A stretch of DNA of 64,000 nucleotides from Macrostomum lignano (GCA_002269645.1 NIVC01003081.1:123710-187709), one strand, 5' to 3'. Numbered from the stretch's first letter, positions 1-64,000 are shown. Notes: generated by a model from the sequence alone, not told the origin. Numbers and translations: made by a program.

Positions 1-1718
1 ACCGCGAAAAATTGCCCGACTCTGCGTATAATGCCACTTGGCGCCTGGCGACACTAGCGAGCCAGCATTGGACGTTGGCACCTTGGGTCGGATTGGCAGT
101 CGACGCTGATCTCGCGGCACTTCAGCCTCGGACAGGGCGGGCTTCGGCTTCCAGTTCACACGCCAATGCCACAGATAGGGTGCAGCCAGGCAGCGGCTGG
201 GCTGGCGACCAAAATTATCAACTACTACAGCTGAGGATAGGCGCTGCCGCCACATTATGCTACTTATAGTAGGCATGCATGAAAATTCAAGTAGCTTATT
301 TAGCATTTATAAAGCTTCATTTGCCTCTGCTTTACTATCCAAAACATGGTGCTGAGTGATACCCTGGCTTCAAAACTTTAATTCCAGTGTCTCAATGTCT
401 TTTATGGTGCAACAGTGCTCTGAATTGTGCCTCCTTGTGTGCAATCACATTGCAGTTTAGTGCAAGCAGTTACAAAAAATGTACAATTGTTGCTGCTTGC
501 ACAGGTATGCAATTTTTATGTCAAAAATCTATACTGGCCTATATCATTGTCATTGATGCCAATGGTTTATCATGCCATTTTAGTTAGCTTTTAGTATACA
601 AGTTTAAAAGAAAATGTCAAAGGTCTGACTGTCAGTTCCTAGACATTTTGTCAACTATTATACCTTATATTGGTCACTTTGTTATGCACTAATAAATGTA
701 AAGCTTGGTCACTTTGTCATCTATTAATCTTAATGAACTCACCATGTGAATAGGATTGTAAGATGAAAGTGAGGGGAGATGCGCAGTGTCTAGATTCTAT
801 ACAAAAACAAGTAAATGTAAACTTATTGCTATTGCTAAAAATGAGAACTTGCTACCTTTTTGTAATGATTTACATGATACAAAATTGCCATTGAAGTGAT
901 TGCAAAATGAAATATCACCCTCTCACTTTAATTATCTAACTAGAGCCCCCAATACAATTTTAAACAAATTCACTATTTGAAGGATTATAGACCTATTATG
1001 AAAGTGAATAGTGTAGTTCTTATTGATTCCCATAAATATACTTTCTGGCAATGGTATACATGGTATTAAAGATTAGTCTATAGATTGTACAGGTAATGAA
1101 TTGACCAGGTTTGCCTGTCTAGTCCCTTCATTATTACTTAGCATTCCTAGCAATAAACAATAGGCCTACAAAAATTTGGGTGAATAGGCCCTACAATGCT
1201 ACATTATTTAAGATGACATAGTAGATGACAAAGTGTCTAGGAGCCTTTTCATTAAAAAATAAAATGTGATATATTATTAATATTATTATAAGGCCTGACA
1301 AATGATCTGTAGATTATTCTTAAAGTACTATATAAAAGTATAACAAACTTAATTAAAAAATAAATAAGAATGACTAATTTTCCAAAACAACCTATTTTAA
1401 ATGAGATTTTAATAATTACACTATGAAAACTTGGCTTATGACCTATCTATATAAATATAATAGCTTGACTTTGACTATGCCTACACCATATAGCTACAAT
1501 TCCTTGACAATAATAACAGGCTGACATAATGTCAACATTAAAACATGAGTTGTACTAATTAAAAAAATTCTAGCAAAGTATAAATTAATTCCAGCAGAAT
1601 GAAAAAATTCTAGCAAAGCGTACTGCGTACAGCAATCCTGCGTCCATTTTCATATTGACACATTATTTTTTTAATAACATGTCAGACCCTCAGACAGTAT
1701 TTAATTTTTAGTCTAAAT

Positions 1719-1990
1719 GGGTGCGTTCGAGTGACTTAAAATGACTTAAACTGCCATTTTAACGTCCTTAGTAAAACAAATGTTAAGCAGACTAAATGTT
1801 CAGGTTGAGTTGGAAGAAGTATAGGCGACGTTTTTTAATCTTAGACCGGTTTTAGAAATTGAATTAATTCTTAATTGTAATTTGACTATCATTTACCTAG
1901 ATTATTTTTACATTTAGTCTGCTTAACATTTGTTTTACTAAGGACGTTAAAATGGCAGTTTAAGTCATTTTAAGTCACTCGAACGCACCC
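1719..1990. mobile_element. PIF/Harbinger (Tourist-like) MITE
   Basis: ~80-bp near-perfect terminal inverted repeats (GGGTGCGTTCGAGTGACTTAAAATG... / ...CATTTTAAGTCACTCGAACGCACCC), flanked on both sides by AAT (3-bp TSD); no ORF. Confidence 0.85.
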
Positions 1991-3789
1991 AATGCATGTA
2001 TTTCTAAGAAAATTTATTATGAAATATTGACAACCTCCAAAATAATTTTGAGTTACTGCTAGGCTTTCAAAGTGAAGTAATATTTTAAAAGTAAAAAACC
2101 GAGCCTTAAATAACAGACATTTAGTTTTTTGTTTTACCTGATGTTTACTTTGTATATCTTAGAAAGTTAGTTTTTTAACTTGCAGAAAATAGAAATACAA
2201 TGTTCATCTGTACAGTTAGTTAAGTTAAGTCCTGTAAAAAAACTAACTTCAAATAATTACGTCTAAGTCTAACCAACCTATTATTTTAAGGTCCGGTCTA
2301 ATTTTTTGTTTTTGAGCTGCATACTCTTTCGTTATTCTTACCCTTGTTGATAAGTAGCTTTCAGTTGATATTATACCTTACTTGCGAGGATGCTTGTAAG
2401 TTATTTTTTAATATTTTTTTACTTTCAAAAGCCGCAAGGCATTTTTTCTATTGCTGCATAAGTCTATCAATGTTAGCACTGATGCCACTCTTTGTTGTGG
2501 CAGCCATTCTTTCGTGATAAGCCTCATTGACTTCCTCTTTGCTGCTAAAACATTGCCATTGGCCTTGCCAGACTCCAGAGGGTTAGGGGGGCTTACATGT
2601 ATGCCCATACATGCCCAACTTCAAAATTTCACCTGTCTGGTGTGACAGTTTTGTCCAGATTTGCAACTTAGTTTCTCCCAATTGTGACTTAGTTTCTCCC
2701 AATTGCAACTTAGTTCTTCCCAATGGCAATTGCGACTTGATTTTCATTTTGTAGGCCTATATGACTTTTCTTGCCTTTTTCTCTTTTCTTCTCTTTTTCT
2801 TTCCTCTTTCCCTTCTCTCTCTTCTCCCTCCTTTCTTTTCCTTTTCTCTTCCTTTCCTTTCTTTCTTCCCCTAATTTTACATTTTTTGTGTTTTTGATTT
2901 TGCAACTTACCTTGGCCAGTGGCCATTTCACCCATCTGGTTTGGATGGGTCAGATTGGTGTTAGGCATGTATGTGTACGCTAGAAAATTCCAGCATACAA
3001 ATAACCCTTTCAAAGTTGGCGTACAAACTTTGGTGCACAAATTGATGCCATTTTTTGGCATAGGCCTACCAATTTGGTGAATAAATTCATGCCATGACAT
3101 AGTTAGATCATGCTAGGTGCACACCAGAACAAAAATTGAATAATTACAAATGCACGCCAAAAAAATTTAGTGCACGCCCATTCTTAAAAGTATGCTGGTG
3201 TTGCGACAATAAATGACCTTTTTTACATTGTGACAATTAAAGACCTTTTTTAAATAGTGTAATAATTATAAAAAATTTTTATTGCTTTTAAAGCTTTTTT
3301 GGCAATACTATTTATAGTGGAAAGTTTATACACACAAAGATTTGTTTAAATACTCTTTTATGAGCTAGAAAAAACTGGAAAGCTTGAAATTTGCACCTAA
3401 AAATGAACTTTTTTTCATCTTTTTTCTACTTTACAATAACTCTTACGCGTGATTCTATAAAGTGCACACCAGGTGTGCATGCATACTTTTTTCTTAGGAG
3501 TGATGCACGCAAACTATGCATGCCTAATTTTGGTATGCAAGGCCAATGCATGCCCAAATTTTCGGGCATATACTACATGATCCGGAATGTGGATGCCATG
3601 TATGAAAATTGTAATGTAAATTAACATTTTTACATAAAATAAAGGAAATTTTGTAGTCTAAAAAGTCAGTGATAAACTTTTTGCTTCCTTAAAATTAACA
3701 AATGACCTTTTTAGGCAGAATTTCTGGTGTACATTGGCATACATTTAGCTAAGATAGGATTCTTGTTCTAGCATACAATATTACACAAT

Positions 3790-4700
3790 CCGGACCCTGG
3801 TGGCCTTGCATTGTCTCCTTGATACTGGGGAAGAGGAAAAGTTGCACAGGCTAAGATCTAGCAAATAAGGGGGATATAAAAGAATTTTCAAGCCCTATAA
3901 AGGGATGGCTTCAATCATTGATTTCTTGCAATGTAGAACAATGTCTTGCAGTAGAATTAGGTCCTAGGCATGTAAGCTTGGCCTTTTGTCACTCTTTGCA
4001 CCTTGCGCAGCATTTCCAAATAATAGTCACCATTGACTATTCTGCTGAGAAGAATAGCCTGATTGAAGATGATGCCCTTGCAAACAAAGAATGTCACATG
4101 CATGGTTTTCTGCTAAGCAATGCTCTTTGCAGCCTTTATTGGCCTTGGAAAACCAGGCTGGCACCAAGATACGCTCTGCCATTCAGTTTAGCCTTCTACA
4201 AAAAAGTCTAATTCTTATTATAAGCTACAATTCTCTGAAAAAAACTAAATCCTCTTGCGCCTGTGTCTTAGCAGATAAGCTACACTAAGAGTTGTGCAGC
4301 AGAGCTTCTACTCGTTTTATAGGATATAAACAACAAATTTGAGAGAATCTTCAAGACTCCAAGATCTTCAGTTAGCAATATATAGATTGTGTTTAGAGAT
4401 ATGCAAGTAGACTCAGCCAGCTGACAAGAGGTGACATGGTGATCCTCTTATAAAGCAGCTTCTACCTTCTGCACCAACTATGGTGCACTTCTCGTTAAAC
4501 AAGGCCTACTTTGAGGTTTATCTTGAATGTCTTCTTTGCTGTCAAGAACATTTGCCATCTAGTGACAAACAGTGTCATATGATAAACAAGAGTCTGCCTT
4601 GGCTCAATGCATGATTTTGTATGGCTCTTTTAGAGATAGCCAAAGCAAGGCATGGAACTTGATACTGGTTTGTTCATCTTCTTTAGAGAAGCTTTTTTGC
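3790..4700 (-). pseudogene. Decayed mariner (Tc1/mariner) transposase; coordinates approximate
   Basis: Manual minus-strand translation through stops and frameshifts gives mariner motifs in the correct order: SKEDEQTSIKF...CLSYDTV; EDHHVTSCQLAESTCISLNTIYILLTEDLG (HTH); FQRIVAYNKN* (cf. RIVTGDETW); KTMHVTFF..KGII...NGDYYLEML; ILLYPPYLLDLSLCNF (cf. HPPYSPDLAPCDF). Confidence 0.8.
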
Positions 4701-7201
4701 AAAATGGAGGTATTCATAATAGGACTTGTAAAATTTCTGCTATAAAGCTAGGTTTTGAGATTTTAATGTTTAGTATATTTTAAGCCAAATTTTGCCCTCT
4801 AAGGCAGTTGGAAGATCTAGATATCTGAAATCTGGATATCTTATTCTTTAAGAATAGATTGAATTCTCCCAACATTGGGGCTACTTCTAAGTCCCCATGT
4901 ACTACTCAAAATAAGTAATACAAGAGCAAATAATATTCTAAGGCTGATTAGATTTCTTTTCCAAATAGAATAACTGGAGAGATACTAAGCAAGTTGCAAT
5001 TATAAGAACATTTATTGTTCAATTAGAGACAAAGACAATTTTTTTGACTAGGCTATCAGTTGGCCCCTATTTATAGTAAAATTTCTCTTTACTTTTTTAA
5101 ACAAAACAATGGAAATAAAATATATAAAATATGCAAAATATTTCAAATCTTTCAAATCAAAATCTTTCAAATATTTCAAATATTTCAAAATATTTCAAAT
5201 AAGTTAAAATAAAACATTGTTTATTGTTTATAAAAGTATATAAAATCTGAAAGTATTGACCAACTTTTTTAGCTTTTGTTTTAATCTATGCTTTATTGAT
5301 TTTTTAGCACTAACTGCACTTTAGCTAATATTGATAAACATAGACCTTGGTGCACAAATTTGTAATTTAGCTTCATGTATATGCACACAAAAAATATGCT
5401 AAAGTATATATTCCCACATGTGACATTTTCCTAAGTATGTCTTTCTTCCTAACTCCTAACTTTGTAATACATGGTTGGGCTGAAATAAGATTTTGGGGTA
5501 AAAAAATGCCCAATAAAATGGCCACTGCAGTGTGATAGAGGAACATCTCAGTTACCAAGGAAATGTTTTCCTAAAATGAAATCGGTTTGTCCTGACCAGT
5601 TATGCCCAATTATTAGGCACTTCCTTCGTGTGAAATCACATAAAAACTGATTTTATGAGCTGTGTTAAAATCTGTAGCTATTTATTATCAATATATATTA
5701 GTATTAGTTATAGAAAGTGAGCACTTTATAGTAATGTAGTTTATATATTATTAGTACTCAAAAATGAAAAGAAGAAAAATCGAAATATCCAGCATTTCCT
5801 TAATACCCTTGCCAATAAAACAGGTGGTCAATCAGGCCCCCAGAGTTAGTATAGAAGACAACTGTTCATGACTCTTTGGCATCCTTGGCAACTTTGTGTG
5901 TCAAGTCCCTTGCATTAAAAAACTCCTGCAGCTCCTAGTCAAAATCTCATAACTTTGACATCAATCCGACATTCGACATTGATAGCGCTGTGAGTTTGAT
6001 CTGTCTGCCGCCAAGTCCAAGAGTATCAAATTGGGGGCGTGAGTTTTTTTGCCTACAGCTGCCATCTAACAGTGACAGTCATGTGTTGAGGACTGTGGGT
6101 AGCCAGTGAGGCCGAAGCAGATACCCCCACTGCACATTTGCTCTTAACTACGTCAGTCGAGAATGAATCTCCGCACCATGTTCATCCAGAGAAGCTTAGA
6201 GATTGCTTCTTCTTAGCGTTTTGGTACACTGATGAGTAGTTCCTCAATCCACGCGTGAATGGCAGTGCTGGCAGATTGTCACAGGCTGCACAAGTGGCAG
6301 TGGGTTGTCATCATTGGTAGGTGGCTTGCCATGGGGATGCACGCTGACCCTCCACAATCCAAGACCCTGGCCAATTGGAGTCGACTTGGCAATCCAGCAT
6401 TGGCTGCACTTGCACAGTGGCAATGACCAAGTAAGGTTTGTTACCTGGATGGGTGAGGAGTTAAAGAAAGCATCATCTTTGAAGCCTATTGGCGACACTG
6501 TTCTGGAGTGCATCAGAAAGTTCTATCTTCCTGATTGTGACTACAATGATAAGCGACTACCTGTAGCACTGTGTGCATTGCCAAGTTCTGTTAGAAATTT
6601 CTTGGGTACAGTTTTGAAATGCTCATAATTTTTGGCAGACAAATGGTATTGCTGTGAAATTTTATGCTAAAATGAAACAAAGCTAAAAAGAAGTCGAGAA
6701 TATAGGTAAAATTTTACTTTATTTAACCAATCCTGCTTTTCACAGTGATCATAGTCTATAAATGTTTTGCAACACTTCCCGTATTATATATTTAATTTAA
6801 ATAGTATAGATAAGCTGTTTGACAATTGACACAAACAAAAAAGTTTTCTTTCTATATTGATAATTGTTATGTATTCTACTTCAAAAATGATTACAGCCTC
6901 AAGGCTATCGTTGGACATAAAAGTATAAGTCCCTAGCCTAGACAATAGACATGCAGAGAGAAATTAGAGTTCGTTTTAGTCTTTTGCCTATGCACAACAA
7001 TAATGCAATATCCTGACTAGCGCCAAGGCCAAAATATACGCCTAATGTAATTGAAAATATCCCTGTAAGCAATGATAGCATATTATAGTCTGTGAGAATA
7101 TGCCTAATGATAAGTGTGAGAGAAGTAGACTTAGAATACAGCACAATCATTTAGAATCCGACACTACAAGGCCAGATTTCTGGTTATATTCTGTCCCTCA
7201 G

Positions 7202-10200
7202 GAGGAAGTGGATCACCAAGTGGACCTATCGGATGGTCCCAGCGACAATGGCGCCAGCAAAGACCAACGCTCCGACACAGTCGACCTAAACGGCACCGAC
7301 CTGAAAGTGGACATTTCCGACGCATTAAGCGAAAAAGAGCGCGTGAAATTCACTGTGAGAACTGTCACTACTCTGGTGCCGAGATTTGCTCAGCCGGAGT
7401 TCTCCGTAGTTCGAACTCACGAAGAATTCGTCTGGCTAGCCGACCGACTGGCTGAGAATGTCGACTATGCTGGGATAATTATCCCACCAGTGCCGCCTAC
7501 TCCGGATTTTTCCACTTCCCGCGAGAAACTGGCTCGGTTGGGTGATGGCGAGGGCACAATGACTAGGGAGGAGTACGACAAGATGAAGTCGGAGCTTGAA
7601 GCGTGAGTTGAATGCAGTGTACTGAGCTTCTTGTATTTAGCATTAGACGCTAGTTTTTAGCGCTCCTGCGGATGAATATCGCGTTTTGGTGTTTTTCGGC
7701 GTCTTTGGCGTTATTTGGCGCCAATATTGGTGTCATTTGGCGCGTTATTGGTGTCATTTAGCGCCACTATTGGTGTCATTTAGCTCCACTATTGGTGTCA
7801 TTTAGCGCCATTATTGTTGCCATTTGGCGCCACTATTGGTGTCATTTAGCTCCACTATTGGTGTCATTTAGCTCCACTATTGGTGTTATTTATTTAGCTC
7901 CACTATTGGTGTCATTTAGCGCCATTATTGGTGTCATTTAGCGCCACTATTGGTGTCATTTAGCTCCACTATTGGTGTCATTTAGCGCATTATTGGTGTC
8001 ATTTAGCGCATTATTGGTGTCATTTAGCGCATTATTGGTGTCATTTAGCGCATTATTGGTGTCATTTAGCGCATTATTGGTGTCATTTAGCGCCACTATT
8101 GGTGTCATTTAGCTCCACTATTGGTGTCATTTAGCGCCACTATTGGTGTCATTTAGCTCCACTATTGGTGTCATTTAGCGCCATTATTGGTGTCATTTAG
8201 CGCCACTATTGGTGTTATTTATTTAGCGCCATTATTGGTGTTATTTATTTAGCGCCACTATTGGTGTTATTTATTTAGCGCCACTATTGGTGTCATTTAG
8301 CGCCATTATTGGTGTCATTTAGCGCCACTATTGGTGTTATTTATTTAGCGCCACTATTGGTGTCATTTAGCGCATTATTGGTGTCATTTAGCGCCACTAT
8401 TGGTGTCATTTAGCTCCACTATTGGTGTCATTTAGCGCCATTATTGGTGTCATTTAGCGCCACTATTGGTGTTATTTATTTAGCGCCATTATTGGTGTTA
8501 TTTATTTAGCGCCACTATTGGTGTCATTTAGCGCCATTATTGGTGTCATTTAGCGCCACTATTGGTGTCATTTAGCGCCACTATTGGTGTCATTTAGCGC
8601 CACTATTGGTGTCATTTAGCGCCATTATTGGTGTCATTTAGCGCCACTATTGGTGTTATTTATTTAGCGCCATTATTGGTGTCATTTAGCGCCACTATTG
8701 GTGTCATTTAGCGCATTATTGGTGTCATTTAGCGCCACTATTGGTGTCATTTAGCTCCACTATTGGTGTCATTTAGCGCCATTATTGGTGTCATTTAGCT
8801 CCACTATTGGTGTCATTTAGCTCCACTATTGGTGTCATTTAGCTCCACTATTGGTGTCATTTAGCGCCATTATTGGTGTCATTTAGCGCCACTATTGGTG
8901 TTATTTATTTAGCGCCATTATTGGTGTTATTTATTTAGCGCCACTATTGGTGTCATTTAGCGCCACTATTGGTGTCATTTAGCGCCATTATTGGTGTCAT
9001 TTAGCGCCACTATTGGTGTCATTTAGCGCCACTATTGGTGTCATTTAGCGCCACTATTGGTGTCATTTAGCGCCATTATTGGTGTCATTTAGCGCCACTA
9101 TTGGTGTTATTTATTTAGCGCCATTATTGGTGTTATTTATTTAGCGCCACTATTGGTGTTATTTATTTAGCGCCACTATTGGTGTTATTTATTTAGCGCC
9201 ACTATTGGTGTTATTTATTTAGCGCCACTATTGGTGTTATTTATTTAGCGCCACTATTGGTGTCATTTAGCGCCATTATTACTGTTATTAGACTCCTGCG
9301 ATTTCATTTTGTGAATTTTTACCCCTGAAAGCGACTTTGCTTTTTTGCGTTAACTTTATAATTATGCAAATTTATTTAAATCAAATTCAGGTAAAGTGAA
9401 AACGGTATATATCCAATTTCGTAAAGGTTTACGCAAACCTTCAAGTTACCTTATTAGCCTACAGTCTGCAGTTTCCTACGAACGACTAAATAGGTAAGGT
9501 AGGGCCAGTCTGAAGTGTCTTTTTTAATTTACAATATAATATTCCCTTAGTAAAGTTATTTTAACAACATATCGTCGTCAAGTTACTTCGACTAATACGA
9601 TTAAAGTTAATACACGTATTGTAGTTAGTTTTTGTTTTCAATTTCAGTAAATTTTGTCAATTTAATATGGTATTTTGAGTATGGAAATTTTTTTATATAA
9701 AACTACTGTTAGTAGACTATGCGAATTTCAAAATCTATAATTATTCTTTTATTTAAATTTTTAGAGAGTACCTGGCCACATTCAAGAAGACAGTTGCTAT
9801 GCACGAAGTTTTCCTTCGTCGAATTGCCGAACATCCAAAGTTACGCGAGGATGAAATTTTTAAAGTGTTCCTTGAGTACAAGGAAGATGTGAGTTGACGC
9901 CAATATTCCAGCTATCGTCTAATTGCTATATTTGACAAATATATCTTGATAATTACCCTTGGCCTTATCTAGCTTAGCCGTTGGAGCCCTTTAAGTTCCA
10001 ACGTACACACCGCCTGACAGACCGACCCCAATGTACACACAGCCTCAGACACCAACCCCAATGTACACACACAGCCTCAGACACCAACCCCAATGTACAC
10101 AAACAGCCTCAGACACCAACCCCAATGTACACACAGCCTCAGACACCAACCCCAATATACACACAGCCTCAGCCACCAACCCCAATCTACACAAACAGCC

Positions 10201-13200
10201 TCAGACACCAACCCCAATGTACACACAGCCTCAGACACCAACCTCAATGTACACAGCCTCACAGACCAACCCCAATGTACACTCAGCCTCACAGACCAAC
10301 CCCAATGTACACACAGCCTCAGACACCAACCCCAATGTACACTCAGCCTCAGACACCAACCCCAATGTACACTCAGCCTCACAGACCAACCCCAATGTAC
10401 ACTCAGCCTCACAGACCAACCCCAATGTACACTCAGCCTCACAGACCAACCGTAATGTACCCTCGCTAACCCATCGATCATCGGTTATCTTTCAGCTTAA
10501 CGTCCGCGGCAAGAACAAGAAAGAAAAAGTTCAAGGCTTCCTCAAAAGCGGCTGGAAAACTGTCGATGACGTCATACTGTCAGCTCAAAAAGAGAAAGAC
10601 GAATTTTTCGAGGGCCAGAAAAAGTTCATCACGTCCTATTATAGTCACCTGAAAACCACTCTGGCCGATGCGGACAGAATGAACAGATTTCATAAAAGTG
10701 AGATGTCATTTTAATTTTGCCTAATTTAACTGATTAATGCGTGATACAAATAACATTTTGAGATGATTCTCTCTGACTTTGCAGACACGGCCGATGCTTA
10801 TATTCGAGTTTCCAGCACAGTTCAGGACTGCTCAAGAATGGAACGGGACAAATGTCTTGCTGAGTGAGTTTAAATCATGCTTGGGCGCAACCTTGGGATT
10901 CACCCGGCCGTTTCTATTGGCAACACACATGTATGTCGCTATTGCACAGAATAGTAGTCACGTGACTGCTCTCAGCCAATAGCGACTTACATGTGTGTTG
11001 CCAATAGAAACGGCCGAGTGAATCCCAAGGTTGCGCACGTATGGTTTAAATGGGTACCCAAATGAATGCAGAATTTACCCAGATGGGTGTGCAGAATCTA
11101 CCCAGATAGGTGTTCAGAATCTACTCAGATGGGTGAAGAATCTACCCAGATGAATGCAGTATCTACCCAGATGAATGCAGTATCTACCCAGATAAATGCA
11201 GAATCTACCCAGATAAATGCAGAATCTACCCAGATGAATGCAGTATCTACCCAGATAAATGCAGAATCTACCCAGATGAATGCAGTATCTACCCAGATAA
11301 ATGCAGAATCTACCCAGATAAATTCAGTATCTACCCAGATAAATGCAGAATCTACCCAGATAAATGCAGAATCTACTCAGATGAATGCAGTATCTACTCA
11401 GATGAATGCAGTATCTACTCAGATAAATGCAGAATCTACCCAGATGGGTGTTCAGAATCTACCCAGATAAATGCAGAATCTACCCAGATAAATGCAGAAT
11501 CTACCCAGATAAATGCAGAATCTACCCAGATAAATGCATAATCTACCCAGATAAATGCAGAATCTACCCAGATGAATGCAGTATCTACCCAGATGAATGC
11601 AGTATCTACCCAGATAAATGCAGAATCTACCCAGATAAATGCAGAATCTACCCAGATGAATGCAGTATCTACCCAGATAAATGCAGAATCTACCCAGATG
11701 AATGCAGTATCTACCCAGATGAATGCAGAATCTACCCAGATAAATGCAGAATCTACCCAGATAAATGCATAATCTACCCAGATAAATGCAGAATCTACCC
11801 AGATGAATGCAGTATCTACTCAGATAAATGCAGAATCTACCCAGATGGGTGTTCAGAATCTACCCAGATAAATTCAGTATCTACCCAGATAAATGCAGAA
11901 TCTACCCAGATGAATGCAGTATCTACCCAGATAAATGCAGAATCTACCCAGATGGGTGTTCAGAATCTACCCAGATAAATGCAGAATCTACCCAGATAAA
12001 TGCAGAATCTACCCAGATAAATGCAGAATCTACCCAGATAAATGCATAATCTACCCAGATAAATGCAGAATCTACCCAGATGAATGCAGTATCTACCCAG
12101 ATGAATGCAGTATCTACCCAGATAAATGCAGAATCTACCCAGATAAATGCAGAATCTACCCAGATGAATGCAGTATCTACCCAGATAAATGCAGAATCTA
12201 CCCAGATGAATGCAGTATCTACCCAGATGAATGCAGAATCTACCCAGATAAATGCAGAATCTACCCAGATAAATGCATAATCTACCCAGATAAATGCAGA
12301 ATCTACCCAGATGAATGCAGTATCTACTCAGATAAATGCAGAATCTACCCAGATGGGTGTTCAGAATCTACCCAGATAAATTCAGTATCTACCCAGATAA
12401 ATGCAGAATCTACCCAGATGAATGCAGTATCTACCCAGATAAATGCAGAATCTACCCAGATGGGTGTTCAGAATCTACCCAGATAAATGCAGAATCTACC
12501 CAGATAAATGCAGAATCTACCCAGATAAATGCAGAATCTACCCAGATAAATGCAGAATCTACCCAGATAAATGCAGAATCTACCCAGATAAATGCAGAAT
12601 CTACCCAGATGAATGCAGAATCTACCCAGATAAATGCAGAATCTACCCAGATAAATGCAGAATCTACCCAGATAAATGCAGAATCTACCCAGATAAATGC
12701 AGAATCTACCCAGATGAATGCAGAATCTACCCAGATAAATGCAGAATCTACCCAGATAAATGCAGAATCTACCCAGATAAATGCAGAATCTACCCAGATA
12801 AATGCAGAATCTACCCAGATAAATGCAGAATCTACCCAGATAAATGCAGAATCTACCCAGATAAATGCAGAATCTACCCAGATAAATGCAGAATCTACCC
12901 AGATAAATGCAGAATCTACCCAGATGAATGCAGAATCTGCCCAGATGAATGCAGAATCTGCCTAGATGAATGCAGAATCTGCCTTGATTAATCGCCAGCC
13001 TATTTAACTTTAAATACTGGAGCGACACTTCCTATCTTCTTCCTTCCAGTTTTCTATTTCACTACGGCGAATTCTGCGAGAAGTACCGCAAACTGGAGGG
13101 CCGACAGGCCTCCGACAGCGACCTGAAGCTGGCGGACACTCTGCACTATTACGTGTCGGACTGCACCAGCGCCAAGGACCTCATGTACCGTCGTTCTCGC

Positions 13201-13463
13201 GCCCTAGCCGACTACGAGACCGCTAACAAGGAGCTGGAGAAGGCTCGAACCAAGAATAAAGCAGTGAAGAAGGCCGAGGATGACCAGGAGGCCGCCTACG
13301 CCAGGTTCACCGCCATCTCCGAGTCCGGCCGGGCCGAGCTCACCGAGTTTAAGAAGCGCTGGGTGGCTTATTTTCATCGGAGCCTAGTTGAGCACACCGA
13401 GCTGCAGATTAAACACGCCAAGGTGAGTATGCTGTCTGTCTGTCTGTATGTATGTCTGTCTGC

Positions 13464-13534
<71 letters not shown>

Positions 13535-13558
13535 GTGTCTCTGTCTGTCTGTCTGTCA

Positions 13559-13623
<65 letters not shown>

Positions 13624-13641
13624 CCTTAGTGTCTGTCTGTC

Positions 13642-13681
<40 letters not shown>

Positions 13682-13699
13682 CCTTAGTGTTTGTCTGTC

Positions 13700-13739
<40 letters not shown>

Positions 13740-13745
13740 CCTTAG

Positions 13746-13795
<50 letters not shown>

Positions 13796-13801
13796 CCTTA
13801 G

Positions 13802-13855
<54 letters not shown>

Positions 13856-14038
13856 CCTTAGTGTCTGTCTGTCTTTGTCTGTCTGTGATTTCGTGTATCC
13901 TTTTACATTTTTGTGTTCAGTTGTCTTATAACTTGAATGTTCTTACTTTATCGTTTGTGCTCTCCGCAATTGGCACACAAATTTCAGAACCAAGCCCAAC
14001 TGCTTCGCCAAAGCATTGAGCAGCTCAAGCGTCTCTGA
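7202..14038 (+). CDS. SNX6: Sorting nexin 5/6 (PX-BAR); exons 7202-7602, 9765-9888, 10496-10697, 10785-10863, 13050-13422, 13988-14038 (~409 aa plus an initiator Met not located)
   Basis: [82 protein letters not shown] match SNX5/6; all junctions GT-AG with consistent phases. Confidence 0.93.
7725..9280. repeat. 22-bp minisatellite (TTGGTGTCATTTAGCGCCACTA, with 21- and 26-bp variants) in SNX6 intron
   Basis: Direct tandem array visible in sequence. Confidence 0.95.
10010..10455. repeat. ~30-bp minisatellite (ACACAGCCTCAGACACCAACCCCAATGTAC) in SNX6 intron
   Basis: Tandem array; explains the repetitive ORFs at 9981-10714. Confidence 0.95.
10870..11050. mobile_element. Palindromic hairpin/MITE-like element immediately after a SNX6 splice donor
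   Basis: GCGCAACCTTGGGATTCACCCGGCCGTTTCTATTGGCAACACACATGT...ACATGTGTGTTGCCAATAGAAACGGCCGAGTGAATCCCAAGGTTGCGC; central GTCACGTGAC; TTAA at both ends. Confidence 0.7.
11064..12985. repeat. 21-bp minisatellite (AAATGCAGAATCTACCCAGAT) with 508-bp higher-order periodicity
   Basis: Tandem array; identical ORF translations start at 11427 and 11935 (508 bp apart) and a third similar start lies at 12443. Confidence 0.95.
13432..13885. repeat. (TCTG)n microsatellite in last SNX6 intron
   Basis: Direct reading. Confidence 0.95.
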
Positions 14039-14974
14039 GCTGAGTCGGTAGTGTGTTTTCACTTATAACTATTGGCACTTTTAAATTTATAAAATAATAA
14101 ATTTGTTAATAAAACTGAACTCCACGAAATAGGAATAATCAAAAAGCGATTCAACATTCTATGATTAGACTTCACTCTGTCATGTATTTCTGTCAAGTAG
14201 CGTATACCTATATTGAATTTATTATTGATTGTAGTCAGTTCGATGATAAATATGCTATTTCTTGATATTAATTTTTTTCTTCATTATTATGATTTCTAAA
14301 CGAATCTGTGTCTCTTCATCTTGCCTTGTTGGCCAACTATTTTATTCGATCATAAATGTCTACAATCTATATTTGTGACCTCTATATCTCACCTATTCAT
14401 TCTGTGCAGTTCTTTCTATTTTGTATTTTATTGCTAACCGCTTTTCAATCTTGCTCGCGATTTCAATAAATATAACATTCATTCTATTGTTTAGCTACAT
14501 CAGCATAACTATGCAGGCAATGTGCAATATTTACTGGATGCGTTCACGATGCAGCCATTGTGGGCTGTGAATTATTGCTCTGCTGTTAATTATAATGATA
14601 CCTTATACTTGATTTCGTGCTTTTTCAGTTCTGTCACAGATCGGTTTCACGTTTAAGAGCCATTAGATTTGTATTATTGTCTTTAGTCAAGCGTTGTCCT
14701 TACCGCGTTGTCACGGCGTTATTTGTTTTGCTTACAAAAGAAGTAAATTCAGTTCTCACTTTGGCAGTATGCTGTTTAATTTCAAGCATAATCAATTTTA
14801 TACCTAATTCTCGATTCGTCACCTATACACATTTTGAAGAACCCTTGCTGATTGTTTTATTAACATTTTTCTAATATTTTCTACTAGTTGCTACTTATTT
14901 AGCAATAAGTAGTGCTATGTGCTTATGCGTTACTTTTTTCTATATTATAATGATTCTTTTTTGCGTGAATGTCA

Positions 14975-15405
14975 TACAACTGGAGCTGCAACCGTCTCCC
15001 ATCCAGGGTAATAAAACTGGAGCTGCAACCCTCTCCCATCCAGGGTAATAAAACTGGAGCTGCAACCCTCTCCCATCCAGGGTAATAAAACTGGAGCTGC
15101 AACCCTCTCCCATCCAGGGTAATAAAACTGGAGTTGCAATTCCTCCCTCCCATCCAGGGTAATAAAACTGGAGCTACAGCCCCCTCTCATCCAGGGTAAT
15201 AAAACTGGAGCTGCAACCCCCTCCTATTCAGGGTAATAAAACTGGAGCTGCAACCCCCTATTCAGGGTAATTAAACTAGAGCTGCAGCGTCCTCCTATCC
15301 AGGGTAATAAAACTGGAGCTGCAACCCCCTCCCTCCCATCCAGGGTGATAAAATTGGAGCTGCAGCCACCCTCCCATCCAAGGCAATATAACTGTAGCTG
15401 CAGCC
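14975..15405. repeat. 37-bp minisatellite (CCATCCAGGGTAATAAAACTGGAGCTGCAACCCTCTC)
   Basis: Tandem copies with 37-bp spacing. Confidence 0.9.
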
Positions 15406-16094
15406 TTCGGAATGAAACGAACTTGATATACTTATGTGATCCCAGTCAGCTTAGTAGGCGTTGGATCCCGTCCTAGTACATCGTGCTATTAAGTAAAGTT
15501 CTATAAGATTCGTCAGTTCATATAAGGCCAACAAATCGACTGTGCAATCCACAGTCTCCGTGATTATAGATGCCTGGTTTATGTTAATAATGATTGTCAG
15601 TTTATTGTATTATAACCGTATTTAGAACTGTGTTGCAGAGTAAATTGCTTTGTACAAGATGTTCGATTTTTGCCGTTCATGGTGGATATTTATTTGAATC
15701 ACTCTAATTTTTTCCAATAACTTTTCTAACTTAGTAAGCTTAGTAATATTTCATAAATCAGTTCCTTAATTGACTCCTATAGTCAAGCTATCAATAGCTA
15801 TCAAGAGTGATATTGTCTGCAATTATTTGTCCTATTTTGTATTTGATTGCTTTCTTAAATTAAATATTGTTGCAAAATTTTTGGTCATAAAAATTATACA
15901 CTATATCAAAGCTTTTTAAGTTACAAATTATAAAATAATTTCGAAGATTGTATCACAAAATTGCAGATCCGTTCTTTCGATTTTGTTTTTTTCACTGGTT
16001 CAACGCCAACTGAATTAGAAACTAAAATCCCCACATCCTACAGCTGTTTCCCATCTCGCACCACTATTTCGCCACCAATCACTCCCCATCTCTC

Positions 16095-16590
16095 ATCTAT
16101 TTCCCCATCCCTCACTCACATTTCCCCATCCATCACCCCATTTCCCCATCCCTCACTCACATTTCCCCATCCATCACCCATTTCCCCATCCCTCACTCAC
16201 ATTTCCCCATCCCTCACTCACATTTCCCCATCCATCACCCCATTTCCCCATCCCTCACTCACATTTCCCCATCCCTCACTCACATTTCCCCATCCCTCAC
16301 TCATTTCCCCATCCCTCACTCATTTCCCCATCCCTCACTCACATTACCCCATCCATCACTCACATTTCCCCATCCATCACCCCATTTCCCCATCCCTCAC
16401 TCACATTTCCCCATCCATCACCCCATTTCCCCATCCCTCACTCACATTTCCCCATCCCTCACTCATTTCCCCATCCCTCACTCACATTTCCCCATCCCTC
16501 ACTCCCATTTCCCCATCCCTCACTCACATTTCCCCATCCCTCATTCACATTTCCCCATCCCTCACTCACATTTCCCCATCCCTCCCCATC
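16095..16590. repeat. ~21-bp pyrimidine-rich minisatellite (CATTTCCCCATCCCTCACTCA) just upstream of MCMBP
   Basis: Tandem array. Confidence 0.9.
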
Positions 16591-16724
16591 TGTTTCGCGT
16601 TGCGTTAATCCGCACAGCACCACTGTAGCGACTTGATATCTGATTTGTTTTTTTTTCAGTTGCAATCCTCATTTTTTCTATAATTTATCCAGCTCGAAAA
16701 CTGAAGAGCCAGCCCAGCATCGTC

Positions 16725-17164
16725 ATGAACCAGGCCATGATTAGTCAACCGCTGCAGCATTTGGATGAAATTTGCGCTGCAGAATTCTCATCAAGTACTG
16801 CTGCTAAGCCCTGTGATGTAGCCCAGTGCTTTCTTGACCGTCTGTGCAGCCAGGATGAGCAGCTGCTGTTTGGCACCGACGCGAGCCCGGTGAAGAACCC
16901 GGCCGGCGCCAGCGGCTCTGCCCCGTCTGCTGGTGCCCGGCTGCCGTGTCTGAACGAGCTGCCACCTGCGGCGGGGGTCCGGTCAGAGACTCTGGTCAAG
17001 TTCCGCGGAATGGTCCAGGTGCTGAGCTGAAGCTTGTCTGTCTGTGTGTGTCTGTCTGTCTGTCTGTCTGTCTGTCTGACTTTCTGTCTGTCTGTCTGTC
17101 TGTCTGTCTGACTGTCTGTCTGTCTGTCTGTCTGTCTGACTGTCTGTCTGTCTGTCTGTCTGAC

Positions 17165-17229
<65 letters not shown>

Positions 17230-17232
17230 GAC

Positions 17233-17325
<93 letters not shown>

Positions 17326-17400
17326 GCCTGTCTGTCTGTCTGTGTGTCTGTCTGTCTGTCTGTCTGTCTGTCTGACTGTCTGTCTGTCTGTCTGTCTGAC

Positions 17401-17433
<33 letters not shown>

Positions 17434-17448
17434 GCCTGTCTGTCTGCC

Positions 17449-17489
<41 letters not shown>

Positions 17490-17491
17490 GC

Positions 17492-17526
<35 letters not shown>

Positions 17527-17527
17527 C

Positions 17528-17559
<32 letters not shown>

Positions 17560-20500
17560 GTGTCTGTCTGTCTGTCTGTCTGTGACTGTCTATCTATCTA
17601 TCCATCCATCTATCTATCTATCATCTATCTATCTAACCATCAATCAACGCACCCACCCGCAGGCCACCCTGGAGCCAGAGCTGTACCACAGATCAGCCGG
17701 TTTATTCCGCGACCGCCCCCCAGCCAGCCAGGCGGAATGCCAGCTCACCGATGCCGAGGTGGCGGCCGCAGGAGGCTGGGCCAGCCTGCTTGGCGAACGC
17801 CAGCGCTGCCTCTGCGTCCCGGTGCCGCACGAGACCGGCTGGCTTCGCTCAGAGCTGGCGCAGCGCGATCGCCTTGAGGAGTCGGAGCTGGCCAGCCTGT
17901 GCGCCGGCCTCAGCGTGGCCGACAGCGAAGTCCCCGACGGCGCTGGCAAGCCGACGCAGGCTAAGAAGGCTCGACTGGCTGGCGACGGAGTGCACAGCTG
18001 GAATGGCGACTCTGTTGAACTGCTGGTCTATGCGGACGAGTGCGGCTTGAAAGTGCACGATCTGGTTGAAACGGTTGGTTACTGTTGGTATCTCCCAGTC
18101 TCCCGAATCTCCCATTTCCCCATCTCCCATTCTCCCCAATCTCCCATTCTCCCGAATCTCCCATTTCCCCATCTCCCATTCTCCCCAATCTCCCATTCTC
18201 CCTAATCTCCTATTTTCACAATCTCCCATTCTCGCTTGTCTCATTCTCCCCAATTTCTCATTCTCCCGAATCTCCCATTCTCCTTAATCTCAGTCTTCCT
18301 AATCTCCAATTTTTCCGTATCTCCCTTTCTCCCCAATCTCCTATTTTCCCAATCTCCCATTCCCGCTTGTCTCATTCTCCCCAATTTCTCATTTTCCCTA
18401 ATCTCCCATTCTCCCAAATCTCCCATTCTCCCAAATCTCCCATTCTCCCCAATCTCCCATTCTCCCTAATCTCCCATTCTCCCTAATCTCCCATTCTCCC
18501 TAATCTCCCATTCTCCCTAATCTCCTGTTCTCCTTAATCTCATCAGCCAGCTACACGCATTGTCAACCAGTTCTCACACGCAGACTTGCACCGCATCAGT
18601 AAGCGTCCTTCTCCCCCCCCCTCACCCGCAGATCGCCATCCTATCCGTAGGTCCTGTCCCATCTAGCGACGCCCCAGACGATGAGAACACCGAGCAGCAG
18701 CAGCAGGATCCCGACGCTCCGCCGCCGCCTTCGGTGTTTCGACTGCACTCTCTGTCCCATCGCCGTCTGGCCAACCAAGTCCTGGGCTCCTTCGTCCCAG
18801 CCGCCAGCGGCCTTCTAGAAGCGGAAGACAAGCAGCCAGAAGAAGAGCAACAAGACGATCCGAAATGGAGTTTCCTTCGCAACGCCCTGCTAGGCGTATT
18901 TACCGATGCCCTACATGGGGACAGTCTGGCCGCTGAGTACCTGCTGCTGCACCTGATCTCGGCTGTCTACCTGCGCGGTCTGGACGATCCGACGCCGGAC
19001 GACAATTCCGCCGTCTCCGCCGGTTTAGTAGCTGTGGGCAAACTGTCGCTCAATTTGACCTGCTGTCGGGCCCAGTTAGTTCGGCATGTTGCCAGACTGC
19101 TGGACCTGCTAGTGCCGCGGCTGTGCCGGCTGCCGCTGAGTCTGGGCTGTCTGAACTCCGGCCAGCTGACTCCGAAGCTGGACTGCGACACTTGCCGTTT
19201 GCGTCCGGGGCTGCTGCAGATGCCGGCGCATACGCAGCTGGTGCTGGACGAGACCGCTCTGGAGGCCGGACGGTTGAGCGAGACTGGACTGGCCAATGTG
19301 CGAGCTCTCAGCCGGCTGGTTAGCCGCCAAGCTGTGGAATTCGACCTGCAGATGTATAGGAAGGATTTTGCCTCGGATCTGAGGGTTCTGGTGGTGTCCG
19401 AGGTGAGTTCCGGGATGTTTTGTGTATGGGATCAGATTGTTGTGTATGGGATCAGATTGTCTAAGTATGGGATCAGATTGTTGAGCATAGGATCAGATTG
19501 TAAGTATGGGATCAGATTGTCAAGCATGGGATCATATTGTTAAGGATGGGATCGGATTGTCAAGTATGGGATTAGATTGTCAAGTATGGGATCAGATTGT
19601 TAAGATTGGGATCAGATTGTTGAGTATGGGGTCAGATTGTCAAGTATGGGATCAGATTGTTAAATATGGGATCAGATTGTTGAGTATGGGGTCAGATTGT
19701 CAAGTATGGGATCAGATTGTTAAGATTGGGATCAGATTGTTGTGTATGGGATCAGATTGTTGAGCATGGGATCATATTGTCAAGCATGGGATCATATTGT
19801 TAAGGATGGGATCAGATTGTCAAGTATGGGATCAGATTGTTAAGGATGGGATCAGATTGTCAAGTATGGGATTAGATTGTCAAGTATGGGATTAGATTGT
19901 CAAGTATGGGATCAGATTGTTAAGGATGGAATCAGATTATTAAGGATGGAATCAGATTGTCAAGTATGGGATCAGATTGTCAAGTATGGGATCAGATTGT
20001 TAAGTATGGGATCAGATTGTTAAGGATGGAATCAGATTGTTAAGGATGGGATCAGATTGTCAAGTATGGGATCAGATTGTTAAGGATGGGATCAGATTGT
20101 CAAGTATGGGATCAGATTGTTAAGGATGGGATCAGATTGTTAAGGATGGGATCAGATTGTTAAGGATGGAATCAGATTGTTAAAGAATTTAGAAATTTAT
20201 GTGTAAGTTAGGAAGAATCAAAGTGAGAATTCTGATGAGGATTCGGCTATTAATCTCCCATTCATTCCTAATCCCCACTCCCTGTCCACTTAATCCGCAG
20301 GGCAAATCCGTTCTCCCCTGCGACGTTTTGCTGCCCCTGGAAGCCAAGAACTTCGTCTCGCAGGCCGCCGCGGAGAAGGACTTCAATCTTCTGCTAGAAA
20401 AAGTGACCCTCGATGCGCCGTTTCTGCGCGAGGCTCGGCGCTACCTAGCCGGCGCCGGGCAGCTGGCGGCAGATTCTGGCGCCTACGAGATCGGCGCCGA

Positions 20501-20774
20501 GCAGCAGGCCTGGATTGAGGCCGACTTTGTCAGGCGGAGGCAGGCGGCCAGATCAAAGGAGAATGCCGATAAAATTATTAATAATTCGGCTGGCGACGAT
20601 GAGGCTGAGGGCGCCACTGCCGAGGACCTGGCGCTGCGGCTGGTGCTGTGCCGCCTGCTCACCATCTCTCTGGGTCGGCGCCGGCCTACGCGCGCCATTT
20701 GGGACCGGGTGGCGCGCATGGAGGCTGAGAGAAAAAGGCGCATATTGATGGCCAGCAAGAATGCGCCCGCTTGA
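16725..20774 (+). CDS. MCMBP: Mini-chromosome maintenance complex-binding protein; exons 16725-17018, 17663-18073, 18632-19402, 20301-20774 (~649 aa)
   Basis: LPCLNE...LVKFRGMVQ|[31 protein letters not shown]|[54 protein letters not shown]|GKSVLPCD match MCMBP. The exon 2 donor (GTTGGT) was chosen because it reproduces the ungapped family alignment. Confidence 0.9.
17035..17635. repeat. (TGTC)n followed by (TATC)n microsatellite, MCMBP intron 1
   Basis: Direct reading. Confidence 0.95.
18100..18540. repeat. ~18-bp minisatellite (AATCTCCCATTCTCCC..), MCMBP intron 2
   Basis: Tandem array. Confidence 0.9.
19420..20182. repeat. 20-bp minisatellite (GTATGGGATCAGATTGTCAA), MCMBP intron 3
   Basis: Tandem array. 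Confidence 0.95.
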
Positions 20775-20829
20775 TGCTGGGCTGCGCTGGGGCCTCGCCT
20801 GACACTCTAATCTCATGATTGTTCGGTAT

Positions 20830-21565
20830 TCTCTTAGCCTGTCTTATCTCTAATCTCTCCCTGTCTCATCTTTTATAATCTCCCTGTCTCATCTCTAATC
20901 TCCCTGTCTCATATCTAATCCCCCTGTTTCATATCTAATCACACTGTCTCATATCTAATCACACTGTCTCATCTCTAATCTTTCTCCTATCTCATATCTA
21001 ATCTCCACCTGTCTCATCTCTTATCTCCACCAATGCCATCTCTAATCCCCCTTGTCTAATCTCTAATCTTTCTCCTGTCTAATCTATAATCTTCCTGTCA
21101 AATATAGTCTCCACCTTTTTCATCTCTAATCTCCCCCAGTCCCCCTGTCTCATCTCTAATCTCCCTGTGTCATCTAATCTCCCTGTTTCATATCTGATCT
21201 TTCTGTCTCATTTCTAATCTCCCTGTCTCATATCTAATCAACACTATCTCATCTCTAATCTTTCTCCTATCTCATATCTAATCTCCACCTGTCTCATCTC
21301 TTATCTCCACCAATGCCATCTCTAATCCCCTTTGTCTAATCTCTAATCTTTCTCCTGTCTAATCTATAATCTCCCTGTCAAATATAGTCTCCACCTTTTC
21401 ATCTCTAATCTCCCTGTGTCATCTAATCTCCTTGTTTCATATCTGATCTCTCTGTCTCATATCTAATCTCCCTGTCTCATATCTATTCTCCCTGTCAAAT
21501 ATAAATCTTCACATTTCTCATATCTAGTCTCACTGTCTCATCTATAATCTCCCGTCTGTCTCATC
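20830..21565. repeat. Degenerate ~20-bp minisatellite (TCTCATCTCTAATCTCCCTG) with an internal block duplication, downstream of MCMBP
   Basis: Tandem degenerate units; the block containing CTCCACCAATGCCATCTCTAATCCCC occurs at ~21025 and ~21305. Confidence 0.85.
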
Positions 21566-22111
21566 TCTTTTATCACTTATTTCCTTCGCATTATGCCTCC
21601 TACATTGCAAAGTAAAATGTCGCTCTTACTTTTATTAAATTAAATAGCCGAATGCTTTTATTGCCCTGTCACAAATTATCGCTGTTCACACGATTGCTGT
21701 GTTCTTAATATTTTTTGGAAAAGCCAAAAACAAAGCGACTGCATACTGATCATTTCTATTTTAGTCCCAAATTCATAAGGTTTACTGCATTAATCAGCGT
21801 TTTCGGTTATACTAAACTTTTATTATTATTTTTTGCATTTTTCTTTTTTAGTTTGCTTTTGACCGGTACTACTTCATCAATTGGGTTTTGCAAATATTAG
21901 ACTCTCGCAAAATATAAATAATGCCGCGTAGCTTTGAAGTGTCTTGGCATACACATTTTTAAGAAGGTCTTTAAGTAATAAACTGGTTAAATTATTATTG
22001 TCGGTTTTTTAAACCTTGACTGGATGCTTCAAAGAGCTCAACTGCCTTAATATAACTTCATTCTTATATGCCTTACTGTGTAGCTTTCAACTGAAATGTT
22101 GTTGGACCTTA

Positions 22112-22855
22112 GAGGGCAGCGGGATTCACTGAGGGGTCTGTAAAGAGGGTAGCGGGATTCACTGAGGGATCTGTAAAGAGGGTAGCGGGATTCACTGAGG
22201 GATCTGTAAAGAGGGCAGCGGGATTCACTGAGGGATCTGTAAAGAAGGCAGCGGGATTCACTGAGGGATCTGTAAAAAGGGTAGCGGGATTCACTGAGGG
22301 ATCTGTAAAGAAGGCAGCGGGATTCACTGAGGGATCTGTAAAGAGGGCAGCGGGATTCACTGAGGGGTCTGTAAAGAGGGTAGCGGGATTCACTGAGGGG
22401 TCTGTAAAGAGGGTAGCGGGATTCACTGAGGGGTCTGTAAAGAGGGTAGCGGGATTCACTGAGGGGTCTGTAAAGAGGGCAGCGGGATTCAATGAGGGGT
22501 CTGTAAAGAGGATAGCGGGATTCACTGAGGGATCTGTAAAGAAGGCAGCGGGATTCACTGAGGGATCTGTAAAGAGGGCAGCGGGATTCACTGAGGGGTC
22601 TGTAAAGAAGGCAGCGGGATTCAATGAGGGGTCTGTAAAGAGGGTAGCGGGATTCACTGAGGGGTTTGTAAAGAGGGTGGCGGGATTCACTGAGGGGTTT
22701 GTAAAGAGGGTGGCGGGATTCACTGAGGGGTTTGTAAAGAGGGTGGCGGGATTCACTGAGGGGTTTGTAAAGAGGGTGGCGGGATTCACTGAGGGGTTTG
22801 TAAAGAGGGTGGCGGGATTCACTGAGGGGTTTGTAAAGAGGGTGGCGGGATTTAC
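22112..22855. repeat. 33-bp minisatellite (GGGTAGCGGGATTCACTGAGGGATCTGTAAAGA) ~100 bp upstream of the FANCD2 start
   Basis: Tandem array. Confidence 0.95.
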
Positions 22856-22957
22856 TCTTATATAAATCTTCCATTTAAATACTTGTTTCACATAATTTCA
22901 GTAGATTATACATAAATATCGAAAACTTGAAACGATATTTTGTCAGTCAGTGTCAGC

Positions 22958-25900
22958 ATGAATCAGGTGCTGCATCACCTAAGCGGCTGTCATATCCAGC
23001 TAGTCAGGGAGAGTTCAGGTTTAAACCCGGCAGCTGAAGATGCCGAAGATTCTGGGAACTTGATCGTTCAGCTGGGCGCCAATCGGCACAGCGTTGCCCA
23101 ACGAATCGAAGCTAATTTGAATAAACGAGGCAGTGCCGCCGCACAAGCTCTGCTCGATGATGTACAGGTGAGGTAATTTTTTATTAGTTCCCTAATAGCC
23201 AAAATTTTCTTGGTACTTTACTTACAGTAGCAATAGCAGAATATTGCGTGTTTAGAATTATTAGTAATAACCTTTGACATACTACTGATAGTAGGAATAA
23301 AGGCAAATATTTTAAATATAAAAATGCCAATAAATTCGTATTCAATAGTACTTCTGATTCATAATTCATAATTAATAATTATTTGCAAAAACAGACGGCC
23401 ACGGAGTCCGAGCGCAATCTCTACGCTATGCTCACCCCTGCCGAGCTCCTGTCCTGCGGCAGTTCGAATTCAGCTGCTGGGCCAGCCGATGTGGTGTCGG
23501 ACTTTGGCCTGCCTGTGTCCCTGATGCGCTGCCTGCTGGAGGTGCCGCCTCTGCAGGCTGGACTGGCTGAGATGCTGGCGGAGCTGCTGGTGGCCATCGA
23601 TAAGAGTGACTACCCTGTGTGCCTGCAGGTGAGCGGACTGCCGGCCTCCCAGGTCCTCAGCTGCTGGGCCACCAGCCTCCCAGGTCCTCAGCTGCTGGGC
23701 CACCAGCCTCCCAGATCCTCAGTTGCTGGGCCACCAGCCTCCCAGATCCTCAGTTGCTGGGCCACCAGCCTCCCAGATCCTCAGTTGCTGGGCCACCAGC
23801 CTCCCAGATCCTCAGTTGCTGGGCCAGCCTCCCAGATGCTCAGTTGCTGAGCAAACAGCCTCCCAGATCCTCAGTTGCTGGGCCAGCCTCCCAGATGCTC
23901 AGTTGCTGGGCCAGCCTCCCAGATCCTCAGTTGCTGAACCAGCCTCCCAGATCCTCAGTTGCTGGGCCAGCCTCCCAGATCCCCAGTTGCTATGGCACAA
24001 CAACCTAAAGAATAACCCTTCATCCGGCAGGTGAACTACACCAAGCTCATACTCAGCCAGTTCCGCTACCTGCCCCTTGCCCGCGAGGCAGCCTCCCGAA
24101 TCGAGGCCATTCTATTCGACATCATCGAGGCTTCATCCTTGGACGCCAAACGCGATACGATCGCCCTGCTGCCCGAGCTGTTCACCCAGGCCACCGATAG
24201 CCTGTGCGAGAAGCTCAGAAGTCTGCTAGTATCTGCTACAGAACTAGACGACACTAGCGGTAGCCATGGCAACGCGAGTTCAACGCCGCTAAAACCGGCC
24301 CTATTCGATTGTCTCACCTTGTTGCCATTAAGCGAATCGCAATTGGGCGAATTTCGCCGGCTCGCCATGCAACTGCTGGCCTCCGTCCGCAGCTGCCTAT
24401 CAATCCCCGTGCTGCTGCGCTTCCTGCTGGACAACCCGCCATCCGAACCGGACGCTGTCATCGAGTTCCTGATGGAGATTCGATCTCGGCTAGACATGTT
24501 CGCCGTGCCCGTGTTGGAGCAGCAAAAGCAGCAGACTCAGGTGCAACAGGTGCAAATTAAACAGCAGCCGAAATGGCTGACCAGCACGCAACAGCCGGGA
24601 GACACGGGCGGCAGCTGGGCCAGCTTAAATATCAGCGGCATCCAGCCGATGGCGCCGAATGCTGCTTCATCTGCAGCTAACTTGGCCGCTTCTGCGGCGG
24701 CTACTGAAACTGCCGAGACTCTGGTCTGCGAGTTGGTGCAACGGAAATTAGCAGCGAAGTGAGTAGCTAGTTAAGTGTAAGATAATGTATGAGATAATAG
24801 TTATGGCCACTGTACATTGCGTCCCCTCTCTCCCTGCCAGCCAATCAGACATTGCGTCCCCTCTCTCTCTCTGCCAGCCAATCAGACATTGCGTCCCCTC
24901 TCTCCCTGCAGTGCAGGCAATCAGACATTGCGTCCCCTCTCTCCCTGCAGCCAATCAGACATTGCGTCCCCTCTCTCCCTGCCAGCCAATCAGACATTGC
25001 GTCCCCTCTCTCCCTGCCAGCCAATCAGACATTGCGTCCCCTCTCCCTGCAGCCAATCAGACATTGCGTCCCCTCTCTCCCTGCCAGCCAATCAGACATT
25101 GCGCCCCCTCTCTCCCTGCAGCCAATCATCAGCTTCGGTCTATCTCGCTTGCAATTTAATGGCCTGGACAGTTATTTTTTTATTGGCCTGACCAATCAAA
25201 TCAAATTAAAACTAAATCTGACTAGCTTACTACTAGTAGTACTTATTTGTAATTATTTTCCTAACTTAGTTAATACCATACATGGCCCACCAATTAGTCT
25301 AGACTGTCATTTAATTTTATTAATTTTTCATTTAATTGTCCAGGCCATTATATTGCTAGTGCTATAGACCGAAGCTGATTGGCTGCAGGGAGAGAGGGGA
25401 CGCAATGTCTGATTGGCTGCAGGGAGAGAGGGGACGCAATGTCTGATTGGCTGCAGGGAGAGAGGGGACGCAATGTCTGATTGGCTGCAGGGAGAGAGGG
25501 GACGCAATGTCTGATTGGCTGCAGGGAGAGAGGGGACGCAATGTCTGATTGGCTGCAGGGAGAGAGGGGACGCAATGTCTGATTGGCTGCAGGGAGAGAG
25601 GGGACGCAATGTCTGATTGGCTGCAGGGAGAGAGGGGACGCAATGTCTGATTGGCTGCAGGGAGAGAGGGGACGCAATGCCTGATTGGCTGCAGGGAGAG
25701 AGGGGACGCAATGCCTGATTGGCAGCAGGGAGAGAGGGGACGCAATGTCTGATTGGCTGCAGGGAGAGAGGGGACGCAATGTCTGATTGGCTGCAGGGAG
25801 AGAGGGGACGAAATGTCTGATTGGCTGCAGGGAGAGAGGGGACGAAATGTACAGTGGCTGATCAAGGACTACTGAAGTAACATATATGTAGGATGCAACT

Positions 25901-28900
25901 TGAACTAAAAAAAAAACGTTTAAAATAAATGAGAAGACCAATTTAACATGAAAAATCGATTAATGCGTCCTTAGAGCAGCATGTGGGGCACAAAATAGTG
26001 TGATTAGGACTTTCTCTGACACTGTTAAGAGACCCAATCACGGTTTTAGTGTTAAAAAACGTGAAATTTCCTATCTCCGTAGTGTATTTTTCCGGTGAAA
26101 CCTGCCTTTAAAACTATAACACCCATATATAGAAACAGTTTTGTTAGTTTCTGCCAAATTGGCCTTGAAAGGAGTTGTCGCGAGTCACAGCCATGAGAGC
26201 CAGCCCCTAAGGGTGCACAGAGATTGTACATGTGAATCTCAGTAATTATAAAGTCATTGATAATTCAAATAAAATATGAGTGAAAAAAAAATTTCAGATT
26301 CTATTTTCTTTACTGACAGTAGTCTAATTATGATATGATTATAAAATATTATTGCAGTCCTCAACTAGCCGATTGTTGGCTTCGTGCAATCGAGGCATTC
26401 CCGACCTCGACAACAACAGCAGCAACAACAACAGCTGTTACGGAACAGCAGCAGCAGCGCCAGAGTTCTGTCGACAGTCTTCATCTAGTCGATCTGCTTG
26501 TCCTCGCCGCTGCTTTTAGCGCCGCTCGCAGAAGCGGCGGCGGCGGCAGCTCTCGAAACTCACGACGCCGTCGGCAAGCCGTGCTCCGCCTGTGCCGGTC
26601 GCTGATTCGCAACCGCCGCCTGCCGGCCAGGTGCGGCGCCGACCTTCGCTGTCATCACCCGGTGCTGGCCAGGCGGATGGCTGAACAGCTTGTCGACTTA
26701 CTCGACGGTCTGGCAGCTAACAGCGCCGCCGCTGACTCATCGTCACTGGCAGCTGGGCAGAGCTGGGCTCGGGCAGTCAGCTCCGACATGTTTGGCTGCC
26801 TGTCTCCGCACTGGCAGCAGAGCCTGGTCGCCTGCCTGCTGAGCCGTCTTGGCTCCGAGCCAGATCACGCGCTGCAATGCCTCGTCGATGTGGCCGACGC
26901 TTGGCCAACTGAGCTGGCCAGTTTCGCCGCTCTGCTCCGTGCGGCGCTGGACGTGCTGCACCAGCTGGGCCCGGGTCAGGCCAGGCTGCTGTACTCCGCA
27001 TTGGCCAGGCTGGCTTACAGAGGCTGCGGTGGCGGTAGGCAGGCTCTGCAGGACGATCTGTGCATTCTGGTTAGGAAACAGCTGTGGCACAGTAGGCCAA
27101 TGTATCAGGTGAGGCTGTTTTGGGAGGCAGGAAGACTGATGAAGGAGCCATTGAATAGTTGATAGGATTAGAGATGAGAATTTGGGGCTGAGGTGAGATG
27201 TAGAGTGGAGATGAGAGTTAAGTATAGAGATGAGAGGTAGGGGTAGAGATTAGAGGTATGTGATAGAGATGAGATGTATGGGGTAGAGATGAGATGTATG
27301 GGGTAGAAATGAGAGGTATGGGGTAGAAATGAGAGGTATGGGGTAGAGATGAGATGTATGGGGTAGAAATGAGAGGTATGGGGTAGAGATGAGAGGTAAG
27401 GGGTAGAGATGAGAGGTATGGGGTAGAGATGAGAGGTATGGGGTAGAGATGAGAGGTATGGGGTAGAGATAAGAGATAGGGATGAGAGATAAGGAGTAGA
27501 GATGAGAGGTAGGGAGTAGAGAAAAGAGGTAGGGAGTAGAGATGAGAGGTAGGGAGTAGAGATGAGAGGTAGGGAGTAGAGATAAGAGGTAGGGAGTAGA
27601 GATAGGAGGTAGGGAGTAGGGATAGGAGGTAGGGAGTAGAGATGAGAGGTAGGGAGTAGAGATAGGAGGTAGGGAGTAGAGATAGGAGGTAGGGAGTAGA
27701 GATGAGAGGTAGGGAGTAGAGATGAGAGGTAGGTAGTAGAGATAGGAGGTATGGGATGGAAAATGAGAGGTAGGTTCAGAGCCAAGGTGAAGATCCCTGC
27801 CCAAGCCCCTTCATTCTCTCAATCGCGCAACCCGCAGTCCTACGGAGTCCTGGGCGTCTTGGCCATGCTGCAGTGCATCACACCGTCAGAGGAGCTTCAA
27901 CAGCGCCACCTTCTACTGTCCCAACAACTCGGCTCCCAGCAGGTGGCCGCCTGCGAATCTACCGAAGACGTTAAAAGCGCCGTCAGTCTGGTTAACCTGG
28001 TGCGCAAAGCGTGCACCCAGGCGCCGCACGTGTCGCTTCTGTTCCTAGACGAGCTGGCCTCGCTGCTAGAGGCCGGCAAGCTCAACGCTAAGCTGGCCGC
28101 CTGGCTGGCAGAGGTTGCTAAAAAAGATTTCTTCGATAATTATACGTCCCCGTCTAGTGTAGGGGTTGATGAGGCGGCTGCTAGCGATACTACTAGGCAG
28201 CCTCGGTTGGGGCTGGCCCAGTCTGCTGCTCAGATGGCTGTGGCCATAGACAGCGTGCCCGCCAGGCGGCTGCCCTGCCTGCCCGCCCACCTCCGCCTGC
28301 TGGCAGCCTGCGTGCCCGCCAGGGGTATCGCCGGATTGGCGCTCTGCCCTCTGATCATGCCGCATCCGCAGCTGTGCTCACCGCCTGTGCTGCTGGCTGC
28401 CGCCAACTGGTGCACCCAGGTGAGGGCCTGTCTGGCTATCACTCACTCATTCACTCACTCACTTACTCACTCACTCACTCATTCACCCACACTCACTTAC
28501 TCACTCACTCACTCATTCACCCACACTCACTCACTCAATCACTTACTCACTCACTCACTCATTCACCCACACTCACTCACTCATTCACTCACTCACTCAC
28601 TCACTCACTCACTCACTCATTCACTCACTCACTCACTCACTCATTTCACTCCTCGCCACCCGTCCCCCAAAGGTCGCCAACTCGTTCGCCAGCTCGCCAG
28701 AATTCGAATCCGCCGTAGTCGATCGTCTTCGTCGCAGTGTCGAACTTCGAGCCGAATTCGAATTGTCGATCTGTCGTCCAAACTCTTCAGCCGCCGCAGC
28801 AGCCGCCGCAGATGCTGCTAACAGTAGCGAGGCGGGCGTGAGCGGAGGCGGAATCCGCAGCACTCGCTGGGAGCAGCCGCTGCCTCTGGCCCAGCTTGAC

Positions 28901-31900
28901 GGCACCGCCGTCACACACGTCACCCTGCGCTGGCAGAACACTCAGCAGCCTTCAAAACCGAAAAAGAGCAACAGCCGACCGGCGAAGAAGCGCCGACGAG
29001 GACGGCGAGCCACTGATGACGGCGATGACGACGACGAGGAAGAGCAGCTTGAAGACAACGACAGCGTCGGCTTGGGCTTCGGCCATTTCGACGCCAACGA
29101 TTCGGTGGCTGCGGCGGCCGCCGCCGTTGTATCGTCCGTGGTTGAAGATCTGGCGACGGTTGCCAAAGATGGGCAGAATCAGATGAAGCGGCAGTCCGGC
29201 GCTGGGGTCGCTGTTAACAAACTGGTCAGCGCTGAGCAGCTGGGCCCCTGCTATCGACTGCTGACTGACAGCGTCTTTCTGCTGATGGCCAAGTGGACAG
29301 ATGAGCAGGTGGGCGCAAGTGAGAGGAGTACGATTGTAGTTCAAGATGTACTATTGTAGTTCAAGATGTACTATTGTAGTTCAAATGTACTATTGTAGTT
29401 CAAATGTACTATTGTAGTTCAAATGTACTATTGTAGCTCAAATCTACTATTGTAGTTTAATATGTACTATTGTATTTCAATATGTACTATTGTAGTTCAA
29501 ATGTACTATTGTAGTTCAAATGTACTATTGTAGCTCAAATCTACTATTATTGTTCAATATGTACGAGTACTATTGTAGTTCAAGATGTACTCTTGTAGTT
29601 CAAGATGTACTATTGTAGTTCAAGATGTACTATTGTAGTACAAGGCGTACTATTGTAATGTTCAAGATGTATTTTTAGTTCAAAGAGTTCTTTGTGTACT
29701 TTGTGTAGGAATATACAGAAGACTAGTGTTATTAAACATCAATTTGTTACATCGGTCTCTCTTTTGAACGCATGTAAAATTAACAGATGGGCGAGCCACT
29801 GATTCTGCACCTACTTGAAGATCTGCATCGTCGGGCCGTCGGTCTACTTGGCAGTCACTCTGGCAACCGAGGACGATTCGGTAGAAGTTGTTCCTCAGCG
29901 CCCGCAGATCCTGATGCCGTTAATGAATTTCTGGCCACTGTCAGCCAGCTCAGTGCCAGGCTGGTCGGCCTGCTGCTCAAGGCCGCAGACCCTTCGTCGT
30001 CAAGGACCCCGGCGCCATTGAATAATCGAAACAACGAGAGTCGCAACAGCGACGCAATCTCTGAAGATGAAGCTGATCATCCAGCTTCCAAGAGCGTCCT
30101 TGACAGCAGCTGTAGCGGTCGAATAGTCCAGCTAATTGTGAGCATACTCAGCCTGACTGTTAGTCGAATGTCGAATGATAAATCGGGACTATTGCTGGCG
30201 ACTTTGATGCCGTTAGCTAAGCCTGATTTAGCGCCCGACGCCGACCTAGCAACGGTTGCTAAGCAAGCGGCAGCCTGCGTTGGCCGTTTGATTCCGTCCG
30301 CCTGTCCGACTTTAGAAACGGCACTGGACGCCCTGACTCTGTGTCGGTGCATTCTGGGCGCTCCGAATGACGACATGCTGGTGTGGAGTGGCGAAGTTCT
30401 CGTTCGGCGATGGGATATTAAGAAGCGGGACCAGCTGGCCAGGGTTTACCGGCTGCTTGTCGAGGCGGCCAGGTGAGGCAATCGCTTTTGTTAACGTGTT
30501 AGCCGATATGTATCGAAAAATAAGAATTTTAGTACTGCTTTGTCACGATACCGTGTCTGTTCAAGTTTCCCGATATTTATCGATAGATAGGAAATTTTGA
30601 TTGCCCTAATAAATTATGTTCAACTAGAGCCGATATGTATCGATATATAGGAAACTTTGATTGCCCTAATAAATTATGTTCAACTAGAGCCGATATGTAT
30701 CGATAGATAGGAAATTTTGATTGCCCTAATAAAATATGTTCAACTAGAGCCGATATGTATCGATAGATAGGAAATTTAGATTGTCCTATAAATAATGTCC
30801 AACTAGAGCCGATATGTATCAAAATGTTTGTTGAACAGCAAGTTTTTAAAGTTCAATGCTAAATTGGTTTTAACTGACTATTCTCGTGTATTGTATCCAT
30901 TAACAACTTTGCCGATATGTATCGAAAGCTATAGTATGTCGTTTTCACCCATGTCACCAATTTTACTAGCCCCGCGAAGCGGCCCGCTCTGATTGGCCGC
31001 CTGCTAGCCAATCACATCCAGCCTGTGGCTGCCGGCGTCTCCACCTCAATCGAATCGGCCGACGATCCCGACGCCGTCTGTCCGAGCCTGACCAGGCCGG
31101 GAGTGCCAGACGCTTTCGCCCAGTTGTTAGGCGATTTGGCTAGGCACTGCCAGTCCAATTGCGGCATACTACTGCCGCAGGCTAGTAGTAACAATAGCGT
31201 CGCTAGCGACGAATCCGATCAGCAGCTGCTGATGCGCGGGTGGCCAGACAGCCTGGCTGCTCTGCACGTCGGGCTCGATGTTGTGCGAGCCTGGCCCGAG
31301 TGCGTGCGACTGCAGGTGCGTGCACTCTTGGCGATATGTATCGAAATGATGAATAGTCGACGCTAATAATATCAGATAACTCTTGATAGCATTGTCTACT
31401 CTACTTCGTAAATATTTTAAGCATTGTTTTTTATATACTTTGAGACGATATGTATTGACATTAACAAGTTTTGTATTATTCAACAGTCGCCGATATGTAT
31501 CGAAAATACGGAAAATTATAGCTCTGTTTAAATTACTTGCCATTGAGGTTTTGAAATTAAAATTTTTGTGTGAGTTTTTTATCTACAGATTGTTTGAACT
31601 GTGAAGCCGATATGTATCGAAAAATATAATCCAATTTTTATCCAGACTGGAGCTTTTTTATTTAATAATTTAATAGCCGATATGTATCGAAAATTACATA
31701 ACTTACCAACTTTTTTCACATGCGCTCAGGCCATCGCTCTCCGCCATGGTCGGGCCCTAGTCGAGTCCTTCATGCGTCACGGCCTGCCCCTTCTCGGCCG
31801 TCAGTTTCGCTGTCGCAGCGAGCCGGCTGTCCGCCTACTCAAGCAGATCCAGCTGTCCACCCGTCAGCTGCAGGCCGTGGCCAACACCTGCAAAGATCGG

Positions 31901-32206
31901 AACGACGGACCAACTTCGGCGCTGGTGCCGCCGCTCCGGCGCACCCTGGAGACTTTCATCTACCGGGTTCGCGCCCTGGTGGCCCGACACGACTGCGCCG
32001 CCGCCTTCGAGCCCGGCCAGCTCAAATTGAAGAACATCCAGGGCGAAGAGATGGACGAGATTCGCCGGCCGGAGGACTACGATGTTTCGTCGACATCGGA
32101 TGAAGATGAAGCCGCTGGTGAGGACGGCGATGAGGAGGCGGCCTACGGCGATAGCGACGCTGCTGCCGACGATTGCGGCGACGATGATGGCGAGGAAGAA
32201 GCTTGA
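22958..32206 (+). CDS. FANCD2: Fanconi anemia group D2 protein; exons 22958-23167, 23395-23628, 24031-24758, 26358-27108, 27838-28419, 28673-29308, 29787-30472, 30970-31315, 31730-32206 (~1549 aa)
   Basis: SLMRCLLEVPPLQ, NYTKLILSQFRYL, DCWLRAIE, QDDLCILVRKQL (monoubiquitination-site lysine equivalent at 27076-27078), LILHLLEDL, RHGRALVESFMRHGLPLL...VPPLRRTLETFIYRVRAL...LKNIQGEE and an acidic tail; GT-AG junctions with consistent phases. Confidence 0.92.
23645..23990. repeat. 28-31-bp minisatellite (CAGTTGCTGGGCCACCAGCCTCCCAGATCCT), FANCD2 intron 2
   Basis: Tandem array. Confidence 0.9.
24806..25858. mobile_element. Foldback-like element: long inverted arms built from a 34-35-bp minisatellite around a ~170-bp AT-rich spacer, FANCD2 intron 3
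   Basis: Left arm GCCACTGTACATTGCGTCCCC..(CCAATCAGACATTGCGTCCCCTCTCTCCCTGCAG)n..AGCTTCGGTCTAT..TGGCCTGGACA; the right arm is its reverse complement and ends ATGTACAGTGGC. Confidence 0.8.
27165..27775. repeat. 20-bp purine-rich minisatellite (GATGAGAGGTATGGGGTAGA / GATGAGAGGTAGGGAGTAGA), FANCD2 intron 4
   Basis: Tandem array with two sub-variants in blocks. Confidence 0.95.
28438..28648. repeat. (TCAC)n microsatellite, FANCD2 intron 5
   Basis: Direct reading. Confidence 0.95.
29330..29670. repeat. 19-20-bp minisatellite (GTACTATTGTAGTTCAAGAT), FANCD2 intron 6
   Basis: Tandem array. Confidence 0.9.
30575..30822. repeat. 60-bp tandem repeat (~4 copies) containing GCCGATATGTATCGAT, FANCD2 intron 7
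   Basis: Copies at 60-bp spacing (30629, 30689, 30749, ~30808). Confidence 0.9.
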
Positions 32207-32258
32207 CCAGGGTGACACAGTAAATTAGTAAGCGCGCTTGGACAGTTGGATATCTAGT

Positions 32259-32332
32259 GCGGCCTGTGGCGTAGTGGTTAGAGCGTCCGCTGTTAAACCG
32301 CTCTGCCGGGGTTCGAACCTCGATTCGTTCGC
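32259..32332 (+). pseudogene. tRNA-Asn(GTT)-like sequence (pseudo-tRNA or SINE head)
   Basis: A box TGGCGTAGTGG, loop CTGTTAA, B box GGTTCGAACC; resembles eukaryotic tRNA-Asn, but the acceptor and anticodon stems pair poorly. Confidence 0.6.
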
Positions 32333-33167
32333 GTTAATATTAAATTAAACAGCCTGAAAGTTAATTCAAAATTAAGTTAAAATTTATCTGTTGCTACTGC
32401 TTTATTCAGTAGTAGTTTAAAGTTTTACGCAAATTAAACCGATATTTATCGAAAGCCTTTAAATAATTACTTCTCTCAGTCATACGTTGATATTGATACA
32501 AAACAGTATCTCATAGGCCTACTAATTCAACCATCGTTTCGTCTAGCCGATATGTATCGAAAAAGTTATAATAATTTTTCAAACTTTTATAGTCCTATCA
32601 AACAGCTTTCTACAATATTTTTGTAAGCGTTTTTTGTTCTACTTTAACAAATCTTGGCATTTGATTTGCAAGCATATATTTTGCTATTTGTTTCTTGGCT
32701 TACTTTAAAAGCCCTCTCTCCTACGTTTAGCTGTTTGTTCTTGCTAAATAAACTGAATATTATTTTTTCCGGTCCTGTGTTTGGTTCATACGAGTATTAA
32801 TTCTGGGTTAGATATTATTTGTGGTAAAATCTATCAAAATATAGCCTAGCCTTTAGGTATAAAGCTTCTACTATAAAGAATATGATTTGTATAAATCTAA
32901 ATAACGATCAGATAGCCGATATGTATCGAAATTTCTATATTGAACTTGTTTTGCCGATATGTATCGAAATACTAGTGTAAAAATTATTATAGCCGATATG
33001 TATCGAAATGTTTTAATTGAATCTGTGGTAGCAGATATGTATCGAATAGCTAGATCTATCGAAGTATCTAAAAGTTAGAGACTTGATTAGCCGATATGTA
33101 TTGATATATTTAAAACCAATATCAATTTACGCCTTCCCACCTTCCAGCCAGCCGGCTAGTGCTAGTC

Positions 33168-34730
33168 ATGCTGTCCAATCAGAGCACGCGCCTTATAGCC
33201 GACCTGAAGCGCGGCCTGTCCACCGGCCTGCCAGCGTTCGAAGAGGACCGAGTCCGCCATCTGCTAGCCGAAATCGACGCCCTGTTCCAGCAGAATCGCG
33301 AAGCCATCGGCGAAGCCCTCGCCGATTCGAACAACGCCGCCCTGACCGCGCAGGAGAAGGAGCTGAGAGCCGGCCGGTCGCACAACAGCATCCAGCTGCG
33401 TCAGGCGGTGATGGAGCGGAATAAGCGCTGTCTGCTGGCCTATCTGTACCATAGACTGGTGCAGCTGCGCCGCATGCGCTGGGAGCTCGGCCCGATCCTG
33501 CCAGCCAATGTGCAGCTAAATGCTCGCGACGAAGAGATCAACTGGTTCTCCGGCTACAACCGGATGCTGGCCCACTACATGCAGGTTGTGCACGGTTGGA
33601 GTGTCAGGGGTTGCTCAGGGGTCAGCAGATTGGGCATCCAGCTTGTTTAGCTCTGTGTGCTAACCGCGGCCAACTCAGCTTAACCTGCACAATGGCGTAG
33701 CCAGTGGGGAGGTCAAGGGGGTCCCAAGTCCTCAATAGACTGGTAAAATTGATGGCGTTCACTGCCCCCTATGAGGCTGGCGCCCTTGCTGTTGGCGCCC
33801 CTTGGGTTCTGGCGCCCCTTGCTGTTGGCGCCCCTTGGGTGCTGGCGCCCCTTGGGTGCTGGCGCCCCTTGGGTGCTGGCACTACTTGGGTGCTGGCGCC
33901 CGGGTCCATGAGAATTGCCCGCAGACGAATTGCCCGCCGAGATTTGCCCGCAATCCTTTTTTTGCAGCGCATTTGGCCACGCGGCAGATTTTGTCTGCAT
34001 TGCCTTCCCAATGCTTAGTACGTGTTAATCTTAATAAAGAGATTTACACGATCAAAACGTTTTGATAGTAACTGCATATCAAATGCATATTTTGGGGGGA
34101 GCAATATATGGACAGAATCTAGCTGCCAAATGCGCTGCAAAAAAAGGATTGCGGGCAAACCTCGGCGGGAAAAAACTCGGCGGGCAATTCGCTCGCGGGC
34201 AATTCACTCGCGGGAAAATTGCATTGCGGGCAAATCTCGGCGGGCAATTCTCGGCGGGCAAATCTCCACGGGCAATTCGCTCACGGGCAAAATGCACTGC
34301 GGGCAAATCTCCGCGAGAAAAGCTCGGCGGGTAAATCTCCACGGGCAAATCTCCTGCGGGCAAATCTCGGCGGGCAATTCGTCTGCGGGCATTTCTCGTG
34401 CTCCCGCTGGCGCCCCTTGGGTGCTGGCGCCCTCTGTTGCGCTAATTTTACAGTATCTCTCGCTGATTTTACAAAGATTTCGTATACATAAATTTCTTAA
34501 ATTATCCCTAATATTAATCGCAGACTACAGGATTCGATCTCACCGTGAACCGCCAGCCGCCAAAGAGTCTATTCGTTGAAGTGCGCTGCCTTCAGGACTA
34601 TGGCCAGCTGGAGACCGAGGACGGCTGTCTGGTGAACTTGAAGAAGGGCAGCCATCACTACCTGCTGCACAGCGACACGGAGCTGCTAGTGCGGCAGGGT
34701 GTGCTGGAGCACGTGGGTAGCAACCACTGA
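33168..34730 (+). CDS. GINS1: GINS complex subunit PSF1; exons 33168-33584 and 34524-34730 (~207 aa)
   Basis: LPAFEEDRVR, MERNKRCLLAYLYHRL..MRWELGPILP, EEINWFSGYNRMLAHYM|..PPKSLFVEVRCLQDYG..LKKGSHHYL..LVRQGVLEH. Confidence 0.95.
33902..34405. mobile_element. Mutator-like MITE (~50-bp TIRs, GCGGGCAAAT subterminal repeats) in the GINS1 intron
   Basis: TIRs GGGTCCATGAGAATTGCCCGCAGACGAATTGCCCGCCGAGATTTGCCCGCA / TGCGGGCAAATCTCGGCGGGCAATTCGTCTGCGGGCATTTCTCGTGCTCCC; GCTGGCGCCC (10 bp) on both flanks. The flank is itself a minisatellite, so the TSD call is less secure. Confidence 0.7.
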
Positions 34731-35053
34731 CTTCGTATTTAATCATTTGTTTTTTAACTACTATTAGTAGCTGTATTGTGCAGCATTTCACTAAGTCTTT
34801 ACCAATATTTATCAAATACAACTTTCGCATTTAAATGAGTATTTCTATGTGTTTTTTATTATATATCTACTAACAGCTATTTTCTACGTGTTCTATATAC
34901 TACTGGACGTTTAATTTATAATTTGTTACGCCAAATATAAAATAATACTACTGCGTGAACGCGATTGAAGTTTGTCTGCCAGCTGTTGTATTTATTAACT
35001 GATTAAGCAATTCAAATATTTGACTTCAGTGTTTACTTCAAGTAACTGGATAA

Positions 35054-36226
35054 CTACTCGTTGCACACCTGCTGCAGCCGCAGAAACTCTGTTTTATTGA
35101 GAAGTTTCGTGCTCAGCGCAAAGCACAGCATGCTACCTTTTAGACAGGTTGCATCGCTTGATGACGAGCCGAGTCGCAGGCACTGAAACACCACGTTTGA
35201 TCGATCAAGAGGGGCATTTGAAGTTCGTGAAACTCCGACCAGCGATCCGTTTTGGTACACGCGCTGGTGTCCGTTCCGGTCGAAGGTAACCCCAGCAGAG
35301 AACAGGTGCTCAGCTCCGTCAACCGGCAGAAAATAGCTCGAATAGCCGTATATCTTCTCACCAACAGTACCGTCAGCGGACAGCCAGGCATAGCCGTAAA
35401 AGTAATCGTCATTCTTGATGAGCGAGCAACCAATGCCACTGCCCGAGCACGCCTGGAACCTGCTGTAGTACTGTCTCCTGCAGTGATAGCATTCTCATGG
35501 TCAAGCACTATGAAATGCATGTACGAGCTAATCTATCTGCTCAAGTCTAGCGAAAACGACTCACCCGCTAGTAAAAACGTGCCGAACCTGAGCAAAAGTC
35601 GATTAGGTGGAACCGACTCCCAGAAACTTCTCAAAACCGGGAGTCTTAGTGCTCAAGTAGGAGCCCGTGTTGCCCTTGAAGTGAGCACCAGCTGCATCAA
35701 TTGTCACGTCGTGAGCCCTGAGACAGGACAGTCTCGGGTTGACCTCATTCTTCAGACCGCTCCGAGAGAACTTGTAGAACAGCTTCAGCTTGAGCGGTTT
35801 GACCAAGGGCTCAGAAGACTCTGCAGTGGAACAGATCAATTTAAATCAATTTAAACAAAGCAAATGACTTCATTGGAGCGATGCAGAATTGTCAACACAG
35901 CTGCAGCCACTGAGCCGCTCACCGCAGTCTCCGCACAGCACATCGGTGTACTTGTAAGAGTCGCAGTCGCCGTCAGTCCATTGCTTGAGTTGGGAACACG
36001 CGTCTCCATGGTAACACAGGCGGGTGGCGATGTCGAAGTGGAATGCGTTGCAGGTGGGCAGTCGGGAGCAGGCGGCGGCACACTGCAACTTGCTGGCCAG
36101 GCGGTGCGGCAGCGGAGAGGCGTCTGTGGTGGGGCAGCGTCGGGTCTTCTCGAATGACAGCTCAGCAGCAGCAGCAGCAAGTCTGAAAGAGACCAGTGAA
36201 AAAAGCAGAGCTAAAAAATAAATCAT
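35054..36226 (-). pseudogene. PAN/Apple + LamG-like secreted protein, copy A; exons 36226-35923, 35820-35565, 35477-35054; in-frame TAA at 35603-35605
   Basis: Same exon structure as the intact paralogs; TAC(Tyr)>TAA in exon 2 relative to copies B and C. Confidence 0.75.
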
Positions 36227-37164
36227 CCTAGCTTGGAGTTTACTCAGCTTCGTCAGGGCTTAGTTTCAATCGATGCCTGCTGATTCACTCAATTGCTCTC
36301 TATTTTACCTTTATAGGAAAATCTGACTCGTGCTGGCTTATTTGATCACCTCTGCCTTCTAGCTGGTTGCAAATTCAGAAAAGTTGAGTTTCTCTTTGTT
36401 TTGCACTCAGCAAGTATCGATGCTTTTATCAAAAGCATGGATGTCAGGCCTGACAGCAGCATGCAGAATGTCAAACAATATGAAGCATTTTTTGTTTGAA
36501 CAGCGACTGTACCATGGTATCCTTGCATGCATTTTTAAAAAGCTAACTGGAATTGAAGCGACCCGAATCAAACGCAAATCCGACAATTCTGAAGGCGGGA
36601 CGCGCAGTTTTGCTTGCATCAGGCAAGGTGGAAATCGGAACAAGTAAGAGTTGTACATTCCTCTGCAGTCGGGATGCATGATATTGGGTAAAACATCCCA
36701 CGCCTGCCTCCGATTCGGCACCGTCAGCCAATTTTTATCAAGTTCCCAATAGGTTTTAGGATATTCCAATACATTCGTTCGAAGTTCGAAGTCGGTAGTA
36801 AACCAGAGATTAATTTTGAGATGCAAAAAATGCGACATTTATTCGAATAGACGCCATGGTCACTGCTCCAGTATATGAAATTTCGATTTCACAATTAGAA
36901 CTCTGAATACTAAGTTTGCGCGTACCTATTCAAAGGGATTCTGTAAACATTCCATTTGAGAATTGTGGCAATTGTCTGAGGCGTGAGAACTGTGCGTGTT
37001 TTAAACAATGGACAAATATATGTAGGTGCTTGAAGGACACTCAGCAATGAAGTTTTTACACAGCTAACAAATTCACATTTATAAATGTAGGATGGGTTGC
37101 CTTTTGAACCATTTTAATTTTGGAGCAGTTAGTTTGATTTGAAAAGTGTCTGCTCATACAGGAA

Positions 37165-38349
37165 ATGAAAAGGATTCGACTGTCGACTCTGCCCTGCCTC
37201 CTGCTGCTCAGCTGCCTGCTGGCGGCGACTTCAAGCGCCAAGGTGCTGTCGAACTTCGCCGCGGTCAAGACCCGACGCTGCCCCACCGCAGCCGCCTCTC
37301 CGCTGCCGCACCGCCTGGCCAGCAAGCTGCAGTGCGCCGCCGCCTGCTCCCGACTGCCCACCTGCAACGCATTCCACTTCGACATCGCCACCCGCCTGTG
37401 TTACCATGGAGACGCGTGTTCCCAACTCGAACAATGGACTGACGGCGACTGCGACTCTTACAAGTACACCGATGTGCTGTGCGGAGACTGCGGTGAGCGG
37501 CTCAGTGGCTGCAGCTGTCTGGACAATTCTGTATCGCTTCAATAAAATCATTTACCTTGTAGAAAAATAGATTATGAATTTATCACTGCAGAGTCTTCTG
37601 AGCCACTGGTGAAACAGCTCAAGCTGAAGCTGTTCTACAAGTTCTCTCGGAGCGGTCTGAAGAATGAGGTCAACCCGAGACTGTCCTGTCTCAGGGCTCA
37701 CGACGTGACAATTGATGCAGCTGGTGCTCACTTCAAGGGCAACACGAGCTCCTACTTGAGCACTGAGACTCCCGGTTTTGAGAAGCTTCTGGGAGTCGGT
37801 TTCACCTACTCGACTTTTGCGCAGGTTCGGCACGCCATGACTAAGGATGAGTGAGTTGAAACTGTCTGTGATGCTTTGAAACCGCTGCTCACCTTCTAGC
37901 CACGCCTCTACCGCTGCACAAGCAGGTATCAGTACTACAGCCGGTTCCAGGAGTGCTCAGGAACCAACATCGGCAGCTCTCTGATCAAGCGCTCAGAGTA
38001 TTTCTACGGTTTCGCCTGGCTGTCCAGCGGCGGCGGGAGTGTCGGTGAGAGAATTTTCAGATATTCGTCTTTTTTTCTACCGACTGATGGCTCGGTGCGT
38101 CTCCTGTCGGCTGGAGTCACCTTCAACGGGCTGGAGCAGAAGCACATGTATCAGAACGGCACGCTGGTTGCGACGTCTTCGTTTAGTAGAAGTTCTTTGA
38201 CTTCTTCAGCGGCGTCCTTTCAGTGCCTGCGACTCGGATTCGGGCCCACAAGTGACAAATGTCTGAGCGGCACAATGAGTTGCTTTGCCCTGAGCAGTGA
38301 GATGCTCAACGAGTCTGAGTTTCGGCTGCTCCAGCAGCTCTGCTACTGA
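37165..38349 (+). CDS. PAN/Apple + LamG/concanavalin-like secreted protein, copy B; exons 37165-37492, 37592-37850, 37926-38349 (~336 aa)
   Basis: Signal peptide (LPCLLLLSCLLAATSSA); PAN motif C..QCAAACSRLPTCNAFHF..TRLC; GTGAGC donor and CTGCAG acceptor in frame; LamG_3-like LFYKFS..AHFKGN.SYL..YQNG..FQCLRLG..LSGTM.CF..LNESEF. Confidence 0.85.
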
Positions 38350-39521
38350 TTGTGATACAATGACAGCAAACAGAGGTTTCGAAAAACAATTGAAACTGAA
38401 ATGTGACGAAATTCGACACTTATAGTACTTCAAATTAGTTAGGCAACAGGCATTGAAGGATTTTAACAAATAAAACATTGAGTATATTTGTTCCTCAATT
38501 GTGTGCTCTGCTAGATTCTTTTTACACAAGTGCGACTTCATTTCCGTGCCAATATAAAATTTGAGCATTTAGTAAACACTGGTGCATGGGACTACATGTA
38601 TAGTAGACTGTCTCCTCTACAGGTGTTGGCGAACTGCGGCCCTCAGATCCTTTTTTTTAGCTTCACACTAGCAATCCAGCCGGCTCAAGGTTTGTCTCTT
38701 CTCAGCTCTCTTCTAGCTCGTAGTCTCTCCCCTCTCTCTTCTCCCCTTTTCTCTCATCTTTTCTCTTAAATCTCTTCTCTCATCCCATCTCTCGCCTCTC
38801 CTTTCCCCTCTGTCTCTCATCTGGCCCGCAGCCATGAGCTGGATTCTTTATCTATTCCTTAAGATCACAATGTTTGAAAAAGTTATTTTAATATGCGTTA
38901 TTCAGATTAATAATTTATTAATACGTGTTTGAAATTAATATTGCCTTGAATTTTCCATAGATAACCCAATTGTTAGCGTTTCCCACAAAAAGGAAGAACA
39001 AAACAAAATAAAAATTGATAGTAGCAACTGTCATTTGAGTCGGTAAATAAAGTGGTGGAATAGGGCCGCTATCGCTATCTATCACCATCCTAGAGGCGCC
39101 ATCGCTAAGTTTGATAATTGGTGAGAGTGTAAACCAGCAGTAGGAAAACTTTTCTTCCTTAAGATGCAGGCCAGATTTAGAATCGAGAGAGAGGAAAGGA
39201 TAGAAAAGAGGAGAAGCGAGAGATTGGATGAGAGAAGAGATATGAGGAGAGAAAAGGGCAGAGAAGAGGGGGAGAGAAAGGGAGAGAAGAAGAGAGCCAA
39301 TAATAGAGGAGAGTAGAGAAGAGAAGGACAGCTGAGAAGAGGCACAAACCTACAATGAGAGGGCCAGATTGCTATATAGTGTGAAGTTTCAAAAAACCCG
39401 AAGGCCGGATAGAGAGGCTTCCACGGACCGGGAGTTTGCCGACCCTTGTTGGTGTAAAAGAACCTCTACGATCCTAGCTTTCAACAGCCATTTACAACTG
39501 CAGTAGAACGCTACGCTCGAT

Positions 39522-39764
39522 TTTGTTAGAAATGAACTGAAGACCGGTATCAACGAATTTGCATAAAACATAGATAAAAACATTTTCCGGGCATTATTTG
39601 TGTTCTCCGGGATTTTATTTGCCAATATTCAATAATGTCCCGTAAAATCTTTTTGACTATATAAGGCATGCCTTTTTCGGGAGCTATTTTATAAATCCGT
39701 CGGGCCTTCAGCCCTCGCGATTTACGCATTCGTTCATACCGGTCTTCAGTTCATTTCTAAGAAA
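39522..39764. mobile_element. MITE-like element with ~40-bp TIRs
   Basis: TTAGAAATGAACTGAAGACCGGTATCAACGAAT / ATTCGTTCATACCGGTCTTCAGTTCATTTCTAA; superfamily not determined. Confidence 0.6.
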
Positions 39765-40026
39765 CGCATATTTCAACCATAGGTTGAAAAAACGATTTAT
39801 TGAGAGCATAATAAATAATGGTATATTCTTCTGCAGTCGGGATGCTTGATATTGTATTATCAAGCACACAATATCACTCTTGTCTCACTCTTGTCCATAC
39901 ATGCGCAACCCCCAAAATTCGGTCGGCCGTGCGACTTAGTTTTAACAAAACTGCGACGTAGTTTTTGGCCAAAAATGCGACTGACATGTAAAAAACCCTA
40001 AAGCAAAATTGACGCAACTTTGGGTT

Positions 40027-40080
40027 GCAGGAGTAACTATAACTGTCTTATTAAGTCAAAATGCCTCGTCAGCTACTTAG
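40027..40080 (+). other. Degenerate 54-bp fragment of large-subunit (28S) rRNA
   Basis: GCAGGAGTAACTATAACTGTCTTA-TTAAGTCA-AAATGCCTCGTCAGCTACTTAG versus conserved 28S GCGGGAGTAACTATGACTCTCTTA-AGGTAGCC-AAATGCCTCGTCATCTAATTAG, colinear without gaps. Confidence 0.6.
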
Positions 40081-40275
40081 TACTCCTACTTGGGTATTTT
40101 TCCGCGTGGGCATTTTTGCGACTTCCTTGTTTGGCCGCTCTTGTCAGTCTCTGTAGATTGTCCGACAGCCAGCGCTGACGGCAATTCTGCCCGTTCCGCT
40201 GAGTCCTGAGCACATGCAAGTGCGCCAATACTGTACTCAGGCACACACTCATGCACACGCTCACACAGGGTGTAC

Positions 40276-40737
40276 CAGTGGCGTAGCCAGGAATTTCAAT
40301 TGGGGGGGGGGCGGGTTGGCCTGGCTGGCCATGCCTTATGCCATTGCCACTTTTGGCGCCGCAGGCACTCATTTTAGCGCTGCAGGCACTCATTTTGGAA
40401 CCGCAGACACTCATTTTGGCGCCGCAGGCACTCATTTTAGCGCCGCAGGCACTCATTTTGGCGCCGCAGGCACTCATTTTGGCGCCGCAGGCACTCATTT
40501 TGGCGCCGCAGGCACTCATTTTAGCGCCGCAGGCACTCATTTTGGCGCCGCAGGCACTCATTTTGGCGCCGCAGGCACTCATTTTGGCGCCGCAGGCACA
40601 TTTTGGCGCTGCAGGCACTCATTTTTGCGCTGCAGGCACTTAATTGCCTCCAGGTTTTTGGTATCCGCCGCGCCCAACCCCACCCTCCAGGCGATTAGGG
40701 GGGGGGGGCTGCGGCCCACCCCCTGGCTACGCCACTG
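40276..40737. mobile_element. Non-autonomous hAT element with an internal 21-bp minisatellite (GGCGCCGCAGGCACTCATTTT)
   Basis: TIRs CAGTGGCGTAGCCAGG / CCTGGCTACGCCACTG; perfect 8-bp TSD GGGTGTAC on both sides. Confidence 0.9.
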
Positions 40738-41140
40738 GGGTGTACAGTGCACAGAGAATCACCAACGGAAGCTGAAACTATAGTCTAACCAATCTAATCT
40801 CTCCCCATGAACTGTGCTTGCGCAATGCTAAAAGCACCAGTAATTGACGCGGCAGTGAATTCCCGATTCTATTAACTCTTGGCAGTGCAATATTAAAAAG
40901 CAAAGTCTTCATTTTCTTGCTTCGCACTACTCACTTGAAGCTTTCGTGCTTTGAATAATATTGGTCGTAATTAATCGGTCCAGTCAGTCGTATTCATTTT
41001 TTTCGAGACTTGGCGGTCAGAAATCGTTTTACATGCACATGTCAGCAAAACCAAAAGTCCAAATTTCTCATTGACTTCAAAAAGTAGTTTCCTCATTTGG
41101 AACAGGTTGAACTGCAACGCGTGCTGATGGTTATGTTGAA

Positions 41141-42331
41141 TCAGTAGCAGAGCTGCTGCAGCATCTCGTATTCGGTCTGATTGAGCATCTTAGTGCTCAG
41201 GGCGAAGCAACTCATTGAGCCGTTGAGACAACGGTCGCTTGTGAGATGAAATCCCAGTCGGAGGCATTGAAAGGCGGCGATGGAAGAACTATAAGTGTTG
41301 TAAGCCGTCCGATAAATCGCCTCCAAAGTGCCGTTCCTATACACGTCCCTAAACTCGAGTCCGTCGTAGGTGAATCCAGCCGACAGGAGATGCACAGAGC
41401 CGTCGGTAGGGAGGAAGTTTGGTGATAGTCCGTACAGAACCTCGCCGGTGTTGGTAGACAGCCAATTAAAGACGTAGAAATAGTCTTGATACTGGGAAAT
41501 TGAATTGCTGGCGTAATTTCCAGAGCACTCTTGGAATCTGCTGTAGTACTGCCACCTATATGCACAGAGGTAGGTGATACCAGAGAGGTGATGCATGTAA
41601 GTTGCAAGCAATTTAATGTTAAAAGCAGAGTGAATTCTTTCTCACCCGCCGGACATGGCGTGCCGAACCTGCGCAAAAGTTGAGTAGGTGGAACCGACTC
41701 CAAGAAACTTCTCAAAACCGGGGGTCTCAGTGCTCAAGTAGGAGCTCGTGTTGCCCTTGAAGTGAGCACCAGCTGCATCAATTGTCACGTCGTGAGCCCT
41801 GAGACAGGACAGTCTCGGGTTGACCTCATTCTTCAGACCGCTCCGAGAGAACTTGTAGAACAGCTTCAGCTTGAGCTGTTTCACCAGTGGCTCAGAAGAC
41901 TCTGCAGTGATAAATTCATAATCTATTTTTCTACAAGGTAAATGATTTTATTGAAGCGATACAGAATTGTCCAGACAGCTGCAGCCACTGAGCCGCTCAC
42001 CGCAGTCTCCGCACAGCCCATCGGTGTACTTGTAAGAGTCGCAGTCGCCGTCAGTCCATTGCTCGAGTTGGGAACACGCGTCTCCATGGTAACACAGGCG
42101 GGTGGCGATGTCGAAGTGGAATGCGTTGCAGGTGGGCAGTCGGGAGCAGGCGGCGGCGCACTGCAGCTTGCTGGCCAGGCGGTGCGGCAGCGGAGAGGCG
42201 GCCGCAGTGGGGCAGCGTCGAGTCTTGACCGCTGCGAATTTCGGCAGCACCTTGGCGCTTGAAGTCGCCGCCAGGCAGCTGAGCAGCAGGAGGCAGGTGA
42301 AGTGTAGTTGAATAGCGTTCCAGTTCTTCAT
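41141..42331 (-). CDS. PAN/Apple + LamG-like secreted protein, copy C; exons 42331-42001, 41901-41646, 41555-41141 (~333 aa)
   Basis: Open frame across GT-AG junctions; same motifs as copy B; intron 1 nearly identical to that of B. Confidence 0.85.
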
Positions 42332-43561
42332 TTTTTTCCGGAATTTCTCCAACTAACAGCTAGTCCTTGACTCGGCTGCTGCTTTGAGACACCAATTAAA
42401 TAGACCTACTAGTACGAGTCGTATCTGTGGCGCTGCTTCGACAATCAATCAATTTGTGTTTAATAATTCAAATTCAATCAGTTAATTGTCGAGGCAACAA
42501 CAATCTCGGCTCAACTCACCCCGGCGCAACTCCAATCATGATAAGTGCTCACAATTTTGCTTTTGGTAGGTTTGGTGGATTTGTAATTCCTCTTTGTCCT
42601 TATTCTGATGGTCCTAATTCGTGCAATCGAAAATCGGTAACTGCTCAAGCCTGCTCAACTTTGCTTTGTTTTGCTCGAGCCCCTGGCGCTGTTTTTGAGC
42701 CTTTGAGCAGCTGCGTTAATTCATTAAATAACGCCAATCAAACGACAAACTTCCTGAGCGACAGAAGGGGCACAGCTCCTCACTTACCTGGCCCTGAAGG
42801 CGAGCAGCCATGCCCAGAGAGGGCCATGCTGACTGCTCTGAGGTCCCTGCAGTTGAGCCTAATGAGCTATAGGGCTCTACGCAGGCGGAAGGAAGTAGGA
42901 GACGGCAGCACTAGTCGAGCCATCCACAGAAAAGTTCAAAAGTTGGGCAGAGGTTCTCAAGTGCAGGTGCTGTAGCGACATTTCCTTAGTAGTGCGATAA
43001 GGCTGAAATAGATTGTGAAAACTGCAACACAAAGCGTCAGAGAAAACGCTCGAATTGATTTCGCTTGGTCAGACAACCAATTTGCTGTTTTTTAAACAAG
43101 CAATCAGCGTACTGAGCAGTGCAGATGAACCCGCATCGTCTGTCTAATTATTGCATCGATACTTCACCTAGGTTGATGAAACAATGAGAGAATGGGACAG
43201 CAATTGGTAAGTGTCAATCCAAAACGATTTGCGTGTAAAATTGGCACTGTGAAGAGGACACCTACGAGCCACCGACATCAGTTATAGAGGATTTGAAGTG
43301 CATGGTCTGCCCCTCCCCTTGAATTAAAGAAGACAGCATACAAATATCCAAATACTCGTACAAAATTCTATTCTCAAAACCTGCGCGTCAATCACTATAA
43401 ACACTCAAGAATGAAGCATCGCCCATTTCTGAAAAGGAATAGCTATATGGAACTGGAACCAAATTTTAAGTTAAGATAAACCAACCCGTGTCTAAAATAC
43501 ACTGGCTACAGGTTTTACCAAGAGAGCCGCCCTACAATTAGCTAAGGCAAAGTCCATCCGA

Positions 43562-44733
43562 ATGTCAGTGCTCTGCCTCCTGCTGCTCAGCTGCCTGCTG
43601 GCGGCGACTTCAAGCGCCAAGTTGCTGCCAAACTTCGCAGCAACAAAGACCCGACGCTGCCCCACCGCGGCCGCCTCTACGCTGCCGCACCGCCTGGCCA
43701 GCAAGCTGCAGTGCGCCGCCGCCTGCTCCCGACTGCCCACCTGCAACGCATTCCACTTCGACATCGCCACCCGCCTGTGTTACCATGGAGACGCGTGTTC
43801 CCAACTCGAGCAATGGACTGACGGCGACTGCGACTCTTACAAGTACACCGATGTGCTGTGCGGAGACTGCGGTGAGCGGCTCAGCGGCTGCTGTCTTGAC
43901 AGCTCTGCGTCTCTCCAATGAAATCAGTTACTTTGTTTAAATTGATTATGCATTTATCACTGCAGAGTCTTCTGAGCCCCTGGTGAAACAGCTCAAGCTG
44001 AAGCTGTTCTACAAGTTCTCTCGGAGCGGTCTGAAGAATGAGGTCAACCCGAGAATGTCCTGTCTCAAGGCTTACGATGTAACAATTGATGCAGCTGGTG
44101 CTCACTTTAAAGGCAATACAAGCTCCTACCTGAGCACTGAAACTCCTGGTTTTGAGAAGCTTCTGGACTATGGAAAGAACTACTCCTTCTTTTTGAAGTT
44201 CGCTGATGCAATGGAAGGCGTGTGAGTTGTTATAAAGAACAATTCAATAAGGTAGATTCTGATTAGTAAGGCATTTTAAACACCTCTCTCTGCGCCACAG
44301 CAACACAATCTACCATCGCTACCAGCTATGCAAAGACGAGACGAGCACTCCGGCGAACACATTCGGCCGCAGTCTCGGTGGCATCTACAACTACGCGGCC
44401 TGGACCGTTCGCTTCGATGGCGCCGGGTACCTTCGGGCGTCATCCTCAGAGCTGCTTGACACCACCGATGCTTTGCGCAAACTGTCGATTGGCGTTGTCT
44501 TCTCAGCTAAGAAACAGATGCACTTCTACTTCAACGGCGCACTGTCAATGATTGATGCGTTAAGCGGCGGGTTTTCTCCGGTGCCACGTGAGGAGTTTCA
44601 CTGCCTTCGGCTGGGCTACCACAGCTTCCAGGAGAAATGCCTGAAGGGCAGCATGGCCTGCTACGGTCTGGCTGCAAAAGCCTTCGGATTAGCTGACTTT
44701 GCTGCGGTTGAGCGGCTGTGTGAAACCGATTGA
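43562..44733 (+). CDS. PAN/Apple + LamG-like secreted protein, copy D; exons 43562-43871, 43966-44221, 44301-44733 (~332 aa)
   Basis: Open frame across junctions; constant N-module; divergent C-module retaining YHRYQLC, FYFNG, FHCLRLG, CLKGSMACYG. Confidence 0.85.
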
Positions 44734-45089
44734 GACTTGATTTAAGTTACCCAAAGCCGATTTTGCATGGATTTCTAAGGATCTGAGGCTTAAGGCTCGT
44801 TCACTCCTCGATTAAATAAACAACGATATCAAGCGTTTAATATAACAATTGAGGCCTAACAAAATTTTGCACTTTGGGTTTTGGGTGATCAGGTGCTTAC
44901 AATAGGCAAGGAACGGAACCATGGGAACATCAAAAAGGATTCGGCTGGCGTCGGGATCGGCTGTACGTATAGTAGGGGCATCTGATGTGATGTGCAAGTG
45001 ATGTGCAGACCTGTGCAAAGAAGTGTGTACGTTAAAAATACGTAAAAAATTTACAGTTTAAATATTTCCGGAAACAATCAACTCTCATC

Positions 45090-46368
45090 TAGGGGTGTTC
45101 GGGTCGGCCATTTTTTCGGGGTTCGGGGTTTACCCCGAACCCGGTACCCATACCCCGAACCCCGAACCCCGTCCCGAACATTTCTTCCAACCCCGAACCC
45201 CGAACCCGGTACCAAAACCCGACCCGACCCCGAACGTAACCCCGAACATTTTCACGCTTATTTTGGTCAATCATTTTAATAAATTAATACACTTTTTCCA
45301 CCGATAAAGGTACAATATTCATTTGTACTTCACTTCAATTGTAAGCCTTTTGGGCGCGACGTTAGCTCATGAATGACTTGGGACAAACACAGGTTTATAT
45401 TTGTTGTATAAGTGTAAATGGTATACTTCTTGCAATGGGATTGGGATTGAGATGGAAGGAATACCAAGACCCAAGATCTAATTAGTAAGATACATGAAAG
45501 TTCACAACTAAAATCAGGACCATTTCGTACCTATACTTACAACGAAATTGCTTTCATAGTAATATTACATCTATGAGTTTATTTAAGCTGCAAAAATAGA
45601 GTACAATAAAATTAGATTATACCCTGTAGTGTAGATATCAGTAGAGATAGAACTAGAGCGATAAAGAGATAGCACAGATAAAACAATGATACAATGAAAC
45701 AGGAGAGTTAATCACAAATATATATTTATTTTTACTTTTGACTACAGTTAACAGTAAGTCAGTAGTGGTATAACAGAATTGCTATGTAAAAACTAAAGTG
45801 ACGTCTTTACATAAAATTGTATGCTGATATGAGTAGGTAATCATTGTGATAATTGATTATTGGCGACTGATGCGTGGAGAATAATAGTGTATTTATAAAT
45901 TTTAAGCTTCCTCATCCAATCCAGAAGTTCATTCCATGTTACACGTAGCACATGTAAAATTAATACTGAACGTAATTTTTTAAATCATCAACTGCAAGAC
46001 TGAATGGGTCGAAAAACGACAATCGTTATTTACCAGAAAGTGTAAATGAATCCATGGTTCTATCTGCTATTTCCGTTTCAAATTGTATGTAAAATATAAC
46101 TTAAGTTGTACCTGAAACTCAATGCATATCTTTCGCATTGTGGATTTTGCATAAGGAGTAAAAAGTGCTTGAAAATACTCTTGAGAATGATAATTGTTCA
46201 AAACCCCGAAAACTCCGAAAACCCGGTGGCCAAACCCGACCCGAACCCCGAACCCGGTACCCCTACCCCGAACCCCGAACCCGACCCGGAACACCTACCC
46301 CGAACCCCGAACCCGGTACCAAAACCCGACCCGAAACCCGACCCGACCCCGAACCCCGAACACCCCTA
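45090..46368. mobile_element. Non-autonomous hAT element with CCCGAA/CCCGAC subterminal repeats
   Basis: TIRs TAGGGGTGTTCGGG / CCCGAACACCCCTA; perfect 8-bp TSD CTCTCATC; AT-rich non-coding interior. Confidence 0.9.
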
Positions 46369-48098
46369 CTCTCATCGACTTTTTGCCAAGGCACAAGGGC
46401 ACAGAGCTAGTCCATATACTAACTGCAGGCTGTTAGAATGCATTTGCACTCGTATTGGGCTATCCGTTAAGTAAACTCTCTCAGCAAAAACCTTCAATAT
46501 TTACTGACAATTTCGCCACCAACTCTGCAGCAGTGTAAATTCGTAAAAAAACACATTTTTTACCTAATGATAATACTTTGTGCATTGTAGAGTCGCTATT
46601 AATATTGTTCACTAACTGCCATCATTAGGGCTAACGGGTTTTAAACATTCACCTGCTCTCGAGCCCAGAATTATCTTTGTGTTTAACGGCCAAAAGGACA
46701 AAACAAATCAGTCAAATCGACTTTTTTACTTTGATTTTGTACGATATACAAAGTCAATATAGTTTTGGAATCATTCAACCCAAAGATCACTAGTTGTGGA
46801 TGTATAAAGCTGATTAGTACTAACAAATTTCCGACTTTCGCTGCGAAATTTCTTGGTGAGAAAGAGAGTCCAAGGACCACCTAGAAGTTATTATTGTATC
46901 AGGACGTAACACTCATAAATATTGCTAAATTATTGGAAGTTAACCTACAGAAAGTGCATTTCTCGCCTCTTTCCCAGTCTCATCCTTTTCCCGAGACACA
47001 ACAACTTCTATTGTAATTTATCGGTTGTAGGAGGACTGAGAACTATTTATCAGTCCCCAAACGAGGACTGAGAAATAGTTCTCAGTCCTGCTATAGTTGT
47101 ATGTAACAAATGTACGCTCGTAGACTAAAAAACCGCAATTGTTCACGTGTATTTAGCGATGCTTGCTTTCGAAAATGCATTCTATTCGACAGATTTAGAG
47201 TTATGAGCATTTCAAGTTTAGCTGCAATGCAAACAAGCGGTACTTCAAAAGTTACATCCTGAAACAACGGTAACTTCTAGTGGTCTTTGAGAGAGTTTAT
47301 AAGAATTCAAAAGTTCACAACACAATAGGTATTCTAATCTTTTAAACATCCGAGTAAGCGTTTTTGTTTAAAGTTCGGAGTTATCTAGATCCACTACAAG
47401 CGTTGTTTGTCTACTGCAAGTAGTATCCCTCAGGTCCTTTGACCTGTCGCTTGTTTTCCTAATACTTTTTTCCAGTCGGCCATTTATTCGTGTTTGAAAG
47501 TGTTCCAAAATGTCTGAAACTGTCTGACAAAACAGCGCTTTTTCAGACCAAGTCTTCCCCACAATCACGGAAAAGGACCAGACTCTCAATGTTTGTAAGA
47601 CAGACAGCGCGTGCGTGTGTTTGCATGCGGAAATCAGAGAGCGGTGATGGAGAAAAGTGACAACACATCCGATGCCATGGGGAGCCGCAACTCCAACAGC
47701 TACATTTATGTGGCTGGGAAAGGTTTTAAGGTAAACCTGAAAATTCTGGAGCCTAGTCATACAGTCATGTGATGCTTTTACCACCCCTTGCATAGAAAAG
47801 CGACCCTGATGCGTCCATTGTCTTCGCAACAGTGACGACTGTCTGTCTGCTTGCTTTGCAAATGTTCCAGACCTGATCAACTGCAGATGTCCCTTTCAAA
47901 TCAAACAAAATGGATGTAAAGAAAGCTCACTCGCTGAAAGTCGAGACGGGAATTGCTGATTCAGACTTCCGGAAAGCAGTTGAGCTGACAATCATTGCAT
48001 ACGGACGTTTTTCTTCACCAAACCAGATCGATATCTTTCTGACAGCTTAAAAGCATCAGTTGTGAGCCGAATTTCGCATCGCGATCGGAGCTCTCACA

Positions 48099-49307
48099 AT
48101 GCATTGGAACAAAGTCTCGAGTTGCATGGCGGTTCTGATGCTGCTATTTTTGTTGTCCTGCCTGGGCCCGGCTGCTGGCAGCCAGCTCGTGTCCTTCGTG
48201 ACTGTTAAAAAGTGTCCCACCGCAGCCGCCTCTCCGCTGCGGCACCGCCTGGCCAGCAAGCTGCAGTGCGCCGCCGCCTGCTCCCGACTGCCCACCTGCA
48301 ACGCATTCCACTTCAACATCACCACCCGCCTGTGTTACCATGGAGACGCGTGTTCCCAACTCGAGCAATGGACTGACGGCGACTGCGACTCTTACAAGTA
48401 CACTGATGTGCTGTGCGGAGACTGCGGTGAGCGGCTCAGCGGCTGCTGTCTTGACAATTCTGTATCGCTCCAATGAAGTCATTTGCTTTGTTTAAATTGA
48501 TTATGCATTTATCACTGCAGAGTCTTCTGAGCCCCTGGTGAAACAGCTCAAGCTGAAGCTGTTCTACAAGTTCTCTCGGAGCGGTCTGAAGAATGAGGTC
48601 AACCCGAGACTGTCCTGTCTCAAGGCTCACGACGTGACAATTGATGCAGCAGGTGCTCACTTCAAGGGCAACAGGAGCTCCTACCTGAGCACTGAGACTC
48701 CCGGTTTTGAGAAGCTTCTGGACTCTGCTACTGAATACTCCATCTATTTTCAAGTAAAGCACATTTTTGATGCTGGGTAAGTTTAACTGTTTAAATACCC
48801 CAATGAAAGCATGGTAAAATAGTACCAATTATTTTCTAAAAAAACATTATCATATTCTGACCATCAATTATGATCTGCAGGTGGGTTTACTACCATCGTT
48901 TCCTGCGCTGCGGGACCCAGGTGTATGCCGGAAACTCGCTTTACAAGTGGAACAATAAATTAACTTTGCAAACAACGCATTTATTAAGCAACGGTTCTGT
49001 TCTTGGTTTCTATTATTCGTCACCCTCTGTCTTGCCCACTGACGGTCTGCAGCACCAAATGTCAACAGGATTCGCTTTTGGCGGCCTCTCTAACCAGGGA
49101 TTTTTCTTGAATGACTCTGTCACTGCTGCTGACCCAAGTTCATCTGGTGGCTTATATTCTCCAAGCGATTTCGGGTGTCTGCATCTTGGCCAAGGTAAGA
49201 TGGATTCCAACAGTCTTAGCGGCAGCATGAGCTGCTACGGAATGAGCACCAAGATGCTCAGCCTGAACGAGTTTGAGCTAATCCGGAAGCTGTGCAATTC
49301 GGACTAA
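48099..49307 (+). CDS. PAN/Apple + LamG-like secreted protein, copy E; exons 48099-48426, 48521-48776, 48881-49307 (~336 aa)
   Basis: Distinct signal peptide, constant PAN module, divergent exon 3 (YYHRFLRC, LPTDG, FGCLHLG, LSGSMSCYG). Confidence 0.85.
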
Positions 49308-49484
49308 AATGGTTTTTTAACTGGGCAAAAACGGCTCGTTGGACGTTGAATTGAACAGCTAGCAAACGCTGATGGAATTCATGAACTTTAATTCGTTCTT
49401 ACGATTGCTGAGACAATGTTTTCGGAAGAACTTCAACAAGCAGACAAATATTCACTGTTCATTATTTGAATATTTACTATTAAC

Positions 49485-49850
49485 TACTCAAATATTCACT
49501 ACTCAAATATTCACTACTCAAATATTCACTACTCAAATATTCACTACTCAAATATTCACTACTTAAATATTCACTACTCAAATATTCACTACTCAAATAT
49601 TCACTATTCAAATATTCACTACTTAAATATTCACTACTCAAATATTCACTACTCAAATATTCACTTTACTCGAATATTCACTACTCAAATATTCACTACT
49701 CAATATTCACTACTCAAATATTCACTACTTAAATATTCACTACTCAAATATTCACTACTCAAGTATTCACTACTCAATATTCACTACCCAAATATTCACT
49801 ACTCAAATATTCACTTTACTCAAATATTCGCCACTCAAATATTCGCTATT
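49485..49850. repeat. 17-bp minisatellite (ACTACTCAAATATTCAC)
   Basis: Tandem array. Confidence 0.95.
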
Positions 49851-50806
49851 CGAGTCTGTTGTACCAATACCAACTCTTGTAGAACCTCGTGCTTGTCCCA
49901 GCTTATAAAAGCTAGATTATTCTTAAAATTGTTTTGAAATATTTTAGTGAGTAGAAGAAATGGCGCTTTACAATTTGATTTTATGTTGAAAAAACGCAAT
50001 TTTTTTAACGAAATATTTTAAACTACCGTTTAAGAGTGTCATTTATTTTCTTATACCGAATTATTTATTTATTTGTTTTTCATAATTATTTGTTCAATCA
50101 CTCTAAAATATACGCTCTTATATAAACAATTATTTATCCATAATAACTGAGCCAACTGAGCATATTTACTAAAAACAACAAACAGAGAAGGTCATCTTTT
50201 TGTCAAGGCTCTCTTTGTCTTTGCAACCGTCTTTCTTATACTTCCAAGCAGTAGAGTTCATCTATGAGCGTAATTATCACAATGTACACAAGTCTGGCGT
50301 AACTCTGTATTGCGTAATTTTCATACGCAAGCAATCTCACGTGACTATCTAATGTAAGATACAATGTTTTCATGGAGTACGTCTCTCGGGTTTTAATGGA
50401 AAACTAAAACTCAATACAAATAAAGTAAGACCGGTATCTAGCCTCGCCAAGACTTTGAGCAAACTGATTTTAACCGCAAGAGCAAGCCTTCTCGTAGAGT
50501 CCCATTGTCAGATGCATATTTTGAAACGATCTTTGTAAAATGGGTGCTAGTCTTAGAATTGCCTGACAGTCCGTGTTTGATTGAGGTCTGCTATCGACAC
50601 TACTGGCGAGGTAAGGCCGTCCCTCGATCATCTATTTTTTATCGGCAAAAACTCGCATGCAAAAGACTCGTGTGAAAAATCTAGTTTGAGCAGAAATCGC
50701 CATTCTGTCAAATTTTGTTTGAACGAAGTCGCTCTCTGTACTCAGACTTTATTCAGAACAATTCCGAATGATGTAGCAACAGAGGCAATTGTCTGACTCA
50801 AAGTGT

Positions 50807-51921
50807 TCCAAACTCGAGCAATGGACTGACGGTGACTGCGACTTTTACAAGTACACCGATGTGCTGTGCGGAGACTGCGGTGAGCGGCTCAGCGGCTGCT
50901 GTCTTGACAGCTCTGCGTCTCTCCAATGAAATCATTTACTTTTTTAAACTGATTATGCATTTATCACTGCAGATTCTTCTGAGCCCCTGGTGAAACAGCT
51001 CAAGCTGAAGCTGTTCTACAAGTTCTCTCGGAGCGGTCTGAAGAATGAGGTCAACCCGAGACTGTCCTGTCTCAGGGCTCACGATGTGACAGTTGATGCA
51101 GCCGGTGCTCACTTTGCTGGCAACTCTGGTTCCTTTCTGAGTACTGAGACTCTCAAGTTGAACGAATTTCTCCAGCCAAAACCTTTTAAATTCTCGGCTT
51201 TTGTTAGTATCCGACACGCCTTCGAAACCGGGTAAGTGCTTTTCTCCCACTCCATTGTCTGTGGCTATGTGACGAGCTGTAAACAGTAACTATAAACTGT
51301 AAACGATCTATGATAATACCGGTATTTTCAGTAGGATTTTGTAATTTACAATGGTCACTTTCTATATCACCAGGCACGTACACTCTCTCGGTGCCTTGGT
51401 GTTCGTCAATATGAGTTTTTGGTACACAAGCCCCGAATACGAAGTAGAAGTAGAGCGGATTTACAGTTATCATTGGTTGCTCTTATACGCTCGTATTTTA
51501 TTACACACTGATTGAGGCGCAACTTTCGATGAACCGGTGCATTCTTTCTTGAACTCGAACTTGGAAAACCGAATTTCCTGGACTAATCGTCGATCATCGA
51601 TTACTGGACTAATCGGCCACTCGGCCGCAGTTTTGCCTACCGATGGGAGGCGAGCGACCATCACAGCTGGATATGCTTTAACGTGTCGCACCATCGCACT
51701 TTTATTCAAAAGGCTCAACTGCATCCGTGGACCATGTTCAAGCGATGACATCAGGAAATGATTTGTCCATGTACTCTCGTTTCTTCGAATGTCTAACTCT
51801 GGGCAAGGCTGGATCTGGTAGCCAGAACCTCAACGGCACCATGCACTGCTTCGGGTTCAGCGATAAAGCGCTGAGCCTGAGCGAGTTTCAGCATCTGGAT
51901 CAGCTCTGCACTGACTACTGA
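50807..51921 (+). pseudogene. PAN/Apple + LamG-like copy F, 5'-truncated; remnant exon to 50879, exon 50973-51231, exon ~51467-51921 with TGA at 51513 and a frameshift near 51680
   Basis: Homology starts abruptly inside the PAN tail, with no signal peptide; the stop falls at the conserved Cys position; the LPTDG and FECLTLG motifs lie in different frames. Confidence 0.75.
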
Positions 51922-53227
51922 CTCAGCAGTAGCTAAATCACAGATGAAGCACCACGGTTAACTCAAGTGAAACGAATCTTTTTTTTACATTTTAACATCC
52001 AACTACCATTAGAAATATTTCTTCGTAGTACTCAGGTAGAAGTTAATATCTCTGCTTTTTCTAAAAATTATTTTAACTATAATCTGTCGTTGCACTACGA
52101 CTATATTTTGTTAAACCATGCAGAGTCGATAATGCCTGCTTACACCCATTTTTCTTATCTAATTAAATATCTGAATCCATTTATTATGATTAAAACACTA
52201 AAATATTTTTTGTATATCAGCCAGGAAAAATTAACAATCAAAAGTACTATAAGCACTTGCACTCTCCTAGCAACCTTTCTAAAACCGCAATTTTAACTTG
52301 AGCAGCATGGGATATTTTAAATAATTAATTTTACCAATAAAAAGTTTACGATTTTGTTCAAATTAGATATGAATCTAAGCAATGAAACTGATTTTTCTAA
52401 CCGTCTCTCGGTCTCAAACCAGACGCTGCTGACGGTCGACGATAAGTCCATGGTGAGCAAGATTTTCAGAGGATGACCACCAGTTGAGGTTTGTCTACTG
52501 TGGAGGCTTGATCAACGAAACTATAGAGAAACTCGCAACAGGTTGTCCATAGTCACCTGGTGCCGCACCTGTTAAAGGTCCAGAAGCTCTACCTGGTTGA
52601 GGGCCAGTGACCAATAAAGTCAGAGCTGATGCAGGCTGCACATTCGGTCGACGTGATGATGAAGTTAGGAGGCTTGTCAAGGTATTTGACCTTCTGGCAG
52701 AATCGTTGAATATCTAGACGGTCCGAAGGGCTGGGGACTTGATTCTTGGTTGAGCAACAAGTTTGCGCATCAAAGAGTAGCGCGCGTGTTCTTAAATTTC
52801 GTGCTCTTGCGATACTCTGTTCCGACGCAGACAAAAAATTGTCATCATGAACCTCTCCTACCCCTTAATTGCCCGTAAAAATCTCTAGTCTGAAGCACAG
52901 GCTCAGGTTTCGTTTCTTGTTCAAGACTCACTTCATGGTACATGTAAGAATCAATCAATGTCAAAGTCACACTGAATACATGAATGCACATTAAAACTCA
53001 GTCAAGCACGTGACAAAAACAATTCAGACGAATAACTGGTGCACCCATTTAATCGTAAACGAAGCCTTTGAGATTCTCTTGGCTGACTGGACAACCAATA
53101 AAAGCAGGGCCAGCTAAATAAATAATTGCTAAATTCAAATCGATACAACCTATCTTGACTAAACTTATAAGCCACATGGTAATAATTTTTGTACTGGCAC
53201 AAACTGAGCTGGAAGCCACAAATTCAA

Positions 53228-54386
53228 ATGAGAGTGCTCTGCCTCCTGCTGCTCAGCTGCCTGCTGGCGGCGACTTCAAGCACCGAGGTGCTGCCGAAAT
53301 TCGCAGCGACAAAGACCCGACGCTGCCCCACCGCGGCCGCCTCTCCGCTGCCGCACCGCCTGGCCAGTAAGCTGCAGTGCGCCGCCGCCTGCTCCCGACT
53401 GCCCACCTGCAACGCATTCCACTTCGACATCACCACCCGTCTGTGTTACCATGGAGACGCGTGTTCCCAACTCGAGCAATGGACTGACGGCGACTGCGAC
53501 TCTTACAAGTACACCGATGTGCTGTGCGGAGACTGCGGTGAGCGGCTCGGTGGCTGCTGTCGTGACAGCTCTGCGTCTCTGCAATGAAATTTTTACTTTG
53601 TTTAAATTGATTATGCATTTATCACTGCAGAGTCTTCTGAGCCGCTGGTGAAACAGCTCAAGCTGAAGCTGTTCTACAAGTTCTCTCGGAGCGGTCTGAA
53701 GAATGAGGTCAACCCGAGACTGTCCTGTCTCAAGGCTCACGATGTGACTATTGATGCAGCTGGTGCCCACTTTGCTGGTGAAACAGGCTCCTACCTGAGC
53801 ACCGAGACTCCCGGGTTCTGGAACTTTCTATCGATGAACCAAGAATTCTCAGCGTTTACTAGAGTCAGACACCCTTTTGGCATTGGGTATTGCACTTTTT
53901 TTTCAAAGTACATGTTGCAATTCTGGTTTAGTTCATCCGTAAAATACAGTTACTTTACATAATCTTTATTTCAGCTATCAGTTCTACCACAGATTCCAGC
54001 AGTGCAACGGAAACACGGGAAACACTTTTGCTAAAAGCAACGACTACATCTACAACGGAGCTGTACTCAACAACAATGCCGTGCTGTTCTCATTGTCGCC
54101 ATCATTTCTACCCTCCGGTGGCATGCATAAAGAGATTTCTGTTGGTTTCACATTCAACAGAACTGCGCATCAGCAATTTTTCTTCAACGGCTCCATCGCT
54201 CCGGTTTTCTATACCTACTCAGAGGCGAACTCTTATTCGACAAGTCTGTTCGAGTGTCTTCGCCTGGGCCAATCGCTGGTTGATGCCAACTGCCTCAACG
54301 GCGTCATGCTCTGCTACGCATTCAGCGCAAAAGTGCTGAGCGCCAGCGAGTTTGAGCAGCTCCAGCAGCTCTGCGACTCCGATTGA
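53228..54386 (+). CDS. PAN/Apple + LamG-like secreted protein, copy G; exons 53228-53537, 53631-53886, 53975-54386 (~325 aa)
   Basis: Open frame across junctions (second donor GTATTG is weak); FYHRFQQC, FFFNG, FECLRLG, CLNGVMLCY. Confidence 0.8.
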
Positions 54387-57300
54387 ACAGCTGGAAAGCG
54401 AATACTTTGTTAGCGGAAATTAAATAGAAAGTCTGGAAACTGCGTGTAAAACTGACACTAACGTGTCGCGTTATTGAGAGAAAACAATTTAATTAAACCG
54501 CGGGTAATGCTGAGAAACAATGGCACGACAAAAACTGATTGTCGAATTCGTGACAAAAATTCAAATCTGACTTGGGAGAAATTTCTGAGAAAAGCACGAT
54601 TCTTGTTAAAATAAAGTTTTATTAAACATCTTCTTAAGCTTTGATACTCAGCAGTTGAGGCTTGATTAGGGACATCAGAGACTTCCGGGAGGGGGGTTAG
54701 CCTTCATAAGCTCGAAAACGACCTCCTCCAGACGGAATCGAACCCTCGGGGTCGTGGCGCAACTAGAAATGTGTTCACTAAAGACAATCTTTTTAAACAA
54801 ATACATGTACTTTCCTGATGGAATTACATTGGAGATATAATGGATGATACTGCACCCATTGTGACTGCATGAACCCATATGGATCAGCGTGGCACCATCT
54901 ATATTTGGCTACCAGAAAAAGTTTTGCAGACGCTACCCTTGGTGCTGTGGGCACGAAGGATATTAATATCCTGATTCAAAAGTACATTTATAAAGACAAA
55001 ACTACATATTTTATGGCTATTACGAGCTAGAGTAAGCTAAAGCAGTTTAGTCAAAATGACTTTCGCAGCACGAAAGTCAGTTGACCTACTATCAAAACTA
55101 CCAGATGGGCGAAGTCTGCAACCGTCGCGGCATCGTTGTAGTCTGAGCAGTAGGGACATTCAAACGAGCCGCACACCTTGCAGATATCGGCGCTATGAAG
55201 CGAATGCGCTCTGTAGTACCTACAAAGTTCCCGTTGTCTAAAACAATATTTAAGCGATAGAATTCTTAAAATGGCAAACACGAAAACAAAAAATTTGGAC
55301 GCTGTTCGGTTGGGTAGCTTTTAACGGCTTAGAATGAGTCGAATGGTTGAAATGACGCTTAATTAATAAAACAAATAAATTGTAAACAAATAAAAAATAA
55401 TATTAATTTACAGTTGTTGTTAAAATTTTCATGCAAAAAACTTAATGAGAATATTTTTGTTTGGATTGGTGATTAAAAACTCTATGCCGGTCTAACTATA
55501 AGCTACTCAGAATACGCGCCCCATGCGTAGGCACAAAAGCATGCATGCTACCATTTTCGAAATAGTCGTAGACTTGACAGTACTGTTCCACCGTGGCGTT
55601 TGCGACCGGATGCCATCTCGGATAGTTCAACGTAATGCAGGTTTTCTCCGTTGATGTAAACTGGAATCGGATGATATTAGAATATTAATTGTCGTTGTGA
55701 AATAGCCTATTGAACCTTTAGATGCTACTAACATAATGGACCACTAAAGTCTCGTAGAAAGAAAGCTACAATAGAAAATAGTGTGATAGTTAACCTCTAA
55801 GCACCCAAAGCACACTGAATTATTCTCAAAATTAGTCAGCATAAGACGAAAAAGTTGGTACGTGGTGAAAATCACGCAATTTACGAGTCCCTCCAAGAAT
55901 TACTCCTACTCTGACGCTCACATTAGTAAAAAACATGCTGACAGTCTGGCCGCTTTCCCAAATGTGCCGCAGGCCTCTAATTCGGGAGTTCTGCACAAGA
56001 TTGCGCAGGTCGTAGTTGGTCAGCTTGTAGCCGCTGGGCAGGGCGTAGGACAAGATGGCCATGCCGCTGGTCTCCGATTCTGCAGTCCAGGTCCATCTGG
56101 CAGTAAAAGTTTATCCAGGATTTCCGGCCAATGTTTAATAAACAGTCATATATAATAATAACAGACAATATTGAAAGTGTGACTAGTCTGGCATTGATGC
56201 TTTGTAATTTTTAATAAGGTTTTCAATTACAATGTCTGTACTTTCTCTATTTGTCGAGAAAGTGACGTCACTCACCGAGCACAAGTTGTCATAGTGAATA
56301 TGCTGGCATTCCGACCAGAGTAGGAGGGCAGGCAGGTCAAATCGAAGGTCTGCAAAGAGCCCTGCGGATGAATTGGATCCGCAGCGTTCTTGATCTGAAA
56401 GTCGTGCTCGGCACTCTTTTTAGTAAATAGTTGCAGCACCGCGCACCCGCTGCCGGACGCTCGCACGGTGACCTCGCCCCAGGTGTCGTCATTATCCAAG
56501 TTAAACACTCGCGGCAGGGTCAGGTTTTCACTGTCGAGTACGAATGTTTCAGCTTTAGCAATATTCGAGCTCGGCACAATGTCGATTTGCAGCTTATAGA
56601 CGGGACGGTTTAAATCCAGCGTGGCCATTTCGCGCAGCGCCTTCACTGCAAACACAGTGTCCTGCGTGGAGACCCAGCCGTTAGTCATGTTCTTAGTCTC
56701 TGTGATAAAGTTCAGCATCTCTGTTAGGTTAGCCTGAAGCTCTTGATCAGCATTCGGGATCGCGTCCTGATCAGAGCCATCAGGGCGAATGAGGTGCCTG
56801 GACAGCTGTGCCATCGTTGGGCCACTCAATCCTCGGCTTGATCACGATTTTTCCCGCTGAGTCAGGCTCTCGAATCAGAGGTCTCACGATGCTATTAGCC
56901 CAATAAAGATAATTGTCAGCTCGCACTGTGCTCATCAGCATCTCTCGAGCGATGAATTTTGACTGCAAAGTATCGTCGTCAAAGGTGAGGGCGTACGCCG
57001 TCATGGCCAGGCAGAGGGCGTAGCGGTTCATTATGGATAGGTGACGGCGCAGATAGTCGATGGCGGCATTGCTGACCTCCTCCGGCCAACTGGCTAAGCG
57101 GCTTGGGAGTATTCGGATGCTTTTTTGCCAGCACAGCTAGTGCGGTGATGGGCGTTCGCTCCAAGTAGATCTTCGTATCGTTGCTGAACAGTTTCTCAGT
57201 CATGTAGGGGCACATGTGCTTGATGTCCCACTTCGTCTTGTCATTGAACGATCCATATAGATCGCCAGTTCTAACCTGGGTTGCGTTTAAATACACCAAA

Positions 57301-58400
57301 TACCGCTGAAACACATCGAAACTGATGAACACCGTTTGGTCCCACTCGGAGAAGGCCGTCTCAGCCAAGGTGAACAGTCCGAATGCGGTCAGGAACGCGC
57401 TGGTCTCGCCCAAGAATCTCTCTGGAAAGTTGGAGACTCCGCCGCTGACTGGATCCATGTAGAAGGACAGTCGGGTGTACTGCGTGTTGATGTATTTCAG
57501 CGAAGCGGCTAACGTCGCCGGTTCCAACTGCTTTGTCATTCGCAAGTAGTGCAGCATCTGCACATTCCTGTTGATGTTGAAGAGGACGCTCTCGGCCGAG
57601 CCGACGGGCTTCCACGCCGAGCAGGAGGCGTCGCAAAATGGCTCGGCAGGGCCAAGTGTCGGCCCGACGATGTCGCCCGCCACCGTCAGCACCGCGGCCT
57701 TGGAGCGGGGCACGAACCGACGCCAGCGCTGATCCGGCTCGACAAACGACTGCTCGGGGATGAGGTAGAGATTCTGTGCCATCAGCTCCGAGTTGTCAAC
57801 CAGATCGAGCAGGATCGGCGTGCTGTACGAGTTAGAGATGCCGTTGATCTGAAACAAAAGTTGTTCATTGGATAAGGGAGCGTTAGAAATATGTTTATTG
57901 CACCTTTTAAACTGTGCCCTTCCTGTGTTATGTTTGGTACAAAAAGATAGAATAATAGCGCCAAGTCAATTAGAGAAGTCAACAGTGAGATGCTACTTTC
58001 ACAGTCTTCCCCGTTGAACACATTTGAAAGACCGACTTTGCAATCAGACGCTCTCTCTTTCTCCTGCAGTAGCCAGATTGTAAGCAACTCAGCTTTGTAC
58101 ACAATCTGGCCTGTTGCGGCTCTCAGATAGACCATAGTGTGAATGGTGGCGTTGGATTTTAGTGCGGGACTGTAACTGTTCACCTGGCCTTTCCAGCCAA
58201 CGGATACAAAATCGCAGTCAGTATTTTGCTTCATCTCGACTAGAACCTGAAATTTAGTCGTTTTATTATGCGCTCTACATAATCAAGCTACAAATATAGG
58301 TGTTCTTTCTGCTTCAGCTGCCATGACCTGTACAACCATGTAATCTACGCGACTAAGAAGTCGCTAGAAGTCGCTAAACGGCTTATGCAAACAGTATGTT

Positions 58401-59620
58401 ATTCAATAATAAATAATAACAATTGATTACATCTGCCTCAATGGCGCATCTGAAGGCTGCATACGGCTGTTCAGTCCAAGGACTGGGTCGCCACACACCC
58501 TCAATTACCCCAGCTAATGCCTGGTACCCATTTACAGCTGGGTGAACTGAAGCAATGCAAAGTTAAGTGTCTTGCTTAAGGACACAAATTGTTCAGAGTA
58601 AGATCGGGAATCGAACCCCAGACCTTTAAATCGAGAGTCCAACGCTCTGACCACTAGGCTACAACCACTAGGCTACAACAACCACTAGGCTACAACCACT
58701 AGGCTACAACAACCACTAAGCTACAACCAATAGGCTACAACCACTAGGCTACAACCAATTAATAGGCTACAACCATGCACTAGGCTACAACCACTAGGCT
58801 ACAACAACCAATAGGCTACAACCACTAGGCTACAACCACTAGGCTACAACAACCACTAGGCTACAACCACTAGGCTACAACCACTAGGCTACAACCACTA
58901 GGCTACAACAACCAATAGGCTACAACCACTAGGCTACAACTACTAGGCTACAACCACTAGGCTACAACCACTAGGCTACAACTACTAGGCTACAACCACT
59001 AGGCTACAACCACTAGGCTACAACAACCACTAGGCTACAACCACTAGGCTACAACCACTAGGCTACAACCACTAGGCTACAACCACTAGGCTACAACAAC
59101 CACTAGGCTACAACCACTAGGCTACAACCACTAGGCTACAACCACTAGGCTACAACCACTAGGCTACAACCACTAGGCTACAACAACCACTAGGCTACAA
59201 CCACTAGGCTACAACCACTAGGCTACAACCACTAGGCTACAACCACTAGGCTACAACCACTAGGCTACAACCACTAGGCTACAACCACTAGGCTACAACC
59301 ACTAGGCTACAACCACTAGGCTACAACCACTAGGCTACAACAACCACTAGGCTACAACCACTAGGCTACAACCACTAGGCTACAACAACCACTAGGCTAC
59401 AACCACTAGGCTACAACCACTAGGCTACAACCACTAGGCTACAACCACTAGGCTACAACCACTAGGCTACAACCACTAGGCTACAACAACCACTAGGCTA
59501 CAACCACTAGGCTACAACCACTAGGCTACAACCACTAGGCTACAACAACCACTAGGCTACAACCACTAGGCTACAACCACTAGGCTACAACAACCACTAG
59601 GCTTGAACCGTGGCGCAAGC
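58401..59620 (-). mobile_element. tRNA-derived CORE-like SINE whose A-box is tandemly expanded
   Basis: Minus strand: (GTAGCCTAGTGGTT)n, then GTAGCCTAGTGGTCAGAGCGTTGGACTC..GGTTCGATTCCCG (B box), TGTGTCCTTAAGCAAGACACTTAAC..CAGCTGTAAATGGGTACC (CORE/MIR-like), and an AT-rich (ATT)n-like tail near 58401-58420. Confidence 0.7.
58649..59603. repeat. 14/17-bp minisatellite (AACCACTAGGCTAC), roughly 60-65 copies
   Basis: Tandem array; the reverse complement GTAGCCTAGTGGTT equals the SINE's tRNA A-box segment. Confidence 0.95.
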
Positions 59621-59746
59621 AGTCTTATTCAATCAATCACCGTACTAATCGCGACAAACTCGGCTTAGCTATTCATACTGAAAGTATTAAAAAGTTTTCG
59701 ACTTGAATAAAACACGCACAAGCATTCCTAGAATCCTCGAGCCCGG

Positions 59747-62280
59747 TGTTAGGGTTTCTGCTCTCCGGAGTTAAGGATCTCCGGCCCGACGATCCAACCA
59801 AAAAAATTACGCGATTTTACAATCGCCCTCACGGATATCAGGAACCATGACATAAGATAAGGTTACAGATCGCCGCCATGCTAGACTCTCCGGAGTATTA
59901 TTATCTTAGAAAATTGGAAGATAAGAGATAAATTACATTTCTCTGATTCTAGAAAGCCCAGCTCGTGAGCAGCCTATAGCTTGCGCAACTTTTTCGATGA
60001 GTTCATCCATCTAGTACATCGTACATTTGCATGCGCCCTGTGAGGGCTAAATTTAGGGCTGGCCAGACTTGCGCATCATTTTTCGTCTCTGTGCATTTGT
60101 CGAGGGATTTGATTGTCATATATAAGCAGTGAAATAAAACTTATTGTGAGTAATTGTCTGTTTGCGGTTATCTTTACTTTCTACTTGTCAAATGGCTACT
60201 TTGAATCAAATATTCTTTTATGTACTGAACAACGACTGCGCACAAATTCCTGTCGACTTGAACTCGAGAGAGAAAAGCAATTTGAAGAGGCGCATCAGGG
60301 AAAAGAGCAGAAATTTTAGCATTCACGATGGAGCATTGTATTACATGGTGAAAAATAAAGATGGCAGTAAGCGCATGCGGCCCAAAGACAGACGCAAGGT
60401 GCTGTTTACCGAGCAAGAAGTGCAAGAAAAGGTTTTGAGCCTTCATTCTCAAGGGAGCCATGTTGGCGTGAACAGCACCGTGAGTCTTTTCACGGCAAGG
60501 TACTATGCCGATATACCTGTAACACCGATTGCCAAAGCTGTGGTTCAGGCGTGTGCGAGGTGCGAAATGGTCAACAAGAAGTTTTCTTCAGCGCAGAAGG
60601 AGCTGCATCCGATTGAAGTTCACAGGAATGCAGAGCGCCTCTTCGGCTTTTTGTGCATGGACTGCATCACAATGCCGACTACCACATCAAACGCTTCGAA
60701 GTATATCCTGACTGTATGCTGCAAGTTTACAAAATTTGCCATTTTTCGGGCGTTGCCGAACATCAAAGCGCTGACTATCGCAGCCGAGTTAAAAAGCATC
60801 TTCGCGCTTTTTGGCTGGCCATTGGTCATTCTCAGCGATCAAGGACGCGAGTTCTGCAACTCTGTCTTGGACGCCCTGCTGCAGTCCGGAGGAACGCAAA
60901 GAAGAGTGACCAGTGCTTACCACCCACAGGTAACCTTAACAGTAATGTTTTATGCTTCTGATATTATGTAGTAGTGGTGCATCATTTTTTAAGTACGAGT
61001 AGATCACTAATTTTCTCCAGACAAACGGTCAAACTGAGCGCCTCAACCAAACGTGCATTAATCTACTGAGAAAGCGGTGTGATTCTGAGGAACCAACTAA
61101 CTGGGATTCCATGCTGAATGATGTTCAACTCGCATACAACAGCCGCCGACATTCGGTGACAGGCTTCTCGCCGTGCAGGTAAAATATGAAAGTAATAAAG
61201 TTTATAGAGAATCAAGTATATTTTATAAAGCATATTTCTATACTGTAGCAGACAATGTTAGTTCATATGCCTCCATTTATCTTTAGAGCCGCCTTTGGCT
61301 TTGAGCCATTGCTAGGCGATCATGCCGCAGCACTGGCTTCGGTTCCGGAGCCGATGGAAATCAACAGGCAATTGCTTGCCAACAAGGACAAGAAGCGAGC
61401 CGCAGCGCGAAAACTAATTGCGCGTAGAATCAAGATCGCTCAAGAAAAGATGCGACAGCGTCACTTGGTTTCGGCTGCTGGAGCTCAAGAGCTAAAGCGA
61501 GGAGACAGAGTTCGGCTTCGAAATCTGCGGAGGGATGATCGAAAGGGTGGCAAGATGCGATACACCTGGAGTCAGCAGGTCTACATCGTGACGAGGTGCC
61601 TCGGTCGCAACGTATATCGATTAGGAGGACTCACTAGACGTGTCAATGGCAGGCATCTCAAGAAGTGCTTTCTACAAGTACAATGGTTGAGCGAATCTCC
61701 AGTTTTTTATTAGAATCGTATGCGGGACTCTGAACTGACAGCACTCGTACGAGTATTTATCAAAGGTTTCTAGCTCGTAATTTTGCCCTGGTATGGTGCA
61801 TGACAGCTGCAAAATATACTGGCTACAGTGAAACGTTAAACTACGATCGTACAAAATGTAAAATGTCTTGAAATGGAAAAAATGACTGACATTGTTAGCG
61901 ATTTTTACTACCTTTTATGCATGCTTCGATGAAAATTGTTAAACGGTTAAGAGAAGGAAACTACAACAACACTCGTTGCACGATTACGATTTCGGACTTT
62001 ATAAAAATGGGGAGATCGGTAACCGGAGATCCTAAACCAAACCTTTTTTGCACTCGTGACGGAGATCGGCAAACGGTGTAGAATCTCCGAGGGGATAACA
62101 GAATCTGGTTTTGGATCTCCGGATAGGGAGACCTGACCATGCCCCGGAGATCCCACAACGGTTACGGATCTTTTAGACCCAAACCCTTTAAGATCTCCGG
62201 TCGGAGATCCCAGCCCGTTTGCAGTCTCCGGATCGGCGACCCAAAACTGACCAGAGCCCCGGAGTTTCTAAACCGTAATA
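59747..62280 (+). mobile_element. Ginger-like DNA transposon (Gypsy-type integrase, no RT/LTR) with imperfect TIRs and a 4-bp target duplication
   Basis: Left end TGTTAGGGTTTCTGCTCTCCGGAG versus right end (reverse complement) TATTACGGTTTAGAAACTCCGGGG; flanks CCGG / CCTG; GGAGATCC/GATCTCCGG subterminal repeats at both ends; removing the element restores the Mcr reading frame. Confidence 0.75.
60192..61713 (+). CDS. Intron-containing Gypsy/GIN-type integrase (transposase); exons 60192-60929, 61021-61178, 61287-61713 (~440 aa)
   Basis: HHCC finger (LHSQGSHVG...CARC); DDE triad CMDCIT / ILSDQGREF / YHPQ|TNGQTERLN; WDSML..VQLAYNS..HSVTGFSP; C-terminal GDRVRLRN..RKGGKM..W..VY..VNGRHLK; phases consistent across two GT-AG introns. 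Confidence 0.88.
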
Positions 62281-63660
62281 CCTGGCTTAGAAATGTCTCT
62301 TCGGCGAACGCCAGCTCAGACTCTGAAGAAGCGGCACCTCTTGACGAACCCATCTTGATGGATGGTTGATGCCGCACAGAGAAGCGAAACGTGAGGCTGG
62401 AGTAGAGTAGGCGGTACACGGCTACACAAAGCTGCAGCTTCTGCTCCGGGCGAAACGTTTTTGGCGCCAGAATTCGGTAGGTCCTGTCGCGGTCGAATTT
62501 GTGTTTTTTTATATGCATCGAAATCGCTAAATTTTAAACAGCCGCGATGTGAACAGCTGGCGGTTACATCGCCCGTACTATATAGAAGCCTCGAAGTGGG
62601 TAACAACGGGTATCTGAGTGGGTAGTGCCCATTCCGCAGACTCCCCTGATACGTACGCAGTCATCCGCACAGGCACACACTCACACAGGAGTGTACAGCA
62701 GCCCTAACTTTATTTATCGTTAGGCATGTACCTAGGCTTGAGGGTTGGCCCTAAAGACCATTAATTGCACGACTGACCTAAGCCGGGATTCCAATTCAAC
62801 CCCAAATTAATGAGCCTGCACTTGGAACCAAGCTTTAGTATGCTACGAGCTATAATAAGACCACTCGGCTACGGCAACTCATCTGGGTGAGTAACAAACA
62901 GGTAATTGTGGTAGGTAACTTGAACGGGTATCCGAGGTGATCACACAGCGGATATTGGGGTGAACCAATGGTTATCCACAGTTAGATGGGGCAAGCAGCT
63001 ATATTGTCTGGGGTGAGTAACTATGGAATGGGTATTAAAGTACAAATACTGGCACTGAAGCAAGAGAACCTGTTCTCTCCTAGAAGCTTAGGTAAGCAAC
63101 TGAACTGTCAAAGGCAGTCACAGCTGTTAAAAACTTCAAACCTGCAACCTTGATAGATTTTAAGCTAACAGAAACTCAGTCAGTTCAATCAAATCTTACG
63201 GCGCTTGCACCAGTTCAAGGCTAGTCGACGTCACAGCATCGACGCCATTGACAGTCGAGAAGTTGCCGCACATGAGGCGCGCCAGCAGCAGCAACAGGAG
63301 CTCTGTAGCATCACTGCTGTTGCAGATGTTCATTCTATTTCTAGGTAATAGAAGACAAGCAACGATTGCCGAAAAAATTTATATACACGTAACACAACTA
63401 CAGGAAGTTAATAATGTAACTAATGCTCTACCAGCAAGGGGTTTTTGGCCAGCAATTAGTTCTGACACAAATTAAGCGCTAAATTGTTTCTTACTTAGGT
63501 AAGAATGCCGGGCCCTTTTAAGTGCTTTCCCACGGAATCAGAAAATTATTAACCAGGTAGTCAGAATTCCGACTCCACAGTTTTGTCGGCATTTGCAGTG
63601 TCTAGTAGTAATAGGAAGCAGCTTAACTGGGAAACCTGTATGAAATACATTTGTGTAGCT

Positions 63661-64000
63661 CAGTCAGTGAGTCAGTGAGTCAGTGAGTCAGTGAGTCAGT
63701 CAGTGAGTCAGTGAGTCAGTGAGTTAGTCAGTGAGTCAGTGAGTCAGTGAGTGAGTGAGTGAGTGAGTGAGTGAGTCAGTCAGTCAGTCAGTCAGTGAGT
63801 CAGTCAGTCAGTGAGTCAGTGAGTCAGTGAGTTAGTCAGTGAGTCAGTGAGTGAGTGAGTGAGTGAGTGAGTGAGTCAGTCAGTCAGTCAGTCAGTGAGT
63901 CAGTCAGTCAGTGAGTCAGTGAGTCAGTGAGTGAGTGAGTGAGTGAGTGAGTGAGTGAGTCAGTCAGTCAGTCAGTCAGTCAGTCAGCAGTCAGTCAGTC
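63661..64000. repeat. (TCAG)n/(TGAG)n microsatellite running off the window end
   Basis: Direct reading. Confidence 0.95.

Follow-up and report, generated by a model that had tools for sequence, protein, structure and literature searches.

Why should a set of neighbouring genes be nearly identical over one part of their length and diverge abruptly over the rest? The question is raised by positions 35054-54386 of a 64,000-nt stretch of Macrostomum lignano DNA (the window), which hold seven copies of one three-exon gene in both orientations. A preliminary description had placed a seven-gene array here and interpreted it as a recognition family resembling FREPs and VCBPs, with a constant effector module joined to a hypervariable binding module. 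All seven copies were located, and a tblastn search of the rest of the window revealed no others. The copies are as follows.

Copy A, 35054..36226, minus strand: exons 36226-35923, 35820-35565 and 35477-35054; 327 codons
Copy B, 37165..38349, plus strand: intact, 336 aa; exons 37165-37492, 37592-37850 and 37926-38349
Copy C, 41141..42331, minus strand: intact, 333 aa; exons 42331-42001, 41901-41646 and 41555-41141
Copy D, 43562..44733, plus strand: intact, 332 aa; exons 43562-43871, 43966-44221 and 44301-44733
Copy E, 48099..49307, plus strand: intact, 336 aa; exons 48099-48426, 48521-48776 and 48881-49307
Copy F, 50803..51921, plus strand: degenerate; exon-1 remnant 50803-50879, exon 2 50973-51231, exon-3 remnant ~51633-51921
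Copy G, 53228..54386, plus strand: intact, 325 aa; exons 53228-53537, 53631-53886 and 53975-54386

The proposal that all seven genes are spliced from three exons stands for the five intact copies (B, C, D, E, and G; 325-336 aa), each predicted to form an ORF with GT-AG introns in phase 1 and then phase 2; in every copy, the joining of exons is read from the DNA sequence. The other two of the seven are defective. Copy A, which is arranged head-to-head with copy B, contains an in-frame TAA at 35605-35603 (minus strand, exon 2) where the other copies have a conserved Tyr. The rest of its frame is open, and copy A is probably a young pseudogene or a nonsense allele. Homology in copy F begins only at 50803, without the ATG, the signal peptide, and the first half of PAN, and its exon-3 remnant is frameshifted near 51669-51690, with the Y.RF..C motif missing. 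The signal peptides also differ, as had been noted: A and E each have their own, unrelated to the B/C/D/G type.

The products, of ~330 aa, are predicted to consist of a signal peptide, a PAN/Apple-like domain, and a ConA-like jelly roll. This secreted PAN/Apple and LamG/ConA-like architecture, already proposed in the preliminary description, is supported by sub-threshold Pfam hits, profile matches, and structure prediction. PAN_1 (PF00024) matches the window copies at 17.9-18.9 bits (E 1.4e-3 to 2.8e-3), under its 21.4-bit gathering threshold, and matches 16 of 21 family members (best E 1.7e-4). Against experimentally solved PAN domains, the family profile A2 gives similarity of marginal significance (6ryw, E 3.1e-4; MIC4 apple, 1.5e-3; HGF N, 0.013). 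Every copy has the same nine cysteines (40, 58, 62, 68, 80, 86, 97, 107, and 110). In the AF2 model of copy C (pLDDT 86, pTM 0.81), the N-domain is arranged as strand-strand-helix(55-64)-three strands with pLDDT 79-94. No PAN structure appears among the best 50 Foldseek matches of the whole model, a list dominated by the jelly roll.

The same model places ~17 strands over residues 122-316 in a two-sheet jelly-roll beta-sandwich, as in the ConA-like superfamily. Foldseek returned 266 PDB matches with E <= 1e-3, topped by the N-terminal lectin-like domain of tetanus and botulinum (TeNT/BoNT) Hc (E 6e-8, probability 1.0; TM 0.46-0.49 when normalised to the whole 333-residue query), and the family profile matches BoNT Hc at E 9e-4. 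These results bear out the LamG-type fold expected for the C-module. The corresponding Pfam family, Laminin_G_3 (PF13385), scores 18.7 bits in B and 16.1 bits in C, under the 27.6-bit gathering threshold, has no match in D, E, or G, and matches 4 of 21 family members (best E 4.2e-6).

What the copies share at the DNA level is a single block of 500-600 bp, made up of the greater part of exon 1, then intron 1, then exon 2 for two-thirds of its length; self-blastn found no shared intergenic DNA. The block is 91-95% identical among A-E and G, and 87-93% identical between these copies and F. Its positions are:

Copy B, 37190..37792, plus strand: signal peptide, PAN exon, intron 1, and first two-thirds of exon 2, delimited by self-blastn, max-chi-square, and dS
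Copy A, 35620-36148: equivalent block
Copy C, 41703-42296: equivalent block
Copy D, 43561-44166: equivalent block
Copy E, 48213-48721: equivalent block
Copy F, 50803-51152: equivalent block
Copy G, 53227-53829: equivalent block

Mean pairwise DNA identity among six copies (A-E and G) is 97% in the PAN part of exon 1, 82% in intron 1 (range 73-100%, with B and C 100% identical), and 94% in the constant part of exon 2. It falls to 56% in the remainder of exon 2, 32% in intron 2, 49% in exon 3, and 23-40% in the flanks; between copies, intron 2 and the flanks are too different to align. Identity is thus not uniform along the gene, and the drop occurs within exon 2, directly after ..TETPGF, rather than at an exon junction, as the preliminary description had stated for both the near-identical front part and its abrupt end. 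In max-chi-square analysis, all pairs that include D, E, or G have their 3' breakpoint within columns 787-813 (the last column of TPGF is 796), so that this edge coincides in 12 of 15 pairs; differences amount to 2-9% inside the block versus 38-60% outside, and none of 100 permutations equalled the observed value. The 5' breakpoints vary by copy, lying near column 184 for B/C/D/G and at ~265-279 for A and E.

Synonymous sites follow the same division. Within the block, dS is 0.04-0.22, while downstream in the same gene pairs it ranges from 0.76 to saturated. Since synonymous sites and intron 1 are also alike, the block bears the signature of gene conversion and not of protein-level constraint alone. 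Relationships also change along the gene. D and G are the closest pair in the signal region (dS 0.077), yet their C-parts are saturated. In intron 1, shared indel haplotypes form a mosaic, and which copies group by their variants ({A,B,C}, {D,F,G}, or {A,E}) depends on the sub-segment. Both signs by which conversion is recognised were therefore found: synonymous and intronic identity in the tract against diverged flanks, and incongruent tract and flank relationships with mosaic sharing of variants. GC3 is 0.69-0.75 in the block and 0.54-0.67 outside it, a modest excess of the kind expected from GC-biased conversion.

We consider it likely that the tandem array consists of old paralogues in which this block has been homogenised by recurrent non-allelic gene conversion, the rest having diverged under purifying selection. 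Conversion would recur between copies in either orientation and hold the 500-600 bp alike, while outside the tracts (the rest of exon 2, intron 2, exon 3, and intergenic DNA) synonymous sites would have reached saturation under moderate purifying selection. The abrupt change after ..TETPGF would represent the common 3' edge of conversion tracts. This edge may be self-perpetuating, heteroduplex extension being rejected once the downstream sequence had diverged. Conservation of the PAN part could then be due partly to constraint and partly to homogenisation. The proteins are plausibly secreted extracellular binding proteins, and the paralogues probably differ in ligand preference through the divergence of the C-terminal three-quarters of their jelly roll.

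The recognition reading starts from the same secreted products with binding-type folds and from a family that is a lineage-specific expansion. It holds that the PAN effector/oligomerisation module is kept invariant and the C-module is positively selected for ligands, conversion being merely the tool of selection. The 3' edge common to nearly all pairs, the purifying selection that also acts on the block (dN/dS 0.08-0.41), and the N-part of unconverted paralogues outside the array, about twice as conserved as their C-part, all fit it. Several observations make it unlikely nonetheless. The jelly roll spans residues ~122-333, and its first five strands lie inside the constant block, which stops at residue ~173; given that its edge cuts the fold instead of separating the domains, the block is not a structural module. 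Pairwise dN/dS values for the variable part (0.14-0.68) all lie below 1, although they are imprecise because dS is saturated there. Hypervariability had been expected on the binding surface, and we found identity of 0.44 in strands versus 0.47 in loops; neither measure gives any sign of diversifying selection. Together with saturated dS, these values suggest that the variable part diverged long ago under purifying selection, with no focusing of hypervariability. Moreover, protein-level selection does not explain synonymous and intronic identity, and copies A and F are decaying. Nor are the C-modules equally divergent across the array. D, E, and G do diverge sharply, as claimed, with the C-part of D the most divergent, but A, B, and C remain 81-83% identical in DNA along the whole gene (self-blastn). 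Site-specific positive selection in the variable part may have escaped a comparison of six sequences, and selection against C-part conversion may be what makes the 3' edge coincide in 12 of 15 pairs, which would partly favour the recognition model. In a slightly less probable version of this idea, selection maintains the half-homogenised layout itself: PAN and the first strands would form a shared docking 'handle' for one partner (e.g. for oligomerisation, or for anchoring within a secretion or to a cell), and conversion of the remaining jelly roll would be selected against, keeping specificities distinct. If so, the array would be a germline-encoded flatworm recognition or adhesion repertoire built on a previously undescribed PAN and neurotoxin-HCN-like architecture.

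We give the remaining explanations very little weight. One, already disfavoured, is that the copies are recent duplicates (of an age near dS 0.1) whose 3' half was scrambled by a locally raised mutation rate or by hypermutation, an idea put forward in the past for toxin genes. The abrupt transition and the extreme divergence of the C-part, synonymous sites included, would be compatible with such a process. However, 5' flanks, the A and E signal peptides, intron 2, 3' flanks, and intergenic DNA are equally unalignable, so hypermutation would need to spare only one 550 bp island; the A/B/C similarity implies graded ages, and C-parts are as diverged within the array as they are in paralogues from other parts of the genome. 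Four such M. lignano paralogues have C-parts with 17-31% identity to C, a divergence equal to that of D; their N-parts are only 39-57% identical, compared with 94-100% within the array, a contrast that also speaks for conversion. This failure of outside paralogues to keep the block also tells against nucleotide-level selection without exchange (through strong codon bias, a regulatory element, or an antisense gene or functional RNA that overlaps the block), which seems just as improbable as hypermutation. High block GC3 and long antisense ORFs overlapping exon 1 speak for it, but such ORFs are normal for GC-rich coding sequence, intron 1 is co-conserved with mosaic shared indel haplotypes, and the 5' edge varies among copies. 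Least credible of all is an assembly artefact, in which a repeat was collapsed or copied in by the assembler. A chimera does exist in UniRef: A0A1I8HM75 (M. lignano) combines an E-like 5' end with a D 3' end, residues 102-279 of copy D being identical to it, which shows that assembly and annotation do go wrong at such sequences. The seven blocks, however, carry copy-specific substitutions and indels, differ at 2-9% of sites, and preserve reading frames and splice sites.

Partial gene conversion has a precedent in the human G-gamma/A-gamma globin genes, which Slightom et al. are said to have presented in 1980 as interlocus conversion between tandem duplicates. As in the array, a near-identical 5' portion that includes an intron meets a diverged 3' portion at a sharp intragenic boundary. 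The Macrostomum array differs in having seven copies in both orientations, far older flanks (dS saturated), and one boundary, common to nearly all pairs, inside an exon and a protein domain; we saw no simple-sequence hotspot where the block ends. Conotoxins and snake-venom PLA2 are secreted families with a constant prepro part and a hypervariable mature part, mature dN/dS above 1, and a boundary at exon or propeptide limits. The Macrostomum genes share with them secretion, a 5' part conserved at silent sites as well, and a divergent 3' part, but have dN/dS below 1, a boundary within a domain, and 330-aa two-domain products rather than small toxins. The FREPs of Biomphalaria and VCBPs of amphioxus are likewise lineage-specific, multi-copy, secreted, and built by combining two binding-type domains. 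Their domains are different (IgSF and fibrinogen in FREPs, V-Ig and chitin-binding in VCBPs), hypervariability or positive selection of their type was tested in the Macrostomum copies and not found, and the constant and variable parts here do not match separate structural modules.

Among individual domains, neurotoxin HCN/Laminin_G_3 is the best structural match for residues ~120-333, at only 12-17% sequence identity; the flatworm protein is fused to PAN and lacks translocation and protease parts. The N-domain is closest to PAN/Apple proteins such as the HGF N domain, the apple domains of factor XI and prekallikrein, and Toxoplasma MIC4; cysteine-rich and alpha/beta, it aligns to PAN_1/PAN_4 and to solved PAN domains. 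It departs from known PAN/Apple proteins in its single PAN, its extra cysteines (nine in the mature N-part), and its ConA-like fusion, an architecture of which we know no description.

The array thus offers a compact case of concerted and divergent evolution within single genes, with a sharp tract edge inside an exon and a fold. It should be useful for studying what limits conversion tracts, in an animal made tractable by transgenesis and RNAi. The near-identical block causes chimeric gene models such as the UniRef entry above, and would mislead phylogenies or dN/dS scans that take the whole gene as one unit. The Macrostomum proteins form an uncharacterised PAN and ConA-like family whose candidate roles lie in secretion biology, be it mucus, adhesion, reproduction, or defence; to assign them an immune, adhesive, or seminal function is guesswork.

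The earlier view that the family is lineage-specific and undescribed is supported. Most literature searches aimed at it found nothing, and every named homologue is an M. lignano protein with automatic annotation. With 25 matches to the family profile among 1.84 billion proteins, the family is essentially confined to Macrostomum. A metagenome scan found no related locus; only one contig with a distant homologue (~30% identity) was obtained.

Three ORF fragments recur seven times on both strands of the ORF track (34-55.5 kb), and tblastn of the assembled products against the whole 64 kb window hits exactly those seven sites and no others. The seven copies (A-G) lie in both orientations at the place reported in the preliminary description. 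Alignment of the seven loci and reading of the junctions predicts a three-exon gene with canonical introns, the exons meeting at GDC|ESSEP and at ..G|..Y.RF..C in the predicted protein. This gene structure matches the earlier claim, but only five of the copies are intact.

Copies of the array (window positions) and predicted introns
Copy A, minus strand: in-frame stop
37165-38349, plus strand: copy B, intact, 336 aa
41141-42331, minus strand: copy C, intact, 333 aa
43562-44733, plus strand: copy D, intact, 332 aa
48099-49307, plus strand: copy E, intact, 336 aa
Copy F, plus strand: truncated and frameshifted
53228-54386, plus strand: copy G, intact, 325 aa
Intron 1: 93-102 nt, GTGAGC...CTGCAG, phase 1
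Intron 2: 75-104 nt, phase 2

Copy A carries a single in-frame TAA (35605-35603, minus strand), which replaces a Tyr conserved among the other copies, and is otherwise open. The similarity of copy F to the others begins only at 50803, which leaves it with no start codon or signal peptide and with only the second half of the PAN domain; its exon 3 has a frameshift near 51669-51690 and no Y.RF..C motif. Splicing of variable exons to shared exons, as in protocadherins, is ruled out, since every copy has its own constant exons. A/B and C/D form head-to-head pairs. Their start codons are ~0.9-1.2 kb apart (A/B, 35054-38349; C/D, 41141-44733), and no similarity is detectable between the intervening DNA of the two pairs.

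The predicted architecture, a signal peptide followed by a PAN/Apple domain and a LamG/ConA-like domain, is supported at the level of fold. Signal peptides were judged by eye from hydrophobic N-termini. The window copies fall short of formal Pfam membership: PAN_1 scores ~18 bits (cut-off 21.4), and Laminin_G_3 scores 16-19 bits in B and C only (cut-off 27.6). Of the 21 sequences in A2, a family alignment, 16 gave a PAN_1 match and four a Laminin_G_3 match (best E 4e-6). The A2 profile matched the Hc domain of botulinum neurotoxin (E 9e-4) and solved PAN domains (6ryw, E 3e-4; MIC4, 1.5e-3; HGF, 0.013). With A2 as input, AF2 returned a model with pLDDT 86 and pTM 0.81, containing a helix-on-sheet domain (~34-102) and a large beta-sandwich (~122-333); a model from six close sequences alone had pLDDT 47 and was discarded. 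Foldseek gave 266 matches in the PDB at E <= 1e-3, the top ones being Hc fragments of the tetanus and botulinum neurotoxins (E 6e-8, probability 1.0), in which the matched part is the N-terminal lectin-like jelly roll. The domain call made earlier from sequence was essentially right in terms of fold, including the LamG/ConA-like C-terminal module.

Identity along the gene is strongly non-uniform, as the preliminary description had noted, but copies A, B, and C are alike over their whole length (81-83% identical in self-blastn).

Mean pairwise DNA identity by region, six copies (A-E and G)
PAN part of exon 1: 97%
Intron 1: 82% (B and C 100%)
Exon 2, first 188 alignment columns: 94%
Exon 2, remainder: 56%
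Intron 2: 32%
Exon 3: 49%
Flanks: 23-40%

A block of 500-600 bp, covering most of exon 1, intron 1, and the first two-thirds of exon 2, is the only sequence common to all copies in self-blastn, which detected no shared intergenic DNA. Within the block (CPT..TPGF), Nei-Gojobori dS is 0.04-0.22 and dN 0.003-0.04; downstream, dS runs from 0.76 to unmeasurably saturated and dN is 0.30-0.98. A two-breakpoint max-chi-square test found differences of 2-9% inside and 38-60% outside, a value reached in 0 of 100 permutations. For every pair with D, E, or G, the 3' breakpoint falls at columns 787-813, around the end of TPGF (column 796), which bears out the abrupt divergence within exon 2 described earlier; within A/B/C it falls at columns 850-858. 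The 5' breakpoint of B, C, D, and G is at ~column 184, taking in their common signal peptide, and that of A and E is at ~265-279. The signal peptides of A and E are unrelated to the B/C/D/G type, so that the reported differences among signal peptides also hold.

Sequence comparison leads us to infer that gene conversion, and not selection for an invariant module, homogenised the block. Homogenisation extends to silent sites and the intron as well as coding sites, which argues for conversion. An origin as young duplicates with a hypermutated 3' half is ruled out, because the block is an island of identity in DNA that is unalignable on both sides. A mobile cassette is likewise ruled out as its source, as 5' edges vary by copy and neither shared flanks nor terminal repeats exist. 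Relationships also shift from one part of the gene to another: D and G are each other's closest copies in the signal region (dS 0.077), but their variable C-terminal parts are saturated, and the grouping of copies by intron-1 variants differs among sub-segments ({A,B,C}, {D,F,G}, and {A,E}). Outside the array, four M. lignano paralogues (P0006, P0008, and parts of P0005 and P0003) share 39-57% identity in the N-terminal part, as against 94-100% within the array; their C-terminal parts are 17-31% identical to copy C, as far from it as that of D. Another family member, P0001, shares 97% in the PAN exon but only 70% in the exon-2 part, suggesting a shorter tract. GC3 is 0.69-0.75 in the block versus 0.54-0.67 outside, as GC-biased conversion would produce. 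The block is also under purifying selection (dN/dS 0.08-0.41), and in unconverted paralogues conservation of the N-terminal part is roughly double that of the C-terminal part; such selection alone cannot produce the observed pattern.

The preliminary description had instead likened the array to FREPs and VCBPs, with a constant effector module joined to hypervariable binding modules. Selection against conversion of the C-terminal part, which belongs to this proposal, could account for the common 3' edge, but we consider the proposal unlikely. In a FREP/VCBP-type design the constant part is a structural module; here the edge (~residue 173) comes after strand five of the jelly roll (~122-333) and splits it, so that the "constant module" would combine the PAN domain with one quarter of the lectin-like domain, which is no structural unit. 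Hypervariability focused on loops over a conserved scaffold was also tested: identity to copy C in the variable part is 0.44 in predicted strands and 0.47 in predicted loops, and a few indels aside no contrast between them is seen. Pairwise dN/dS downstream of the block is 0.14-0.68 and never higher, although it comes from six sequences with saturated dS, a basis on which positive selection at single sites could escape notice. Moreover, A and F, two copies of the seven, are decaying. The earlier reading of evolution and function needs to be replaced.

The array consists of tandem paralogues of graded age, homogenised in a 5' block and, further 3', diverged under purifying selection. Under gene conversion, recurrent non-allelic exchange between direct and inverted copies would maintain the block, and mismatch-rich downstream DNA could block heteroduplex extension, making the tract edge self-perpetuating. 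By analogy, the products may serve as binding proteins outside the cell, and the ligand preference of each paralogue may be set by the divergent three-quarters of its jelly roll. Mucus, adhesion, reproduction, and defence are candidate settings. The locus is a lineage-specific array of secreted PAN plus jelly-roll proteins showing textbook partial concerted evolution; its value lies both in being a clean case of that process and in representing an uncharacterised flatworm family, although the kind of system is already known.

A word-index search of 5.8 billion proteins returned two matches only, both M. lignano UniRef entries. One, A0A1I8HM75 (P0002), matches copy D at every residue over ~177 aa, so the window DNA is almost certainly from M. 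lignano. Its 5' end is E-like: the signal peptide and PAN start differ from E at 4 positions and precede the D-identical body. Since D is the upstream one of the two in the window, simple read-through cannot explain this chimeric model; it reflects either mis-assembly or mis-annotation spanning the near-identical block, or a genuine recombinant copy at another (homeologous) locus. A search for contigs encoding the two UniRef models found none.

Among 1.84 billion representative proteins, a profile search gave only 25 matches at E < 1e-3. All species-named matches are from M. lignano and named automatically ("Apple domain-containing", once "Lectin_legB domain-containing"), some being NCBI BOX15_Mlig models; P0009, P0018, and P0022, also among the 25, are short ORFs on ENA or JGI metagenome contigs. 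A complete relative with ~30% identity lies at about 200-1270 of contig Ga0450804_4006235 (JGI sample 3300040801). There the PAN part is contiguous with the exon-2 part, intron 1 being absent, and an intron occupies the intron-2 position. This contiguity independently supports both parts forming one protein, and the relative places the family in at least one organism besides M. lignano. Another locus of that sample has one exon-2-like and one exon-3-like ORF. The metagenome scan gave no related locus. Literature searches for the family and for gene conversion in it found nothing specific, and no such domains are named in the main text of a paper on a seminal-fluid ISH screen. By sequence, the family is a Macrostomum-centred, uncharacterised expansion, in keeping with its earlier description as lineage-specific and as having a layout not recognised from any described family.

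The array lies between housekeeping genes and an alpha-2-macroglobulin/TEP-like gene.

Other features of the window
7100-33650, plus strand: upstream housekeeping genes, comprising the next four
7.1-13.6 kb, plus strand: PX/Vps5-type sorting nexin
18.5-20.8 kb, plus strand: MCM-binding protein (MCMBP)
About 24-32 kb, plus strand: FANCD2
33.2-33.6 kb, plus strand: GINS-complex subunit
56272-58234, minus strand: alpha-2-macroglobulin/TEP-like gene adjoining the array downstream (TED_complement domain, E 9.5e-9)
60162-61713, plus strand: retrotransposon pol fragment (integrase core domain rve, E 7e-10)
9981-13028, 15961-18486, 22047-22891, 24852-25941, 27168-27804: long minisatellite arrays in introns of the sorting-nexin, MCMBP, and FANCD2 genes

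The TEP-like ORF has KPVGSAESVLFN at the expected position of the thioester motif GCGEQ, so that the thioester Cys and Gln are apparently replaced. Minisatellites fill many introns and spacers, and those in the sorting-nexin, MCMBP, and FANCD2 introns give rise to numerous spurious ORFs (130-420 aa, both strands) encoded by the repeats. Spacers of the array hold tandem repeats at 40351-40640, 49445-49851, 46220-46361, and 33776-34391; the B-C spacer has 14 repeats of a 21-bp unit, 25 repeats of a 15-bp unit lie immediately downstream of E, CCCGAAC-type repeats lie between D and E, and 14/17-bp repeats lie upstream of A.
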